Source of the DNA: Lepidodermella squamata
Taxonomy: Eukaryota > Animalia > Gastrotricha
DNA: 64,000 bases
NCBI GenBank assembly: GCA_047495785.1
Contig: JBLDXI010000032.1
Location: 1,240,001 to 1,304,000 of the forward strand
Reading direction: 5' to 3'
Below the pieces are notes generated by a model, which saw only the letters and a program-made list of their open reading frames with translations, searched no databases and had not been told where the DNA came from. Shown in pieces: positions 1 to 64,000 of the stretch (position 1 is the stretch's first letter; each line of letters starts with the position of its first letter). The position numbers and the translations under genes are program-made.

Positions 1-93
1 ATCGATTCTATTGCCTTCGTTGTATTCGCGGCTCTGCTGTGTGGCATCAACGGAGCTGCATTCTATTTGTTGAAAGCCAACACATCACAATGA
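1..93 (+). CDS. 3' end of a membrane-protein gene, probably the M4 helix of a Cys-loop ligand-gated ion channel (partial, starts before the window)
   Basis: Frame 1 reads IDSIAFVVFAALLCGINGAAFYLLKANTSQ*. The pattern (ID, hydrophobic helix, N..F/Y, stop) resembles the M4 end of the channel at 53220 (LLDIFAGMVAFEFVLALNLYFV). Confidence 0.4.
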   Translation: MDSIAFVVFAALLCGINGAAFYLLKANTSQ

Positions 94-675
94 ATAGCTT
101 CTAGCTGAACCATGAGCTGAACAAGATGAACAAGATCTGATACCTAAAAAATCCTGTAATAATAGTTTGATCAGTAAAGGTATTTCCTATAATGTGGAGC
201 ATGGAGTAATAGAATTGAGCCCGTTGTGTGATATCACGAACCTTTCAACTCTCGCCTTGCCGATGTCGAAAGTGGAGAATTCAAACATCTTAGACTGATT
301 GGGGTGAATTACTCCACAGCTTTGCCCTTTCAAGATTCTAGTGTTTCAACGATTGGTAAAACGGTGAAACGAAATGAACCATCCAAGCCACGTGATTATC
401 GCGGCTTTCCCACCAGCTAATTTTTCAAGGGTCAATAGTGTTGAATGTAGAATGCCGTTTTTGGCGACTTTACACATTTTCAGAAGGCATGGATAAATTT
501 GTTGTAAGCAGCAACCTCTCACTATTATATAGTACGCGATCAGCAACCTCCGAAATATCTTCTCAGTCTCGCCGAGGGATTAATGCTTCATACTCATAAT
601 CCACTTTGCATCAGCTGCATTCATCTCATTTCGCAACTAGTCATTGGACGCGGCAGAGGGCAGCTTATATATAAC

Positions 676-1090
676 ATGAGGCATTTGATATTACTATTCG
701 CTTTGGTTGCTTTGCTGGTGGATTCAGCTTTCAGTTGTTTTCGTCCTACAAAACCACCTAGCGACGATAACGGTTGGCCATCACGCAGGTATTGATCAGT
801 TCTCTCGATGATCATGCACTAATCCTCGAATCGTTTTGCAATAGACCAGTTGATCGTGATAGGTTCAGTGAGCGTTGCGGCTTCCATGATTCTACGAGGT
901 GCTTAAGAAGCGCATGCAGTAGCGGGCTGAGGCCTTCTACATGTCCTGTAAGAAAATTGGCCCCTAAAATTAGTAATTTTTACCTAGCAACCTCTATACG
1001 TTTCAGGAGCAGGCAGAATGCATTCCCATCTGCAACGGATGTCAAGCAGTTTTCGTTGACCGCGAAACTGGGGAGGAAATTTTTTGCTGA
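676..1090 (+). CDS. Small secreted cysteine-rich protein, 99 aa, 3 exons
   Basis: Exons 676-788, 845-947, 1007-1090 (GT-AG introns of 56 and 59 nt, phases join) give MRHLILLFALVALLVDSAFS-CFRPTKPPSDDNGWPSRRPVDRDRFSERCGFHDSTRCLRSACSSGLRPSTCPEQAECIPICNGCQAVFVDRETGEEIFC*. This is a signal peptide plus an 8-Cys C-terminal module. Confidence 0.75.
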
Positions 1091-1280
1091 ACAATAGAGT
1101 ATTGCGAGGCGATTTTTCGCCAAAATAACCTTCAAACATCTTGTTATGAAGATATCCATCAACTTTATTACAGCAGTGGTTTGACTAACAATATTTCTCG
1201 AATTAAATAACCGGGCGGACGATTATATATGTCCCAGAAATGGTTCCTGAATAGCAATTCACAATTAAGCGAAAATACGT

Positions 1281-3114
1281 TTATTTAACGTCAGGCGGAG
1301 GTTGGCATTTGTTGCAGTCATCCATCGCCTGAGTATGCTGTTCGACTTGCAGCGTCAAATCCGCAATGCCGTACTTTGTTTGCAAAATCCTACGACAACG
1401 TTGCAAAACTTCATCGTAAGTGAGCTGTTCCTCAGGTCTATCTGGTGCAAAACCAATGTGAGCTGAAGCCGCAACTTTCGAAACAGTCAACGCCCAGATT
1501 CGAAGGTTATGCACCGATTTGACCCCACGAACTTGAAGCAAATCCTTGGTCATCTTTTCATAATCAACGCCTTTGGGAGCGCCTGAAAAATATAAATTTT
1601 AGGAACAGGATAGAAAATGACTCTATACCAGCTCACCTTCCATTAGAATGTGGAACACGTCTCGCATGATGGTAATTGTCGTGAATAGGACAACAATAGA
1701 GAAAATGAAAGTGCAAATCGGGTCGGCTATCTTGAAATCCGGTTCGAAGTAGATAATCAGAGCCGCAATCATAACACCAATTGATTGACCCAAATCGCCA
1801 AGAATGTGAATCACAGCAGCTCTGACGTTCATGTCCGCCTCGCCCAAACCGCCTTCTTCATGTTCCTCCTCTTCGTGATCGTCATGGTGGCCCTGTTCAA
1901 CGTCTCCGTTCGGCCGGGGAGTCACGCTAAGGGAGAAAGTCTTCAAATGGCCTACAGTCTCAGGTTCTGCTGGGATTATCAAGTTATCTCCCTCAGTAAC
2001 GGGGCGGATTGATCGTTCAATTGATCTTTCGATATCTGAAGCGCCGATCGCTGAAACGACCTCCAAAGCTCGTTCGCCTGAACTTGTCCGTCTCCCCTCG
2101 TGTTCTGTCGTGCAGTTTGCGACAGGAGCCGCCTTTGCCGTGCCCAACTCAGGAATGCTTCCATACGTGGAAACCGATTCTTTCCTACTATGGCTGTGAC
2201 CGTGAGCAGCCCCGCCGTGAGCATGACCATGTCCGGACTTCTTACCACCACCTCCATGGCTGTGACCGTGACCTCCTCCTAATCCGTGAGAGTGACCGTG
2301 ACCCCTAAAATAGTTCGTTGAAATAAGAAACTTAGAGATGAATCGTCCTTACCCATGTTGAAGTTGGATGCCCATGACTAGATTGATACCAACACCGAGA
2401 CTTGAAGTGATCAGCATGATTTGAGCCTCAATTTCGTACGACTCGGAAATGATACGCTCCACGGCCATGAACACAAGAATAGCCGTGATGCCCCAGACTA
2501 GAAGAACCGAAATCAACGCACCAAGAACTTCAGCTCGGTACCAGCCAAAAGTCAACCGCCTAGTCGCTGGACGGCGGGCCAGAGTGATAGCAGCGACACT
2601 GATGCCGAATCCGACGAGATCGGTGAGTAAATGAAGCGCGTCAGTCATGATGGCAAGGGAATTGGAGATAAGCCCTCCCGCGATCTCAGCCCCCATGAAG
2701 CACAGACAAAGGACGCAAGCTATCAGAAGCTTACGGCGGGAGACCCCAGACGTATCAACCTCCTCAACTGCGTCCTCATGGCCTATTTTTGAAATATAAT
2801 AACATTGAATTGATCTTTTAAGGATGCTTACAATGAGGTGTCGCAGCTCCTGAAGCAATCGGGGTGGTTTTATCGGATCCTGAATCAGCAGATCCACTTC
2901 GGTCTCGATTCAGGCTCTTTGCAGTGTCATGGCTGTGACCATGCCCACCCCCGTGACTATGCCCGTGACCACCGCCGTGGCTGTGACCATGTCCTGAAGC
3001 AGCAGACTTTCCATGGCTATGGCCGTGTCCTATATCGACATTCGTATTGGTTATTGCCGCTTTTGAGGCAGGTGTCGACTCATCTTCTTCAACTAAGTGA
3101 CGTCTATCGTCCAT
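1281..3114 (-). CDS. Cation diffusion facilitator zinc transporter, ZnT2/3/4/8 (SLC30A2-like) subfamily
   Basis: Exons 3114-2832, 2782-2353, 2304-1637, 1582-1281. Motifs: HCH before TM1, [14 protein letters not shown] (TM2 HxxxD), [24 protein letters not shown] (TM5 HxxxD), [38 protein letters not shown] repeats occur in the N-terminus and the TM4-5 loop. Confidence 0.95.
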
Positions 3115-4311
3115 TCTACAAAAATCAAGGGTGGTTATAGTGCTGCAAAACTGGAAAAAATTCGATAATAACCCTTATTAAGGCTGAGAACTCGACTGGA
3201 ATAATTGGTTAAAATGATAAGATATAACTTTCCACTTCTTATTCACGAGTTAATGTTGGTATATCGTGAAACAGGCTCGTATAACCTATATGCGTTATCT
3301 CGGCGTGGATGTATCAAGTGTTTCCTTATCTATCAGCAGTGTCGGTGTATTATGCTTGACTGTGTCGAACAAATACCTGCGGCCCCCACGACCTGCTTTC
3401 GCCTCGCAGAGTGTGATAAGAGATTACATGCGTGTACGTTGTCAAAACAATGCTCACACTCAGGATCGAACATAAAAAGCCGGGCACATTCTCTGTATAA
3501 TCAAGGGTGGTTTTTTCGTTACAATCATGTATAATCGGGAATTAACGCTATTCGGCGGGCATGAAGACGGAAATTAGCCGAAATTGCTTGTTTATTCAAC
3601 GATACGAAAACTTGTTAGAAATTGATGGTGGTCACTTCATTACTTCATCCGATCTTTGAAAAGGAAAAATGACGGCAAGAAAAAGCCTGTGATTCATGGC
3701 TTGTGAGATTTCCTATATCAAGAGCGGTTAGTCTCGAAATGGCAAACTTCGGGAGCGAAAGAGTTCAGTAAATTTGCTTGCGGTTTTACTCATCCTGTTT
3801 TGCTATCCTGATGGTTGCGTTATCGGTGATTTTCGGATCAAAAGTGAAACCATTAATTGTGTTACCATGAGCCTTTTTATTAAATTGGGCTGATTGATGA
3901 ATTATGATTTTTTATCCACTTTATCGTCGCCCTCTCAGTCAACTCTAATCAAACTCCGGAGTGTTCATGCGCAGTTAACACATAGCCAAATTAATCTTTA
4001 CAGAAGTGTTTTCAGCCGCTGATCCAATGGGCAAACATCTCAAACGCCCTCATTTTCGTATTGGGACGTATTCGATCGTCTCCATTCGGGATTAGCGGAT
4101 CCGGCCCGGTCTATTTTTATCTCACTGATGCCCAAGACCAACATGAGCGAAAAATTGTGCGCTGATATGAGTCGATATACTGAGCCGGCACGCGTCATCA
4201 GCTCAAATAACACGCTTAGGCGACTTATAATATTCGGTTCCATACGACCAGCAAGGCTCATTACTATCATTTGTCCGCCCCTGTGTACTATTAGTCTCAG
4301 GCCTTTACATG

Positions 4312-4334
4312 GAGTGAGTGAGTGAGTGAGTGAG
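4312..4334 (+). repeat. (GAGT)n tetranucleotide run, equivalent to tandem GTGAGT splice-donor consensus copies
   Basis: gagtgagtgagtgagtgagtgag read directly from the sequence. Confidence 0.8.
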
Positions 4335-4792
4335 ATACAAGAAATGAACCGAGAGCCACGGGCGGTTTGCTCGGCGTCTTATAGTGTGCGCGCGCGCGTG
4401 CGCAACAGCCCACAAATTGGATCTATCATTTTTCTGCGCGGCACACATTGAAAAAAAGCGTGCGATCGATGCGCGCGCGCGCAACAGGGTGTTTGATCAT
4501 ACGCGCACAACGAGACGGCGAACGACGACGACGGCGAAGACGAGAGCAGCAGCAGCCGCAGCAGATCCCGCTGTGGATTGGGCGGGGGTTCGGCGAACGC
4601 TGGCGCCGAAACAATGATGATGAAGATGGCGACTTCATTATTATTATTATTATTAATACGGCGCCGGCGAAATAATCTTTTCGCTTCATGTTTTACAAAT
4701 TACCAATTTTACGGACAAGTCGGCTGTGAATTCTTGCATATAAAAATTTGCGACGCATCCTTTTGCTATATACGCGTTCTTGTGTTAGTGTA

Positions 4793-5047
4793 GCTTAGGG
4801 ATAAAGCGAGGAAGAAGAAGATAATTCAGTATTCAGCATTCAGCCGCGAAAGCTACCATTATGATACGCAATAATAATCATCATCACTCGCCATACAGCG
4901 CCCGAATATATTCGAAAATAAATTTGCGGTTTGTTCTTGTAATAATAACAACGACAAAAGTGATAATAGTAGTGGTATAATAATGCAAAAGTCGACAGAT
5001 GCGTGCGACTTCTTATTCTTCTTCCTTCCTCGCACATAGCCCTAAGC
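4793..5047. repeat. Imperfect ~33-bp inverted repeat (stem-loop) upstream of VAChT
   Basis: 4793-4824 gcttagggataaagcgaggaagaagaagataa versus the reverse complement of 5013-5047, gcttagggctatgtgcgaggaaggaagaagaataa. Confidence 0.7.
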
Positions 5048-6225
5048 GCAATCGCCTGTTCGCGCAACTGCGCCCGCGCAGTGTCAGAAAATTATGGTCA
5101 TTTGTTAGAAAAAATTTACTTTTGATTCATCAATTTCCAGGTCAAATAAAGGTGATGTAGAAATAACAATTTTATTTTTAAGCCGGATTTTTAAAAAATC
5201 GCACATCGTACAAATTAAGGGGATTATTTATATGAATTTATTATTACAGTAGCTGTGGGCTGCGATTGGTTCCAACTAAGGTGCCTAGATGGTAAATTGC
5301 TTGATAATCAATATCTATTTTAAACGCAACATTTGATTGATTTCCCCCCGCTGCGCCTACCTAGGTCAATTGCTTTGATCTTCATCGCATAGCCAAGGTC
5401 CAGGCTTCCTTATTATTATCATAATTATTATTGCGGGCGCAACACGCACTTGAGCGCATACTTTGAATTATTCAAGGCACATTTTTTTCTTACAGACACC
5501 TATAATATGTTATACAATTAAATTTGTGGAAGAAATAAGATATTACACCATAATGCAATTATTATTATTAACGTGCCGGTTTCGTAGGTACTACCTTTGC
5601 ATTTTGCTGTCGCCTTGCCTTGTGTAAGATGGTATAGAAGACGGTGGAGGAGGCCAACAGAAAATCAATCAAGCGTGTCAATATTAGCGCTTGCGGCACC
5701 AAAAACGAAGCATCACGCGTTGTTCGCACCTTCGATTCGCGCTCACGCAAAAATATTCGCACATTTTATACGCATGCCTATTGGGTATTTTTATCATCGC
5801 CTATTCACTTTATTACATTGAAGATTGAAGTATAACACAACACGGGTGTGATGGGTGAAATACGAAATATTCTCTGCGTTAATTCTTAAAACACCCACCG
5901 TCGTTTACCCATCCCCCTTATATATATCCGATTTATATCAATAATGCGCACGTGAAAAAAAATCCTCCTTAAAAAAATCAAACTCTCAGCTACGCAATAA
6001 AAATCGCTCCTACTCACACCGATGAAGTTCTGTTACTGTCTGTAAATCATGATTTGACCTGCTCATGATTGACAATTCTTGCTCTTCCTGTCCTATTATT
6101 TTTGAAAAAATCAGGAATAATCTATCTTAAATATTGTACGCCAAATTATTTTTTTAGTAATTTATTTGTCATTTTTTCGGCATAACGGCGTCTGATCAGG
6201 CGATTCGTGTCCTCAGCTCGCGACA

Positions 6226-9040
6226 ATGCCTGTGCTGCCGATAACCGGGAAGTATGTCCACGTGCCCATCATCGACGACATGGATCGGGCGGCGTGGAAG
6301 GACTGGGTCAACCGCAAGATCGAGGAGCCAAAATCGCAGCGCAAACTCGTCCTTGTCATTGTCGCCATCGCCCTGCTGCTCGACAACATGCTGTACATGG
6401 TCATCGTGCCCATCATACCCGAGTACATTCGGCAGATGGGCGACTACGAGGAGGTTATGAACATTTCCGTACCGATCCTTACCACGAAACCGCCGTTCGA
6501 TGCGACCAAAGTAACACGGCGAAGAACAACTACAACAACGGCGTCGCCTAATTTTCTTATAGAGTCTAATTGCACTCGTGTTGACTACATCTTAACTGCT
6601 GCCGAGGAAAAGGTAATCATCACGAAATTATTTATTGCTTGAACCAAATTTTAAGGAAGAAAATTCATTCGATAATGACCTTATTTTGTGTCTGCATTTT
6701 ATTATCCATCGGCTTATCATTAAAATGGCCAATGTCTGGGTCAAACTCATAAAAAGAGGCCGGTGACCTCAACATGCCGGTTTTATTGCCAGCAAATGAC
6801 CTAGAATCGCACTTTTAGGTTGAGCTCGCAATTCCTTAAGAAATAGGTCAAAATTATAACAGATAAATTTTGTTCGAAAATAATCCTCCTTAATTTGTTT
6901 TTACATTTTATCCAACTCAATTTTTATCATGTTTTCATTTGATAGGCGCTGAGGAAAAAAGGAAGTGGAAAGTTTTTGGAATACGCTGGCAATTCGACGT
7001 TTATTTGCGCGTATGAAGAACGCGTCATTCAAGAGCACGCTCTGCAACCGGCAACAGACGATGGCAACAGCTCTTTCCTACAACAAGTCAACTGGACAGT
7101 CGTCATCAACCGCGGCGCTGAAAATCAAGCCATCGGCCTGTTGTTCGCATCAAAAGCCATCGTTCAAATTCTAGTCGGCCCGTTTGCCGGAACGGTCATC
7201 GACAAGGTCGGCTATGACCGGCCAATGATGTTCGGCTTGGGCGTTATTTTCTTCTCAACGGTCATGTTCGCGTTCGGCACGTCCTACCCTGTTATGTTCA
7301 TCGCGCGAAGTTTACAGGGCATCGGATCGGCGTTCGCTGATACCTCAGGCCTGGCTATGATTGCTGATCGGTTTACGGAAGAAGCCGAACGGACTAAGGC
7401 ACTTGGAATCGCTCTAGCTTTCATTTCCTTTGGGTAAGCCTACCTTAAAAAACCACCCTAATTTTAAGTTTATATTTTAGATGCCTTGTCGCGCCCCCGT
7501 TTGGCGGTATTCTGTACCAGTTCTTCGGCAAGGCCATTCCCTTCCTCGCTCTGGCCCTCATCGCGCTCCTCGACGGCATTTTAATGCTCATCGTAACCGC
7601 TCCGATTCGCCGCGAACGCAACGCAAAGGCGGAAAGCAAAGAACTTCCAACCGGCACGCCCATCTACATGCTGTTCCTCGACCCTTACATCGCCGTGTCA
7701 GCCGGCGCCCTGGCCATGGCCAACGTGTCGCTGGCCTTCCTCGAGCCGACCATTGCCCTGTGGATGAAGGACACAATGGACGCTCAGGAGTGGCAGATGG
7801 GCCTCATTTGGCTGCCTGGGTTCTTCCCGCACGTGCTCGGCGTCTTCATCACCGTTATTCTAGCGAAGAAGTACCCGCACTACCAGTGGCTGATGGCGGC
7901 CGGCGGGCTGGCGCTCGAGGGCGCTATGTGCCTTTTCATTCCGTTCTGCACGGCTTTCTGGGCGCTCTGCATCCCCATCATGGGCATTTGCTTCGGCATC
8001 GCGCTCGTCGACACTGCCCTGCTGCCGATGTTGGCGTTCCTCGTCGACGTGCGGCACACCAGTGTCTACGGCAGTGTCTACGCTATTGCCGATATTTCAT
8101 ACTCTTTAGCTTACTCTTTCGGCCCTATTGTTGCTGGTGAGTTCATTCAGCTTGAAAATATACTAATTTAAGATAATGATAGGATTCCAGATTTGGCTAC
8201 AAAAAATAAACGCGTTAAATTCAAGAGAATTAAGAATATTACTGGAGGCTGCATAATTTATTAAATTATTAGTTTAAAAATTTTGAGAAAATTAAGAAAG
8301 CTGCCTTAAAAAGTGGAAATTTATCGAAATTTCAAAAAATTAGAAGAGAAAGCCCCGATTGAATTTTTAAAACTACTGGAAAAATCGCTGAAAAGTTCGG
8401 TAAAATTCTGGATTATCTGAGGCTTTAAAAATGTTTGGAATATATTTCTTTGATTTTCTTTACAATGGCGAGGCAATTTCGCTAGTTTTTCCTATAATTC
8501 CAAAAAATAATGAAAATGCTGAATTTAATATTTTCGAAAAATTCTCGCACTTCGCTAAATTCATAGAAAATTTGAAATGAATCCAAAATTGGAAATCCTG
8601 AATTTCTAAGAATTTCTTTATTGAGAATCTAGCATTCAATTTCTCTAAAAATGGGTAAATTGTTGTTTTTCCTATTTTTTTCAGGTAGCCTAGTGGCGGC
8701 TGTTGGCTTTACTTGGTTGAATGTAGTTACCTTCCTAACAAATATCGGCTATGCACCGCTGCTGTTGGTCGAGCGCAACATCTACGACATGAAGAGGCCA
8801 GGAGAAGCCGATGCAGAGGCGCAAGATCGCGCTAACAAGGCGGCGACACAGGCGCTCATCGACGGCGCCATCGCCCCCGGCACCAACCCGGAAACGCAGG
8901 CGTTACGGCAGCCCGGCGAGGCCTACTACGGCGGAACGGCGGCCGAGCAACAGCCTGGCCTGAGCGCAACTAATTACAACGCATATGACTACCAATCGCA
9001 ACAGCAGCATCAACCTGGTTACGATCAACAAGGCTGGTAA
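6226..9040 (+). CDS. SLC18A3: Vesicular acetylcholine transporter
   Basis: Exons 6226-6612, 6946-7433, 7481-8136, 8685-9040. Motifs: [105 protein letters not shown]. Lies directly upstream of ChAT on the same strand. Confidence 0.97.
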
Positions 9041-12000
9041 TCGCAGAAAATTAGGATAAATAAATAAAATTGACGACGAATAGGCCTCTGAAAAAAAACG
9101 TTGAACCTTCTCAAATTGTCATCACTGTCTCATGCGTCTATATAATATCTTCGTCCAGTTTGTTAGCAAAAATCCTGATTTCTTCTCTTTTTATTTATTG
9201 AATTTTGTATATGGAACTGATGCGTGCTTGGGTTGAGGAAGGGTGGAGCTTGGAAAACACGTTATGAGGCGCTATCACCCGGTTTCAACTAGCGAGTTTT
9301 TCGCGCAAAGAAATTACATAACAATATATATGAAATGTACAGCATCGAACCTCATTGCATAAAATACGTCTTGCTTTAATCGAAGCTTGATTCTGGACGT
9401 TTTTTTCGACGAAAATATTCCTAATCAAATTTCGTGTAAAAAATATTTTTTTGAATGTCAGTGCCACGTTGTTATTTCTTTTTTTGCAAAATTTTCGTGT
9501 CAATCTGTATATTGATAAAATCTGGTTGTTTTATTGCCATGTCTTGATTAGTGAAATGAAAAACTTCTTAAATTATATATTCGTAAAATATATCTGGAAC
9601 TCCGGCTAACTGATAATCAAACATTGACGAATGTATTATATAAATCAAAAATCTCTATTTGTGAATGTGAAAAATCTGAAGTCGGCAACGCGAAATGAGT
9701 AAAATTCAAGGACAATGGAAATTTTATTGGGTAATTTTTCTCAGTCATCCTAAATTTGGAAGAGGTAGAAGATCAGAAAGAGCGAATTTCGGAAAAATTC
9801 GTGGCTGAAAGCTGATTCCTGACTTTTATTGACCAGTGATGCTCATAAGTATTCGAAAACATCGTCAATTTATCATTATCAATCATCGATGCGGTGCCAC
9901 AGCGGTCAGCTAATCGAACCCTGTAGAGTTGACTTGCGGGATAATAACATGATAATAACAGCGTGCCTTTCGCGCGATTTGTAAAAATGGGTCACATAGC
10001 ACAACGATGCGCGCATAGCTAATTATCATTTATAAAGGGGGCGAAATCACGACCGGCGGCATTGTCATCTTGCGGTCATCTTATGTTGTTTGCGTATAAA
10101 CAGAATAACACCATGCAAAACCACTCGAGAGACTCATCTTGATGAGCGATTTAACTTTACTTTGAACAATATGCTTGAGCGCGGCAATAACCGGCTCCTT
10201 TTTTTTATCGAGTGTGAAGTGGTGACTGAATATTGCCCCACTGTCACACTTGTCACACGTTGGAGTTATCGATTGAACTCTGGATTCTTTTGTGTTATTA
10301 ACTTCATGTTTAAAGCCACTTCGGACAAATTGCTGCTAAATTTTTTAAAAGCGACGATTGCCATAATGTAGCATTTAGCCTATATAAGCTCAAATCCTTT
10401 TCGTAAGTCGATGCGATCACCTATTCGGACTTGTCCCACAGTAGAACCCGTTTCAAACTATCCGAATTTGGAACAAATTAAGTAATTAGATGTGATAGAG
10501 ATTATAATCATTATAATCATTATAATAATATAAGATGATCTTAACCTTTTCGTGTTCGTAAGGCCGATTCAGAATTCAGAGTTTAAATAATTACTCCGCA
10601 GTCAAATTTATGAATATTCGATTCCCCGCTTGGGGCTTGGTAATTTTTTACCCGAAAGTTCAGGCAGGCCGATATCTCGCACCGTTTGGTCACGGTTAAG
10701 AGTTTGAACTTAACAATTGAAGCGAAGATTTTTTCTCCACACTCGATAGCATTAACTTCTCTTCTATGATTTTACAAAAATAGAAATACCAGTGTTCATA
10801 GTCTCATTCACGGCTCCACAACTTTGTATGAATTATTGTCCAAAACAAGATGCCACTTTGTAAACATAAAAAATGGGCTAGTTCGCACTTTCCAGGTGCC
10901 CGGCATATATTTAAAAAAGCTCCCACACGCACTGCGCGGTATCAAAAGCGCAAACGTTGTTTGATTTTCCCTTTTTTGAGTTCACATTAGCTTAACCTGA
11001 CAAAATTGTCCATTCGGCCAAATAACTTGCGAATGACAACAATTATTTGGGTCATTTTAAGCGTCGTGCCGAAAAGCTGAATTCAGCTGGACCGTAAAAA
11101 AGGCGATTTCGATCACTATTCGCGGTGATAAATAGAACAAAACGGGCTTTTTAACCGCAATCAGGACAAAAAGTGTACTCTCTCGCTCTGGCCATGAAAG
11201 GGTTATATTGATCGGCTCTGCCATTTTAAGCCTGTCCATTGCGTCGAGTTCACTTATGTAACTTATACTCCTATACGAAGCTTATATAGCTTCTTGGTTG
11301 GTTTCAACGCGATCTTATACAACCCCCAATCGCATTAATTTTTCATTGAAGACAAACGTTCACTTTTACACGTGCATTAAAGCTACGTTATCACGCGTTC
11401 ATTGTTAAAAAAAGTTATAGTACGCGGTTTCTATATCGCTGTAATTCCGTTAAACAAACAAAATGTAGGCAAATATTACAATCTTATTCTTTCGGCTCCA
11501 AGCAACAGGGTGGATCGAATGGCTGAGAAAAAGAGCAATTCGACCCACAAAAATGCTCTGTTTCGAATTAAGACACTACTTTGTTACCGGACAAAACTTG
11601 ATAGCTGGCTTGAAGTTGCATTTTTACGATCTCCTTTTCAATTTATTTTCAAAAAAATTAATCCGGCATATTAACTGGTACTGTGATGTCTGGGAATAAA
11701 CGTAAGCCGAACGCATTAGTCTGCCTTCATTGTTTTGCGTTCGATCGAAGCCTCATTTAGACCATATTTTCTATAAAAGAATAGGCGGCAACCTGCGCGA
11801 TTTCCAATCCAGCTTGCAATGCTATTGCCTCGATTTCCAGCTTAATACGAGCTCAAATCAATTAATTCGATCTTGATCTCGAATCGATCGCTTCGAGAGG
11901 CTCGATTTTTCGCCCAAGTAGACACCTTAGCACCATGCAATTTTTTATGGTATATTCAGCTTCAGTCGTTGCTTCAGTGCGAGAGTGCAAAAACAAGTAA

Positions 12001-13709
12001 AATTTCTTACTAATTTATTAATGAAAGCTTGCGTATATTGCTTGAAGATTCTAATACTTACGTCCAAAAGGAAAAAAAGAGAGAAAACACGCGTAAACTC
12101 ACGTTCGATTGATCAGTCATGCCCAACTACGCGAAACTCGCCCTGAGTGACGTTCCTTTTGCCTTTATCATTACGTGTTATTCCGACCACCCTAAAAATT
12201 ATTTCGCGCCGTGCCAGTCCCAGCCCGGCACCGCCTTAATCGTTCTGTTTTTCAATTTTTCTCATTAGAATAGACGGCTGAATTACGAGACAATTTACAG
12301 TTGTATCATTATCATCGTATTATCGGCATTGTTCGGCCGAGAAGATGAGAGTAATCGGCTTGCCATCATCATCATCGTTTTCTGGGCAACTCTCAAAAAG
12401 CGCGCGGCCGCAATGGGGCCAATTTTACGCGCGCTCATTCGGCTATAATTCAATTGACAAAGCAATATACCCGCGAATAATAACAAAAGACGCGTCTTGT
12501 TATTTCTCGGTTTTTTTTCCTTTCGCCCATGTATATTTCGTTTTTCCAAATGATCAGACACAAATTTTCAGCAATTTTATTCATGGACTACTCCTTTGCG
12601 TAACCCTTTTAGAAAATATGTGCACATTTTTAGTGCGCATCTCATTTTTTTGCGCGCGCGATATTATTATTATTAGTATGCGAGATAGAGGCTGGGCGCA
12701 TTATTACCAGACGCCCAATTTGCCGCGCCATTCCCTGCGCTCAGCACTGTTTTGATAACAGCGACGTCGTTCGTAACACACGACGACAAAGTGAATAATA
12801 GATGCATTGTACAAAAAAAATCCTAAGCGAAAAAACGACGATGATGAGTTGAGGCGGGCTGCTTAATAACATTTCCTCGTATTGATGGAGAAAAAATAAT
12901 TACATTCCACGCACTATATGCAGGCGACCATTTTTTCCTCCATATATAGATAATATATTTGGCCGCATTATCCCGCGCATCGCATACGTTTAATTCGATA
13001 ATCTATATTTTTAGTCGAACCAATCGTATTTTTTCCCCGGCCGCGTTTTTCATTCCGTTCGCTTCTGAGGACACTCCGCGCGTCAAAATTGGTCCCTTCA
13101 AGCCCGCAGGCACTGGCGACAAAAGAGACGCCGTTCGTGTTATTTTTTTCGCAATTTTTCTCGAGCTAATCGACAAACTTTTCGCACTTGAGAGTCGCGT
13201 CTTGTCGCACCTTACTTGAGTTCGTGCCCTTGAGATATGAATCGGCTAATTTTTTCCTGCGACGTTGCCACGCGTAACGCCGGGAAAAATAATTAAGCTA
13301 ATATTACCCCAAAAACAACTGTCATCTCGTTTCATGTCATCTATAGGTATCCATCCTTCTGTTGGGGAATTTCGATATTCTTACGATACGTGTTATCCTT
13401 GCGCAAACAATCTTGGCGCATCGATTGCTGCTTGGGCGCGAAAAATTATGTTCTCTCCTATATTATTTCACACCTCTCGCGAATCGCACTGAAAATTGTA
13501 CGATTATAATAATATTATTGGTTATGGCAATGGCAAATATTTAAATAGTGTTCGCCGAAAAATATATAGCTGGCGACGCAAAAATACCATTAAAAAAAGC
13601 AGAACCACGCTTCTTCAACCACACCTCATGATCGCCAAGGCAACCTGTTTTTTACCTATAGGGTGTTTAAAACCTGATGAACACTTGACGCGTTACACGA
13701 ATCGAAGCG

Positions 13710-15816
13710 ATGAGCAATAGAAAGTGGCTTCGCGAGTTTCTGCGCAAAAAGGAAGCCGACGATATCGAAAAGTTCCCAGGATGGGACTTGCAGAAGGAAC
13801 TTCCGAAATACCCGGTTCCGGAGGTTTCCGACACCATCCGCATGTTCCTCAACGTTGTACGCGCAATATCGAACGATGAAGAGTACGACCGATTCGAGAA
13901 ACTGGCGCTTCAATTCGCCGAAAGCGAGGTTGCAGTCAAGTTGCAAGCTCATATCTTAGAAAAAGCGCAGAGGGTCGACAACTGGGCTTACAGCTACTGG
14001 CTGGATGACATGTATCTGCGCAACATGATACCGCTGCCGATCAATTCAAACCCGGGCATGGCTTTTCCGGTTGAAAACTTCAAATCGCCAGACGATCAGC
14101 TGCGACACGCGGCTAAACTCATAACAGGAATTAGCGACTTCATCGGAATGATTCAAGAGTGAGTATAAAAAATCCTCCTTAATTGAATTTTTCCAGAAAA
14201 TCAGCTTTCAGCCTAATTTTGGATGAATGCTGAATTCCGCCCTTAAATTAATTATTTTGTAAAAATCAGCTTTCAGCTGATCTCTGAATGATGAGTGATG
14301 AATTTGATTGACCTTGTTACTTTTTGACAGACGTGCTCTACCGATCGATCGAGCCAATGCACGCGAACGTGGCCAGCCGTTGTGCATGGAGCAGTATTAT
14401 CGGTTGTTCTCATGCTACCGTTACCCAGGTCACGGTTTGGATACTCAAAAGTGCTACCCGCCAAATGGCCCTGACACCTTGCATGCGGTAATCGCCTGTC
14501 GGGGTCAGTATTTCGTCCTCAATCTGTGGGCTGCGAATGACTGGTTGACGGAGGAAGATGTTTTCAGCCAGCTGCGCCGTATCAGGCGCCGTGCAATAAA
14601 CGCAGTTGAAACTAAGGAAGACTATCCTCATGTTGGCACTTTCACTTCCGAACAGCGCGATCGTTGGGCCGATGCTTGGGATAACTTGGTCAAGGAACCT
14701 CTGAACAAAGAGTCTCTGCGCGCCATCGAAACGGCGCTGTTCATTGTCTGCCTCGATAAGCCGGTTCAAAAGCTCGAGGGTCACTCGACGTATACCGAAG
14801 AGCAGCTGTTAAGATGGATGTTGCATGGCAATAATGTCAAAGATAATGCTTCCAATCGTTGGTACGACAAAACTATTCAGTTCATCGTTGGCGAGGACGG
14901 TGTTTGCGGGCTGAATTATGAACATTCAGCAGCTGAGGCTATTGTCATCTTTCAGCTGCTTGACTACTACTTCAAATACATGAACGCTGTCAAGGACATG
15001 CGACTGAAGCGCATGACATCGATTTGCGACCTACCTGAGCCGAGGAGATTGGAATGGCGACTAGATCCTCTGAGTCTACAACAGCTAAGCGCTGCAAAGT
15101 TGCACCTCCAACAACTCATTGACAGTCTTGATTGCCGCGTCTTGAGATTCAACGACTTTGGCCGCAACTTTCCTAAGGACAGTGGCATGAGCCCGGATTC
15201 TTTCATCCAAGTCTGCCTCCAGTTGACGTTCTACCGCCTGCATGGCAAGGTCGTTTCGACGTATGAAAGTGCGTCGATACGACGCTTCAAAGCCGGGCGT
15301 GTCGACAACATTCGTGGCTGTTCGACCGCAGCGTTAGAATGGGCTAAGGCTATGATTGACAAGGACTATCAAGCCACGAATGAGGAGAAGCTTGAACTGC
15401 TGTGGTCAGCAGTTGAAGCTCAGACTGAGTACATGTTGAAAGCTATCCTTGGCGCCGGGGTGGATAACCACCTGCTAGGTCTGAAGGAAAGTTGCGCCGA
15501 ACTCGGCGTTGATCCTGTCCCTGAATTCTTCAACGATCCTATGTACAAGAAAGCGCACTGGTTTGCGCTTTCGACTAGTCAGGTGACAACTTGGAATGAC
15601 TCTTTCCTGGGCTACGGCGCGGTTGTGCCCGACGGTTATGGCGTTTCGTATAATCTGCACCCGAACAGTATTGTATTTTGCATCGGCAGCTTCCACCACA
15701 ACGATGAAACGTCGTCGGACAGATGGGCAGTCGCCCTTGAGCAGAGCCTGCGCGACATGAAAGAGCTCATTTCAACTACGAAACTCATCACGCCGCGGGC
15801 GCGCCTCTACAGCTAG
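13710..15816 (+). CDS. CHAT: Choline O-acetyltransferase
   Basis: Exons 13710-14158 and 14331-15816; splice acceptor at 13661 upstream of the ATG. Motifs: LPKYPVP, YWLDDMYL, PLPINSNP, QPLCMEQYYRLF, NRWYDKTIQF, catalytic His in EHSAAE, SPDSFIQ, TYESASIRRFKAGRVDNIR (VDN is the choline-type specificity motif), LSTSQV, GYGAVVPDGYGVSYN. Confidence 0.97.
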
Positions 15817-16653
15817 AGATCGGTTCTAACTCTTAGCCAAAAACTACTGCCGAAATTGAAAGAAAAAACTGGCACGACTCCCTTTAATGTTAAACACCGA
15901 TTTGGTATTTATTATCTCATGATTTATTTTTTGATATATTTAATAGAGAGTAGATACCGTCAAGTGATTTTGTGAATCATTCCGTATGTCTGTTTTAAAG
16001 TGGGAACGTCTTTGCAATACTCTGGAGATGAAAAATACTTGAATAATTATTTCTGTGCCATTTTTATTATATCTCATCACGATCTCATCATTTTTGCATG
16101 CATTTTTCTCTAGTTATTTGCTCTAGTCTTCGAAACTTTCTTTCGTCTATGTTTCAATCAAATATTATATTATGGGTTCGAACTTTTACTCTGTAGACTG
16201 CACTTTTTAACTTCATCGTCCCGGTGTTTTGCGTACTCCGCTGTGTATAATCCTTTCTTCACGAAGAATAACTCGCAATTTTGGATAGTTGACGATTCTC
16301 ACATTCAGTACTTTTCTAGCTTGATATTTGCATTCTTTTCTCGTGAACACCAGTCGAATGACTCTGTGTATGATTCATAAACGTTTCACTGAGCGTCTTT
16401 AATCATAAAAATTCATCACAATCAAAAACCTCCTCAGCTCCTCCAACAAATTTCGAAATAATGCAGATTTATCCTAATTTAAAGTAGCTATCCTGTTAAA
16501 ATCAAAATTGAGCATGGCCGACTGAGGACAATAAAACACGAAGGTTTTGGCAATTGGTGTGGCTTGCGAGGTCATCGGATAAGACAGCGGCGTTTTTTTT
16601 ATCAGTTTCTAACTATAGTGGTGCCGCGGTAACTCGGTCACATTAATGAGTTA

Positions 16654-18329
16654 ATGAGTTCAGAAATGCTAGTTCTCCTTCCTTTATTGGTTATCTTCGC
16701 CTCTATTGCAATCGCAATTGCAATTCATTGGATTAGCCGAATCCTGACAGCACCGTCGAACTTACCACCTGGCCCGTTTCCACTTCCAATTATCGGAAAT
16801 GCACACCTGTTCTTCTTTCGTGAAGTTCCAGAAGTTTTGGCTGACTTGAGACGCAAGTATGGAAATGTAGTAACCCTGTATTTCGGCCACAGTTTTCGGA
16901 CAGTGGCTTTTCTTGGGTACCATCCATTATCAGACATATTCACTAGTAAAGAAACTGCTGAAATCGTGGCGGATAGACCCATCTCACACAACGAGATTAG
17001 AGGAGTTCAAACAGGTATCACATGGGCAAGTTGGGCCGAAGCTAAACAAAGACGGAGATTCGTGTTACGGGCTTTCAAAGACAACGGCCTAGGATTGAGT
17101 AAGATGGGTGAACATGTTTTCGAGGAATTGCGAGTTTTCATTGGCCACCTTGAAAGCTCATCTGGTAAGGAGGATGTCGATATTGGCTCGCTGTTGACGA
17201 CTCATCTCGCTAGCTGCGTGCTTCAAACACTCTACAGCCAGAGGTTGGATTTGAGTCAGAAGCGGAGTGCTTTGCTCTACAACTATGGCAAGGTCTTCTT
17301 CGAGTCAACTCTGTTACACCATTTCTTAGCCCCTTACCTCAGTTTGTTTTTACCGGATAAAGTCGCCAGGTAAAGCCGATCCATATTTGAAAAATCCTAA
17401 GTTATGCTCTACAATTTTGATAGAGCGGAGAAGCAAATGGAGTTAGCAATGGAATCATGGCTAAGACCTGAGCTTGAGAAACGGCGAGCATCTTTCGACC
17501 CTTCCACTTGTGTAGATTTCTTGGATGCCTACCTATTGGCTGAAAGGGAAGGAAATGAGATGCCTTTTGAAGCTTTTAGTAGAATTCTTGTCGATCTCTT
17601 CATCGCTGGTAATTGCGAGCCATACTCATTATTGCATCACCTTGAATCATCTTTTCGCTGTGAACTAGGAATGGAAAGCTTAGCAGAAACTACAAATTGG
17701 GCAGTTTACTATTTGGCCCACATGCCCGACGAACAAGAGCGGCTCAGGAAAGAGTTGGATTCTATCGTACCCCTAAGTTGCCAACCTATGCTGGAACATA
17801 GATCAAAGCTCATCCGGCTAGAGGCTTTCTTCAATGAAGTACATCGACACTCGAACAGAATGGAGGTGATTATTACTAAGTAATACTAAGTTGAGTATTT
17901 ATGTCAGTTTTGAAGGTTCTGCTGCTAAGAGCAACTACGAAAGAGCTGAAGATAGACTGTAGCAAAGTCAAAGAAGTCTCACGAACTTGTATCTTACCAG
18001 CTCACACCCCCGTAATGTTTTCACAAGTTCCAAGCAACACCGATCAGGAGTACTGGCTCGATCCTGAACATTTTCGAGTCGACCGATGGCTAGATCCTGT
18101 GGACGGAAGCCTACTGCGTCACGATCACTTCTTGCCGTTTGGTCTTGGAAAGCGCAGCTGCCTCGGCGAGCAGCCGGCACGTGGTTTGATGTTCCTAACC
18201 ATCGCTTCGATGTTGCAAAAATGCACATGGAAGCTAGCAGAACCGAAACTGACTTTGAAAGATTGCACCAGAGCTATTAACCGCAATGCACCACATGGTT
18301 ACAAATTGAAATTCACCTTGCGCTTGTAG
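16654..18329 (+). CDS. Cytochrome P450, CYP2 clan
   Basis: Exons 16654-17369, 17424-17608, 17669-17865, 17916-18329. N-terminal anchor plus PPGPFPLPIIGN, WAEAKQRRRF, DFLDAYL, I-helix DLFIAGMES, EVHR (ExxR), FRVDRW, heme motif FGLGKRSCLG. Confidence 0.93.
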
Positions 18330-18662
18330 CTTTTCATCTTCAATGGGAATGATACATGTTGAAGATTTTTAAAGTATGAACGATTTATTCTAAAGACAGG
18401 AAGAAGTTGGCAAAAATGTCTGATTAGCTGAATGTCTGATAGCTACGTCTAATGAACGTGTGATGGAACATCAAATATGGCGTGTGTGATCGCATTTCTA
18501 AAAAAATCTTTTCCCACGTAAAATTTTACATGAGTGCTGAAACGACGAGTATTTCGTGCACTATCCTCGGATAAAGCGGAAGCACTAGGCAAAGGGGTCA
18601 TAGAACCGGCATTCAGTTGATGCGGATCATAACTCCATCTTCTCGAGCTATCGTTGTTCAGC

Positions 18663-21564
18663 ATGTTGCTATTATTTCTTTTGGCTGTTACTTTGGCTAC
18701 AGCAGCGGCTGAATCTTCAAACTTGAATTCATCCGTTTACCTCTCGAATTATACGGCAAAAACAACAAGAATAAGGCTTGATGACCCTATGCCGTTAACA
18801 ACAAGCGATTCAGTTGATCCAGCTCAGAAGAATCGAACTATTTTAAGAATTTTGGCGTCACAGACGTTCACAGGCGTTATAGCAGTTGGTCCAATTTCCA
18901 CTGAAGCTCAAGCTGTTGCGTTAGATCATTTGCGATCCATCGAATCATGGCTACCGAAATACCAAGTAGTCTTCGAGAATTTCGACGATCAGGTTTAAAA
19001 CAACACATATTTTCAAGATTGGTTCTATAGCGTTATATTTATTTCAGTGCGATGATGCTGTTGCGGTAAATCAGCTGATGCTGCGAATCAGAGAGAATGA
19101 GCATAGTCAGAATAGATTCCCCCTCGTGCTTCTCAATGAATGCCGCGACGTCAGCCAAGTAATAACTTCTTTCATAATGGAGCCTATAAACTTCCTCGGG
19201 GTAAGCCTTCCCATGGCTAATCTCATGGTTTATTTGAGAATCCTGATTCCTGATTACAGCTTACAAATTATCAATTGGATATGCGACTATTCAGGAAAAG
19301 GGAGAAATTCCCCAACTACTTCACGATTGGAGAACGAGCAGACTACTACTACATAGCATTGGCTAAATTCATTCGCAAAATGGGCTGGTCAAGGGTCGGT
19401 GTAATCTCAGAAATAGATCCATATTGGAACTTGGTAATATTCTATTTTCACTTTTTAAGTCAGTTCAAATTATTTGATCTCCTTCCAGATGGACAGCTTT
19501 ATGCTTGAGCACTTCGATCAGCATAATATCACAGTTGTCTATTTAAGCAAAGTGATGCTCGCGACCACAGATGAGGCAGAAATGGCTTCCGCTTTCGAAG
19601 ACCTTCGTGCTCGCCAACCCCGCATAATCATCGGGAACGTGTTTACTTCGGCAAGTATCGGATGCTGGCTTTATCGATCTGGTTTTTATGGACCAAGTTA
19701 CGTCACATTCATGCTGACCTTCAACAGCTTCAACGAGCATACCGAGGCTCCTGTTGACATGTGGCCCTGGTGCGAAAAGCAAATGCTCCACGCTGTTTTC
19801 AAAAGCATGATCTTGTACTCAGACACTTCGATGGCAGACGTCTACGGACCTGAAGGTGCTAGGGACTCCAATAATTTTTCAACATTAGACGTCCAAAAGT
19901 CACTGCAACTCAAAATCGAAAGGCCTGAGTTGAGCCCAGCCTGGATTTACGGACCATGGCCTTATTACGACAGGGCATATGTCGTAGGAATGATTCTTAA
20001 CATTACCGAAGCGATTTTGAATGAGCGTAACCAGACTTTGTCAGACTGGACTGTCGAAGGGCAAAAGTTCAAAAACAACGGATTTGAGATCGTTGAAACC
20101 CTGAAGCAAGCTATTCTTCGGCTGAAAGTTACTGGGCTGAAAGGGTCCTACGAGTTCGATAAAAAAGCTATGTCTATTGGTACTCAACCAGTTGTCTTTT
20201 TCCAACCAATCTTCACTAGCGATGTTGACGCGATAACTGCTCCTGTCGGATATTACATGTCCACAAAGGCCGACCCCTTGATTTTAAGGAACTCAATCAA
20301 ATGGCGCACGACTAACGGGGTTGTTCCTAGGGACAGATTAGTCATCATGGCAATAGAATTGCCAATGCTCGATAAGGTTGAGGATGTTACCCTGAAAGTA
20401 ATAGCAGCTGTTTCTTTGATGATCACCGTCATTTTTCACTTGCTATCGGTTTGTGCTGCAAGGATCAGTTTCCTTTCCTCCATGGCACGCGAATTCAGTT
20501 TTCATGACATTTTGGAATGCGCAGGGGATTTAATGCTAATTGCCCACATTTTTCTTATCCCGTCGACCTTGGCAGCCTACGCTGCACCCTTCTGCACAGC
20601 CTTTACTTTCTTCGTGATTGTTGGATTCTTTTTGAGTAGTTTAGCCGCAACTAATTTCATGGGCCAGAAGCTATTGGATGAGATGACTGATTCATTCCTT
20701 AAGCAAGAAATCCCTCGGGCCTTCCGGAGAAACGATACGTTCCACACCAATCAAACCTTGCGAACTTTAGATACCATCGAAGTGGTGCCGCGTAATAGGA
20801 AATCAAGATTTGCTAGCAGTTCTTACCAGTCTCGCAGCACCCTGATCAGCACGTATAGCAGCGCTCAATATCGTGCTGTTTCGGCAAATAGATGGTTTCG
20901 ACTAAGTTCTTCACAGACTGCTGTGGTTTTTCACATAACAACTCATGTCATTTTCGCGGCTGCGTTGCTAATCAGCTCTCCAGCATCTGATCAAATCATC
21001 CTTGATAAATTAACGTATTCAGAGCTAGACGAAAGCTTGGCCTATGAATACATGCGACAAGAATGTTCTGTCATCGACTCAGTTTTATTAGGATCTGAAA
21101 GTTCGATTGCATTGACCGTAATTTTAGTGATCTCACAAATCTATTGCATATTGAAAGGATTGATTCACGCGGTTCGAATTCAATCGGTAAGACCTTCTAA
21201 AGAAAGTCTATTTGAAACACATTTTTATCCGGTATACAGGTGTCTCGCACTCAGCCGCTGTCGCAACGGCTAAAACTCACCTCAATCGTAGTCATCAGTC
21301 AATTCACAGTTCTGATAGCAGCGGGATTCATCGGAACCCTAATCCCATCAAAGGGTCGGTATCTGCTTCTACTTCTCTCCTCATCAGTTCTCGTGATGTT
21401 ATGGACAAAATGTTTCCTGATCTACTTACCCGAGGTAATATTATCGTGGGTAGTAAAAGACAAATTGTGGCTAATTCCGAATTTTTCAGATTTATGGGCG
21501 CAAACTTGCCACTAGCGTGGCCGATAAAAAAGGAAGTCGAAAGACTGCTGATGAACTGAACTAA
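18663..21564 (+). CDS. Class C GPCR-like receptor (GABA-B-like: Venus flytrap + 7TM, no Cys-rich domain), tandem copy 1
   Basis: Exons 18663-18992, 19048-19200, 19260-19433, 19489-21186, 21240-21434, 21490-21564. Signal peptide; DDQCDD; KFIRKMGWSRVGVI; RIIIGN..CWLYRSGFYGPSYV; seven hydrophobic segments ending LIYLPE. Confidence 0.85.
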
Positions 21565-22912
21565 TATTTTTAACACCTATACATACCCTTTGAATAATAA
21601 TAATGTGATCTTATTACATCCTTGGTTTCCTTGGTTTCCTTGGTACCTGAGTAATATCAGGAAACATAGCAATCCAAATTTATTGGGAGGAAATGTCTCA
21701 GTTGGGCAAAGGTCTGGGCCTAAAACAGCGAAGCACGTTTAAAAATTATTGATTGAATCTAACCTAACAAAAAGGATCTATTTTCCGCTTGTTGGCCATT
21801 CTTTCGGTGACGTTAGTCGATTCGTTATCCACAACCCAATGCCGTCCACCTCAACTGTTTCGGTTGAAAGATAGTTGATCGAAAAATAATTGTTGTGCTA
21901 AAACTCCACCCCTATAGTGGAGTCTCACGAGTCGGCTTACTCTCTATGTAGAGTCCCATAAACTGTGGCTGTGGACTTCGTGGGTTTTAGAAGCTTGGTG
22001 AAGAAATGTTAAACGAGCTATTAACGCGTGACGAGTTTTCGTCGGCTTATATAACTCAATTTTTCCTGAAATTATCCTGAACAAAGTGATGCAATGAAAT
22101 TCAGCACTTGAATCAATTTCCTCACAGGCCAAACATCTGGAAAATCCCACACTTTCATTTTTGGAGATACATTTTGGACGTTCGTTAAACCTACATACCG
22201 TATTTGTTCCTATTACAGCCTGGGCTACTAAAATGTCAGCCTCTAAACTTTTTAAAATTAAAAAATAATTTTCGGTGAATCGTTCATTTTTGATGTTTTC
22301 GAACCGACTTGACCCCTCAACCCTGGTGAACGTAATGTTGGAACAAATACGGTAGTTATTGTTATAAAACAGCCTTTTCACCAGCTTTTCCAGTGGTGAT
22401 CTCTACCTGATTCATAGCCACGGTAACACCATCAAATTGTCGCTGTCTACAGTTCCTAATGACTGTCATTATTCTCGCATGGAAAAAATTGCAATGCCAA
22501 AGGTGTGAGTTTGTTAGTAAACAGCACCTTTCTCATTTTTCATGTCATGCATTTCAAGCTCTCCCCACTATCGGCAATCGGTGACTTCGAGCACGATACT
22601 CCCTATGTATAGCTTATTAATCATGTTACAATTTTATGACAGAATAAACGTGTTAGTTCAATTAGGTCTGGCCTTAGGGCATACGTGATTTTAGTGAATT
22701 CTCGCGTCCGCGGCTGCTTCAACACGTGAGTTGTTGCCGTTCCATATGCGATGTGTGCGATCATCGAAGTAGCTGTATCGATATTTACCAAGGACTCAGA
22801 GAAGTACGGAAGTCACGATGTCACAGCTCAGCGTTCGGTATATATAACTGCCTATCCCTGTTTTTCCCGCCTGTTGAAAAATAGTTCAGAACTTTACATT
22901 TTGGTAAAAATA

Positions 22913-25886
22913 ATGATCAGCGTTTTAGCTACCGTTTTGATGGTCGTACGTTTCGTATTCAGTCAAGGGATTAATACCACTGATAAATTTGACAATTCGT
23001 CCTCTAAAATAAAGCTTGACAGCCCATTGCCTAACCTGTTGTTCAACATGAAACAACCACTAAGCCGACGGGATAATGTTGAGATAAGAATTCTAGCGAC
23101 AATGTCTTATTCGGGCATTGTTCCGATCGGACCGATCACCTCCATTTCCCACGCTCTCGCCATCGAACGGCTCGAATCGTTGGAAAATTGGCTCCCTGGC
23201 TACAAATTGGTCATTGAGCCCATTGATGATCAAGTAAGAAATTCAGTCTATTGAAATAATTTCTGTTTCTACTTTGTTTGCAGTGTGTCGATTCAGTAGC
23301 AATCGGTACCTTTGTCAATCAAGTGTTGGATGAAGGCGCGGCCAACAGATTTCCACTAGCGATCTTGACAGAATGTAGGGACGTCTCACAAGAAATTACA
23401 GCACTACTGCTCGAACCTAATAACTACTTTGGAGTGAGTTAACTCATTCGTTTTTAATCCAATTCTGATTATTCTTGTCAAAGATTGCCAACTACCAACT
23501 TTATTTGAAGTTTTTCGAAAAGCGAAGCCAGTATTCAAATTTTTACCCTATTGGCGAGCGAGCAGACTACTATTACATTGGATTGGCGAAATTCATCGTG
23601 AAAATGGGATGGTCAAGAGTTGGGGTCATATCAGAAATCGATCCTTACTGGAACTTGGTAAGTTGTTTTACTTTAGGTAGCTTGTGGCCCTGTATTGACA
23701 GTCCCGCGAACTTTTGATGGACAGATGGACCAGTTCCTTTTGGATCACTTTGACGAGCACAATATCTCAGTGGTGTATCTTAGTAAAATAATGGCTGACT
23801 CGCTTGATGAAGCGGTTATTGGGGAAGCCTTCGACAAGTTGAAGCAGAGAGATACAAGGATAATAGTTTCGCAGGGATGGTTAGCTCCAAGTATTGCTTG
23901 TTGGCTGTCAAGGTCTGGCTTGAGCGGGCCTAACTACATAACCTTCACGCTAGCTTGGGCAACGGTCGACGACAAAACTGAACCACCGACTGACATGTGG
24001 CCGTGGTGCACGAAGGAAATGATCGATAAGGTTTATTACAATTTTCTCAACTCATTTCTGTGTTATATTTCTTGTTTTAAAAGGTATATCGGACTGTTTT
24101 TGTGTACTCTGATACAACATTGGGAGACATCTTCGGCAAAGACCTTATGACAGACTTCACCAATTTCACCCAGAACAACGTACATGCTACTTTGAGGGAA
24201 CGAATCGAAGACCCTGAAAAGAACCCGAACTGGTTGTATGGGCCGTGGGGATACTATGACAGAGTCCTAGCTGCTGGGCTCTTGCTCAACGAAACAGAGA
24301 ACTTACTAAGAGGGAAAAATCAAACTTTATCAGACTGGCTTGTTGATACTGATCGATTCAAGACAAGCGGATCTGAGATTATTACTACCATGAAGCAGGC
24401 AGCTCTTCGAATGAAAGGAAGAGGATTGAAAGGTTCTTACCAGTTTGATGGGAAAAAATTGCTGCCCAATGGAACTCAGCCCATTGTTTTCTTCCAGCCA
24501 ACTGCTGTCAAATCCGAATTCGTAAATCTACCCGTTGCATGTTACATGTCATCTCTTAGCGAGCCTTTATTCCTTATTTCGCCCGTTACCTGGCGAACTC
24601 CGAGTGGACAACCTCCAAAGGATGCGACAACAGTGGTTGTAGTTCAACTGCCCATTTTGACCACGGCAGCAAACGCGGCTTTGAAAACCGTTTGCTCACT
24701 GACGCTGATCTTCATCTTTCTATCCGCAATATTGGAATTTCGCGGAAAACGCTTTTCGCCTCGCATTGAACTCAATTTTGGAGCAATAGATTGGGCAGTG
24801 ATAATTGGCGATGTCATAATGCTTGTTCCCATATTTCTTGTTCCTTTCGATATCTCAACGATTCTGAATGGTATCTGCTCTGCAATTATGGTGATGATTT
24901 TCATCGGCTACTCAGTGAGTACTTTTGGTTTGGTTTATGAACTCGAGCTGAGATTCCACGGCCGCCGCCGTGTAAGGAACGCGAATACACCATCTCGTCA
25001 TACAAAAACCACGGAGATGAGGGCAGGATCTTCGCTCAATTACGATGGAGTTTCTCTAGCTGGAACAGTATCAAGCTTGGGTGGCGAATCTCCGATCCTG
25101 GAAGAGAGCGCTTTTCAACGCTTACATGAAGCGCTTGAATTATTAAAAATGTGGATTTTGATGAGATCCAAAGGGACGATAATCGCTGCTTGGGCCATAT
25201 TCCAAGCCGCAATGATCCTGGCCATGGTTGCGATATTTCCTGTAGAGAGTGGCTTCTCTGTGCAAGAAATTTCTTATTCTATCGAAGACGATAGCGTAGC
25301 TTTTCAACGAATGAAGCAAACGTGTTACGTCCTTGAAAGAACTATCTTTCGAAATAGGGACTCGACGATTTTGGCGGGTTTCATTGCATTAACTCAGCTT
25401 GGCCTGATTGCAAGAGGGGTCATCACAGCTGTTCGAATCCAATCGGTAAGTTCTGACTAAATACGTTTCTTGAATTATCGATGCGTCAATCTCTAGAAAC
25501 TGAAAGCAAGATCTGCAGTAGCCAATGCGAATATCGTAGCAGTCGCTAACACTCAGCAGGTAACTTGAAATGAATTTCCTTTACCTATATCGTATTAAGC
25601 GGTACTTCAGAAACCTCAAAGCTTACCGAGCCGATCGAAACTTATTTCCTTAGCAATTGGATGTCAGGTTTCTATAACGATAGCGGCTGCTTTTATTGGA
25701 ATTCTTCGACCGTTCGATGGCGAATATCTACTGATCCTATGCTCATCAGCTGTACTGGTACTAAGCTGGATCAATTTTGGATTCATCATTTTACCCCAAG
25801 TATGTTGCCGCATTAACCTTTAAGACATAGGTATTTATAATCACCTTGAATTTCAGGTTCTATTCGCTTTATTCATTCGCCGCTAA
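22913..25886 (+). CDS. Class C GPCR-like receptor (GABA-B-like), tandem copy 2
   Basis: Exons 22913-23233, 23284-23433, 23484-23657, 23725-24030, 24084-25445, 25497-25559, 25611-25799, 25857-25886. Paralogous to copies 1 and 3 (GERADYYYI, SEIDPYWNL, DMWPWC, YYDR, NQTLSDW, WRT..G.PP.D). Confidence 0.85.
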
Positions 25887-26746
25887 AATTCAAGCTTGCC
25901 GGTCATCAAGAATATGTACTATGATGACCCAATACAAGAGTATGGGAATTTTTTACTTTTAGGATATATGATGTTGCATATCGTGATCTATTTACTGAAT
26001 TAAAATGCGAACTTCGAAGTAATCGGTTGATATTTTGATGAAACATCGAAGCAAGCGAAGTAGAAAATAGATGTCTTACTCCTGAATTCAGTTTTCAATA
26101 ATTGAGTCTGAAAAAGGTTTAACAAGAGATATGCGAGGGCAGCTATACGCATAGCTTTACTTCCAATCAAATTGAGGAAAATTCAGTTGAGAAAAGAATC
26201 GATGCAATTTTCAAATAAATCATGATAAGGCGCGGGCGGCTGTCGGCGTTCTATGTGCTCCATTTATTTTGTTTGTCGAAACACAGATAACTTAGCCGAT
26301 GAGCTCCTTCCTTGCAATATTATTCTTGTACCTTTTTCTATTTTCATGAGCGAACCCTTTTATGTTCTCAGGATGAGTTAAACAATATCCGAGAGCAGTC
26401 TGGAAAAAATGAATAACAGGAAATTATGAACTAAAATTTGACCATAGCTAGTGATTATAGTTAGAGAAGCTTGGAAAAGATCATTTTTTGTTAATGAATG
26501 CGTGACAGACGCATGACTGCAGTTCGACCTGATCAAACACGCTAGACTTAGCTATTGGCAGCTGGTTTAACTATTGGCGAGCGACAAAAGCCTTCAGGAA
26601 TAGTCATAAAATTAGCTATATTACTGATTCTGCACATGATTTGACACCTCCGTGTGATCAGAGACGAAACGAAAAGAACACGATACTAAGGCGGGCATGC
26701 CAATATTGTCAATCCAAATTATTTTATAGAAGTTCAAAAAACGACG

Positions 26747-29587
26747 ATGTTTCGGAAAATTCTAATTACTCTGCTGGCTCTAAGCGTTGCCGTTTCGCTA
26801 CAGGATAATGAAACCTTGGTTACCGGGAAGCTCAAGTTGGACAGTCCCCTTCCTGAAATCTTAACAGGCTATGACAACAAAACGGACGACAATCGAACAG
26901 AGATTCGTATTATCGTGACAATGTCCTACTCTGGCTTGGTGCCAATCGGAGCTGTAGTCTCAGAAGCCCTTCAAGCGGCCCTGGAGCGCCTACGATCGAC
27001 AGGAAATTGGCTGCCAAACTATCGCGTAGTGGTCGAAACAATCGATGATCAATGCGACGATGCAATAGCCATAAACGAACTGGTTGACCGACTTCGAGAT
27101 AACGAAGCTGTGCCGAATCGCTTTCCGATTACTCTGCTCACGGAGTGTCGAGATGTTTCGCAACAGATTACTTCTATGGTGATACAACCGTTCAACTTCA
27201 TTGGGGTAATATCATCACGTTTAGATGGGTGTTACATTACTCTTCGCTTTTTTTAGATTTCCAACTACCAGCTTTACCTGCGATATTTCGAGAATCCGGA
27301 AAAATATCCGAATTTTTACCCGATTGGAGAGAGGGCTGACTACTACTACATCGCTCTGGCGAAATTTATACGTAAATTAGGCTGGACTAGGGTTGGAGTT
27401 GTCTCGGAATACGATCCCTATTGGAATCTCGTAAGCCCTATACTCAATTTCTCATCTAACTAAATAAATCCTTTCAATTTTAAGATGGATGATTTCATGT
27501 TCGACCACTTCGACAATCATAACATCACAATCGTCTACCTGAGTAAAATCATGTCAGGATCGACCGACGAAGATGAAATGGCCTCTGCAATGGAAGACTT
27601 GAAAACAAGAGACGTTCGAATTATTGTTTCACAAGCTTGGATTTCAGCTACCGTCGCCTGCTGGCTCTATAAATCTGGGTTGACAGGGCCCAACTACGTC
27701 ATCATCATGATAGGATGGGCTACGATCGACAACACCGTTCAGCCACCTAAAGATACTTGGCCGTGGTGCACTATGGAAATGCTGAGAGAAGTAAGCTAGC
27801 TAAATCAAGCCAACCCTGTTAAGCATTAAGTCTTTAAATAGGTGTCTAAAAGCATCTTCACCTACTCAGACACAACAATGGGGGATATCTTGGGGTACAA
27901 TGAAGCTAGGGACTCGACAAATTTCCCGCCAAGTGGTCTCATCCAGGCTATGAATGATCGAATTGATCATCCTGAAATGAGCCCAGGCTGGCTGTACGCA
28001 CCCTGGTGTTACTACGACCGCGTTCTTGCTATGGGGCTCCTCCTTAATGAAACTGAAACACTTCTCAACGCTCGAAACCAAACTCTATCAGACTGGACTG
28101 TAGGGACGGACAATTTCGCTGAGAATGGAAGTCAAATCGTTAGTATAATGCAATCAGCTATGCTGAGAATGAAAGGGATTGGGATGAAAGGCGATTTTCA
28201 GTTTGATGCTCATACCTCACTTCCAAACGGTACACAACCCATTCTGTTTTTCGAGAGTATCTACGAGGGCGATGAACTTAAAATGCTGCCAGCAGCTTAC
28301 TTCATGTCATCTCGAAAGGACCCGCTGGTTTTAATGAACACTCTGAAATGGAGAACATTCAGCGGCGAACCTCCGAAAGATTCTTTGACTGTGATTCAAG
28401 TAAATGCACCATTGTTAACAACGGCAGAAGATGCAACCTTGAAATCAGCTGCATCGATAACTTTGCTCATAATAGTCCTCTCACCTGTTTTGAACTCCCT
28501 GCCATATCTCTCTTCTCTGAATTCTCATTCTGCCATGGATGTTTCTGATAACTCGATCCTAATCGGCAGCTCTTCAATGCTGCTTTTGATTTTCCTATCT
28601 CCATCTAATCTAACATCTTCACTGGCGATACACTGCTCTTGCATGGCTATTTTCGCGTTCGCTGGGTACATTTTGAGCAGCTTCTCCTTACTTGTGAGTA
28701 CAGAGCGGCGTTTCAAGGATGAAATCAGCATTCAGCTGATAATGTTTCAATCATCAACCTCCCTCAGCCTGTTCAAGGCCCGGCAAAGTTTAGCGCCAAC
28801 TCTCAGCCGACCAAGCATTGCAGCTATCCCGCGTCCTAGAAAAGTCTCAAACTACGTGGTCATTCGAGTCTCGGAGACTTTCATCGACAAAATAGCGGAG
28901 TGGCTCGATAGAAAGTCCACCTTGAGTGTTATCTACACATGGTCCGCGCTTCTAGCCGGGTTGGGCATAGCAATCCTAATCATCTCTCCGATTGAGACAC
29001 AGGTGGTCACTCTCGGCTATGATATATCGAAGCTAGATGATAGCTTGGCCTTTGAAAGAAAACGGTTAGAATGCTCTGTTGTTGAAGCATCCTTATTTGG
29101 CAGTCAGGTTACAACCGTCCTAACTTGTTTAATTGCTGTCTCTCAAATCATGGTCCTGTTACGCGGAGTCTTCATGGCTAGCAAGGTCCTTTCGGTGAGT
29201 TCATTCTAAAATATGGAAGAGACAACAACTTCACATTTTGTATTTCAGAAATCAAAGAATAGCATTATTTCTGGAGGATTGAAGCGGGCCTCAGTCGCGA
29301 TAATAAGCCAATTTTCACTCACAGTTGCGGCTGTTTTCATCGGAGTCTTGAACCCTTCAAATAGCGAGTATCTTCTCATCCTTTCCTCGGCCATTATTCT
29401 CGCGTTAACATGGATCAATCTCGGCTTGATTATCCTGCCTAAAGTCGGGGCAATATTTCGTAAAGAACAGCTTATCAGCGATCGAGCATCTCTGGAACGA
29501 AAAAGCAGCGCCGGATTGAGGATCGAAAGACGGCCGTCAGCTGTTCAAATTCCTTCAAGGAACAGTTTCCTACATCCCAACAACTAG
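26747..29587 (+). CDS. Class C GPCR-like receptor (GABA-B-like), tandem copy 3
   Basis: Exons 26747-27205, 27257-27430, 27485-27790, 27842-29194, 29249-29587. Same motifs as copies 1 and 2; TM7 ends IILPK, followed by a Ser/Arg-rich tail. Confidence 0.85.
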
Positions 29588-29945
29588 AATCGACTCAATT
29601 AACAATTTTCCTTGTATTTCAAACATGAGACAAAAACGATGATTAAATAATAAATTGGTAGGAAAAATTGCACATAAAAAATCCTTTCAAAAAGCGTTTT
29701 TTTGACAATATAATACTGACGGTTGATTGGCAAGTTTGTTTTTGTGTACAAGTGTTGACTCGGAATAGGCCAATAGGCGACAATAAAGAAAGCGTTTTAC
29801 GATAGTATAATAATAATGATTGATAATAATAATTCTCACCGCGGAATAAATTATGATCGAAAAAAAATTTGCGCATAGCAAGGTACAACAATACTCGTGG
29901 AATATCATCATATTATCTTTGACTTCTCAGCTTGAGTTTTTAGCG

Positions 29946-31500
<1,555 letters not shown>

Positions 31501-32178
31501 TTATCATCGAGATTATTTGAGCCAATCAAAATTCGAGGATGCGGACGCGCAGAAATATTTCGTAATAGATTGCAAAACAAGGCTATCATTTTAAGCGCCT
31601 AGTTACTTATGATAATTTGCGTCGAATTTGCCGTGGCGTTATTAACTTCGCCGTTCGATTATTCAAATCAAGTGGCCTAATAACAGTCAATAACCAGTGA
31701 TGGGCAAATAAAATAATTGTTACTTAGAACGCGCGTGCGAGGCGCGCAAAATTATTACCTTTAAGCGCACCAACTTGTTATTTAAATTAGCCCCAGAGCG
31801 GCTGAGAAATGGCCGCGAGTTGCGCGCAAAAACTACGCCGCAAGCGATATTATTACGCGCTCGAGCTAATTATTTAAATTGAAATTTAAGGAGAAAAAAA
31901 TTGGAAATGAAAACGCACATATAAAATATCAATTTATTCCGATGAACTTTCAGCGCGTAAATGTGAATAAGTGCCGCAAATTAGGATTTATAGTTTAGCG
32001 CCGCGCTCATCTCAACTACTCCCTAGCGAGTCGGCGTGAGTGAGCCGCACAATTATGTGGTGGTACTGTAAACAAAGCGTCGAAATGGTATCGGTTTAAT
32101 GAGAGAACTTGAAAAGAAAGATGCGCACCGCAATAAAAAGGCGTGCGCGCCACCTGTGCGCGCGCGCAAAAGCTTGCG

Positions 32179-32189
32179 TAATCAGATTA
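32179..32189. promoter_or_regulatory. P3 palindromic paired-class homeodomain site (TAATCAGATTA) ~750 bp upstream of the homeobox ATG
   Basis: Exact TAATNNNATTA match and a candidate autoregulatory site. Such sites also arise by chance in AT-rich DNA. Confidence 0.3.
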
Positions 32190-35100
32190 ATATAAATCGA
32201 AATAATATACTCGACAATTATTAACAATTATGTCTGGTTTAGTGATGTAGACAGCTGCGATCGCGACGTGGCTTCCCCATTACGGTATTAGCCGTTCGAT
32301 TTCGAACGCGTAATCGGAAAAGCCGAATTGTCGTTTTTCAGGAATTTCGCAAATAATAATGAGATCAAAAACGCGTCAATACCTACAGATTAGCGCTAAA
32401 ATAAGGCACAGCGTTCATTTTTTGTACCAGCCAGGCCTCGATACGCTGCAGTCATGTGTTCCAGCGGAAATATTAATAACGATAATGGCTACTTGAGGCA
32501 TCACATGGCTCACATATTTTTGCGTTTCGCGCGTCTAATTTTCGACTAATCCAAGCGTGTGCTAATTGAATTTAATTATAATAAAAAAAATCGCGGGCGG
32601 TGATATTTTGCGTATAACTCAACAATGATAAGGGTATTACTGACACTCACTCAGAGATAATTTCCCCCCGATTGTTTCGCTAATAAGATGACCTATAATT
32701 AGCTGCCCCTTCACGTATTTTTTGTACATTTTCAGGAGTTGGTTGCGATTTCGGGTGATAAAACAAGGATTCGATACCTTCCCCCATTTAGTCTTAGGTT
32801 ATCCCTAGGTGCGTGTTCACCGCATATGTTCAAGCCCTAAAGTGCAATATTATGTATGTGGAAAAAACACGTGATTCAAAATTAAATTTCGTTTCTAACC
32901 ATGAACTTGTTATCCTAATTACTTGAGAAATTGTTCCGATGAGTTCCTATTCAATTATCGATAAGTTTCATCGGCCGAATTAAATTATCTCAATTACACT
33001 GATCTCGAGGGCTACGGTTGAAAAACACTGCTGCTCAATATAGCAACAGCCGCGGTTGATCAAAAGTCTATTAAAATGAGGATTTACATTTCTAATATTG
33101 CGTCTGAAGAAAGAGAAAAGATAGGTATGTGATAAATGAAAAGATTTGAGGAAAAATGATGGCAAGTTCCTGAGATCTCTAACTACTCCAAGATTTCATC
33201 ACCATTCATCACCAGATTTCATTCCAAGTAACCATTTTATCGGTGTAAATAGAATTTGAAGAGGAAATCATTCTGTATGAAAGCGGTGATAATAATAAAA
33301 GGAAAAAATGTCGAAGCCATCGAAACCCCGAAACATTGTCCTCTCTTAATTCCTAGTTAAATATTTAGAAAATCTGAAAATTAGATTTAGATGAAAAATG
33401 AAGATGCTCTAATATAGAAATTGCACAGAAAATATCTTCGGTCGACCGAAATCAATTGATAAGAATGATTTGAATTCGGATATACAAGTTTGCCATTCAT
33501 TTTGCAAGGTTACCGCGCGTGAAAATGATCGCCGTTCGTTACTTCCAGGTGGAGGCTATAACAAGTATGTTTTTAATTAAATAGCTATCGTTTTCAAATC
33601 TAATTCTAGGTGCGGGGGTTATAGGTGCGTTTCAAAGTTAAATAATGTGACGCTCCCTTGGATAAATCCAAATTAAATTTAGATTTGACTAGCTTGGGCC
33701 GTATCAATCAACAAACGAACTGTGTCATAGTCGGACAAAAGTCTATTTCGGGCACCATATATATATTGAAATAATTCCGCATTCATTTGAACACATTTAA
33801 AAATGGGTATGTATCTAGAGCAAAAATGGGGATATTTTTAAATATTTTTAGTAATTTAGCGGGTCATTTTGCTGCACGGACTGCGCGATAACCTGGACAA
33901 TTTTAAGGCGACGGAAATATTAGCTGTAAAATTGAAATCCTAACAAAATTAGGGACAGCCGATAAAGGATGAGGAGTCAATTTAATCGATATCTTCTACA
34001 TTATTAGCTATCAATTATCTCGCAACACCTTAACAGTGAGATCATGGGCGTGAAAATCGGGGGTTTTTTTAGTCTGTGTGACCCAAAGTAATAAATATCT
34101 GAAATTTAAAAACGCGCCGGCGACACACATTCGCATTACATTTCGAATATATGTATAGCAGTCTGATGAAATTATGGCGCTGTTAAAAATTTAATAAAAA
34201 AATTGTCTAGTACCTAATAGTATTTGTTAACATTATCAGATTTATAACGTCTCAGATGAAAATAAAAGTAGTGCGTTTTGGGGAATAAGAAAGCAGACTA
34301 TGGCAGCAGTAATTTGAAAATGCAATTAGCCATTGAAAAAATAGTAATAACTTTAGCAATAATGCAATTTTTTCAGCAAATATAATCAAGATTATTAAAT
34401 TAGAACGGCGCGGCTTGTCAAATGGAATTAAATCAAGCTAAATTTTTTATATATACGTACTATATATACTGCGTGTCTTCATATATTTATTTATTAAATT
34501 TGCTAATCCCATATCGGCGGTAAAAGTACATTAGTTTATGCTGATTATTACTTTACTGGTAATGCAATTTTTTTCGTATAGACTAGCTCACAGTCTAGCG
34601 CCGAGTCCCAAATCGGAGTAGGCCACGAGAAACCGAGAATCAAGTTACCGATTTTGAACGACAAAAAAATTGGCCTAACAAAATAATGTTCTAACAGCCC
34701 GATATCAATTAGCTGAAATAAGCAATACCTGAAAATCCATCAAATAAAGCCTGGAGCAACTACATTAACGTCGAATTAAATTTCAAGCCATTTGTCCTAA
34801 CAGCAATTTCACTAATTAATTAGATTTCAATCATTTTAACAGCCGATTTTGTTTTCCAAATGTCTTGATTCAGCGTCCTGTTATCCTAGGGACAAGCAAT
34901 TTTATTGAATTAAAGTCTGGATCTTTCAGTACTTTTCGACCAAGTCGTTTGAAGGAGGTGAAAAATTTCGAAAAATGCCTCACACTCGCGCTTTTTTTAT
35001 GGGGTAATTATTATAATGATAATGGGCGCTCGTTACGCTAATGGCTTTTCATCTCATATATACGACTCGGTGAGAAAAAAAATTATTTTTATTTTTTATC

Positions 35101-38100
35101 ATCTTAATCACTTTGCGCGTCGTGAAAAGTAAACACACCAGGTATAATGATGATATCGCTCGGGATGATTAAACACATGATACAGCAGCTTTAAAATGAA
35201 GGGGAAAAAATATTCAAAAAAATGCAGTGTTTATGACAAATAAGTTGATGAGCAGTTTCACTTTTCAGCCTCATTTTTTTCACAAGGGTTTTTGCTCACC
35301 CTAAGCAAATTTGTTTACGTTTTTATACGACCACAAATTGTCCCAAGGCGGTTTCGTTTCGCCCGGCCCGTTGAAAAATAACGTTGGCGCCTCGTTATCG
35401 CCTTAAAATAACAGCGAAAACATGTTATTTGTTAATATAAAAAGTCTTGGCCAAAAAGTTGAGAGTATTTACGCTCGATATCGATCGTCTTACCTGCGGC
35501 TGGCAAACAAACAAACAAACAAGGCGATCGCATTATTTTTACCAACCGATCACTTCAACTTTTTTTTGGGCCATCGCCCTTTCAGGCATTCCGCAATTAA
35601 TATTTTTGGCGTATATGGAGAAAAAATATAATTAAAAAGTAATGCTTCTTTTCCGCATGGATAATTCCTTTTTAATGTTGTTTATTATCTTTGAAGATAA
35701 CATTTCATTTTATATACGCTCTGCACTTGACCCCTGGTCACTTTATGAAAAGTTATATTTTTATTATAGGGGCGACAACCGGCCACACCTGGGCGACCAC
35801 CATCGCGCGCACGTGCTGCGTAAAAAAAACGCGCATCATATTTATATAAATTTTTATTGCGCGATATATTTTCAGCCCGAAAATTGTTTTTTCTTAGGTG
35901 CTAAAGTGTGCGCGCGTGCTGCATGTTTTAAGAGAAGCGACGTGACAAGTGGCTAGTCGTAAAATATTCAATTTTTTCAAGCTATATACCTCAACTCCAC
36001 TGCTTTCACACCTTCAAGTGGCATAATTATACTGTTACGCAAAAGCTAATAATTTACCTTAATTTAATATAATATATGGCTTGATAAATTTCGGGTAAAA
36101 AAGTGCGAGCTAATATGGTAATATTATGTCGGGTTTTTTTGCACCTTGGCCAACAACATTTTCGTAAAATATTTTTCAACGCGCTTTTGATTTTAAAAAT
36201 GTTGTTTTCGTTTCGATCAAGAGGCTTCTCTGCTGTTTTCCCATCATGAAACAGGTGGCTATTTTCAGCCGTAATTTATAGTATTTTTCTGAAAAAGTGT
36301 GGGAGCGCGTTTTCGCGAAAACAACACTCGGCTATATTTTAGGAATACGGCTCATTCACTTATGCGGCAAAAGCCCCGCCTTTTTACGCTTGATATAACA
36401 CGTCGGAGTTCAAAATCGCCGCGAACAATATCACAATAATTTACTAGAAATAAGATATACTCGACGCGCGTTTCATCAACAGGTGTTCTATTGAGCGTTA
36501 ACAAGCGAGGCGAAAATTTTCACTTTTGTTGCAAAAGCGGCTCGATTTAACAATAAAGACACGAGGGGACGCACATTTACTCCCCGTGACTTCGCTTCAT
36601 GTCAATTAAAGCCCTTTTACATGTCGTCGATTGCGGGATAAACTCTTACCACAATCTCGAAAATATTTTCTCACAGTGCGCGGCGTATTAAATTTAAAAT
36701 CGTCCTCCTTAATAAACAAAAAAAATCGAATTTATTTCGCTTCGATTGACAGCGCACTGCGCCAAATTATCGAATCATATTCGCGCAACTCGAGTGCGAT
36801 GATGGCGAAATTTGTTCAAGTGCCACAAGATGTGTTGCTTATAGAGTTCATCTCGTCGCGCAATCTGTCACTTGTCGCCAAATCAAGGGGTGAAACGTTC
36901 AATTATTAGCCTCGTTATTTCGGGACCTAAACTACGAGCCACCTTAAACTCAGGAAAAATTCCCAAGCGGCTAGTTAAAAGTTTAGGCTTTTAGGCCAAA
37001 GGATGGGTGACTTTGAGAAGTTTACACCTTATTATATTATTATTTATTACTAAATATCTTGAAATAGCGTTAAAGCTATAAGTAAGCGCGTTGTTTATAA
37101 TGTGCACGCGTAATGAAATTATTTCCGCGCCATTTCGGCAGCCAAGGTCAACCGCGGTTGAAACGGCTACACTGCTGTAGTCGCTATTTACTTCTGCTAT
37201 TTAGGCTCACTGCTTGTTTTCGAAGTGGCGTTGGCGCCCAATAGCAATCATAAGCAATAATAACAACGTATATAGCTGAGGGCGTCTCGCTTTTTGACGA
37301 GCGCTTCCGCAAGCTGTTCGAAAATTTCCGATTCGCGCCTCTCACATTTCACCGGCCGAAACGCGTGCCGCAACGTGAGGCCGCGTCAAAAATATGACCC
37401 TGATTATTGTTATTTACTCTTCGCTTAATTGCGACGCACTGAAAAAATTTATTTTCGATTTATTTTCTAATTTACCGCTATTACCGTATAGCTTTTTCTA
37501 AAAATTACATGCTATATGATTTTAAAGCGTTATAGCTGGCTGATTTTACTTCATCTTCCCATCATCATTATATTCTTGTTTTTTCGAGCTAGAATCTCTC
37601 AAAGAATAGATTTTCACTTGGGGTAGTTCCCTTTCTCAAGCCCTTCAGCCTCAAGTGCGGTCATTAATTATGTTAATAAAGACCAGCTCGTGCTAAATGG
37701 TGAAATGGCCGATGATGACACGGAATAAATAATTAATTAAGCCGCATTATCAGCCTCTTCATGGCGTATATTATTATTATTATTTATTATCGTTGCCATT
37801 TTTCTGCGCAGTTGAGATTGTGTTTATTTATACCGAAAAATGCGGAATATAAAAAAAAACATAATAATGACAAGTTCACAATTTTTTTCGCGCGCGCGTG
37901 CGGATTATTTGATAATGTAATGATGATGAGTGAGCAGCAATTGAGGCGGATGCGCGCTTGTTTTTAGGTGCGCGCGCTCGGCCTGCGGCCAGGCGCACTT
38001 TTTGCGGCGAGTGGCGCGTGTCGGAAATATCGCTATCGCACAATAAAAATAGCGACGACTCACTTGTTGTAAGTACAATTTATTGTTTCCCAGCCGCGCA

Positions 38101-38168
38101 TCACGCCCATATGTGCTCCAAGCATTAGTCACGGGCGCGAGGCAGCCAGGTAGTAGATAGTAGGTATA

Positions 38169-39119
38169 TGTCGTATCGCAATGAGCAATTTCCTCCAATT
38201 GACGATAGAGATATCTCTATTAGCAATTGCTTAAAGGGGGCCTCCTTTGAGCAAATTAATAAATTGTCAATAAATTATTGCCGATTGAGATATCTCTTAG
38301 AGCAATAACACATAATGTCGACGTTTATTAACGAAATATTAAAAATAAATCATTCTATTCACATCTTCTTCATTTTCATTACTCAAACTCATCGATAGAT
38401 GTCGAAAAACACATCAACTACTTGTTTTCGCAAAAATTAGTTTTTGAGCATAAACAGGAAGGACCACATTTCATAGGCTGCAGGACCTTGCCAACTTTCC
38501 AGTTACGACATGCGCAACGTTTTGTTGTTGACTTGCACCCAGACTTGCAACGGCACCCTTCAGCTTCGTCCTCCTTAAAAAAGCTTAAAAAAGGCTACTA
38601 CGGCGCTATATCCTGCGTGGCTATTCTCGGTGTGGTACTTCTTTGCACGTTCCAAGAAGGTGTCCATCGCCAGGACATGCCAATTTTCGGCTTGTTTTTG
38701 TTCGGCTTCTCGGTAATTCAGTTTACCGCCAACAACGCAAAACAAATGCCGCAGGTTGTGCTTGCGATCGGCTGTAACACCATCAACCTTTCCACTTTCA
38801 CTACAGGCTTTGATGAACAGCTCCATCTCCGCTAAATCTTTGGGCAATAAAGCTTTAGGCATTATAATATGGGTCTCTGATTTAAACTACTTTGATAAAT
38901 GTTTTCTAAATTTTCTTGTATTAAAAACTTATAAAAACCTAAACGCGTGTCTCCTAAACGGCACGTGTCGTAGTAAAATTATTGCTCAATGAGATATCTC
39001 TATAAACCACTATTTATTGCCATAGAGATATCTCTTTAGGCTATGCAGCTATCTTGGGCAGATCGGGGTTAGAGATATCTCTATCGGCAATTGGAAGAAT
39101 TGCTCATTGCGATACGACA
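38169..39119 (-). mobile_element. Non-autonomous, internally deleted TIR DNA transposon (Ginger-like), 951 bp
   Basis: ~50-bp TIRs starting TGTCGTATCGCAATGAGCAATT and ending AATTGCTCATTGCGATACGACA, flanked by TATA on both sides (38165-38168, 39120-39123). Five GAGATATCTC palindromes lie near the ends. The internal minus-strand relic encodes an H-x4-H-x-G N-terminal part and, in another frame, a Cys-rich tail CRCKSGC..RCAC..CGPSCLC..CENK. Confidence 0.85.
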
Positions 39120-42100
39120 TATATTATACTAAAACAACAGCAAATAATAGTACAATAGATATGAATGTAGAAAAATATTACTTTTACCAGTGGTGATCAC
39201 GCGCCGCGCTTGAATTGCGCTGCCTTAAATCCTATTATTGCCTAGTCACTTTTTGCGGCGCGTGAGTGATAGCGAGCGCGGCTAATCACTGAGTTGTGTT
39301 CATTATCACTTGAGCGTTCAGTCGAAAACTTTTATCATACCTAAAACCAGGTACCGCGCCTACATCACAACAACTGCTAGACACGCGTTTCGCTTTTTGC
39401 ACCTGGTTAACACTCGAGAAAAAGATGTCTAGTACCAACTACCACTCGTATTTTGGCCCACCCTAAACAACGGTAAACAACGGTGACCCGAATTAAATTG
39501 CTCACTGCGTAAAAACGTGTCGTCGCAGTACCTAGTAGTAGTAATAATAATAATAATAATAATGATTGTCAATTGTCAATTGTCATCTTTCATCTCAGCA
39601 CACACCGTGTTATCTCAGGGCTCAGACACGTCACCCGGGTTTTCGGGAGCGGGGATAAAACGTGGCGAGCGTTTCCTGTTTGTGCTTTTCGAGAGATATG
39701 TCTGGGGTCGTTGTTATTACCTACTACTACTACTACGTATGGCTATGTACGGTAAATAAATGCGAGCGCGATGAACGGCAGTAATAAATATTGCGCGCAC
39801 CCTGTGTCACTTGATAGTAATAATAACTCGCCTCCTCTCTCTTGTATCCCCGCCCCCTCGGCGGCAGCACGTTGCCACTTTTATAGCTAAAACCGGGCCA
39901 ACTCCATCTCCTCCAACCGGCCACTTGTTGTTTTATTACATTCCTGCTTCATCTTTTTTAGCGTAGTATATGACCACCTCCTCGCCTTTATTGTCCGCCT
40001 TCGACGGAATAAAGATATCAATGCGATGTGAAGAGCGCGCGCGGCAAAGTGCGCCGCTTTTTCATAGTGCGCGCTCATCTCTTGATTTTTTATTTCAAGA
40101 TATAACCCTCTGACAAGTGTCATGCGAGATGGGGCAACTACTTGATCATTAACTCAACACCTTGGTCGAGTGAATAAAAAACGCACCGCGAACAAGTGCG
40201 CGCGCGTAATATATTTTAAGGTGGACTTTTCGAAAAATCGGCCCTACACATGTAATTGTATTCTTATAAACCCGTGCGTGTGCGATATTGACAAATATTG
40301 GAGATGAAATTAGGGTGTTGTGTCACCCTGGGTCATCCCTCTCCGAGGTAACGTGTTCGCACTTACTCACACGCGTTGTCAACTTGTCGTCGAACGGCGA
40401 TCTTCTCATTATCTTTGTTGTCTTATCGCAGGGTGTCTTGTGGTCACACCATCTCGAGTCGCACAGGAAGAAATAGAGTACTCATAGGTGGGGCGTAACG
40501 GCTTTTATCCCGAGTACCCTATAGCAATTAATTTCTCGATTCGCGTATGTTAACTTACGATTAGCTTGTAAATAAGACGATATTATTGCGGAAAAATCTA
40601 ATATTAATCCTCCTCGAAAGCTTTCACGATTTTTTTTAATACTTTTCATCTTAATCCCTCGATTTTTTTATTTCGCCATATAAATATTTTCCTATTCATC
40701 GATAAGTATTTTCGTCTCAAGCTTTCCCCGCAAAGTTTTGAGGTTGTTATTGAATAATTAAGACAAAATTTGTCTCGTTTATAGCCGATATTGAGCCATT
40801 TTTATGCATTATACAAGGTGTTTATCGACGCCCCGTCAAAGTAGTTTACAAAAATAACAATAATAATCGCGATTTTGCATTGTTTGGTACAGGTCCGTCT
40901 TTAAGGCGCATCGCAATTTGAGGACACGTCGCGTCCTATTTAGCCATAGATACATGAAATATTTACACCTGTGCTATAGCTATTTTATTATTCGAAAAAC
41001 ACTTGAAACACAGCGCACCCCCAGCCGGGTTTTGCCAGGCTGCTCGCCGTTTAAAACCCGGATGCGTTTAATAACAAAACGCTGCTCAGCGTCAACAATC
41101 ATAAAATTATAATAATAACAATAACAAATCGCACACGCGCGACTAATATACAGTTATAGATATTACACCTAGATGTATTATATGTATATATGTGGGAAAA
41201 CGTCGCCCTGTTTTATTGTAATATCGGCCGAACCGGGGCTTTATTTATTTTTAAAATTCCAATAATGCGTTTTGTTTGTCGCGCCGCGTGACGCGCGTAA
41301 ATAACTGCGCTTTATTCGAAACGCGCGCGCGCGCCGCTCCAAGCAAAAAATAATAAAAACAATAAGAGGGCCGTATTAAACTCGCCATCTTCCGCTTCTT
41401 TCACCCGGCGGCCCTTTTTCGCCACTGATTTTTTCCTCCATCCGGCGTAAAATTCAAGCCATTGTGATTTCATTAAAAAATTCTTCTCTTTGTTTGTGTA
41501 TAGGAAGATTTTAATATTATGTATAAATTTCAAATCCCGACTCGCTTCGATGACCTCGTTAATTAAGGAAAGTTTGAACTTGGTATTTTTTGTTACGTTA
41601 TTTTCTCAAAGGACTTGCAAGGGCAAGATATAACGAGAAAACCACAATAGACTCATCAAACATTGCCGTCAGTTATTGAATCCTATGGTTTGATACTTGG
41701 GAAAGTTATTAAAGTTGAAGAATTTCCAACTTTTTCCTATTTTCCTGTTGAACGTCTTAATTGGAAAATTAGTTATTTCAACTTCGAAAATTGTTAAGGT
41801 TCACAGCTTGAATAAGGTTACATCCGATGGCTTCTCCATATTTTGAAATATGTTTAGCATTTTTTTCTATCGATTCCTAGGAAATGTCCCTTTCCTATCA
41901 AATTCCTTATTCGGGCTCCAAATGACTTAAATCGTGGGAAAATTCTATATAATTTTCTGTCTCATCGAATCCCATTTCTAAGGCATCGCAAAGTTCAATA
42001 GGACCCCCGTCGACTTAGGAATTTCCATTTTTTATTTCCATTTTTTTCTTTTTTACTTTATTCTTCTTGCTTTATAAGGGGAAGCGTATAGTTCCACACA

Positions 42101-45100
42101 AAACGGAACTTCAGAAAATTGCTGATGCCGAAACGCATTCAAAAGGAGACATTTGAGCTTGTCTAATTTTATTTACCAATATCAGGCTGATTATTTACGC
42201 CAATATTTGATATTATTTACGTTCGCAATGTTTCCGTAATATCGTTGTTCGACGGCAGCAAAAATATATATCGCCTATTAGCTTCCTGTATACAATAACG
42301 TATTACATTTCCTGATGTGAGCGAAACGGTGTCGCTTCGGTTTCCGTTGTCGGCATTCATTTTTCGCCTGATTATATTTAAAATATAATTAGCGCAACTT
42401 TGTTTTGGCTCCGCCGCCTAAAATGATACGCCATTTTTATTATAAATAATATTCTCAAGTAATAAGTTGTTGATGTTTCAATGCTGATTTCAGCCCCCGT
42501 GTGTCGCCCGTCATTCTCTTGCCCCAAATAATAATAATAACAATAATAATAATGCTGTTATTTTTGTTTAATATAATACTAATAATATTTGCGTATAGTA
42601 ACGATTTTTCGATGGCCTACGTGATGCCATTTAGCAAGAAAGGCTAAAGATGATGCGCGTTGATATTTAATTTCTATACATGCGCTAGCGTTTTGTTTAC
42701 AACAGGCGCCGCTCTGGATTAATAATCATATCATATCGCCAAGCCTTTTGCATCATCTCTCGATAATATTTGCCGATATATTAAGGCGGGTTCTTCGACG
42801 ACGGGTGAGGGGGGGGACTCACTGAATGACAGGCGGTAAGAAGCCGAAAATTTTCAGCCGCCGCCGCCGCCGATGACGCGTGTAAATATTGTGCGCCTAT
42901 CAACAAGATGAATCATTAGAAAACCCGGCTAAATAATATATCAAATATCAACTTTTTTATTCGAAATATGGTGAGAAATAAATAAATAATCATAATCAAA
43001 TTATAAATTCCTCGACTACCCAAAAATATTATTCCTAATTCCTTACCTAAAAAAAGATAGGATTTTATTATTTTTCTCAGCTTTTTATCGCGTCAATTCA
43101 TATTCGAAAATGAAGGCCTTTTGTTGTTGGAACGGCTCCTTATTCCTTTGTTATTATCCCCTCCCTATTATACTTACTGCTGGCAGCGAGACAAAAAAAA
43201 ATCCATGCGACTCATTATTTGGTCCGGCGACTCTTATTTATTATTTACTAAAAAGGCTGCTCCGGTCAACTGTATTATTACTGACCGCAAGCAATTTTTC
43301 TTGCCATATAAGCCTGCTCGGCCGAAAAAATCGTTATATTTATACATCGCACTTGGATATTTTTCAATTTAAAGCCTTTAGCCGGATGAAAGATTGAGTA
43401 TTGTTTTAGGCGACTTCAACTTTTTCCGCTTGATATAGTTATTATACTTTTTCCTCTTTTCGCAATTAATTCCGCACCGATTGTTCGTTTTTCGAAAGTG
43501 ATAAACAATTTAGTTTTAGGTTTAACTCAGGTGCGTGGAATACAATAAACAATTTTCAAGGTCACACGAGGCATGCCGAGCCGCCGCGTTAAGCCACTTG
43601 GCTTTAGCTTGGCATGTGACCCAGCGGCTGAAAACGTGCGTTATCGCCTCGTTTGAAATCGCGCCTCCAGCCGTTGACCCGGTCTTTACACACCTACACC
43701 GTATAATCGCTTCGCCAAATAATATAGTAAATAACCGATAACACGCGACCGCAACACGCGGCTTCCGTAGCCGGTTCCGGTTCCAACCTGAATTTCACAC
43801 GAAATCATTTTAATCTTATAAAAATTCCTCCTTAATAATATATAGTCTCACCGCTAAATTGCCGCATTGTCCATATTTTTTGCCCCCTTAATATTAGTTA
43901 TGCGTATTGATTGATGATGGGTGATGGGCTCTTCAAATTAGAATTGTGGATGGGCCATATGGTGGCACCTGTATAGTTTTATTACCCAGGTATATAGGCT
44001 CGTGAAAGCGATGAGACTTTTATTAACGAGGGCCGGGCGCTTGCTGTTGTTTGCGCAACACTCAATGATGACTCCTTTAGCCTCGGCAGTTGTAGTCGTC
44101 GTCCATAATGGCGCCATACGGCTACTGCGCTACTTTAATATGTAACCGTCGTCATTTCTGGCGATCCTATACTACTGCTATTAGGCGACTTTATATCGCA
44201 TATATAGGTAGCAGTAATAATAACAATAATCATCATCGCAAGACGATGGGCGAAAAGTGGGCGCCCGGCTCCAACAGAAGAGCGAGGCTCGCCTTGTGCG
44301 AGCGCGCGCGCGCATGTGCCTCAAGTGGGCGGAGCTTATACTTACTCGCCTCATTCGCGCACAAACAACAACACCCGAAACGAGCAGTAGTTACTCAACT
44401 CCTACTTTAGCAGCGCAAAAAACCCAACCCCAATTTTCGCCCCGTCGCTAATGACCTGTGTAGCGAGGAGGGCTCAGGTAATTTAAGACCACGTGCGAGC
44501 ACGTCAATCACCCTGTCTCACGCACGCGCACCTGGTAACAATTTTTTAACCCGTGCTAATTAGCTCGCGTCACGTTCTCTCACGACGCGACGAAGCGTTT
44601 TATTGCTTAAACAACACCTGGTTTTAAAGTTTTCGGATTCTTAAATATTTATAGGACATGGCCATGTTTAATTATTACGTTAAAACAGTTCAAGTAGCTG
44701 CCACTTTGAACAGCTTGTAATACCTTGTCATCTTCTTCTTCCTTATTATCATACTATTTGCCGTTCGTGCCTCGGAATAATTGACACTCATCGCCGTTTG
44801 AAACAAGAGAGCTAACCTCGGTGCAAAATTATACCTGCCGCGCGAGACGCCAAACGCCGCCGCGGTGTTGGTTTTAGGCGCGCGCTGGAACCCGAGGTCA
44901 AAGCTGTTGTAGTAGTAGCAATAATAATAATAGCCAGAATATTCTGTTATTATTTCGAGCAAATGATGTTGCAAAATTTTGGTTCATCGTCGCGAAACCG
45001 CGCGCGGTAAAATTTATATGCGAAAAATGCCGGGTCGCGAGTCGCTCTTGCGCGCGCGAAATAGTTTTTCGGAAAATATGTTTAACAAACACACAATGCT

Positions 45101-47231
45101 GCGAGAGTCGCCAGTTGTTTCTTTGCGCGCGCGCGCGACAACGCCGGCGCGCATCATCGTGGTCATCATCATCATAACCGGCGCATGTTTAATTATACCA
45201 ATAATATTATACCTACACCTGTGACACTATTACTCGTCATTTTTATTACTACACGACTTGCTAAATTTCAGACTGTCTGCTGTTGCTGTCAAATAAATTT
45301 TGTCTCACAACCAGTGCGAGATACGCCAAAATATTAGCCGGGAATTTTTATTTTTTTTCTCTCCCGCCTCTTCGGTGTTAGTTTTTCCCGAAAAAAAACA
45401 GGTCGACATAACAACATTTTTTAGAATTTATTATTATTACCTGTAGCCACAGGTGGGTCGGTAGTTAGATCAACAACAACCGGCACGTGTTTTATTATCG
45501 GTCTCGTCGGATTATTACCGCGTTTTTTATTGCGCGGACCCGGTGCAACGAGTCACGCCTCATATATTTTTCCGGATTATTCGTTAATTAATTCGAATTT
45601 CAATAGTAAACGTTTTTTCCCGAGGAGCTGTATCGATTTTATAGTAATTGAAATATTATAGGTATATTTTGTGTAGACAAATGTCAGCTGTGTCATCTTT
45701 GCGCACGTGCCTCAGCAAGAGGTCAAAGTGTGAACAGAAATAGGCGCTCGCCTCGCAATATTTGCGCGCAAATAATATCGAAATCGAATATGCGCATTCG
45801 CGATTAAATTGCGCGAAATATTCGCCGTTCACCCCCCTGCGCGCCTGACCTCGCCGCGGCAAACAAGCCTCGTTAATTTGTCAACTGCCGTTCGAAATTC
45901 GACGACAAGTCGCTTTACATACACAAATTGTTAATTACACACATCGCCATCGTTAACGGTAAGATATTGACTTTTTCCAGCCGAGCGTGTATGCATTAGA
46001 GTGTTTTCTCGCGCGACTTGCAACTTGATCGTAAATAACAATTATTATTATTATTAACATCGTCCCCGCCTCGTTGCTAACACGAGTGCGTTACGTTACT
46101 TGCCTTGTTTCGCGTCGCGCAAAAATATATAGCACATATTTTTTCCCCAACGCCCATCGAAATATCAGGTGCGAGAAAAATTCTGCGGTTGCGGCTCGTT
46201 AACACGCGCGCGGCGCCACTCAAAGACTTATTCGGCGGTAAAATTCCGATGCGCTCGATCGGCAATTAGCGCGTGAGCGCAGCGCGTCGCGGGTCATTGC
46301 GCGCGTAATATAAAACCACCGCGCCTGTCTGCGCGCGCGCGAATTAGCCGGTGATTATTAACAACAAATTACACTTGTTGCACCGGCTTGCGGCTTGTAA
46401 CCGTTACTAGCCGATGAGGCATAGAACATAGCCTGTAGGCGAAAAAGCAACACCACCATTACGCCAATTGGACATATGCGGCCAGATGTTGATTTATATT
46501 AAGGTGGAACGCTTACAAAATCGCCGCCTTAATAACGCGCCCTAAAGGTTAATCCGTGCGGCTGAAAATTATTAAAATTTCAGCTTATAAACCGGTGATT
46601 GATTGCAAAGCCACGACTTTTGGTCCGGGGGCGCGGGTGACTTTGATTTGATATGCAAAAGGTAATAAAATGTAACACCCTGCGGTAAACACGATCACGT
46701 GTCACGCCCGAGGCGGCGCCTTTATTCTCTTCTCATCAGATCAGATCATTTATCGCCGATGCGGCTAGCAGATCACGAACAATAAATAAAAACAAGACGC
46801 TATATTATACGCGTATAGGTAATATTAATCCTTGAGCGCACCCTGTTTAGCGCGCGCGCGCCCGGGTGCGCGGCCGTCCGACGTCTACAAGTGGCGTCGG
46901 GGTCGTTTTGTCACATCGTATCAACAGTTAGTTATGCGAATGAATAATTCCATTTACCCGGCTGCTATATCACTCAACTGGCCTTCAAACGCACCGCTAC
47001 CATACCGGTAGGTGAAAATTGGATTTATTACAGACGCTCAAAGGCGCGCGTGGTGACAAATTATGACGCGCTGCACGAGCGCGGATGTGTTGCCATTGAT
47101 AAATTTACGGGCTAAAAATGCCGCGGCTTAACGTGGCTTAACCCCCTGATGCTCTTTTATCGCTAAAATACCCCATTTTAACCGTTACCTCGTTACAAAT
47201 ATTAATCAATTATATTTTCGTATATAGGACA

Positions 47232-50123
47232 ATGATTATTTTAATAATTATTTCCGTCGTCCTATCAACTGGTCTCGGACAGGAGGCTGAAGTCGTTTCG
47301 TTACAGCCTATAACAGCGTTACATTCAATCGTTGCTCGGCAGTCAGTTTACGAGGCGAATGTTAACGGCAAATTGGCGGCGACATGCGAAGTTTGCGAGG
47401 CCCCTCAGACAAATGTTAGCGTCTATTGGGGCCGAGACGATGCGATTTCCGGCGTTCCAGCCTTCGTTATTGGCGGCAAAATCAAGTACCCGAGATGGAC
47501 TTCAGTCCCGGCTCAAGTCCTGCCTGGCGTTAGTTGCGGACCGCCCGGATCAAACGGCGTTAGATGTGAGTTATTAAAAAAAAACCGTATTTCCAAATAA
47601 TAAAACATCGAAAAATCGAATTTTCACAAAATTTTTCACGTAATTAGAGACATATACCATTAAAATCACCATTAATTACTGATTAATTTGAAATATATGT
47701 TAAAAAACTTTTTAAAATTTCGAAATTTAATGATTGCGCATTTTTTAGACGTTGTGAGCCTGCTGGCTGATAGCCTCGCAGTTGCGGATAGCGGCCGATG
47801 GTGGTGCCAATTATTACCCAACGACAAATCAGCCGATTGGCGGTTCGCATATTTCACAATTAACGTCTACGGGGCTCTTGCGCCGAGCGCCGATGTGTCA
47901 CTCAAGGCCAACGACAGCGCCCTTGTTGCCACCAACACGCCGGCGATAACTGTCATCGAGGGCTCGACGACGAAACTCGAGTGCGACATAAACGCGGCCA
48001 AGTTGAACAAACACCAGAATGCGAGTGTTACGTGGCAGATCGAGGGTGCTTCAAGCCCATTAGCCGAGGACCTGCCAGCCTTCGACTACGTCGCGGCCGT
48101 TGAACATTTCGGCAAGCAGTTACTCTGCATTATCGACTATTTAACTGCTCAAGGCAAAGCGCCGTCTATTGTCAGAAAAATTCAGCTAAACATCATTCGT
48201 ATGTTACGATTATTTCCAATTTTTTCAGTTGATTTTCGATTTTTTTTTAGTAAAACCTCGAACTTCGATTTCGGCATGGGGACCAGCGGGCATGAGTGTT
48301 TCAACGCTGGACGGCGAACATGCGACATCAAGCTCAACGACCGGCCCTACCCGGTCTGTTCTAGTCGATGAAGGTCAATCGATTGAACTTCACTGCTCAG
48401 CCTTCAATTCATTGCTACACAACTCGAGAGGTTTAACTGGAAAGGAGACGTACAAATGGTTTTCGATCGGACCTTCGAGTGATCCAGGGTCTCAGGCCAA
48501 GGAATTGCTACAAGGCGTCGGAAAACGGGTGATCACCCTGGGGCCCATGGATCGGACTCGAGACGGTGAAATCATAAGATGTGACGTCGATAATGGCTAT
48601 TTCGCAACTAGCGCCCATCTCCAATTTAGCATTCAATGTAAGTTTTCCAAAAATTCAAATTTGAAAATTAATTTGAAATTTAAAATTCTCAAAAATAATT
48701 TCTTTTTAAAATTTTAATGAATTCTGACTTAATGAGATTTATTACATTTTTGTTAAATTTTATCAAGTTTTTTTAAATTACATTTTTTAAATTTATTCAA
48801 TTCAAATTTTTTGAAAATTAATTTCAAAATTTTTAAATTATATTCAAATCTAATTTCTTTTAAAATTTTGATCTTTTTTTAATTTTAATGAATTTGGAAT
48901 TTTTGAGATTTTAAAATTTTTTTATTATAGATAAATTGGCGAATAATGCGGAGCCGGAATTTATTGGCGCCTCACTGGGTGATGTAGTCACCCTGGACTG
49001 CACCTCGGGTGACCCTGAAGCTGAGCGTTTCGTTAGCTCTTACCAATTCACATGGTTCTTCGGCCGGCTTCAAATCGTTCTACCATCTGACGGCGATAAA
49101 TCTCAACCGAAAAATCTGCTCGCCTTCCGTTTAGCCAATTCGACCCAGTTCGGAAATTACCGATGCCTAGCGCGGAATACCCGAAATAACCAACAAGCCG
49201 CTCGTAATTACTTCGTGTTAGAACGCGCGAAACCTCAAGCGTCAAGTTCAGTTCAAATGGTCGACGCTGTCCTCCGCTACTCGGCCGCTATTCGATGCTC
49301 AACCTTCGGATTGCCCCGGCCGAATTTATTCAAATGGTACCGAGACAACGCGACGGAGCCTGGCAATGAACTACTCGAAAATCCGTCGAAATTCGAGGTG
49401 CGACAAGTCAACGCAAGTTCAGCAATCACCGAGTCGATTTTAACGATTAAATACGTTACGGAGGCCGATATAGGCCGTTACATTTGCGTGGCTAGCAACG
49501 ACTACGGCCGCGTTGAATCCGCCTATCTACTCACGAGAAAGGAATCGGTCATGTTCGTCGAAATTGTCGCTGGAGCTTGCGCTGGCGCGTTTATCCTTCT
49601 GATTCTGATCGCTGTCATCCTATTCTTTAAATGCCGCCGCGTTAAGGCGGCTGAATCCGGCGCGAATTCTCTGAAATTAAGCGAAACAGCGTCGAGTGGG
49701 TCCGGGTCTTCGACGGCGAGCGACCGGCGCCGCGATTCGATAACTTCGCCTACGACCTATGAAGATAGCAGCAAATCATCGCCCGGGGTCGCGACAGTCA
49801 CGCAACAGACGCAAAATTACGCGTTGACCCTGCCGTCGCTGCCGAAATTAATGCCATCGTACCACCGCTATTCGGACTCGTTGGCCGACGCCGGTTCCGT
49901 GGTGGTACCGGCGCCGGGCGCCAACGGCCTGGTTCGCCTGTCGACGTCGGCTAATGACAATTTCGACGACTGGCTGAAGCAGAGCCGGCTGGCTACTTTC
50001 AGCCACCTTGGCGCCTACCAGCCGGCTGTTTCTTTCAGACACCCTCTACCGCCCATCCCGGCGGCGGCGAGTAGCAGCAGTCAGGTCGGCGCGGAACAGA
50101 GCCGGCTAGCTACCGATGTTTAG
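47232..50123 (+). CDS. Kirre/NEPH (KIRREL/SYG-1)-like type I membrane protein with five Ig domains
   Basis: Exons 47232-47565, 47749-48198, 48251-48637, 48931-50123. Signal peptide; five Ig domains (DSGRWWC, GKQLLC, DGEIIRC, FGNYRC, DIGRYIC); TM segment IVAGACAGAFILLILIAVILFF; C-terminal PDZ-binding LATDV, comparable to the THV ending of Kirre/NEPH proteins. Confidence 0.75.
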
Positions 50124-51083
50124 ACACCCTACTCAAATCAATGTGCCTTTAAAAATTCGACGCCTTAAAAAATTTACCCGACTTCCAATAAAAAAAAATC
50201 TACCCTTCCTTGCTTTTTCTCTTCGTTTGACATTGTCCCAAAAAAATCGACGTTTTTTTCTGTGTCTCTCGAAAAAAATTGAGTTCAGTTCTTCCGCCGA
50301 TTTCTCTCGTATTTCTCAGCATGTCGATTTATTGTATAAAAATTGGAATGATTTTTTCAGTTTCACAGCCTTAATACAAGATATCAAAATTTTTTCTATG
50401 TTCATACCGAAAAAAAATCTTCTATTGTTTTACTGTGTTTTCTACGTAGCTTTGCTCGATTTTTTTTCTCGGAATGATTATTGTCATAAACCTAAAATAT
50501 GTTTCAAGCATAGTTTCAGAGTGTAAAAATATGTGAAAAGCTTGAAAGAAATGATCGCAGGTACTCGTTCTATTTGGCTACGTAAATTCATTATACGACT
50601 CTTGCGTGTGAAAATTTCTTTATATGTGCTCGAAGGTGGAGAACAATTCTTAAAAATATTGTTGAAAAATCGGCTGTGGCTGAGTATCAATGAAGTAAAA
50701 ATTGAATAAAAATTTTGAAACATGTTGCAATTTTTTATTCATAATAATATTGATTTTTATTGTGGCGTTTCAATTCAATTCAATGACGAGAAATTAGATC
50801 TATAAAGAGAAGTTTTAATTTTGGGACAAACAAATTTTCCCCTCATTTGCGTCCCTGGAACGCAGAATTTAGTTTTGAGATTTCAACGTAGTAATTTGAT
50901 GGGGAATCCGATAAGGCACGAAATCAATCACAGAAACGAATTTCCTCGACGAGGTCACTCGAGCGTGACGCGAAACTTCTAAAAATCAAAATCTTCCGGA
51001 ATTTTCATCTCAGAGCTGGAAACGAATTTTGAAAAGTTCGAGGGCAAGAAAAGCTCAAGGTAGCTTGCTTCTCTTCTGAGGAT

Positions 51084-51229
51084 GCTGTAACTGTACACCA
51101 GAAAAAATAACCGTAATTGGGGTGATAAAAACTCGTCTTTTTGACTCCTTGTAAAATCCCCTCAATTTAGGGCCCACCGATTTTCAAAATTCATCTGAAT
51201 TAGGGTGCTTTTTCTGGTGTGGTTATAGC
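51084..51229. mobile_element. Short MITE-like foldback element
   Basis: gctgtaactgtacaccagaaaaaataaccgtaatt versus aattagggtgctttttctggtgtggttatagc form a ~35-bp imperfect inverted repeat around a ~75-bp spacer. Confidence 0.45.
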
Positions 51230-51466
51230 ACCAGACGAGCACGAGTTTCCATACTACTTCCATACTACAGCAGATATGACAAGACTCGGATTCGCATTCG
51301 GGCATTCTTGACCGGGGAGGTCAATTTATTTCAAATCTCACTCTAAAATCTAAACTTTTCAAAATCTCATAATAACATATTTGGATCATACATAAAAAGT
51401 TTCGGGACACATTTCTCCGCAATCTAATGGCATGACATATTTTACGTTCTGGGATGAAGGTTGGAG

Positions 51467-52636
51467 TTATTCGCTCACGATTTGCCTCGCGCCCTTTTTC
51501 CGCAGATATTCCACAACTTCTTTGCTCTCCCCAGATGCGATTGCAACTTGCAAAACTGATTCTCCCTTGGAGTTGACCGCATTCACATCAGCCCCAGCTT
51601 CCTCAACTAGGTACTTCACAATGTCCAAGTAGCCAGCAGCCGGAAATAAGACACTATCCTGTTTCACGATCTTCCCATTCACATCAGCTCCCTTCTGAAC
51701 CAAATACTTGACAACATCGAGACGCGCATTGAGAGCTGCCACTCCGATAGGACGTGCCCCTTCAATGTTAGCAGCGTCGATGCTAGCACCATTTTCAACA
51801 AGAATCTTGACTACATCTAAATAGCCATAAGCTGCCGCAGAATATAGAGGTGTTTTCCCGTAATCTGTCCTCGCATTGACGTCAGCTTTCACTTTAATCA
51901 AGTACTCCAGAACATCAACATGCCTCCTTTCCACAGCACTGAAAATCGCCGTTGTTCCTCCCCATTCTCTTCCAGATAGATTGGCACCTCGTTCAACCAA
52001 CAATCTTACGATGTTCACAAGTCCTGCTTGAACAGCGATTATCAATGGAGTTCGTTCCAGGAAGGTCTCTCGAGCTTCAATAGACGCTCCTCTGTCCAGG
52101 AGAAGTTTAGTGATCTCCTCGCGATCCGCTGGTTTCTCAATGCATTGAACTGCCCTGTGTAGCAGGGTGCCATTTTGAACCCTAACAATGAATATGCTGT
52201 TAACAGAGCTGCACGTCTTCCACTGGTCCTCGCCGAGTTTCCGCCAGTCGGGATTGAACTTGCCGCCGGTTACCTTATCGATCTTAGCTATGATCGATTT
52301 CGCAGTTGACGCATCCAAGTTCTCGTAATAAAGATTCTCGAAAAGGGACAAGTAGAGGGAATCAACTTCGTCGCCCTGGTTACTCTGCAAAACGGTAACT
52401 TGCTATTATTTCAGGTAAAATGATTTGTTGAGAAAGTTTTCCCGCAATCTCAATGACTCAAACATATTAGAATAAACGCATACTGGGCTTGAAGCATCAG
52501 CTTTTTCCTGAGGTTGATCCTGTGCTGTAGAAGACAAGGTTGGATTCGAAAGCCTTGTTCCACTTTTGAAGCATGCGATAGCCAAGCCAGAGAAGGCTAG
52601 CAGCACCATCCACGTGGGCATCAAATAATTCCTCAT
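51467..52636 (-). CDS. Ankyrin-repeat protein with an N-terminal signal peptide
   Basis: Exon 1 (52636-52484: MRNYLMPTWMVLLAFSGLAIA-CFK...) splices in phase 0 to exon 2 (52384-51467), which holds ~7 ankyrin repeats (GTLLHRAV, RTPLIIAV, TTAIFSAV, GKTPLYSAA, ARPIGVAA, SVLFPAA, GESVLQVAI). Confidence 0.85.
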
Positions 52637-53219
52637 TATCAGGATTTTTTAACATTTCTAAAATATGTAACCGAGTTCTGTGGTCTTGTCCATTTATTTA
52701 ATGCTGCGTAGATTGCGCAGTTGAAAATTACCATTACTTCCTGCTTTTAATCATTGCATTGAGTGCTCGACTCAAGGGTTAGGGGATTCACATTTTATAC
52801 CGTGGCCGAAATGCGTTGCAAAAATGGACTAATGAATGGAAGGTGATATGTGAAGCTATTTATTTTCAGCCTGGAACCAGCTTTCACCATTCTTTAGGGG
52901 GATGAAGAGTTTAGGTGCGAGGATTACGCAATGTTTTCTTCTCCCTTGAGAGAAAATATGGGTAGCCATGCCATATACGGCAAAAAGGTCGCTATAATAA
53001 TAATATATTTTGCGCAAATGTTGTGAAAAAAGCATTCGATTCAGCATTCGATTATATCGGCTATGGATGCGGCGCAACATACCGCCAACATGATTTTTCC
53101 CCTCAATTTGTCGAGAAATTCGACTTTTTATTTATATCACAGCAATTTTGAATGCATCAAAAATAGTTATCTCATAATCAATGGTTATCGGGGTAACGCT
53201 GCATTGGGCATTTAGGGGA

Positions 53220-56200
53220 TCACAGTACGATGGAGTTCACGAAGTAGAGGTTTAGCGCAAGAACGAATTCGAATGCCACCATACCAGCAAAAATGTCAAG
53301 TAGATTGACGAGGGATGATGAAAATCCGCGGACTAATTTGGTAGGCGTCTCATACTTGGCCTGGTTTTTCGCAACGAGACGAGACATTATGATCTGATAG
53401 AATGCGATGAAAGCAATCGTTCCCGTCAGGCCGAGGATATAACTTGCATACCGAATCTCCTGGTTCGTTGAAGGAATACTCGAGAGAACGTCCGACTGAG
53501 CAACGATAAGCGACAGCATGATGGTACAGGAAATTCCAGGTCGATCAGGAAGTGCAGGATCCATAAAGAAAGTTGCAAAGGCGAGGATTATCAATACATA
53601 ACAAGGGACTACCATATTCACGATGTAGTAGCCGGGGCTACGCTTGAATATGAACTTAACCTTGGCAAAGGATACTTGATCAGACGGTCTAATAGGACTG
53701 GTGACGTTTCCCTTCACAACCTTCATCGAATCGAAAGCCCAAACTCCGTAGGCTAGGTCTCCTTTTGCAACTACATTGAATCCACCGATTCTAATGAAAT
53801 AAGCAGATTCAGACATCAACAACGTCATCTCGCAAGTTTGCGTGTCGAATGGGAACTTGGACAGGTCAAATGCGCAACTTGCTGGAAAAATGCCAACCCT
53901 GTTCCAGTGGAAAAACAGCGTGCGGTTCGGCGCAGTTGGGTAGTAGGCAATATCCATCGACTCAGCGCAAGCCGGGTTGTTGAGGTCGAATTCCGGTGTC
54001 TTGTTAGCAAAAGCCAATGAAGGTCGCCAGAAGTCGGTCCTTCGAGTGGAAACCAGGCGCTCCCTGTCATCAGCCTTGGGAGCCGTGTAAGCTGCCTCGC
54101 ACGAGCTGACCATCCACTGCAGGAGCAGACCGCCCCACAGCGAAACCTCCTGCTCAGCTTGATCAACAGACGTCAACCTCTCAACAGTTAGTGTTCCGTA
54201 GATTTTCGTATTCGGGTCAGGCGCACGCCAGTCTGCGGCGATGCTTTTGCATGTGAGCAGATCATCGACGTCGACTGTTGGAATGTAATTGCCCCTTTCT
54301 AGCTCTGGTATAGGAAATTCGCTGTCGGACAAATCAAACGTGGGGGGTGATGGTATTGAGCTGGTCGTGGTGGATACCGTGGTTGTGGTTGGTGAACAGT
54401 CATACACGGCCAGGCTGAACAAATCAACTGTATCAGACGTTAAGCCATTTCGAGCCCCTATTCCCAACATCATAGTTTGAGTAGCCATCAAGCTGTTTAG
54501 AGAAACGGGCAATGTTCCCTTGAAAGGTCCGAAACATGTTCCATCGTCTAGACAAGCCGAAATCTATAATTGCAGAAAAATGAAGTTCAATGATTTGGTG
54601 GCAAATATTCCTACCGATAGCGATTTGCCGTTTTCCAACCGAATCTGGTATGTAACCAGATTGTTTCGAGCTGTTAGGAAGTTCAAAGCTGTGCAGATCG
54701 CAGTGGCTGTCTCGTTACAGCTCCAAGGAAACAAAGTGCCGCCCCGAGGACTAGTTGTGACACTTGAGCTCAAAGTCATCGTTAAACCATTAACTGCTAT
54801 TGCAAAGCCTATGAACTTGCTCGAATCTAAACCGAAACCATTATCTAAAAGCGATGTATAAGCACTAGTTAGTTACTGTTACGCAGCAAAGTAAATTAAT
54901 AGACTAATGTGGTAAAAATCGATAAAAATAAAAAATGAGCCTACGCTTAGTTGATGGGCGACCAATCGATTCGTTGTTCGCTAAGATGAGGGCGAATCCT
55001 TCCGACAGAGAATTGTCTACGTCTGATATACGTACCGACATCTCAATGTAAAAGTTGCTAATGCTAAATGGCTGTAGAGAGCAAAATAATCGATAGTATA
55101 TTTAAATGACGGTTGAAAAACTCACGATTTTACTCCACAAGCCGGTTTCGACATTTGTGGTGCCTTCTGACAGCAGCCGAGTCGTGTTTGCCGACAGCCC
55201 AACCGATGTCATACCACTGTGCGGGTAGTAGTCCCAATTGCCTGCTAAATCCTTCGCGTGGTTGATTAGAGACAATTGCGGCTGCAAGGTTCCGCATGGC
55301 TGAACCCTTGAAATGACACCCGTAAATGATTCAAAGCGCTAAAGCGCTAAAATACAAACCTGTTAGGCGAGAATTCTTTCGAGCAGTCGTAAACTGCAAC
55401 GCTCAAGATATCAATGGTATCAGTAATGCCACCATTGTAACCACCAATGCCCAGCATCATCTGCTGCCCTGCCCATGTAGATAGTAAGCTGTAGTTATTC
55501 GAGGCTCCCGTAAACGGGCCAATACATGATCCGTTAGACAGACAAGAGCCGAGCGAAATTTTGAAGCCGGCTTCGACTCGCAGCTGGAAAGTGACCGGCT
55601 TGTCGAGCATCCAAACCGAGACGTTAATCTTCGAATGACAAGCCACAATGTCGGCTGAATCGCACGTACTGTGCGATCTACCGCCTACGGGTGAAACGTT
55701 ACTGATCCAACCGGAGTAAGACGATGTCCATGGACTGACAAATGCTGCTAATCCGGTGGCTGAATTCCAGTCCACGCCGAAATCCATATCTCGATGAATG
55801 AAAAATGTATAAAATGTGTTCGGAGGATGATTCATAATCGCGCTTACTTGCGTTGAACCTTGTCAGTGAAGCATTCTTTGTGATAATAATTGCCAACCCA
55901 TCACCTCCTCGCGGGTCACCCGGGCTGTTGATATACTGGACTTCCATGTAAAAATTGCTGAGCGTGAACGGCTGGAAAGACATCGGATAGGAAAATTGCA
56001 GTAATAAATGACGACTGCGCTTACATTTTTCGCCCAAAGACCGGAGCTTTGCCAAGTCGATTGATCATTCAAAGCTATACGCGTCGTGTTTGCAGGGGAA
56101 TTTCCCGCGTTCAGGCCAGGCGCTTGGTAAAGGTCCCAGTAGGCGGCGCGGCCTGCTGAGTGGTCGAACAGCGAGTATTGCGGAATCAGGGTTCCACATC

Positions 56201-56279
56201 GGGCTACTCCTTGCCCGCCAACCGAGCGGTGCTGTGTTGCCAGTAAGCCAACCACCCCTAAAGCTAATAAAGCAAACAT
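53220..56279 (-). CDS. Cys-loop pentameric ligand-gated ion channel subunit carrying two tandem N-terminal L-type (legume/ERGIC-53/VIP36-like) lectin domains
   Basis: Exons 56279-56025, 55971-55848, 55789-55360, 55306-55126, 55071-54945, 54844-54615, 54563-53220 join in frame. Order: signal peptide, two homologous lectin-like repeats, Thr/Ser/Pro linker, then the ligand-binding domain (FWRPSL, Cys-loop CAFDLSKFPFDTQTC) and M1-M4 (KRSPGYYIVNMVVPC, PDRPGISCTIMLSL). Confidence 0.8.
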
Positions 56280-57629
56280 TTTGAACTCTTTTTTGAACAG
56301 CCTGAACCCCGAAACAATCAGCGCCTTCCTTAAATAGCGAAAAAGTAATAAATTATACATTGAGCTTATAGGTCACTCGAGTTCAATCGTATTTTAGTTT
56401 AGTAATTGATTGACTTGAAACAAAAAACTGATGAATAGTTAATAATATCCTTGATGCACCAATTACGGAGGATTTGTCATTGTTTTGTAGTTCAATCGAA
56501 AATTAAAAAAAAAGCATACAAATCTTGGACATCGTTTTTCGACAACGCGGCATACTTCAATCGAAGATTGCTAATCATTCATACGGCGTGGAAGAACTCT
56601 TCAGGCAAAAAAATGTCTCTACTAGTGAGTTCAGTATACCATACCTGGTTGCACTCTCAGGCTGTACTCTCAGATACACATTTTTCCTTTATTTCAACGA
56701 ATTTCGCAGAAAAATTGGGTAGTCTGAGGCGCTGAACATGCTTGGCGCATCAATTTTTCTATTGGGATGATCGATTATCGATTATCGATTACGCGATGAA
56801 TGATTGATTTATGTTCGAATTTTCGTTGCGACAGTTTCTTGTTTGGGGTCAGATGACGGCAATAAAACAATTTGATGGGACAATAAAAGGCATTTTGATT
56901 TCAACTGACAATAATTGGTCAAAAATGGGGCTTTACTGGTGCAACTGGACGGTATGGCTAACGCGCTTGAATCCGATGTCTGTGTATCAGCGCGAATGTG
57001 ACTTTTTCTACGCGGTGAACGCCACCTATACCGCCTGTATCTCCGCTGAAAAACGAAAAAAACCCATTTTATTTGAAAAATTATATGGGCTGAACTGGAA
57101 ACGCAAAGGACTGTCGCATTCGGTTATTCACTGGTCACCAAAATCGTCCTTAGAATTTTTATCAATTATTTCGCTTTCATCATCTGAGAAACAAATATTT
57201 TAGTGTAAATTTTACCCAATACCCAATTTACCCAAAAAAAGATTAGAATATATTATCATGGTTATAGAATTTCTTCCGATCAGCCAATCATACCTTTAAT
57301 TTTGCCAAATCAATTTTGCTTCTGATCATTGCCCGAATCAGATTTCTTTGAGACTGCGCCCGACAGCCTCCCTGAAGCAACCCGACCGCCTTAACGTCGG
57401 CCTGTTGATCCGCCTCGCTCAGACTTTTGCCTAGAAAAAAATGCCGTCGTTCTTGATCTCGCTATTTAGCATGCCTTAACTTCTTGCGGCGCGCTGCATA
57501 TTATTGTTGTATATATATTGTAATTGCTCCGGATCTCCTTTCCTGTCCTCATTGTCGCTCTTGTACAAAGTATTAATACTTAATACCTAGCATGAAAAGT
57601 GGGTAAAACACTTGTTAATAATCCTTTTA

Positions 57630-58310
57630 TTAACGACACCGACCGTGTCGCCGACGGCGAAGCGGCGCGAGTTGGCACGGCCATCTTTCGCCACGCGGCG
57701 GTGGGCTTGGGCGCGGTTGAGTTTCGCGGAGGCATGGTGCCAAAGCGCGTCCAACCGGTCACGCTTGGCGCCGACCCGCTGAACGGGCGTTCCAGTGGGC
57801 GCCTTGAGCGGCTCCGCCTGTGTGCCGGCGAGCAGCTTGATGGCCGTACGGGCCGGGTAACCGCACACCAACTCGTGGGGCGAGACGCCGGTCGCCTCGT
57901 GCACCGCCGTCTTGTAGGCTCGGAGGGCACGCAACACCTGAATGTGCCACGAGCGCGGGTTGGCCTTGTCGATGCCTTGTCGATGATGTCCGCGAGGACC
58001 CTGTGGCTGCGCTCGACCAGGGCGTTGCCGCGGCTGTTGTACCGGCTGGTCCGGAGCTTGCGTATCCCGAAGCTGTCGCAGAAATCCCGCACAGCGAACG
58101 AGTCCACGTTCGGGCCGCGGTCCGTCAGCAAAGCGGCCGACAGCTCGAAGTCGCTGACGAATCGCTCCAGACACGCCACGATGGTTGGGGCTTTCGTGGA
58201 GCGCAGCGGGTAGGCCATGAGCAGCTTCGAGAAAGCGTCGTAAAGCGTCAACAGCCAGCGATGGCCCTGACTGCTCGGTGGCTCGATCGGCCTGTCGGAT
58301 CGGCACTAAG
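57630..58310 (-). mobile_element. Degenerate Ty3/Gypsy-type (rve) integrase fragment
   Basis: WLLTLYDAFSK, LLTDRGPNV, TSRYNSRGNALVERSHRVL, AYKTAVHEATGVSPHELVCG, FAVGDTV. The frame is broken by an 11-bp tandem duplication (gccttgtcgat, 57963-57984). Much more GC-rich than the flanking DNA. Confidence 0.85.
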
Positions 58311-59344
58311 GGCACGGTTGTAGACTGATTCGTCAGCGGGAAGGATGAGAAAAAGCCGAGGGAAGAACCGGTCCTCACGTTCACTCCTCAATTTCATCAA
58401 AGAAATATTTTGTTTGAAACATACGTCGGTACGTTCTCTATGTGTGTAAGGGAACAAAATTAAAATCGAAATTGCTGGAAGATTGAATGATCAGGGTTAT
58501 AGGCACTATCAGCGTCGACGAAACATTCGGCAAGAACTGGTCATTGCTGCCGTTTATCGTAATGTCATTCAGCGGTAACGAAGAAGCCTCCAGTTCCATC
58601 GGAGCAACATCGGATGACTGCGGACTGATCGCTGGCGAGATCACTGGTGTGGACAAAGCTGGTTGAGAACCTACTCGTGATTAGGGATTGAGTTTACATC
58701 AATTGATTTAAGCCGGCAATTTGCCTTAGTGCATCCCCGACCTGTGTATTTTCATACCGTACTCAGAACGGCATCATTTGCCACACACATCGCATGCAAT
58801 AAGAAAGGGCAGTAAATGCCTCGATAGTGTGAAAATCATGTTTCAATGGTATGTAATACTTGGTATCCGGTTATTAGGGAAGATTATTGCTATTAAGTCG
58901 TTCATTTGGGGCTAAGTAGTTCAAAGCATTCATCTCCCTGTAAAAAAGCGTTAAAATCGGCGGCACTCTTCGACGACAAAAATTCGTTGAAATGAGAAAA
59001 TGAGCTATTTTTGCGAAATTTATTTGCTGAATTTTTTCAGCTTCAGGAGGGCGCCAATGCTTGGCCGTTGCACATATCGGCCCCAAAAGTTTCCAGCGTG
59101 AGTTTCCTCTCTTGTACTTCTGTTCTCTATGCCATAAATAATATATTGTTAAATTCTTAAAATCGCAAAAGTTCGCAAAAAACGTTGGTCCAAAAGTATG
59201 AAAGTAATTTTCACAAAATCAATTAACAATCTTCAAAAAGGTCTTCTCAAAACTGTCACATGTTGCCACAGCACGCGCTTTGAATTGGGTGCCAGTCTCA
59301 GTTGTGAGTTTCACATTCTTGAAGTTAATTGCGTAGTGACCAAC

Positions 59345-61893
59345 ATGAGGTGTTTGTTGAAAAATACCCTTAATTTGTTGTTGCTTACTGTCTTTTTCCT
59401 ATCAGCTGATCTCAGTCAAATTGAGGATGACTACGATGCATTCTTCGCGAAATATTCAGTTTCACCCAAAGTCGACGATTTACTTCAGTTTGAGCCAGCT
59501 GTTCGCCTCGACAAACCTCGAGCAATTCAAATCGTTAGCAAAGCAGCACCAAGAAAGCTCAAAACTTTTAGCCGACCTAAAGCAATCTACAACAGGCGAC
59601 ACATTGCTACACCTCGCCGCTCGTCACGGTTCCACGGCTATAGCTAAATTTTTGATCGACCAATCCATCTAGCTTGTTTGTTCGGTCAAGTCGATTTTGT
59701 TAAATGGATTTTGGAACACCCAAATGTCACGGAGGCTGAAACAAATAACAAACAAACGCCCTTATTCTACGCTGCCAGATCTGACTCAATAAACGCGAAT
59801 CGAATCGTCGATATTCTGATGGAAAATGCAGCGAATCTATTTCACGTCGATAAAAATGGTGACATACCCCTCACAATAGCCGCGAATTCCGAAAATAAGA
59901 ACAACAGCGATTTGTTAACAGTGCTGAGTGGGTCAAACTCGGCGAGTGTGAGAGCTGTAAAGAAAGGCGCTATCACAACATCTCACATTATCGCTGAGCG
60001 GAATCGGATTAACTTCTTAGAAAGCCCACGTGGATTGCTCGTATTTGACATAAAGGCCCAAGACGAAAACGGCGACACCCCACTATGCTATGCTGTTCGA
60101 AATGGGCATAACAAGCTTGTGGCAAAATTTGTAGCTAAATTTCAACTTGAGAAACTTCGCTGCAGTTACTTGACGGTGAATCGAGGCCGGCTGGATCAGT
60201 CGATAGGTTCGGGGCTTTTGCTTCACTTGGTGGCTTACCTTCGCAGAACTATGTTCCTGCGTTACTTCAACGACTTCAAAGTCAGAGATTCACGAGGTCG
60301 TAACGTTCTTCACGCTATGGCATTGATGTCTGATGAAGATTTAACCAAGCCAATGAAGACCCTGTCTAGCTTACTTGTTAGGCAATTTCTCGCTGGCTCG
60401 AAGTCTCTTCTTGAAGAGAAGAACAATCAGGGCAGAACGCCTCTGCTGGTGGCGATTTACAACAAGGCTGATCACTTAGCCAACATTCTAGCCGATCAGT
60501 ATCGCGCCAACATTTCTGCTGTGGACAACGCCGGTTATTCAGCTCTTCATCTAGCCCAGACCAGGGCATCGTATGAAAAATGGCTGCCTCATTTCAGGAT
60601 TGTTTCAAAGCCATCTGGCATGACTCCTTTCCTCGTAGGAGTTCAAGAAAAGAAACCAGTTGAATTTTTACTGTTTCTCGGCGGCAGTGGTGCTCATACG
60701 TTAGACGTGAATATTTACAATCAATCTGCGGCGCATCTTGCAGCCAAGTCGAATTATACCGAGTTTTTCGTTGAATTCAATGGCCTGATCGACTTGCATG
60801 GGTGCGACAACAACGGCGAAACAGCTTTACTGATTGCAATCTCCTCTGGGTATTCGGAAATTGCGAGCTTGCTCCTTGCCGTTGATCAAACGCTTCTCTT
60901 CGATATCGTCGATTGCAAAAATGGCGATAAACCAATTCATGCTGCTGTTCGATACTCGAGGCTCGATCTGATAAAACAAATTCTAGCAAATTCCGAGGTA
61001 CGCTCCAAGCTTGATGAGCCAAATGATAACGGCGAGAGTGCCCTGTCAATAGCGATCGATTCGGAAAATCTAGAAGCTGTTCGACTGCTTTCTGACGCCA
61101 ACCCTGCAGTTAAAAATGTTACAGCTGATGGCAGTATCAGATTACGCGGAGGCAAATCTGGAGCGTTCGGCATTGTTGAGTTAACGCTGAACGGAAATTG
61201 GGGAAGACTATGCAGGGATAACTTTGGTTTGCCTGAGGCCCAAGTCGTGTGCCGGCAGCTCGGCTACAAGTAAGCTCTTTTTTACGTATTTTCTAGTTTA
61301 TTGCAAAGTATACGTGAACTTTTTATCCAAACAGCCCGTTGTCGGCCGTTATTGTCAATGGCTATGGCGGAATGTCTTCGGACGAAGACTTTAGTTTTCG
61401 CATTGGCGGTTACGACTGTGCTGGAAATGAGAATAAATGGGTCGAATGCCGATCAACAGGCCGGGTCATTCAAAACTGCAACAACGCTGAAAACGTGATA
61501 ATTGCCTGTGGCGATCAGCCGTATGAAGGAAAAGTTCGATTGACCGGCAAAAACTCAAGAAGTAACGGCGTTTTGGAGATATATCACAACAACACTTGGG
61601 GGCTGGTTTGTGATGACCATTTCGATGATATCGCCGCAAAAGTGGTATGCCGACAACTGGGCTTGGAGTAATTTTTCGCATTTGTCAACTCACTGATTTA
61701 CTATAACTTTTTTCCTTCCAGTTCAACAGATGCTCGTGTTTATCAAGGCAATACCGGTGGCAGTGTAACCCACGTGTGGCTGGACAATGTTAATTGTATT
61801 GGGCCAGAGGCTTCATTAGCAGCGTGTGGATCTGCAGGCTGGGGCGTTCACAATTGCGATATCGACGAGGCAGTAAAAGTAGCGTGCGACTAG
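59345..61893 (+). pseudogene. Signal peptide + long ankyrin array + two SRCR domains, with two apparent frameshifts (pseudogene or assembly error)
   Basis: Starts MRCLLKNTLNLLLLTVFFLSADLSQ. Frame changes near 59512 (AVRLD / NLEQFK) and near 59660 (AKFLIDQ / PIHLACLFGQ). More than 10 ankyrin repeats run to ~61100. SRCR1 is IRLRGG..GIVE..WGRLCRDNF..AQVVCRQLG; SRCR2 is VRLTG..GVLEIYHNNTWGLVCDDHF..WLDNVNC..WGVHNC. Later exons 61335-61667 and 61722-61893. Confidence 0.75.
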
Positions 61894-62348
61894 CGATGAT
61901 CCCCGGTTCCGCTATTGAGATTACAGCCTATGATACAGATAAGATACAGATTATCATTTTTTGTTACGTTCGGTTTTGCTCGTTTTTAGCAACAATTTTT
62001 CTGTTGTGAATAAATATTGCGAATAAATTTACACAGGTCGTGAAAAAGGAGAAAAGGACGTGTGAATCTGACCCAAAAATACAAATATTTGCCCAATTTA
62101 AATTACCCTTTAATACACTGATTTTTGTATATTCTGGACCACTATCGCGCCACCATAATCAGTCCGAGATGCGCAAGTCCTGACTATAAAATTATCGCCA
62201 AGTACACAAATTCGCCAGCTATATTCGTGTTCCATAGACTCATTCACCTTAATCCGCCCCTTAACGCGAAAGATCGCACTTGAATGGTGAGGAACTTCGA
62301 TCCGAACTCGGGCACTCCTGACTGGGAAGGCCGTGTCGGCGTTTTTCT

Positions 62349-62714
62349 TCACGATGTTTTTGAAACCAACAGCTGAGAATAACGGGCAATCTGTTTTACG
62401 ATATTCCCATTCACATCAGCACCTTTCTGAACCAAATACTTGACATCATCGAGCTGCCACTCCGATAGGACGCGCCCCTTCATTGGCAGCGGCGTCGATA
62501 ATAGCACCATTTTCAGGCAGAATCTTGACAACATCTAAATAGCCATAAGATGCCGCGAGGTGTTTTCCCGTGATCTATTCTCGCATTGACGGCAGCTTTA
62601 ATTTTGACCAAGTATTCCAGAACATCAACATGCCTTCTCTCTACACCACTGAATAACGATTTTCCTCCCCGTTCTCTTCCAGATAAATTCGCACCACGCC
62701 CAACCAACAATCTT
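62349..62714 (-). pseudogene. Decayed partial duplicate of the ankyrin gene at 51467-52636
   Basis: Colinear with ~51616-52007 (GANLSGRE, VERRHVDVLEYL, KYLVQKGADVNG.IVKQ), with several deletions and frameshifts. Confidence 0.9.
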
Positions 62715-63051
62715 GGTGAAAATTACTTAAAACTTAATTACTTTACTTCCATGAGGGGTCACTTTGAGACATTAAGGGATCCAAAGCAGAACGTGAGGTC
62801 CGGCTGTAAATGATTCCAGCTTATCTGACGCATAGATAATTCAGCAAATAATGATCTTCGGTCTTTTCGATATTTAAACACCACATACATCCTAATTGAA
62901 CATCTGCTTTCCTTTAATGTCACACATTTGATGTCACAGCTTTGTTGGCAGTGTAAGCAGTAAGAAGAGTTGCAACGTTTGTTTCAAAAAGTTGCATGTT
63001 AGCTCTAAAGTCTCTTCGCAAACTGAATATTTACTTCTATCACGAAAATTT

Positions 63052-64000
63052 ATGGTTGCATCGAAGTATCTGTCGCTTTGCGCCTTAGCAGCACTGGTTC
63101 TTCATTTGTGCAAAGGTGATTTTCAGCTTGATTTGCTAACTACTACTTGCCCAGGGAAAGATGTGATATTATCATCCCAGGCAAATTTTGAATCTTTCAG
63201 CAAGGGCTAATGCAATGTAACCAAATTAAAACGGCCCAACATTCTATGCTATTTTGCTATTCCTCACTGTTACTCCACGAATACACGCATTTTTATACCC
63301 CTAGGTCGACTGCAATCAAAGCGAGCTGCAAACGTCGAGGTTCCAACGTATGATTGCTCAAAATCCGGCGATGTAGAGGTCACGATCGGCGAACAAGTGA
63401 ACAAGCGTGCTCTACTGGTCGCGCATTATAGTGAAATGGAACTGGCTCTCAACTGCACATTCAGGGTGATAACTTCCGCCGAAGGCACTGCTATTTATTT
63501 CCGCCTGAAAGAATTTTTCTCATCGAGTGATCATTGCGAAAATGCTTCTGTTAAGCTGTTTGACGTCGAGTCCGATGAAATTGCGCTTCTCATCAATACT
63601 TATTGCGAAACACCAACGGAAAATAGCGTCAAAGCCTTCTCCACAAAATATGGCGCCCTTACGATTGAAATTCTCGCACTATCTAACGAAACCTTAGCCT
63701 TCGAAGCTGAAGTCTTCCAGATCCCGGCAAATTGCAGTTTCTTCTGTCCGGCCGACGCGAAATGCATTGATGCGGAGAAACGTTGCGACAATCACACAGA
63801 CTGCTTGGATGCCTTTGACGAAGAAGGCTGCGACCTTGATTCAAGTTACGTAGTCGATATTGTTGGGGACCTTTCTGCTAACGATTCTGCTGATTATATT
63901 GCTGCTGATCACGGTAACGGAGACGCCGATGCACCAGTGGTGATCGACCGATCCTACAAGTCTGCAAAAGCCAGCTATTCGCGTTGCGGGTCGCTGTTCA
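63052..64000 (+). CDS. Secreted or membrane protein with a CUB-like domain + LDL-receptor class A repeat (partial, runs off the window)
   Basis: Exon 63052-63115 (signal peptide MVASKYLSLCALAALVLHLCKG) splices in phase 1 to 63305 onward, which stays open to the window end. CUB-like segment LNCTFRV..HCENASVKLFD..TYC..FSTKYGALTIE; LDLa repeat CSFFCPADAKCIDAEKRCDNHTDCLDAFDEEGC. Confidence 0.8.

What the first reader, a model, noticed from the sequence alone, without database searches (positions are those of the whole stretch)
53220..56279. Pentameric ion channel fused to two L-type lectin domains: candidate glycan-sensing or glycan-anchored channel
Seen: scattered minus-strand ORFs splice into one ~895-aa frame through introns of 51-100 nt. 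The order is signal peptide, two ~220-aa homologous repeats, a Thr/Ser/Pro stalk, and a complete Cys-loop channel. Each repeat carries CGTL.PQ.SL, NTTR..L....W/V..GLW.K, PF..SNFY.E, GGDGLAIII / SEGFALIL, DFGVD..ATGLAAFV / GFGLD..FIGFAIAV, and MMLGIGG.NG..DT.DI.S.AVYDC. Known: these motifs line up with the ERGIC-53/VIP36/legume lectin fold (GDG.A.W, FG..d.f.Gl.if, FG.sA.TG.l.DnHDi.s), and animal Cys-loop subunits normally carry no large extra N-terminal domain. The channel lacks the vicinal loop-C cysteines, so it is not a nicotinic alpha subunit. It has an acidic residue just before M2 (PDR), which suggests cation selectivity, and a very short M3-M4 loop. Inference: a pentamer would display ten lectin-like heads and could couple glycan recognition (microbes, algae, prey, mucus) to depolarisation, or use them for tethering. 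Repeat 1 keeps the sugar-binding Asp (GDG) and repeat 2 has Glu; the DxY/FxN Ca-binding motif appears lost in both. I do not know of this architecture being described.
Basis: partly seen in the sequence, partly recalled or inferred. Interest (0 to 1): 0.88.

Follow-up and report, generated by a model that had tools for sequence, protein, structure and literature searches.

The report
Animal Cys-loop channel with extra N-terminal domains
One intact gene of an unidentified invertebrate encodes a complete Cys-loop (pentameric) ion-channel subunit preceded by two large, related, cysteine-rich extracellular domains with no detectable relatives; that layout has so far been described only in bacteria, and I could not confirm that the extra domains are lectins.

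Summary
On the minus strand, seven exons (56279-53220) join through six GT-AG introns of 51-100 nt into one 896-codon frame. [quoted passage not shown]

The fusion does not depend on splice prediction. The last ~55 residues of repeat 2, the linker and the whole channel lie in one uninterrupted exon.

The channel part is a true but divergent Cys-loop receptor:
- Pfam Neur_chan_LBD, 6e-8
- nicotinic and glycine receptors in the PDB, ~1e-12
- AlphaFold model pLDDT 76, Foldseek TM ~0.7 to GlyR/GABA-A/GluCl

The L-type lectin assignment is not established. No exon piece hits Pfam or PDB sequences or profiles. The largest piece has no relative among 1.84 billion proteins, and it folds at pLDDT 31. 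The full spliced repeat could not be given to the profile or fold tools.

Closest known architecture: the bacterial DeCLIC, a pLGIC with two N-terminal beta lobes. I rate this a new variant of a known kind. Glycan sensing remains speculation.

The parts
53220..56279 (-). Whole coding region: 7 exons, 896 codons plus stop. Exons are 56279-56025, 55971-55848, 55789-55360, 55306-55126, 55071-54945, 54844-54615 and 54563-53220.
   Evidence: in-frame splice model with six GT-AG introns; exon GC 49.2% against intron GC 34.1%.
56214..56279 (-). Predicted signal peptide (aa 1-~22, a hydrophobic core followed by small residues). An in-frame ATG 27 codons upstream, at 56360, is an alternative start.
   Evidence: Read from the translation. 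No signal-peptide predictor was available.
55377..56204 (-). Repeat 1 of the N-terminal module (aa 26-264; exons 1-3 with introns 56024-55972 and 55847-55790). It has six Cys and six NxS/T sequons.
   Evidence: homology to repeat 2; Cys and sequon positions.
54390..55302 (-). Repeat 2 of the N-terminal module (aa 272-507; exons 4-6 and the first ~58 codons of exon 7). It has six Cys at the positions of repeat 1.
   Evidence: (54% identity of its exon-7 part to the end of repeat 1).
54276..54395 (-). Thr/Ser/Pro-rich linker (aa ~506-545), probably an O-glycosylated flexible stalk. It lies in the same exon as the end of repeat 2 and the channel.
   Evidence: sequence; the stretch of the linker included in the channel model (aa ~537-545), with the start of the extracellular domain, has pLDDT <50 (model residues 1-26).
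53637..54275 (-). pLGIC extracellular (ligand-binding) domain, aa ~546-758. The Cys-loop C679-x13-C693 lies at 53832-53876.
   Evidence: Neur_chan_LBD 6.3e-8, 32.7 bits against a cut-off of 26. Also; the invariant family columns P151, D153 and Q155 are retained.
53226..53636 (-). Transmembrane domain: M1 53565-53636, M2 53484-53543 (pore: -2'P, -1'D, 0'R, 9'L), M3 53355-53453, M4 53226-53339. The M3-M4 connection is only a few residues.
   Evidence: AF2 helices 223-246, 254-273, 284-316 and 322-359 of the 360-aa model; alignment to nAChR M1-M3; hydropathy; the 9' Leu is invariant.
53127..53132 (-). AATAAA, a candidate polyadenylation signal 88 nt after the stop codon.

Best explanation
Shown:
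- This is a single intact gene of a bilaterian animal. Its neighbours are choline acetyltransferase, homeobox, Ig, SRCR and ankyrin genes.
- It encodes a divergent Cys-loop receptor subunit whose extracellular domain is preceded, in the same polypeptide, by a ~480-aa module of two tandemly duplicated domains.
- Each domain has six cysteines at matching positions. The 12 NxS/T sequons all lie in the extracellular part. A ~40-aa Thr/Ser/Pro linker follows the module.
- The channel core keeps the family's gating hardware: the Cys-loop FPFD, the pre-M1 Arg, the 9' Leu and the M2-M3 Pro. It also has four transmembrane helices.

Inferred:
- The subunit pentamerises into a working ion channel.
- The channel is probably cation-permeable, because of Asp at -1'. 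A Pro at -2', as in anion channels, makes this uncertain.
- Its agonist is not a classical transmitter. The loop-B Trp and the loop-C aromatic and Cys residues of nicotinic receptors have no counterpart in the alignment.
- The ten N-terminal domains of a pentamer would stand above the channel on flexible, probably O-glycosylated stalks.
- They most likely act as a built-in extracellular binding module that tethers or clusters the channel on a matrix, glycocalyx or partner-cell ligand, or captures a ligand. A rigid gating lever is less likely.

Their fold is unresolved. It is probably all-beta and possibly concanavalin-A-like.
For: - Gene model and repeats.
- The fusion is independent of splicing. 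The frame is open from 54563 to 53220 and contains the end of repeat 2 (54% identical to the end of repeat 1), the linker and the channel. There is no signal peptide between repeat 2 and the channel domain.
- Channel identity: Pfam LBD above its gathering score. About 250 PDB pLGIC sequences match at E<=1, the best at 1.4e-12. The AF2 model has pLDDT 76.2 and pTM 0.71, with ten strands and four long helices. Foldseek gives ~1e-18 and TM 0.65-0.74 to GlyR, RDL, GluCl and GABA-A. The invariant or near-invariant family columns are retained.
- Extracellular topology of the module: an N-terminal hydrophobic leader, 9 of the 12 NxS/T sequons, and paired cysteines.
- Precedent for accessory N-terminal lobes that modulate a pLGIC: DeCLIC (PMC12664993, PMC9897478).
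Against: - There is no transcript, protein or functional evidence.
- No orthologue or paralogue of the module was found anywhere, so conservation cannot be shown. The source genome itself is absent from the protein libraries.
- Pfam Neur_chan_memb is below threshold (11.9 against 28.1 bits).
- The fold of the module is unknown.
- The tethering role rests only on the flexible linker and on analogy.
- Ion selectivity is ambiguous.
Confidence: 0.6

Rival explanations
1. The two repeats are L-type (legume/ERGIC-53-like) lectin domains that bind glycans, and glycan binding gates or anchors the channel.
For: - The order of the motifs resembles ERGIC-53/VIP36 as I recall those sequences: a GDG-type strand, then an FG...GL.aF strand, then a G.G..NGG..D..DI.S strand. 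This is memory, not a test.
- The domain size (~235 aa) and the predicted beta content of the exon-3 piece fit a concanavalin-A-like sandwich. The model has seven strands but is low-confidence.
- The first and last Cys of each repeat could clamp adjacent termini, as such a sandwich would allow.
Against: - No Pfam lectin hit on any exon piece.
- No lectin among PDB hits for the exon-3 piece alone or for four two-row profiles covering exons 1-3 of repeat 1 and their repeat-2 counterparts.
In ERGIC-53, Asp121 and Asn156 are each required for mannose binding (PMC3912170).
- The long flexible stalk makes direct gating by the heads mechanically implausible.
Confidence: 0.2
2. A DeCLIC-like allosteric module. 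The two lobes pack on the extracellular domain and on neighbouring subunits and tune gating kinetics or ion (for example Ca2+) sensitivity, rather than tethering.
For: The layout is the same: two homologous N-terminal lobes making up about half the subunit mass (PMC12664993). The DeCLIC NTD accelerates gating and binds Ca2+ (PMC12664993, PMC9897478).
Against: - There is no sequence similarity to DeCLIC, which is in the PDB set searched.
- The lobes are ~235 aa with three probable disulfides, whereas each DeCLIC lobe is an eight-stranded jelly roll (PMC12664993).
- A ~40-aa low-complexity linker separates the module from the channel, unlike DeCLIC.
Confidence: 0.15
3. Annotation artefact or dead gene. 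Either the lectin-like exons and the channel exon belong to separate transcripts, or the locus is an unexpressed, decaying lineage-specific gene.
For: There are no expression data. No homologue was found in any library. The channel is very divergent (~20-27% identity to anything).
Against: - Repeat 2's C-terminal third is in the same open exon as the channel.
- The 2.7-kb frame is intact across six introns with consensus splice sites.
- All family-invariant gating residues are kept.
- There is a clear exon/intron GC contrast and a nearby AATAAA.
- A channel-only product would lack a signal peptide.
Confidence: 0.05

Closest known systems
DeCLIC (Desulfofustis-related deltaproteobacterial pLGIC) and other prokaryotic pLGICs with N-terminal domains (Tasneem et al. 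2005, PMC549065; PMC12664993; PMC9897478)
   Same: A pentameric ligand-gated channel subunit whose extracellular domain is preceded in cis by two mutually homologous, beta-rich lobes that make up about half the protein. The intracellular M3-M4 domain is very short.
   Different: - This gene is an animal gene with introns and a true Cys-loop (C-x13-C, FPFD).
- Its lobes are ~235 aa with six conserved Cys and many N-glycosylation sequons. Each DeCLIC lobe is an eight-stranded jelly roll.
- There is no detectable sequence similarity.
- A ~40-aa Thr/Ser/Pro stalk separates the lobes from the channel.
Animal Cys-loop receptors (nAChR, GlyR, GABA-A, GluCl, RDL; Pfam PF02931/PF02932)
   Same: The extracellular-domain fold, the Cys-loop with FPFD, the pre-M1 Arg, M1-M4, the 9' Leu and the M2-M3 Pro. 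The best PDB sequence and fold matches are all in this group.
   Different: - A ~540-aa N-terminal extension (leader, two repeats and stalk).
- No loop-C Cys pair, and no alignable loop-B Trp or loop-C aromatics.
- A P-D-R motif before M2, a hybrid of the anionic P-A-R and the cationic acidic -1'.
- Almost no intracellular domain.
- Only ~17-27% identity to anything found.
- The transmembrane Pfam model scores below threshold.
L-type lectins (ERGIC-53/LMAN1, VIP36, legume lectins; Pfam PF03388/PF00139)
   Same: Similar domain length, predicted beta-rich content, and a motif order that resembles the family as recalled from memory. Extracellular or luminal location.
   Different: No statistically supported match in any test run here. 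The residues that bind sugar and Ca2+ in ERGIC-53 (Asn156 and the 155-161 and 176-185 loops, PMC3912170) have no evident counterpart. There are six conserved cysteines per domain.
N-terminal (amino-terminal) domains of ionotropic glutamate receptors, and trans-acting extracellular scaffolds of nicotinic receptors (my own knowledge)
   Same: The concept is the same: an extra extracellular module on top of a ligand-gated channel that serves assembly, clustering or modulation.
   Different: Unrelated folds and channel families. Here the module is in cis on a pentameric channel.

Membership tests
Pentameric ligand-gated ion channels / Cys-loop receptors | Significant match to the ligand-binding-domain profile (Pfam PF02931) above its gathering score | tested here: met
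   E=6.3e-8, 32.7 bits against a cut-off of 26; about 250 PDB pLGIC sequences at E<=1, best 1.4e-12.
Pentameric ligand-gated ion channels / Cys-loop receptors | Cys-loop: two Cys 13 residues apart enclosing the F/Y-P-F/Y-D motif | tested here: met
   C679 and C693 with FPFD between them. P151, D153 and Q155 are invariant across the 40-sequence alignment.
Pentameric ligand-gated ion channels / Cys-loop receptors | Four transmembrane helices after the extracellular domain, with 9' Leu in M2, and an overall fold like solved pLGICs | tested here: met
   four helices, pLDDT 76. Foldseek TM 0.65-0.74, E~1e-18, to GlyR, GABA-A, GluCl and nAChR. L263 is invariant.
Pentameric ligand-gated ion channels / Cys-loop receptors | Match to the transmembrane-region profile (Pfam PF02932) above its gathering score | tested here: not met
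   11.9 bits against a cut-off of 28.1 (E=0.28), covering M1-M2 only. PDB alignments nevertheless run through M1-M3, and the fold is predicted.
Pentameric ligand-gated ion channels / Cys-loop receptors | Pentameric assembly, ligand-gated ion conduction | not testable with these tools
   Needs expression and electrophysiology, or a structure.
L-type lectins (Lectin_leg-like PF03388 / Lectin_legB PF00139) | Significant profile match to the family | tested here: inconclusive
   There were no hits for any of the six N-terminal exon pieces at E<=10, or for the piece and profile searches against PDB. However, each domain is split into pieces of 41-142 aa, and the spliced domain could not be submitted.
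L-type lectins (Lectin_leg-like PF03388 / Lectin_legB PF00139) | Legume-lectin beta-sandwich fold | tested here: inconclusive
   AF2 of the 142-aa exon-3 piece gave pLDDT 30.9. Foldseek on it found nothing at E<=0.001.
L-type lectins (Lectin_leg-like PF03388 / Lectin_legB PF00139) | Sugar-binding Asp and Asn plus the Ca2+-binding loops (ERGIC-53 Asp121, Asn156, loops 155-161 and 176-185; PMC3912170) | tested here: inconclusive
No reliable alignment to a lectin could be made.
DeCLIC-type multidomain pLGICs | Accessory domain N-terminal to the extracellular domain in the same polypeptide, built of two homologous lobes | tested here: met
DeCLIC-type multidomain pLGICs | Homology of the lobes to the DeCLIC NTD1/NTD2 jelly rolls | tested here: not met
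   No DeCLIC chain appeared among the PDB sequence or profile hits. The comparison at the level of fold could not be made.

The most novel reading that the evidence does not exclude
This would be the first animal Cys-loop receptor with built-in extracellular recognition heads. A pentamer would display ten lectin-like domains whose binding to an extracellular macromolecule (a glycan or a matrix or partner-cell protein) directly controls the opening or the placement of the channel. That would be a macromolecule-sensing pLGIC that evolved independently of the bacterial multidomain channels.
Probability: 0.12. Interest if true: 0.85.

Novelty: new variant of a known kind. Interest (0 to 1): 0.62.

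Why it matters
Accessory N-terminal domains on pentameric channels are known only from prokaryotes, and only one of them, DeCLIC, has been studied structurally (PMC12664993, PMC9897478). The broad survey of the family set the terminal regions aside and called for work on domain architectures (PMC4795631).

If this gene is expressed, animal Cys-loop receptors can also carry large extracellular modules. It would provide:
- a eukaryotic system for asking how such modules tether, cluster or modulate a pentameric channel;
- a new orphan domain family of ~235 aa with six Cys, to place structurally;
- a divergent channel core with almost no intracellular domain, which suits structural work.

Tried and rejected
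- **Close homologues of the channel exon.** The search for homologous proteins found none at E<=0.001 in the 246-782-aa range. The tool's word filter, not a real absence, probably explains this.
- **Relatives of the exon-3 piece of repeat 1.** A full HMMER scan of 1.84 billion representatives gave 0 hits, not even the protein itself. The source proteome is therefore not in the library.
- **Paralogues in the window.** tblastn found none.
- **Metagenome scan.** It found only L001, a distant AT-rich contig with two plain Cys-loop genes and no extra domain.
- **Bacterial/archaeal genomes and viral contigs.** Scans with repeat profiles found nothing.
- **Structure of the module.** AF2 of the exon-3 piece was unusable, and the Foldseek hits on it are meaningless.
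- **A PDB chain id as input to protein comparison.** Not accepted. No lectin sequence could be obtained for an HMM-HMM test.
- **The repeats as degenerate copies of the channel's own extracellular domain.** Rejected. hhalign of the repeat profile against the extracellular-domain profile gave P=0.5-0.8.
- **Two separate genes.** Rejected because exon 7 is continuous.
- I did not scan or fold the full spliced repeat or the 896-aa protein.
Full report
**What is there**

The minus strand between 56279 and 53220 carries seven open segments. Joined at GT...AG boundaries, they give one frame of 896 codons.

Exons are 49.2% GC, introns 34.1% and flanks about 39%. An AATAAA lies 88 nt after the stop.

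The window is from a bilaterian animal. It also carries a large exon of choline O-acetyltransferase, a homeobox gene, Ig-domain genes, and ankyrin and SRCR genes. The best named choline acetyltransferase matches are spiralians at 45-49% identity (bivalves, Lingula, cestodes, rotifers). One unnamed metagenome protein is 65% identical. I could not name the species, and its proteome is evidently not in the protein libraries.

**Anatomy of the product**

- aa 1-~22: a hydrophobic leader. An in-frame ATG 27 codons upstream is an alternative start.
- aa 26-264: repeat 1.
- aa 272-507: repeat 2.
- aa ~506-545: a Thr/Ser/Pro-rich linker.
- aa ~546-758: the extracellular domain of a pentameric ligand-gated channel.
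- aa ~759-895: four transmembrane helices.

The repeats are clearly homologous. They are 37% identical over 230 residues at E=1e-40, and 39% over 235 aligned columns. Each has six cysteines at equivalent positions: first, C-x7-C, C-x5-C, last. The first two introns of each repeat interrupt the same aligned position in the same phase. This points to tandem duplication of a multi-exon unit, and it independently supports the splice model.

All twelve NxS/T sequons lie in the predicted extracellular part, nine of them in the repeats.

**Is the fusion real?**

This does not rest on splice prediction. Exon 7 is open from 54563 to 53220. It holds the last ~55 residues of repeat 2, which are 54% identical to the end of repeat 1. 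It also holds the linker and the entire channel.

There is no stop, no ATG with a leader and no signal peptide between repeat 2 and the channel domain. A channel-only product would therefore not be targeted correctly. At the DNA level I consider the fusion established. Expression remains untested.

**The channel**

- Exon 7 matches Pfam Neur_chan_LBD above its gathering score (6.3e-8).
- It matches about 250 solved pLGIC sequences at E<=1. The best are nicotinic beta and alpha chains at ~1e-12 and GlyR alpha2 at ~6e-11.
- A profile made with two distant metagenome relatives (L001) pulled in 40 pLGICs. With these as an alignment, AlphaFold gave pLDDT 76.2 and pTM 0.71, with ten strands followed by four long helices.
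- Foldseek places the model on GlyR, RDL, GluCl, GABA-A and nAChR chains at E~1e-18 and TM 0.65-0.74.
- The columns that are invariant or nearly so across the alignment are all retained: the Cys-loop Pro, Asp and Gln, the 9' Leu, the pre-M1 Arg and the M2-M3 Pro.

Aligned to nicotinic alpha1, the pore reads -2' Pro, -1' Asp, 0' Arg, 2' Gly, 6' Thr, 9' Leu, 13' Val, 16' Ser, 17' Asp and 20' Ser. The M2 numbering itself is established knowledge.

The loop-B Trp falls in a deletion, and the loop-C Tyr, Cys-Cys and Tyr have no counterpart. A classical acetylcholine-type pocket is therefore unlikely.

The M3-M4 connection is a handful of residues. The Pfam transmembrane model is below threshold. 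No sequence found is more than ~27% identical. This is a deep orphan within the family.

**The N-terminal repeats**

- None of the six N-terminal exon pieces hits any Pfam family at E<=10.
- The 142-aa exon-3 piece has no relative at E<=0.001 among 1.84 billion representative proteins, and none in the PDB.
- Two-row profiles of the four homologous piece pairs against the PDB gave only isolated chance hits: SgcJ at 0.49, a beta-galactosidase at 0.075 and an uncharacterised protein at 0.46. None is a lectin.
- Scans of bacterial/archaeal genomes and of viral contigs found nothing.
- AlphaFold on the exon-3 piece gave pLDDT 30.9. Foldseek on that model gave nothing.
- The repeats are not degenerate copies of the channel's own extracellular domain (hhalign P=0.5-0.8).

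These negatives are limited in force. Introns cut each ~235-aa domain into pieces, and profile methods lose most of their power on pieces.

From my own recollection of ERGIC-53 and VIP36, the motif order in the repeats does look L-type-lectin-like. I give the concanavalin-A-like fold roughly even odds. That is a lead, not a result.

Even if the fold is right, the chemistry is doubtful. In ERGIC-53, mannose binding needs Asp121 and Asn156 and two Ca2+ loops (PMC3912170).

**How it most likely works**

*Shown:* one polypeptide carries a leader, two disulfide-rich glycosylation-prone domains, a low-complexity stalk and a complete channel core.

*Inferred:*
- Five subunits form a channel crowned by ten heads on flexible, probably O-glycosylated stalks.
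- A 40-residue Thr/Ser/Pro stalk is a poor lever. I therefore favour a tethering, clustering or ligand-capturing role for the heads over direct allosteric gating.
- The channel would be opened by an unknown non-classical stimulus at the extracellular domain.

The main rival for the heads is a DeCLIC-like role. In DeCLIC, two N-terminal jelly-roll lobes pack on the channel, bind Ca2+ and speed up gating (PMC12664993, PMC9897478).

**Comparison with what is known**

Multidomain pLGICs are described for prokaryotes (PMC549065), and DeCLIC is the only one with a structure. The pan-kingdom survey discarded terminal regions and noted that such associations were known only at the genome level (PMC4795631).

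My literature searches found no animal Cys-loop receptor with a large N-terminal module. This is absence of evidence in an open-access corpus, not proof.

I therefore classify the finding as a new variant of a known kind. It is a genuine Cys-loop receptor (membership tests met, apart from the weak transmembrane Pfam score) in a DeCLIC-like layout, built from an unrelated orphan domain.

**Verdict**

| Question | Verdict |
|---|---|
| Observation | Confirmed |
| Architecture claim | Supported at the DNA level |
| Lectin identity | Unresolved |
| Glycan sensing | Speculative |

Interest is 0.62. The architecture is unusual and experimentally tractable. It rests on one unexpressed-as-yet gene model in one unidentified genome, with no relatives to show conservation.

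Noticed in passing
window 14308-15816 (+): A 502-codon open exon encodes most of a choline O-acetyltransferase (Pfam Carn_acyltransf, 1.9e-138). It is 65% identical to an unnamed protein on two ENA metagenome contigs (L002, L003) and 45-49% identical to spiralian ChATs. This is the best clue to the source organism, an unsampled bilaterian lineage. I did not check whether a vesicular acetylcholine transporter gene is nested upstream, as in other cholinergic loci.
   Followed up: partly
window 19474-21273, 24102-25460, 27842-29209 (+): Three tandem paralogous long ORFs are 30-39% identical to each other (E down to 1e-98). They have no significant Pfam match, only a faint ANF_receptor hit (E=0.063) on the first. 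They may be a divergent family of receptors with a periplasmic-binding-protein-like domain.
   Followed up: partly
window 16654-17373 (+); 30469-31434 (-); 47688-50123 (+); 51467-52390 (-); 59678-61273 (+): Other neighbours, in order: a cytochrome P450 exon, a single-exon homeodomain protein, Ig-domain exons, an ankyrin-repeat gene directly downstream of the channel gene, and an ankyrin-plus-SRCR gene upstream.
   Followed up: no
L001 (MDTB01092078.1) 121-1464 and 1888-3081: An AT-rich metagenome contig carries two tandem intronless Cys-loop receptor genes (447 and 397 aa, with a true Cys-loop and FPFD/FPYD). A small Asn-rich ORF lies between them on the opposite strand. The contig is probably from a protist or a giant virus. 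About 20 related metagenome proteins exist (P0121-P0140).
   Followed up: partly
proteins P0154, P0155, P0158-P0160: In a group of ~483-aa pLGIC relatives from marine and other metagenomes, the Cys-loop region lies near residue 260 instead of ~135. That implies an N-terminal extension of about 125 aa. Its origin (prokaryote or protist) is unknown.
   Followed up: no
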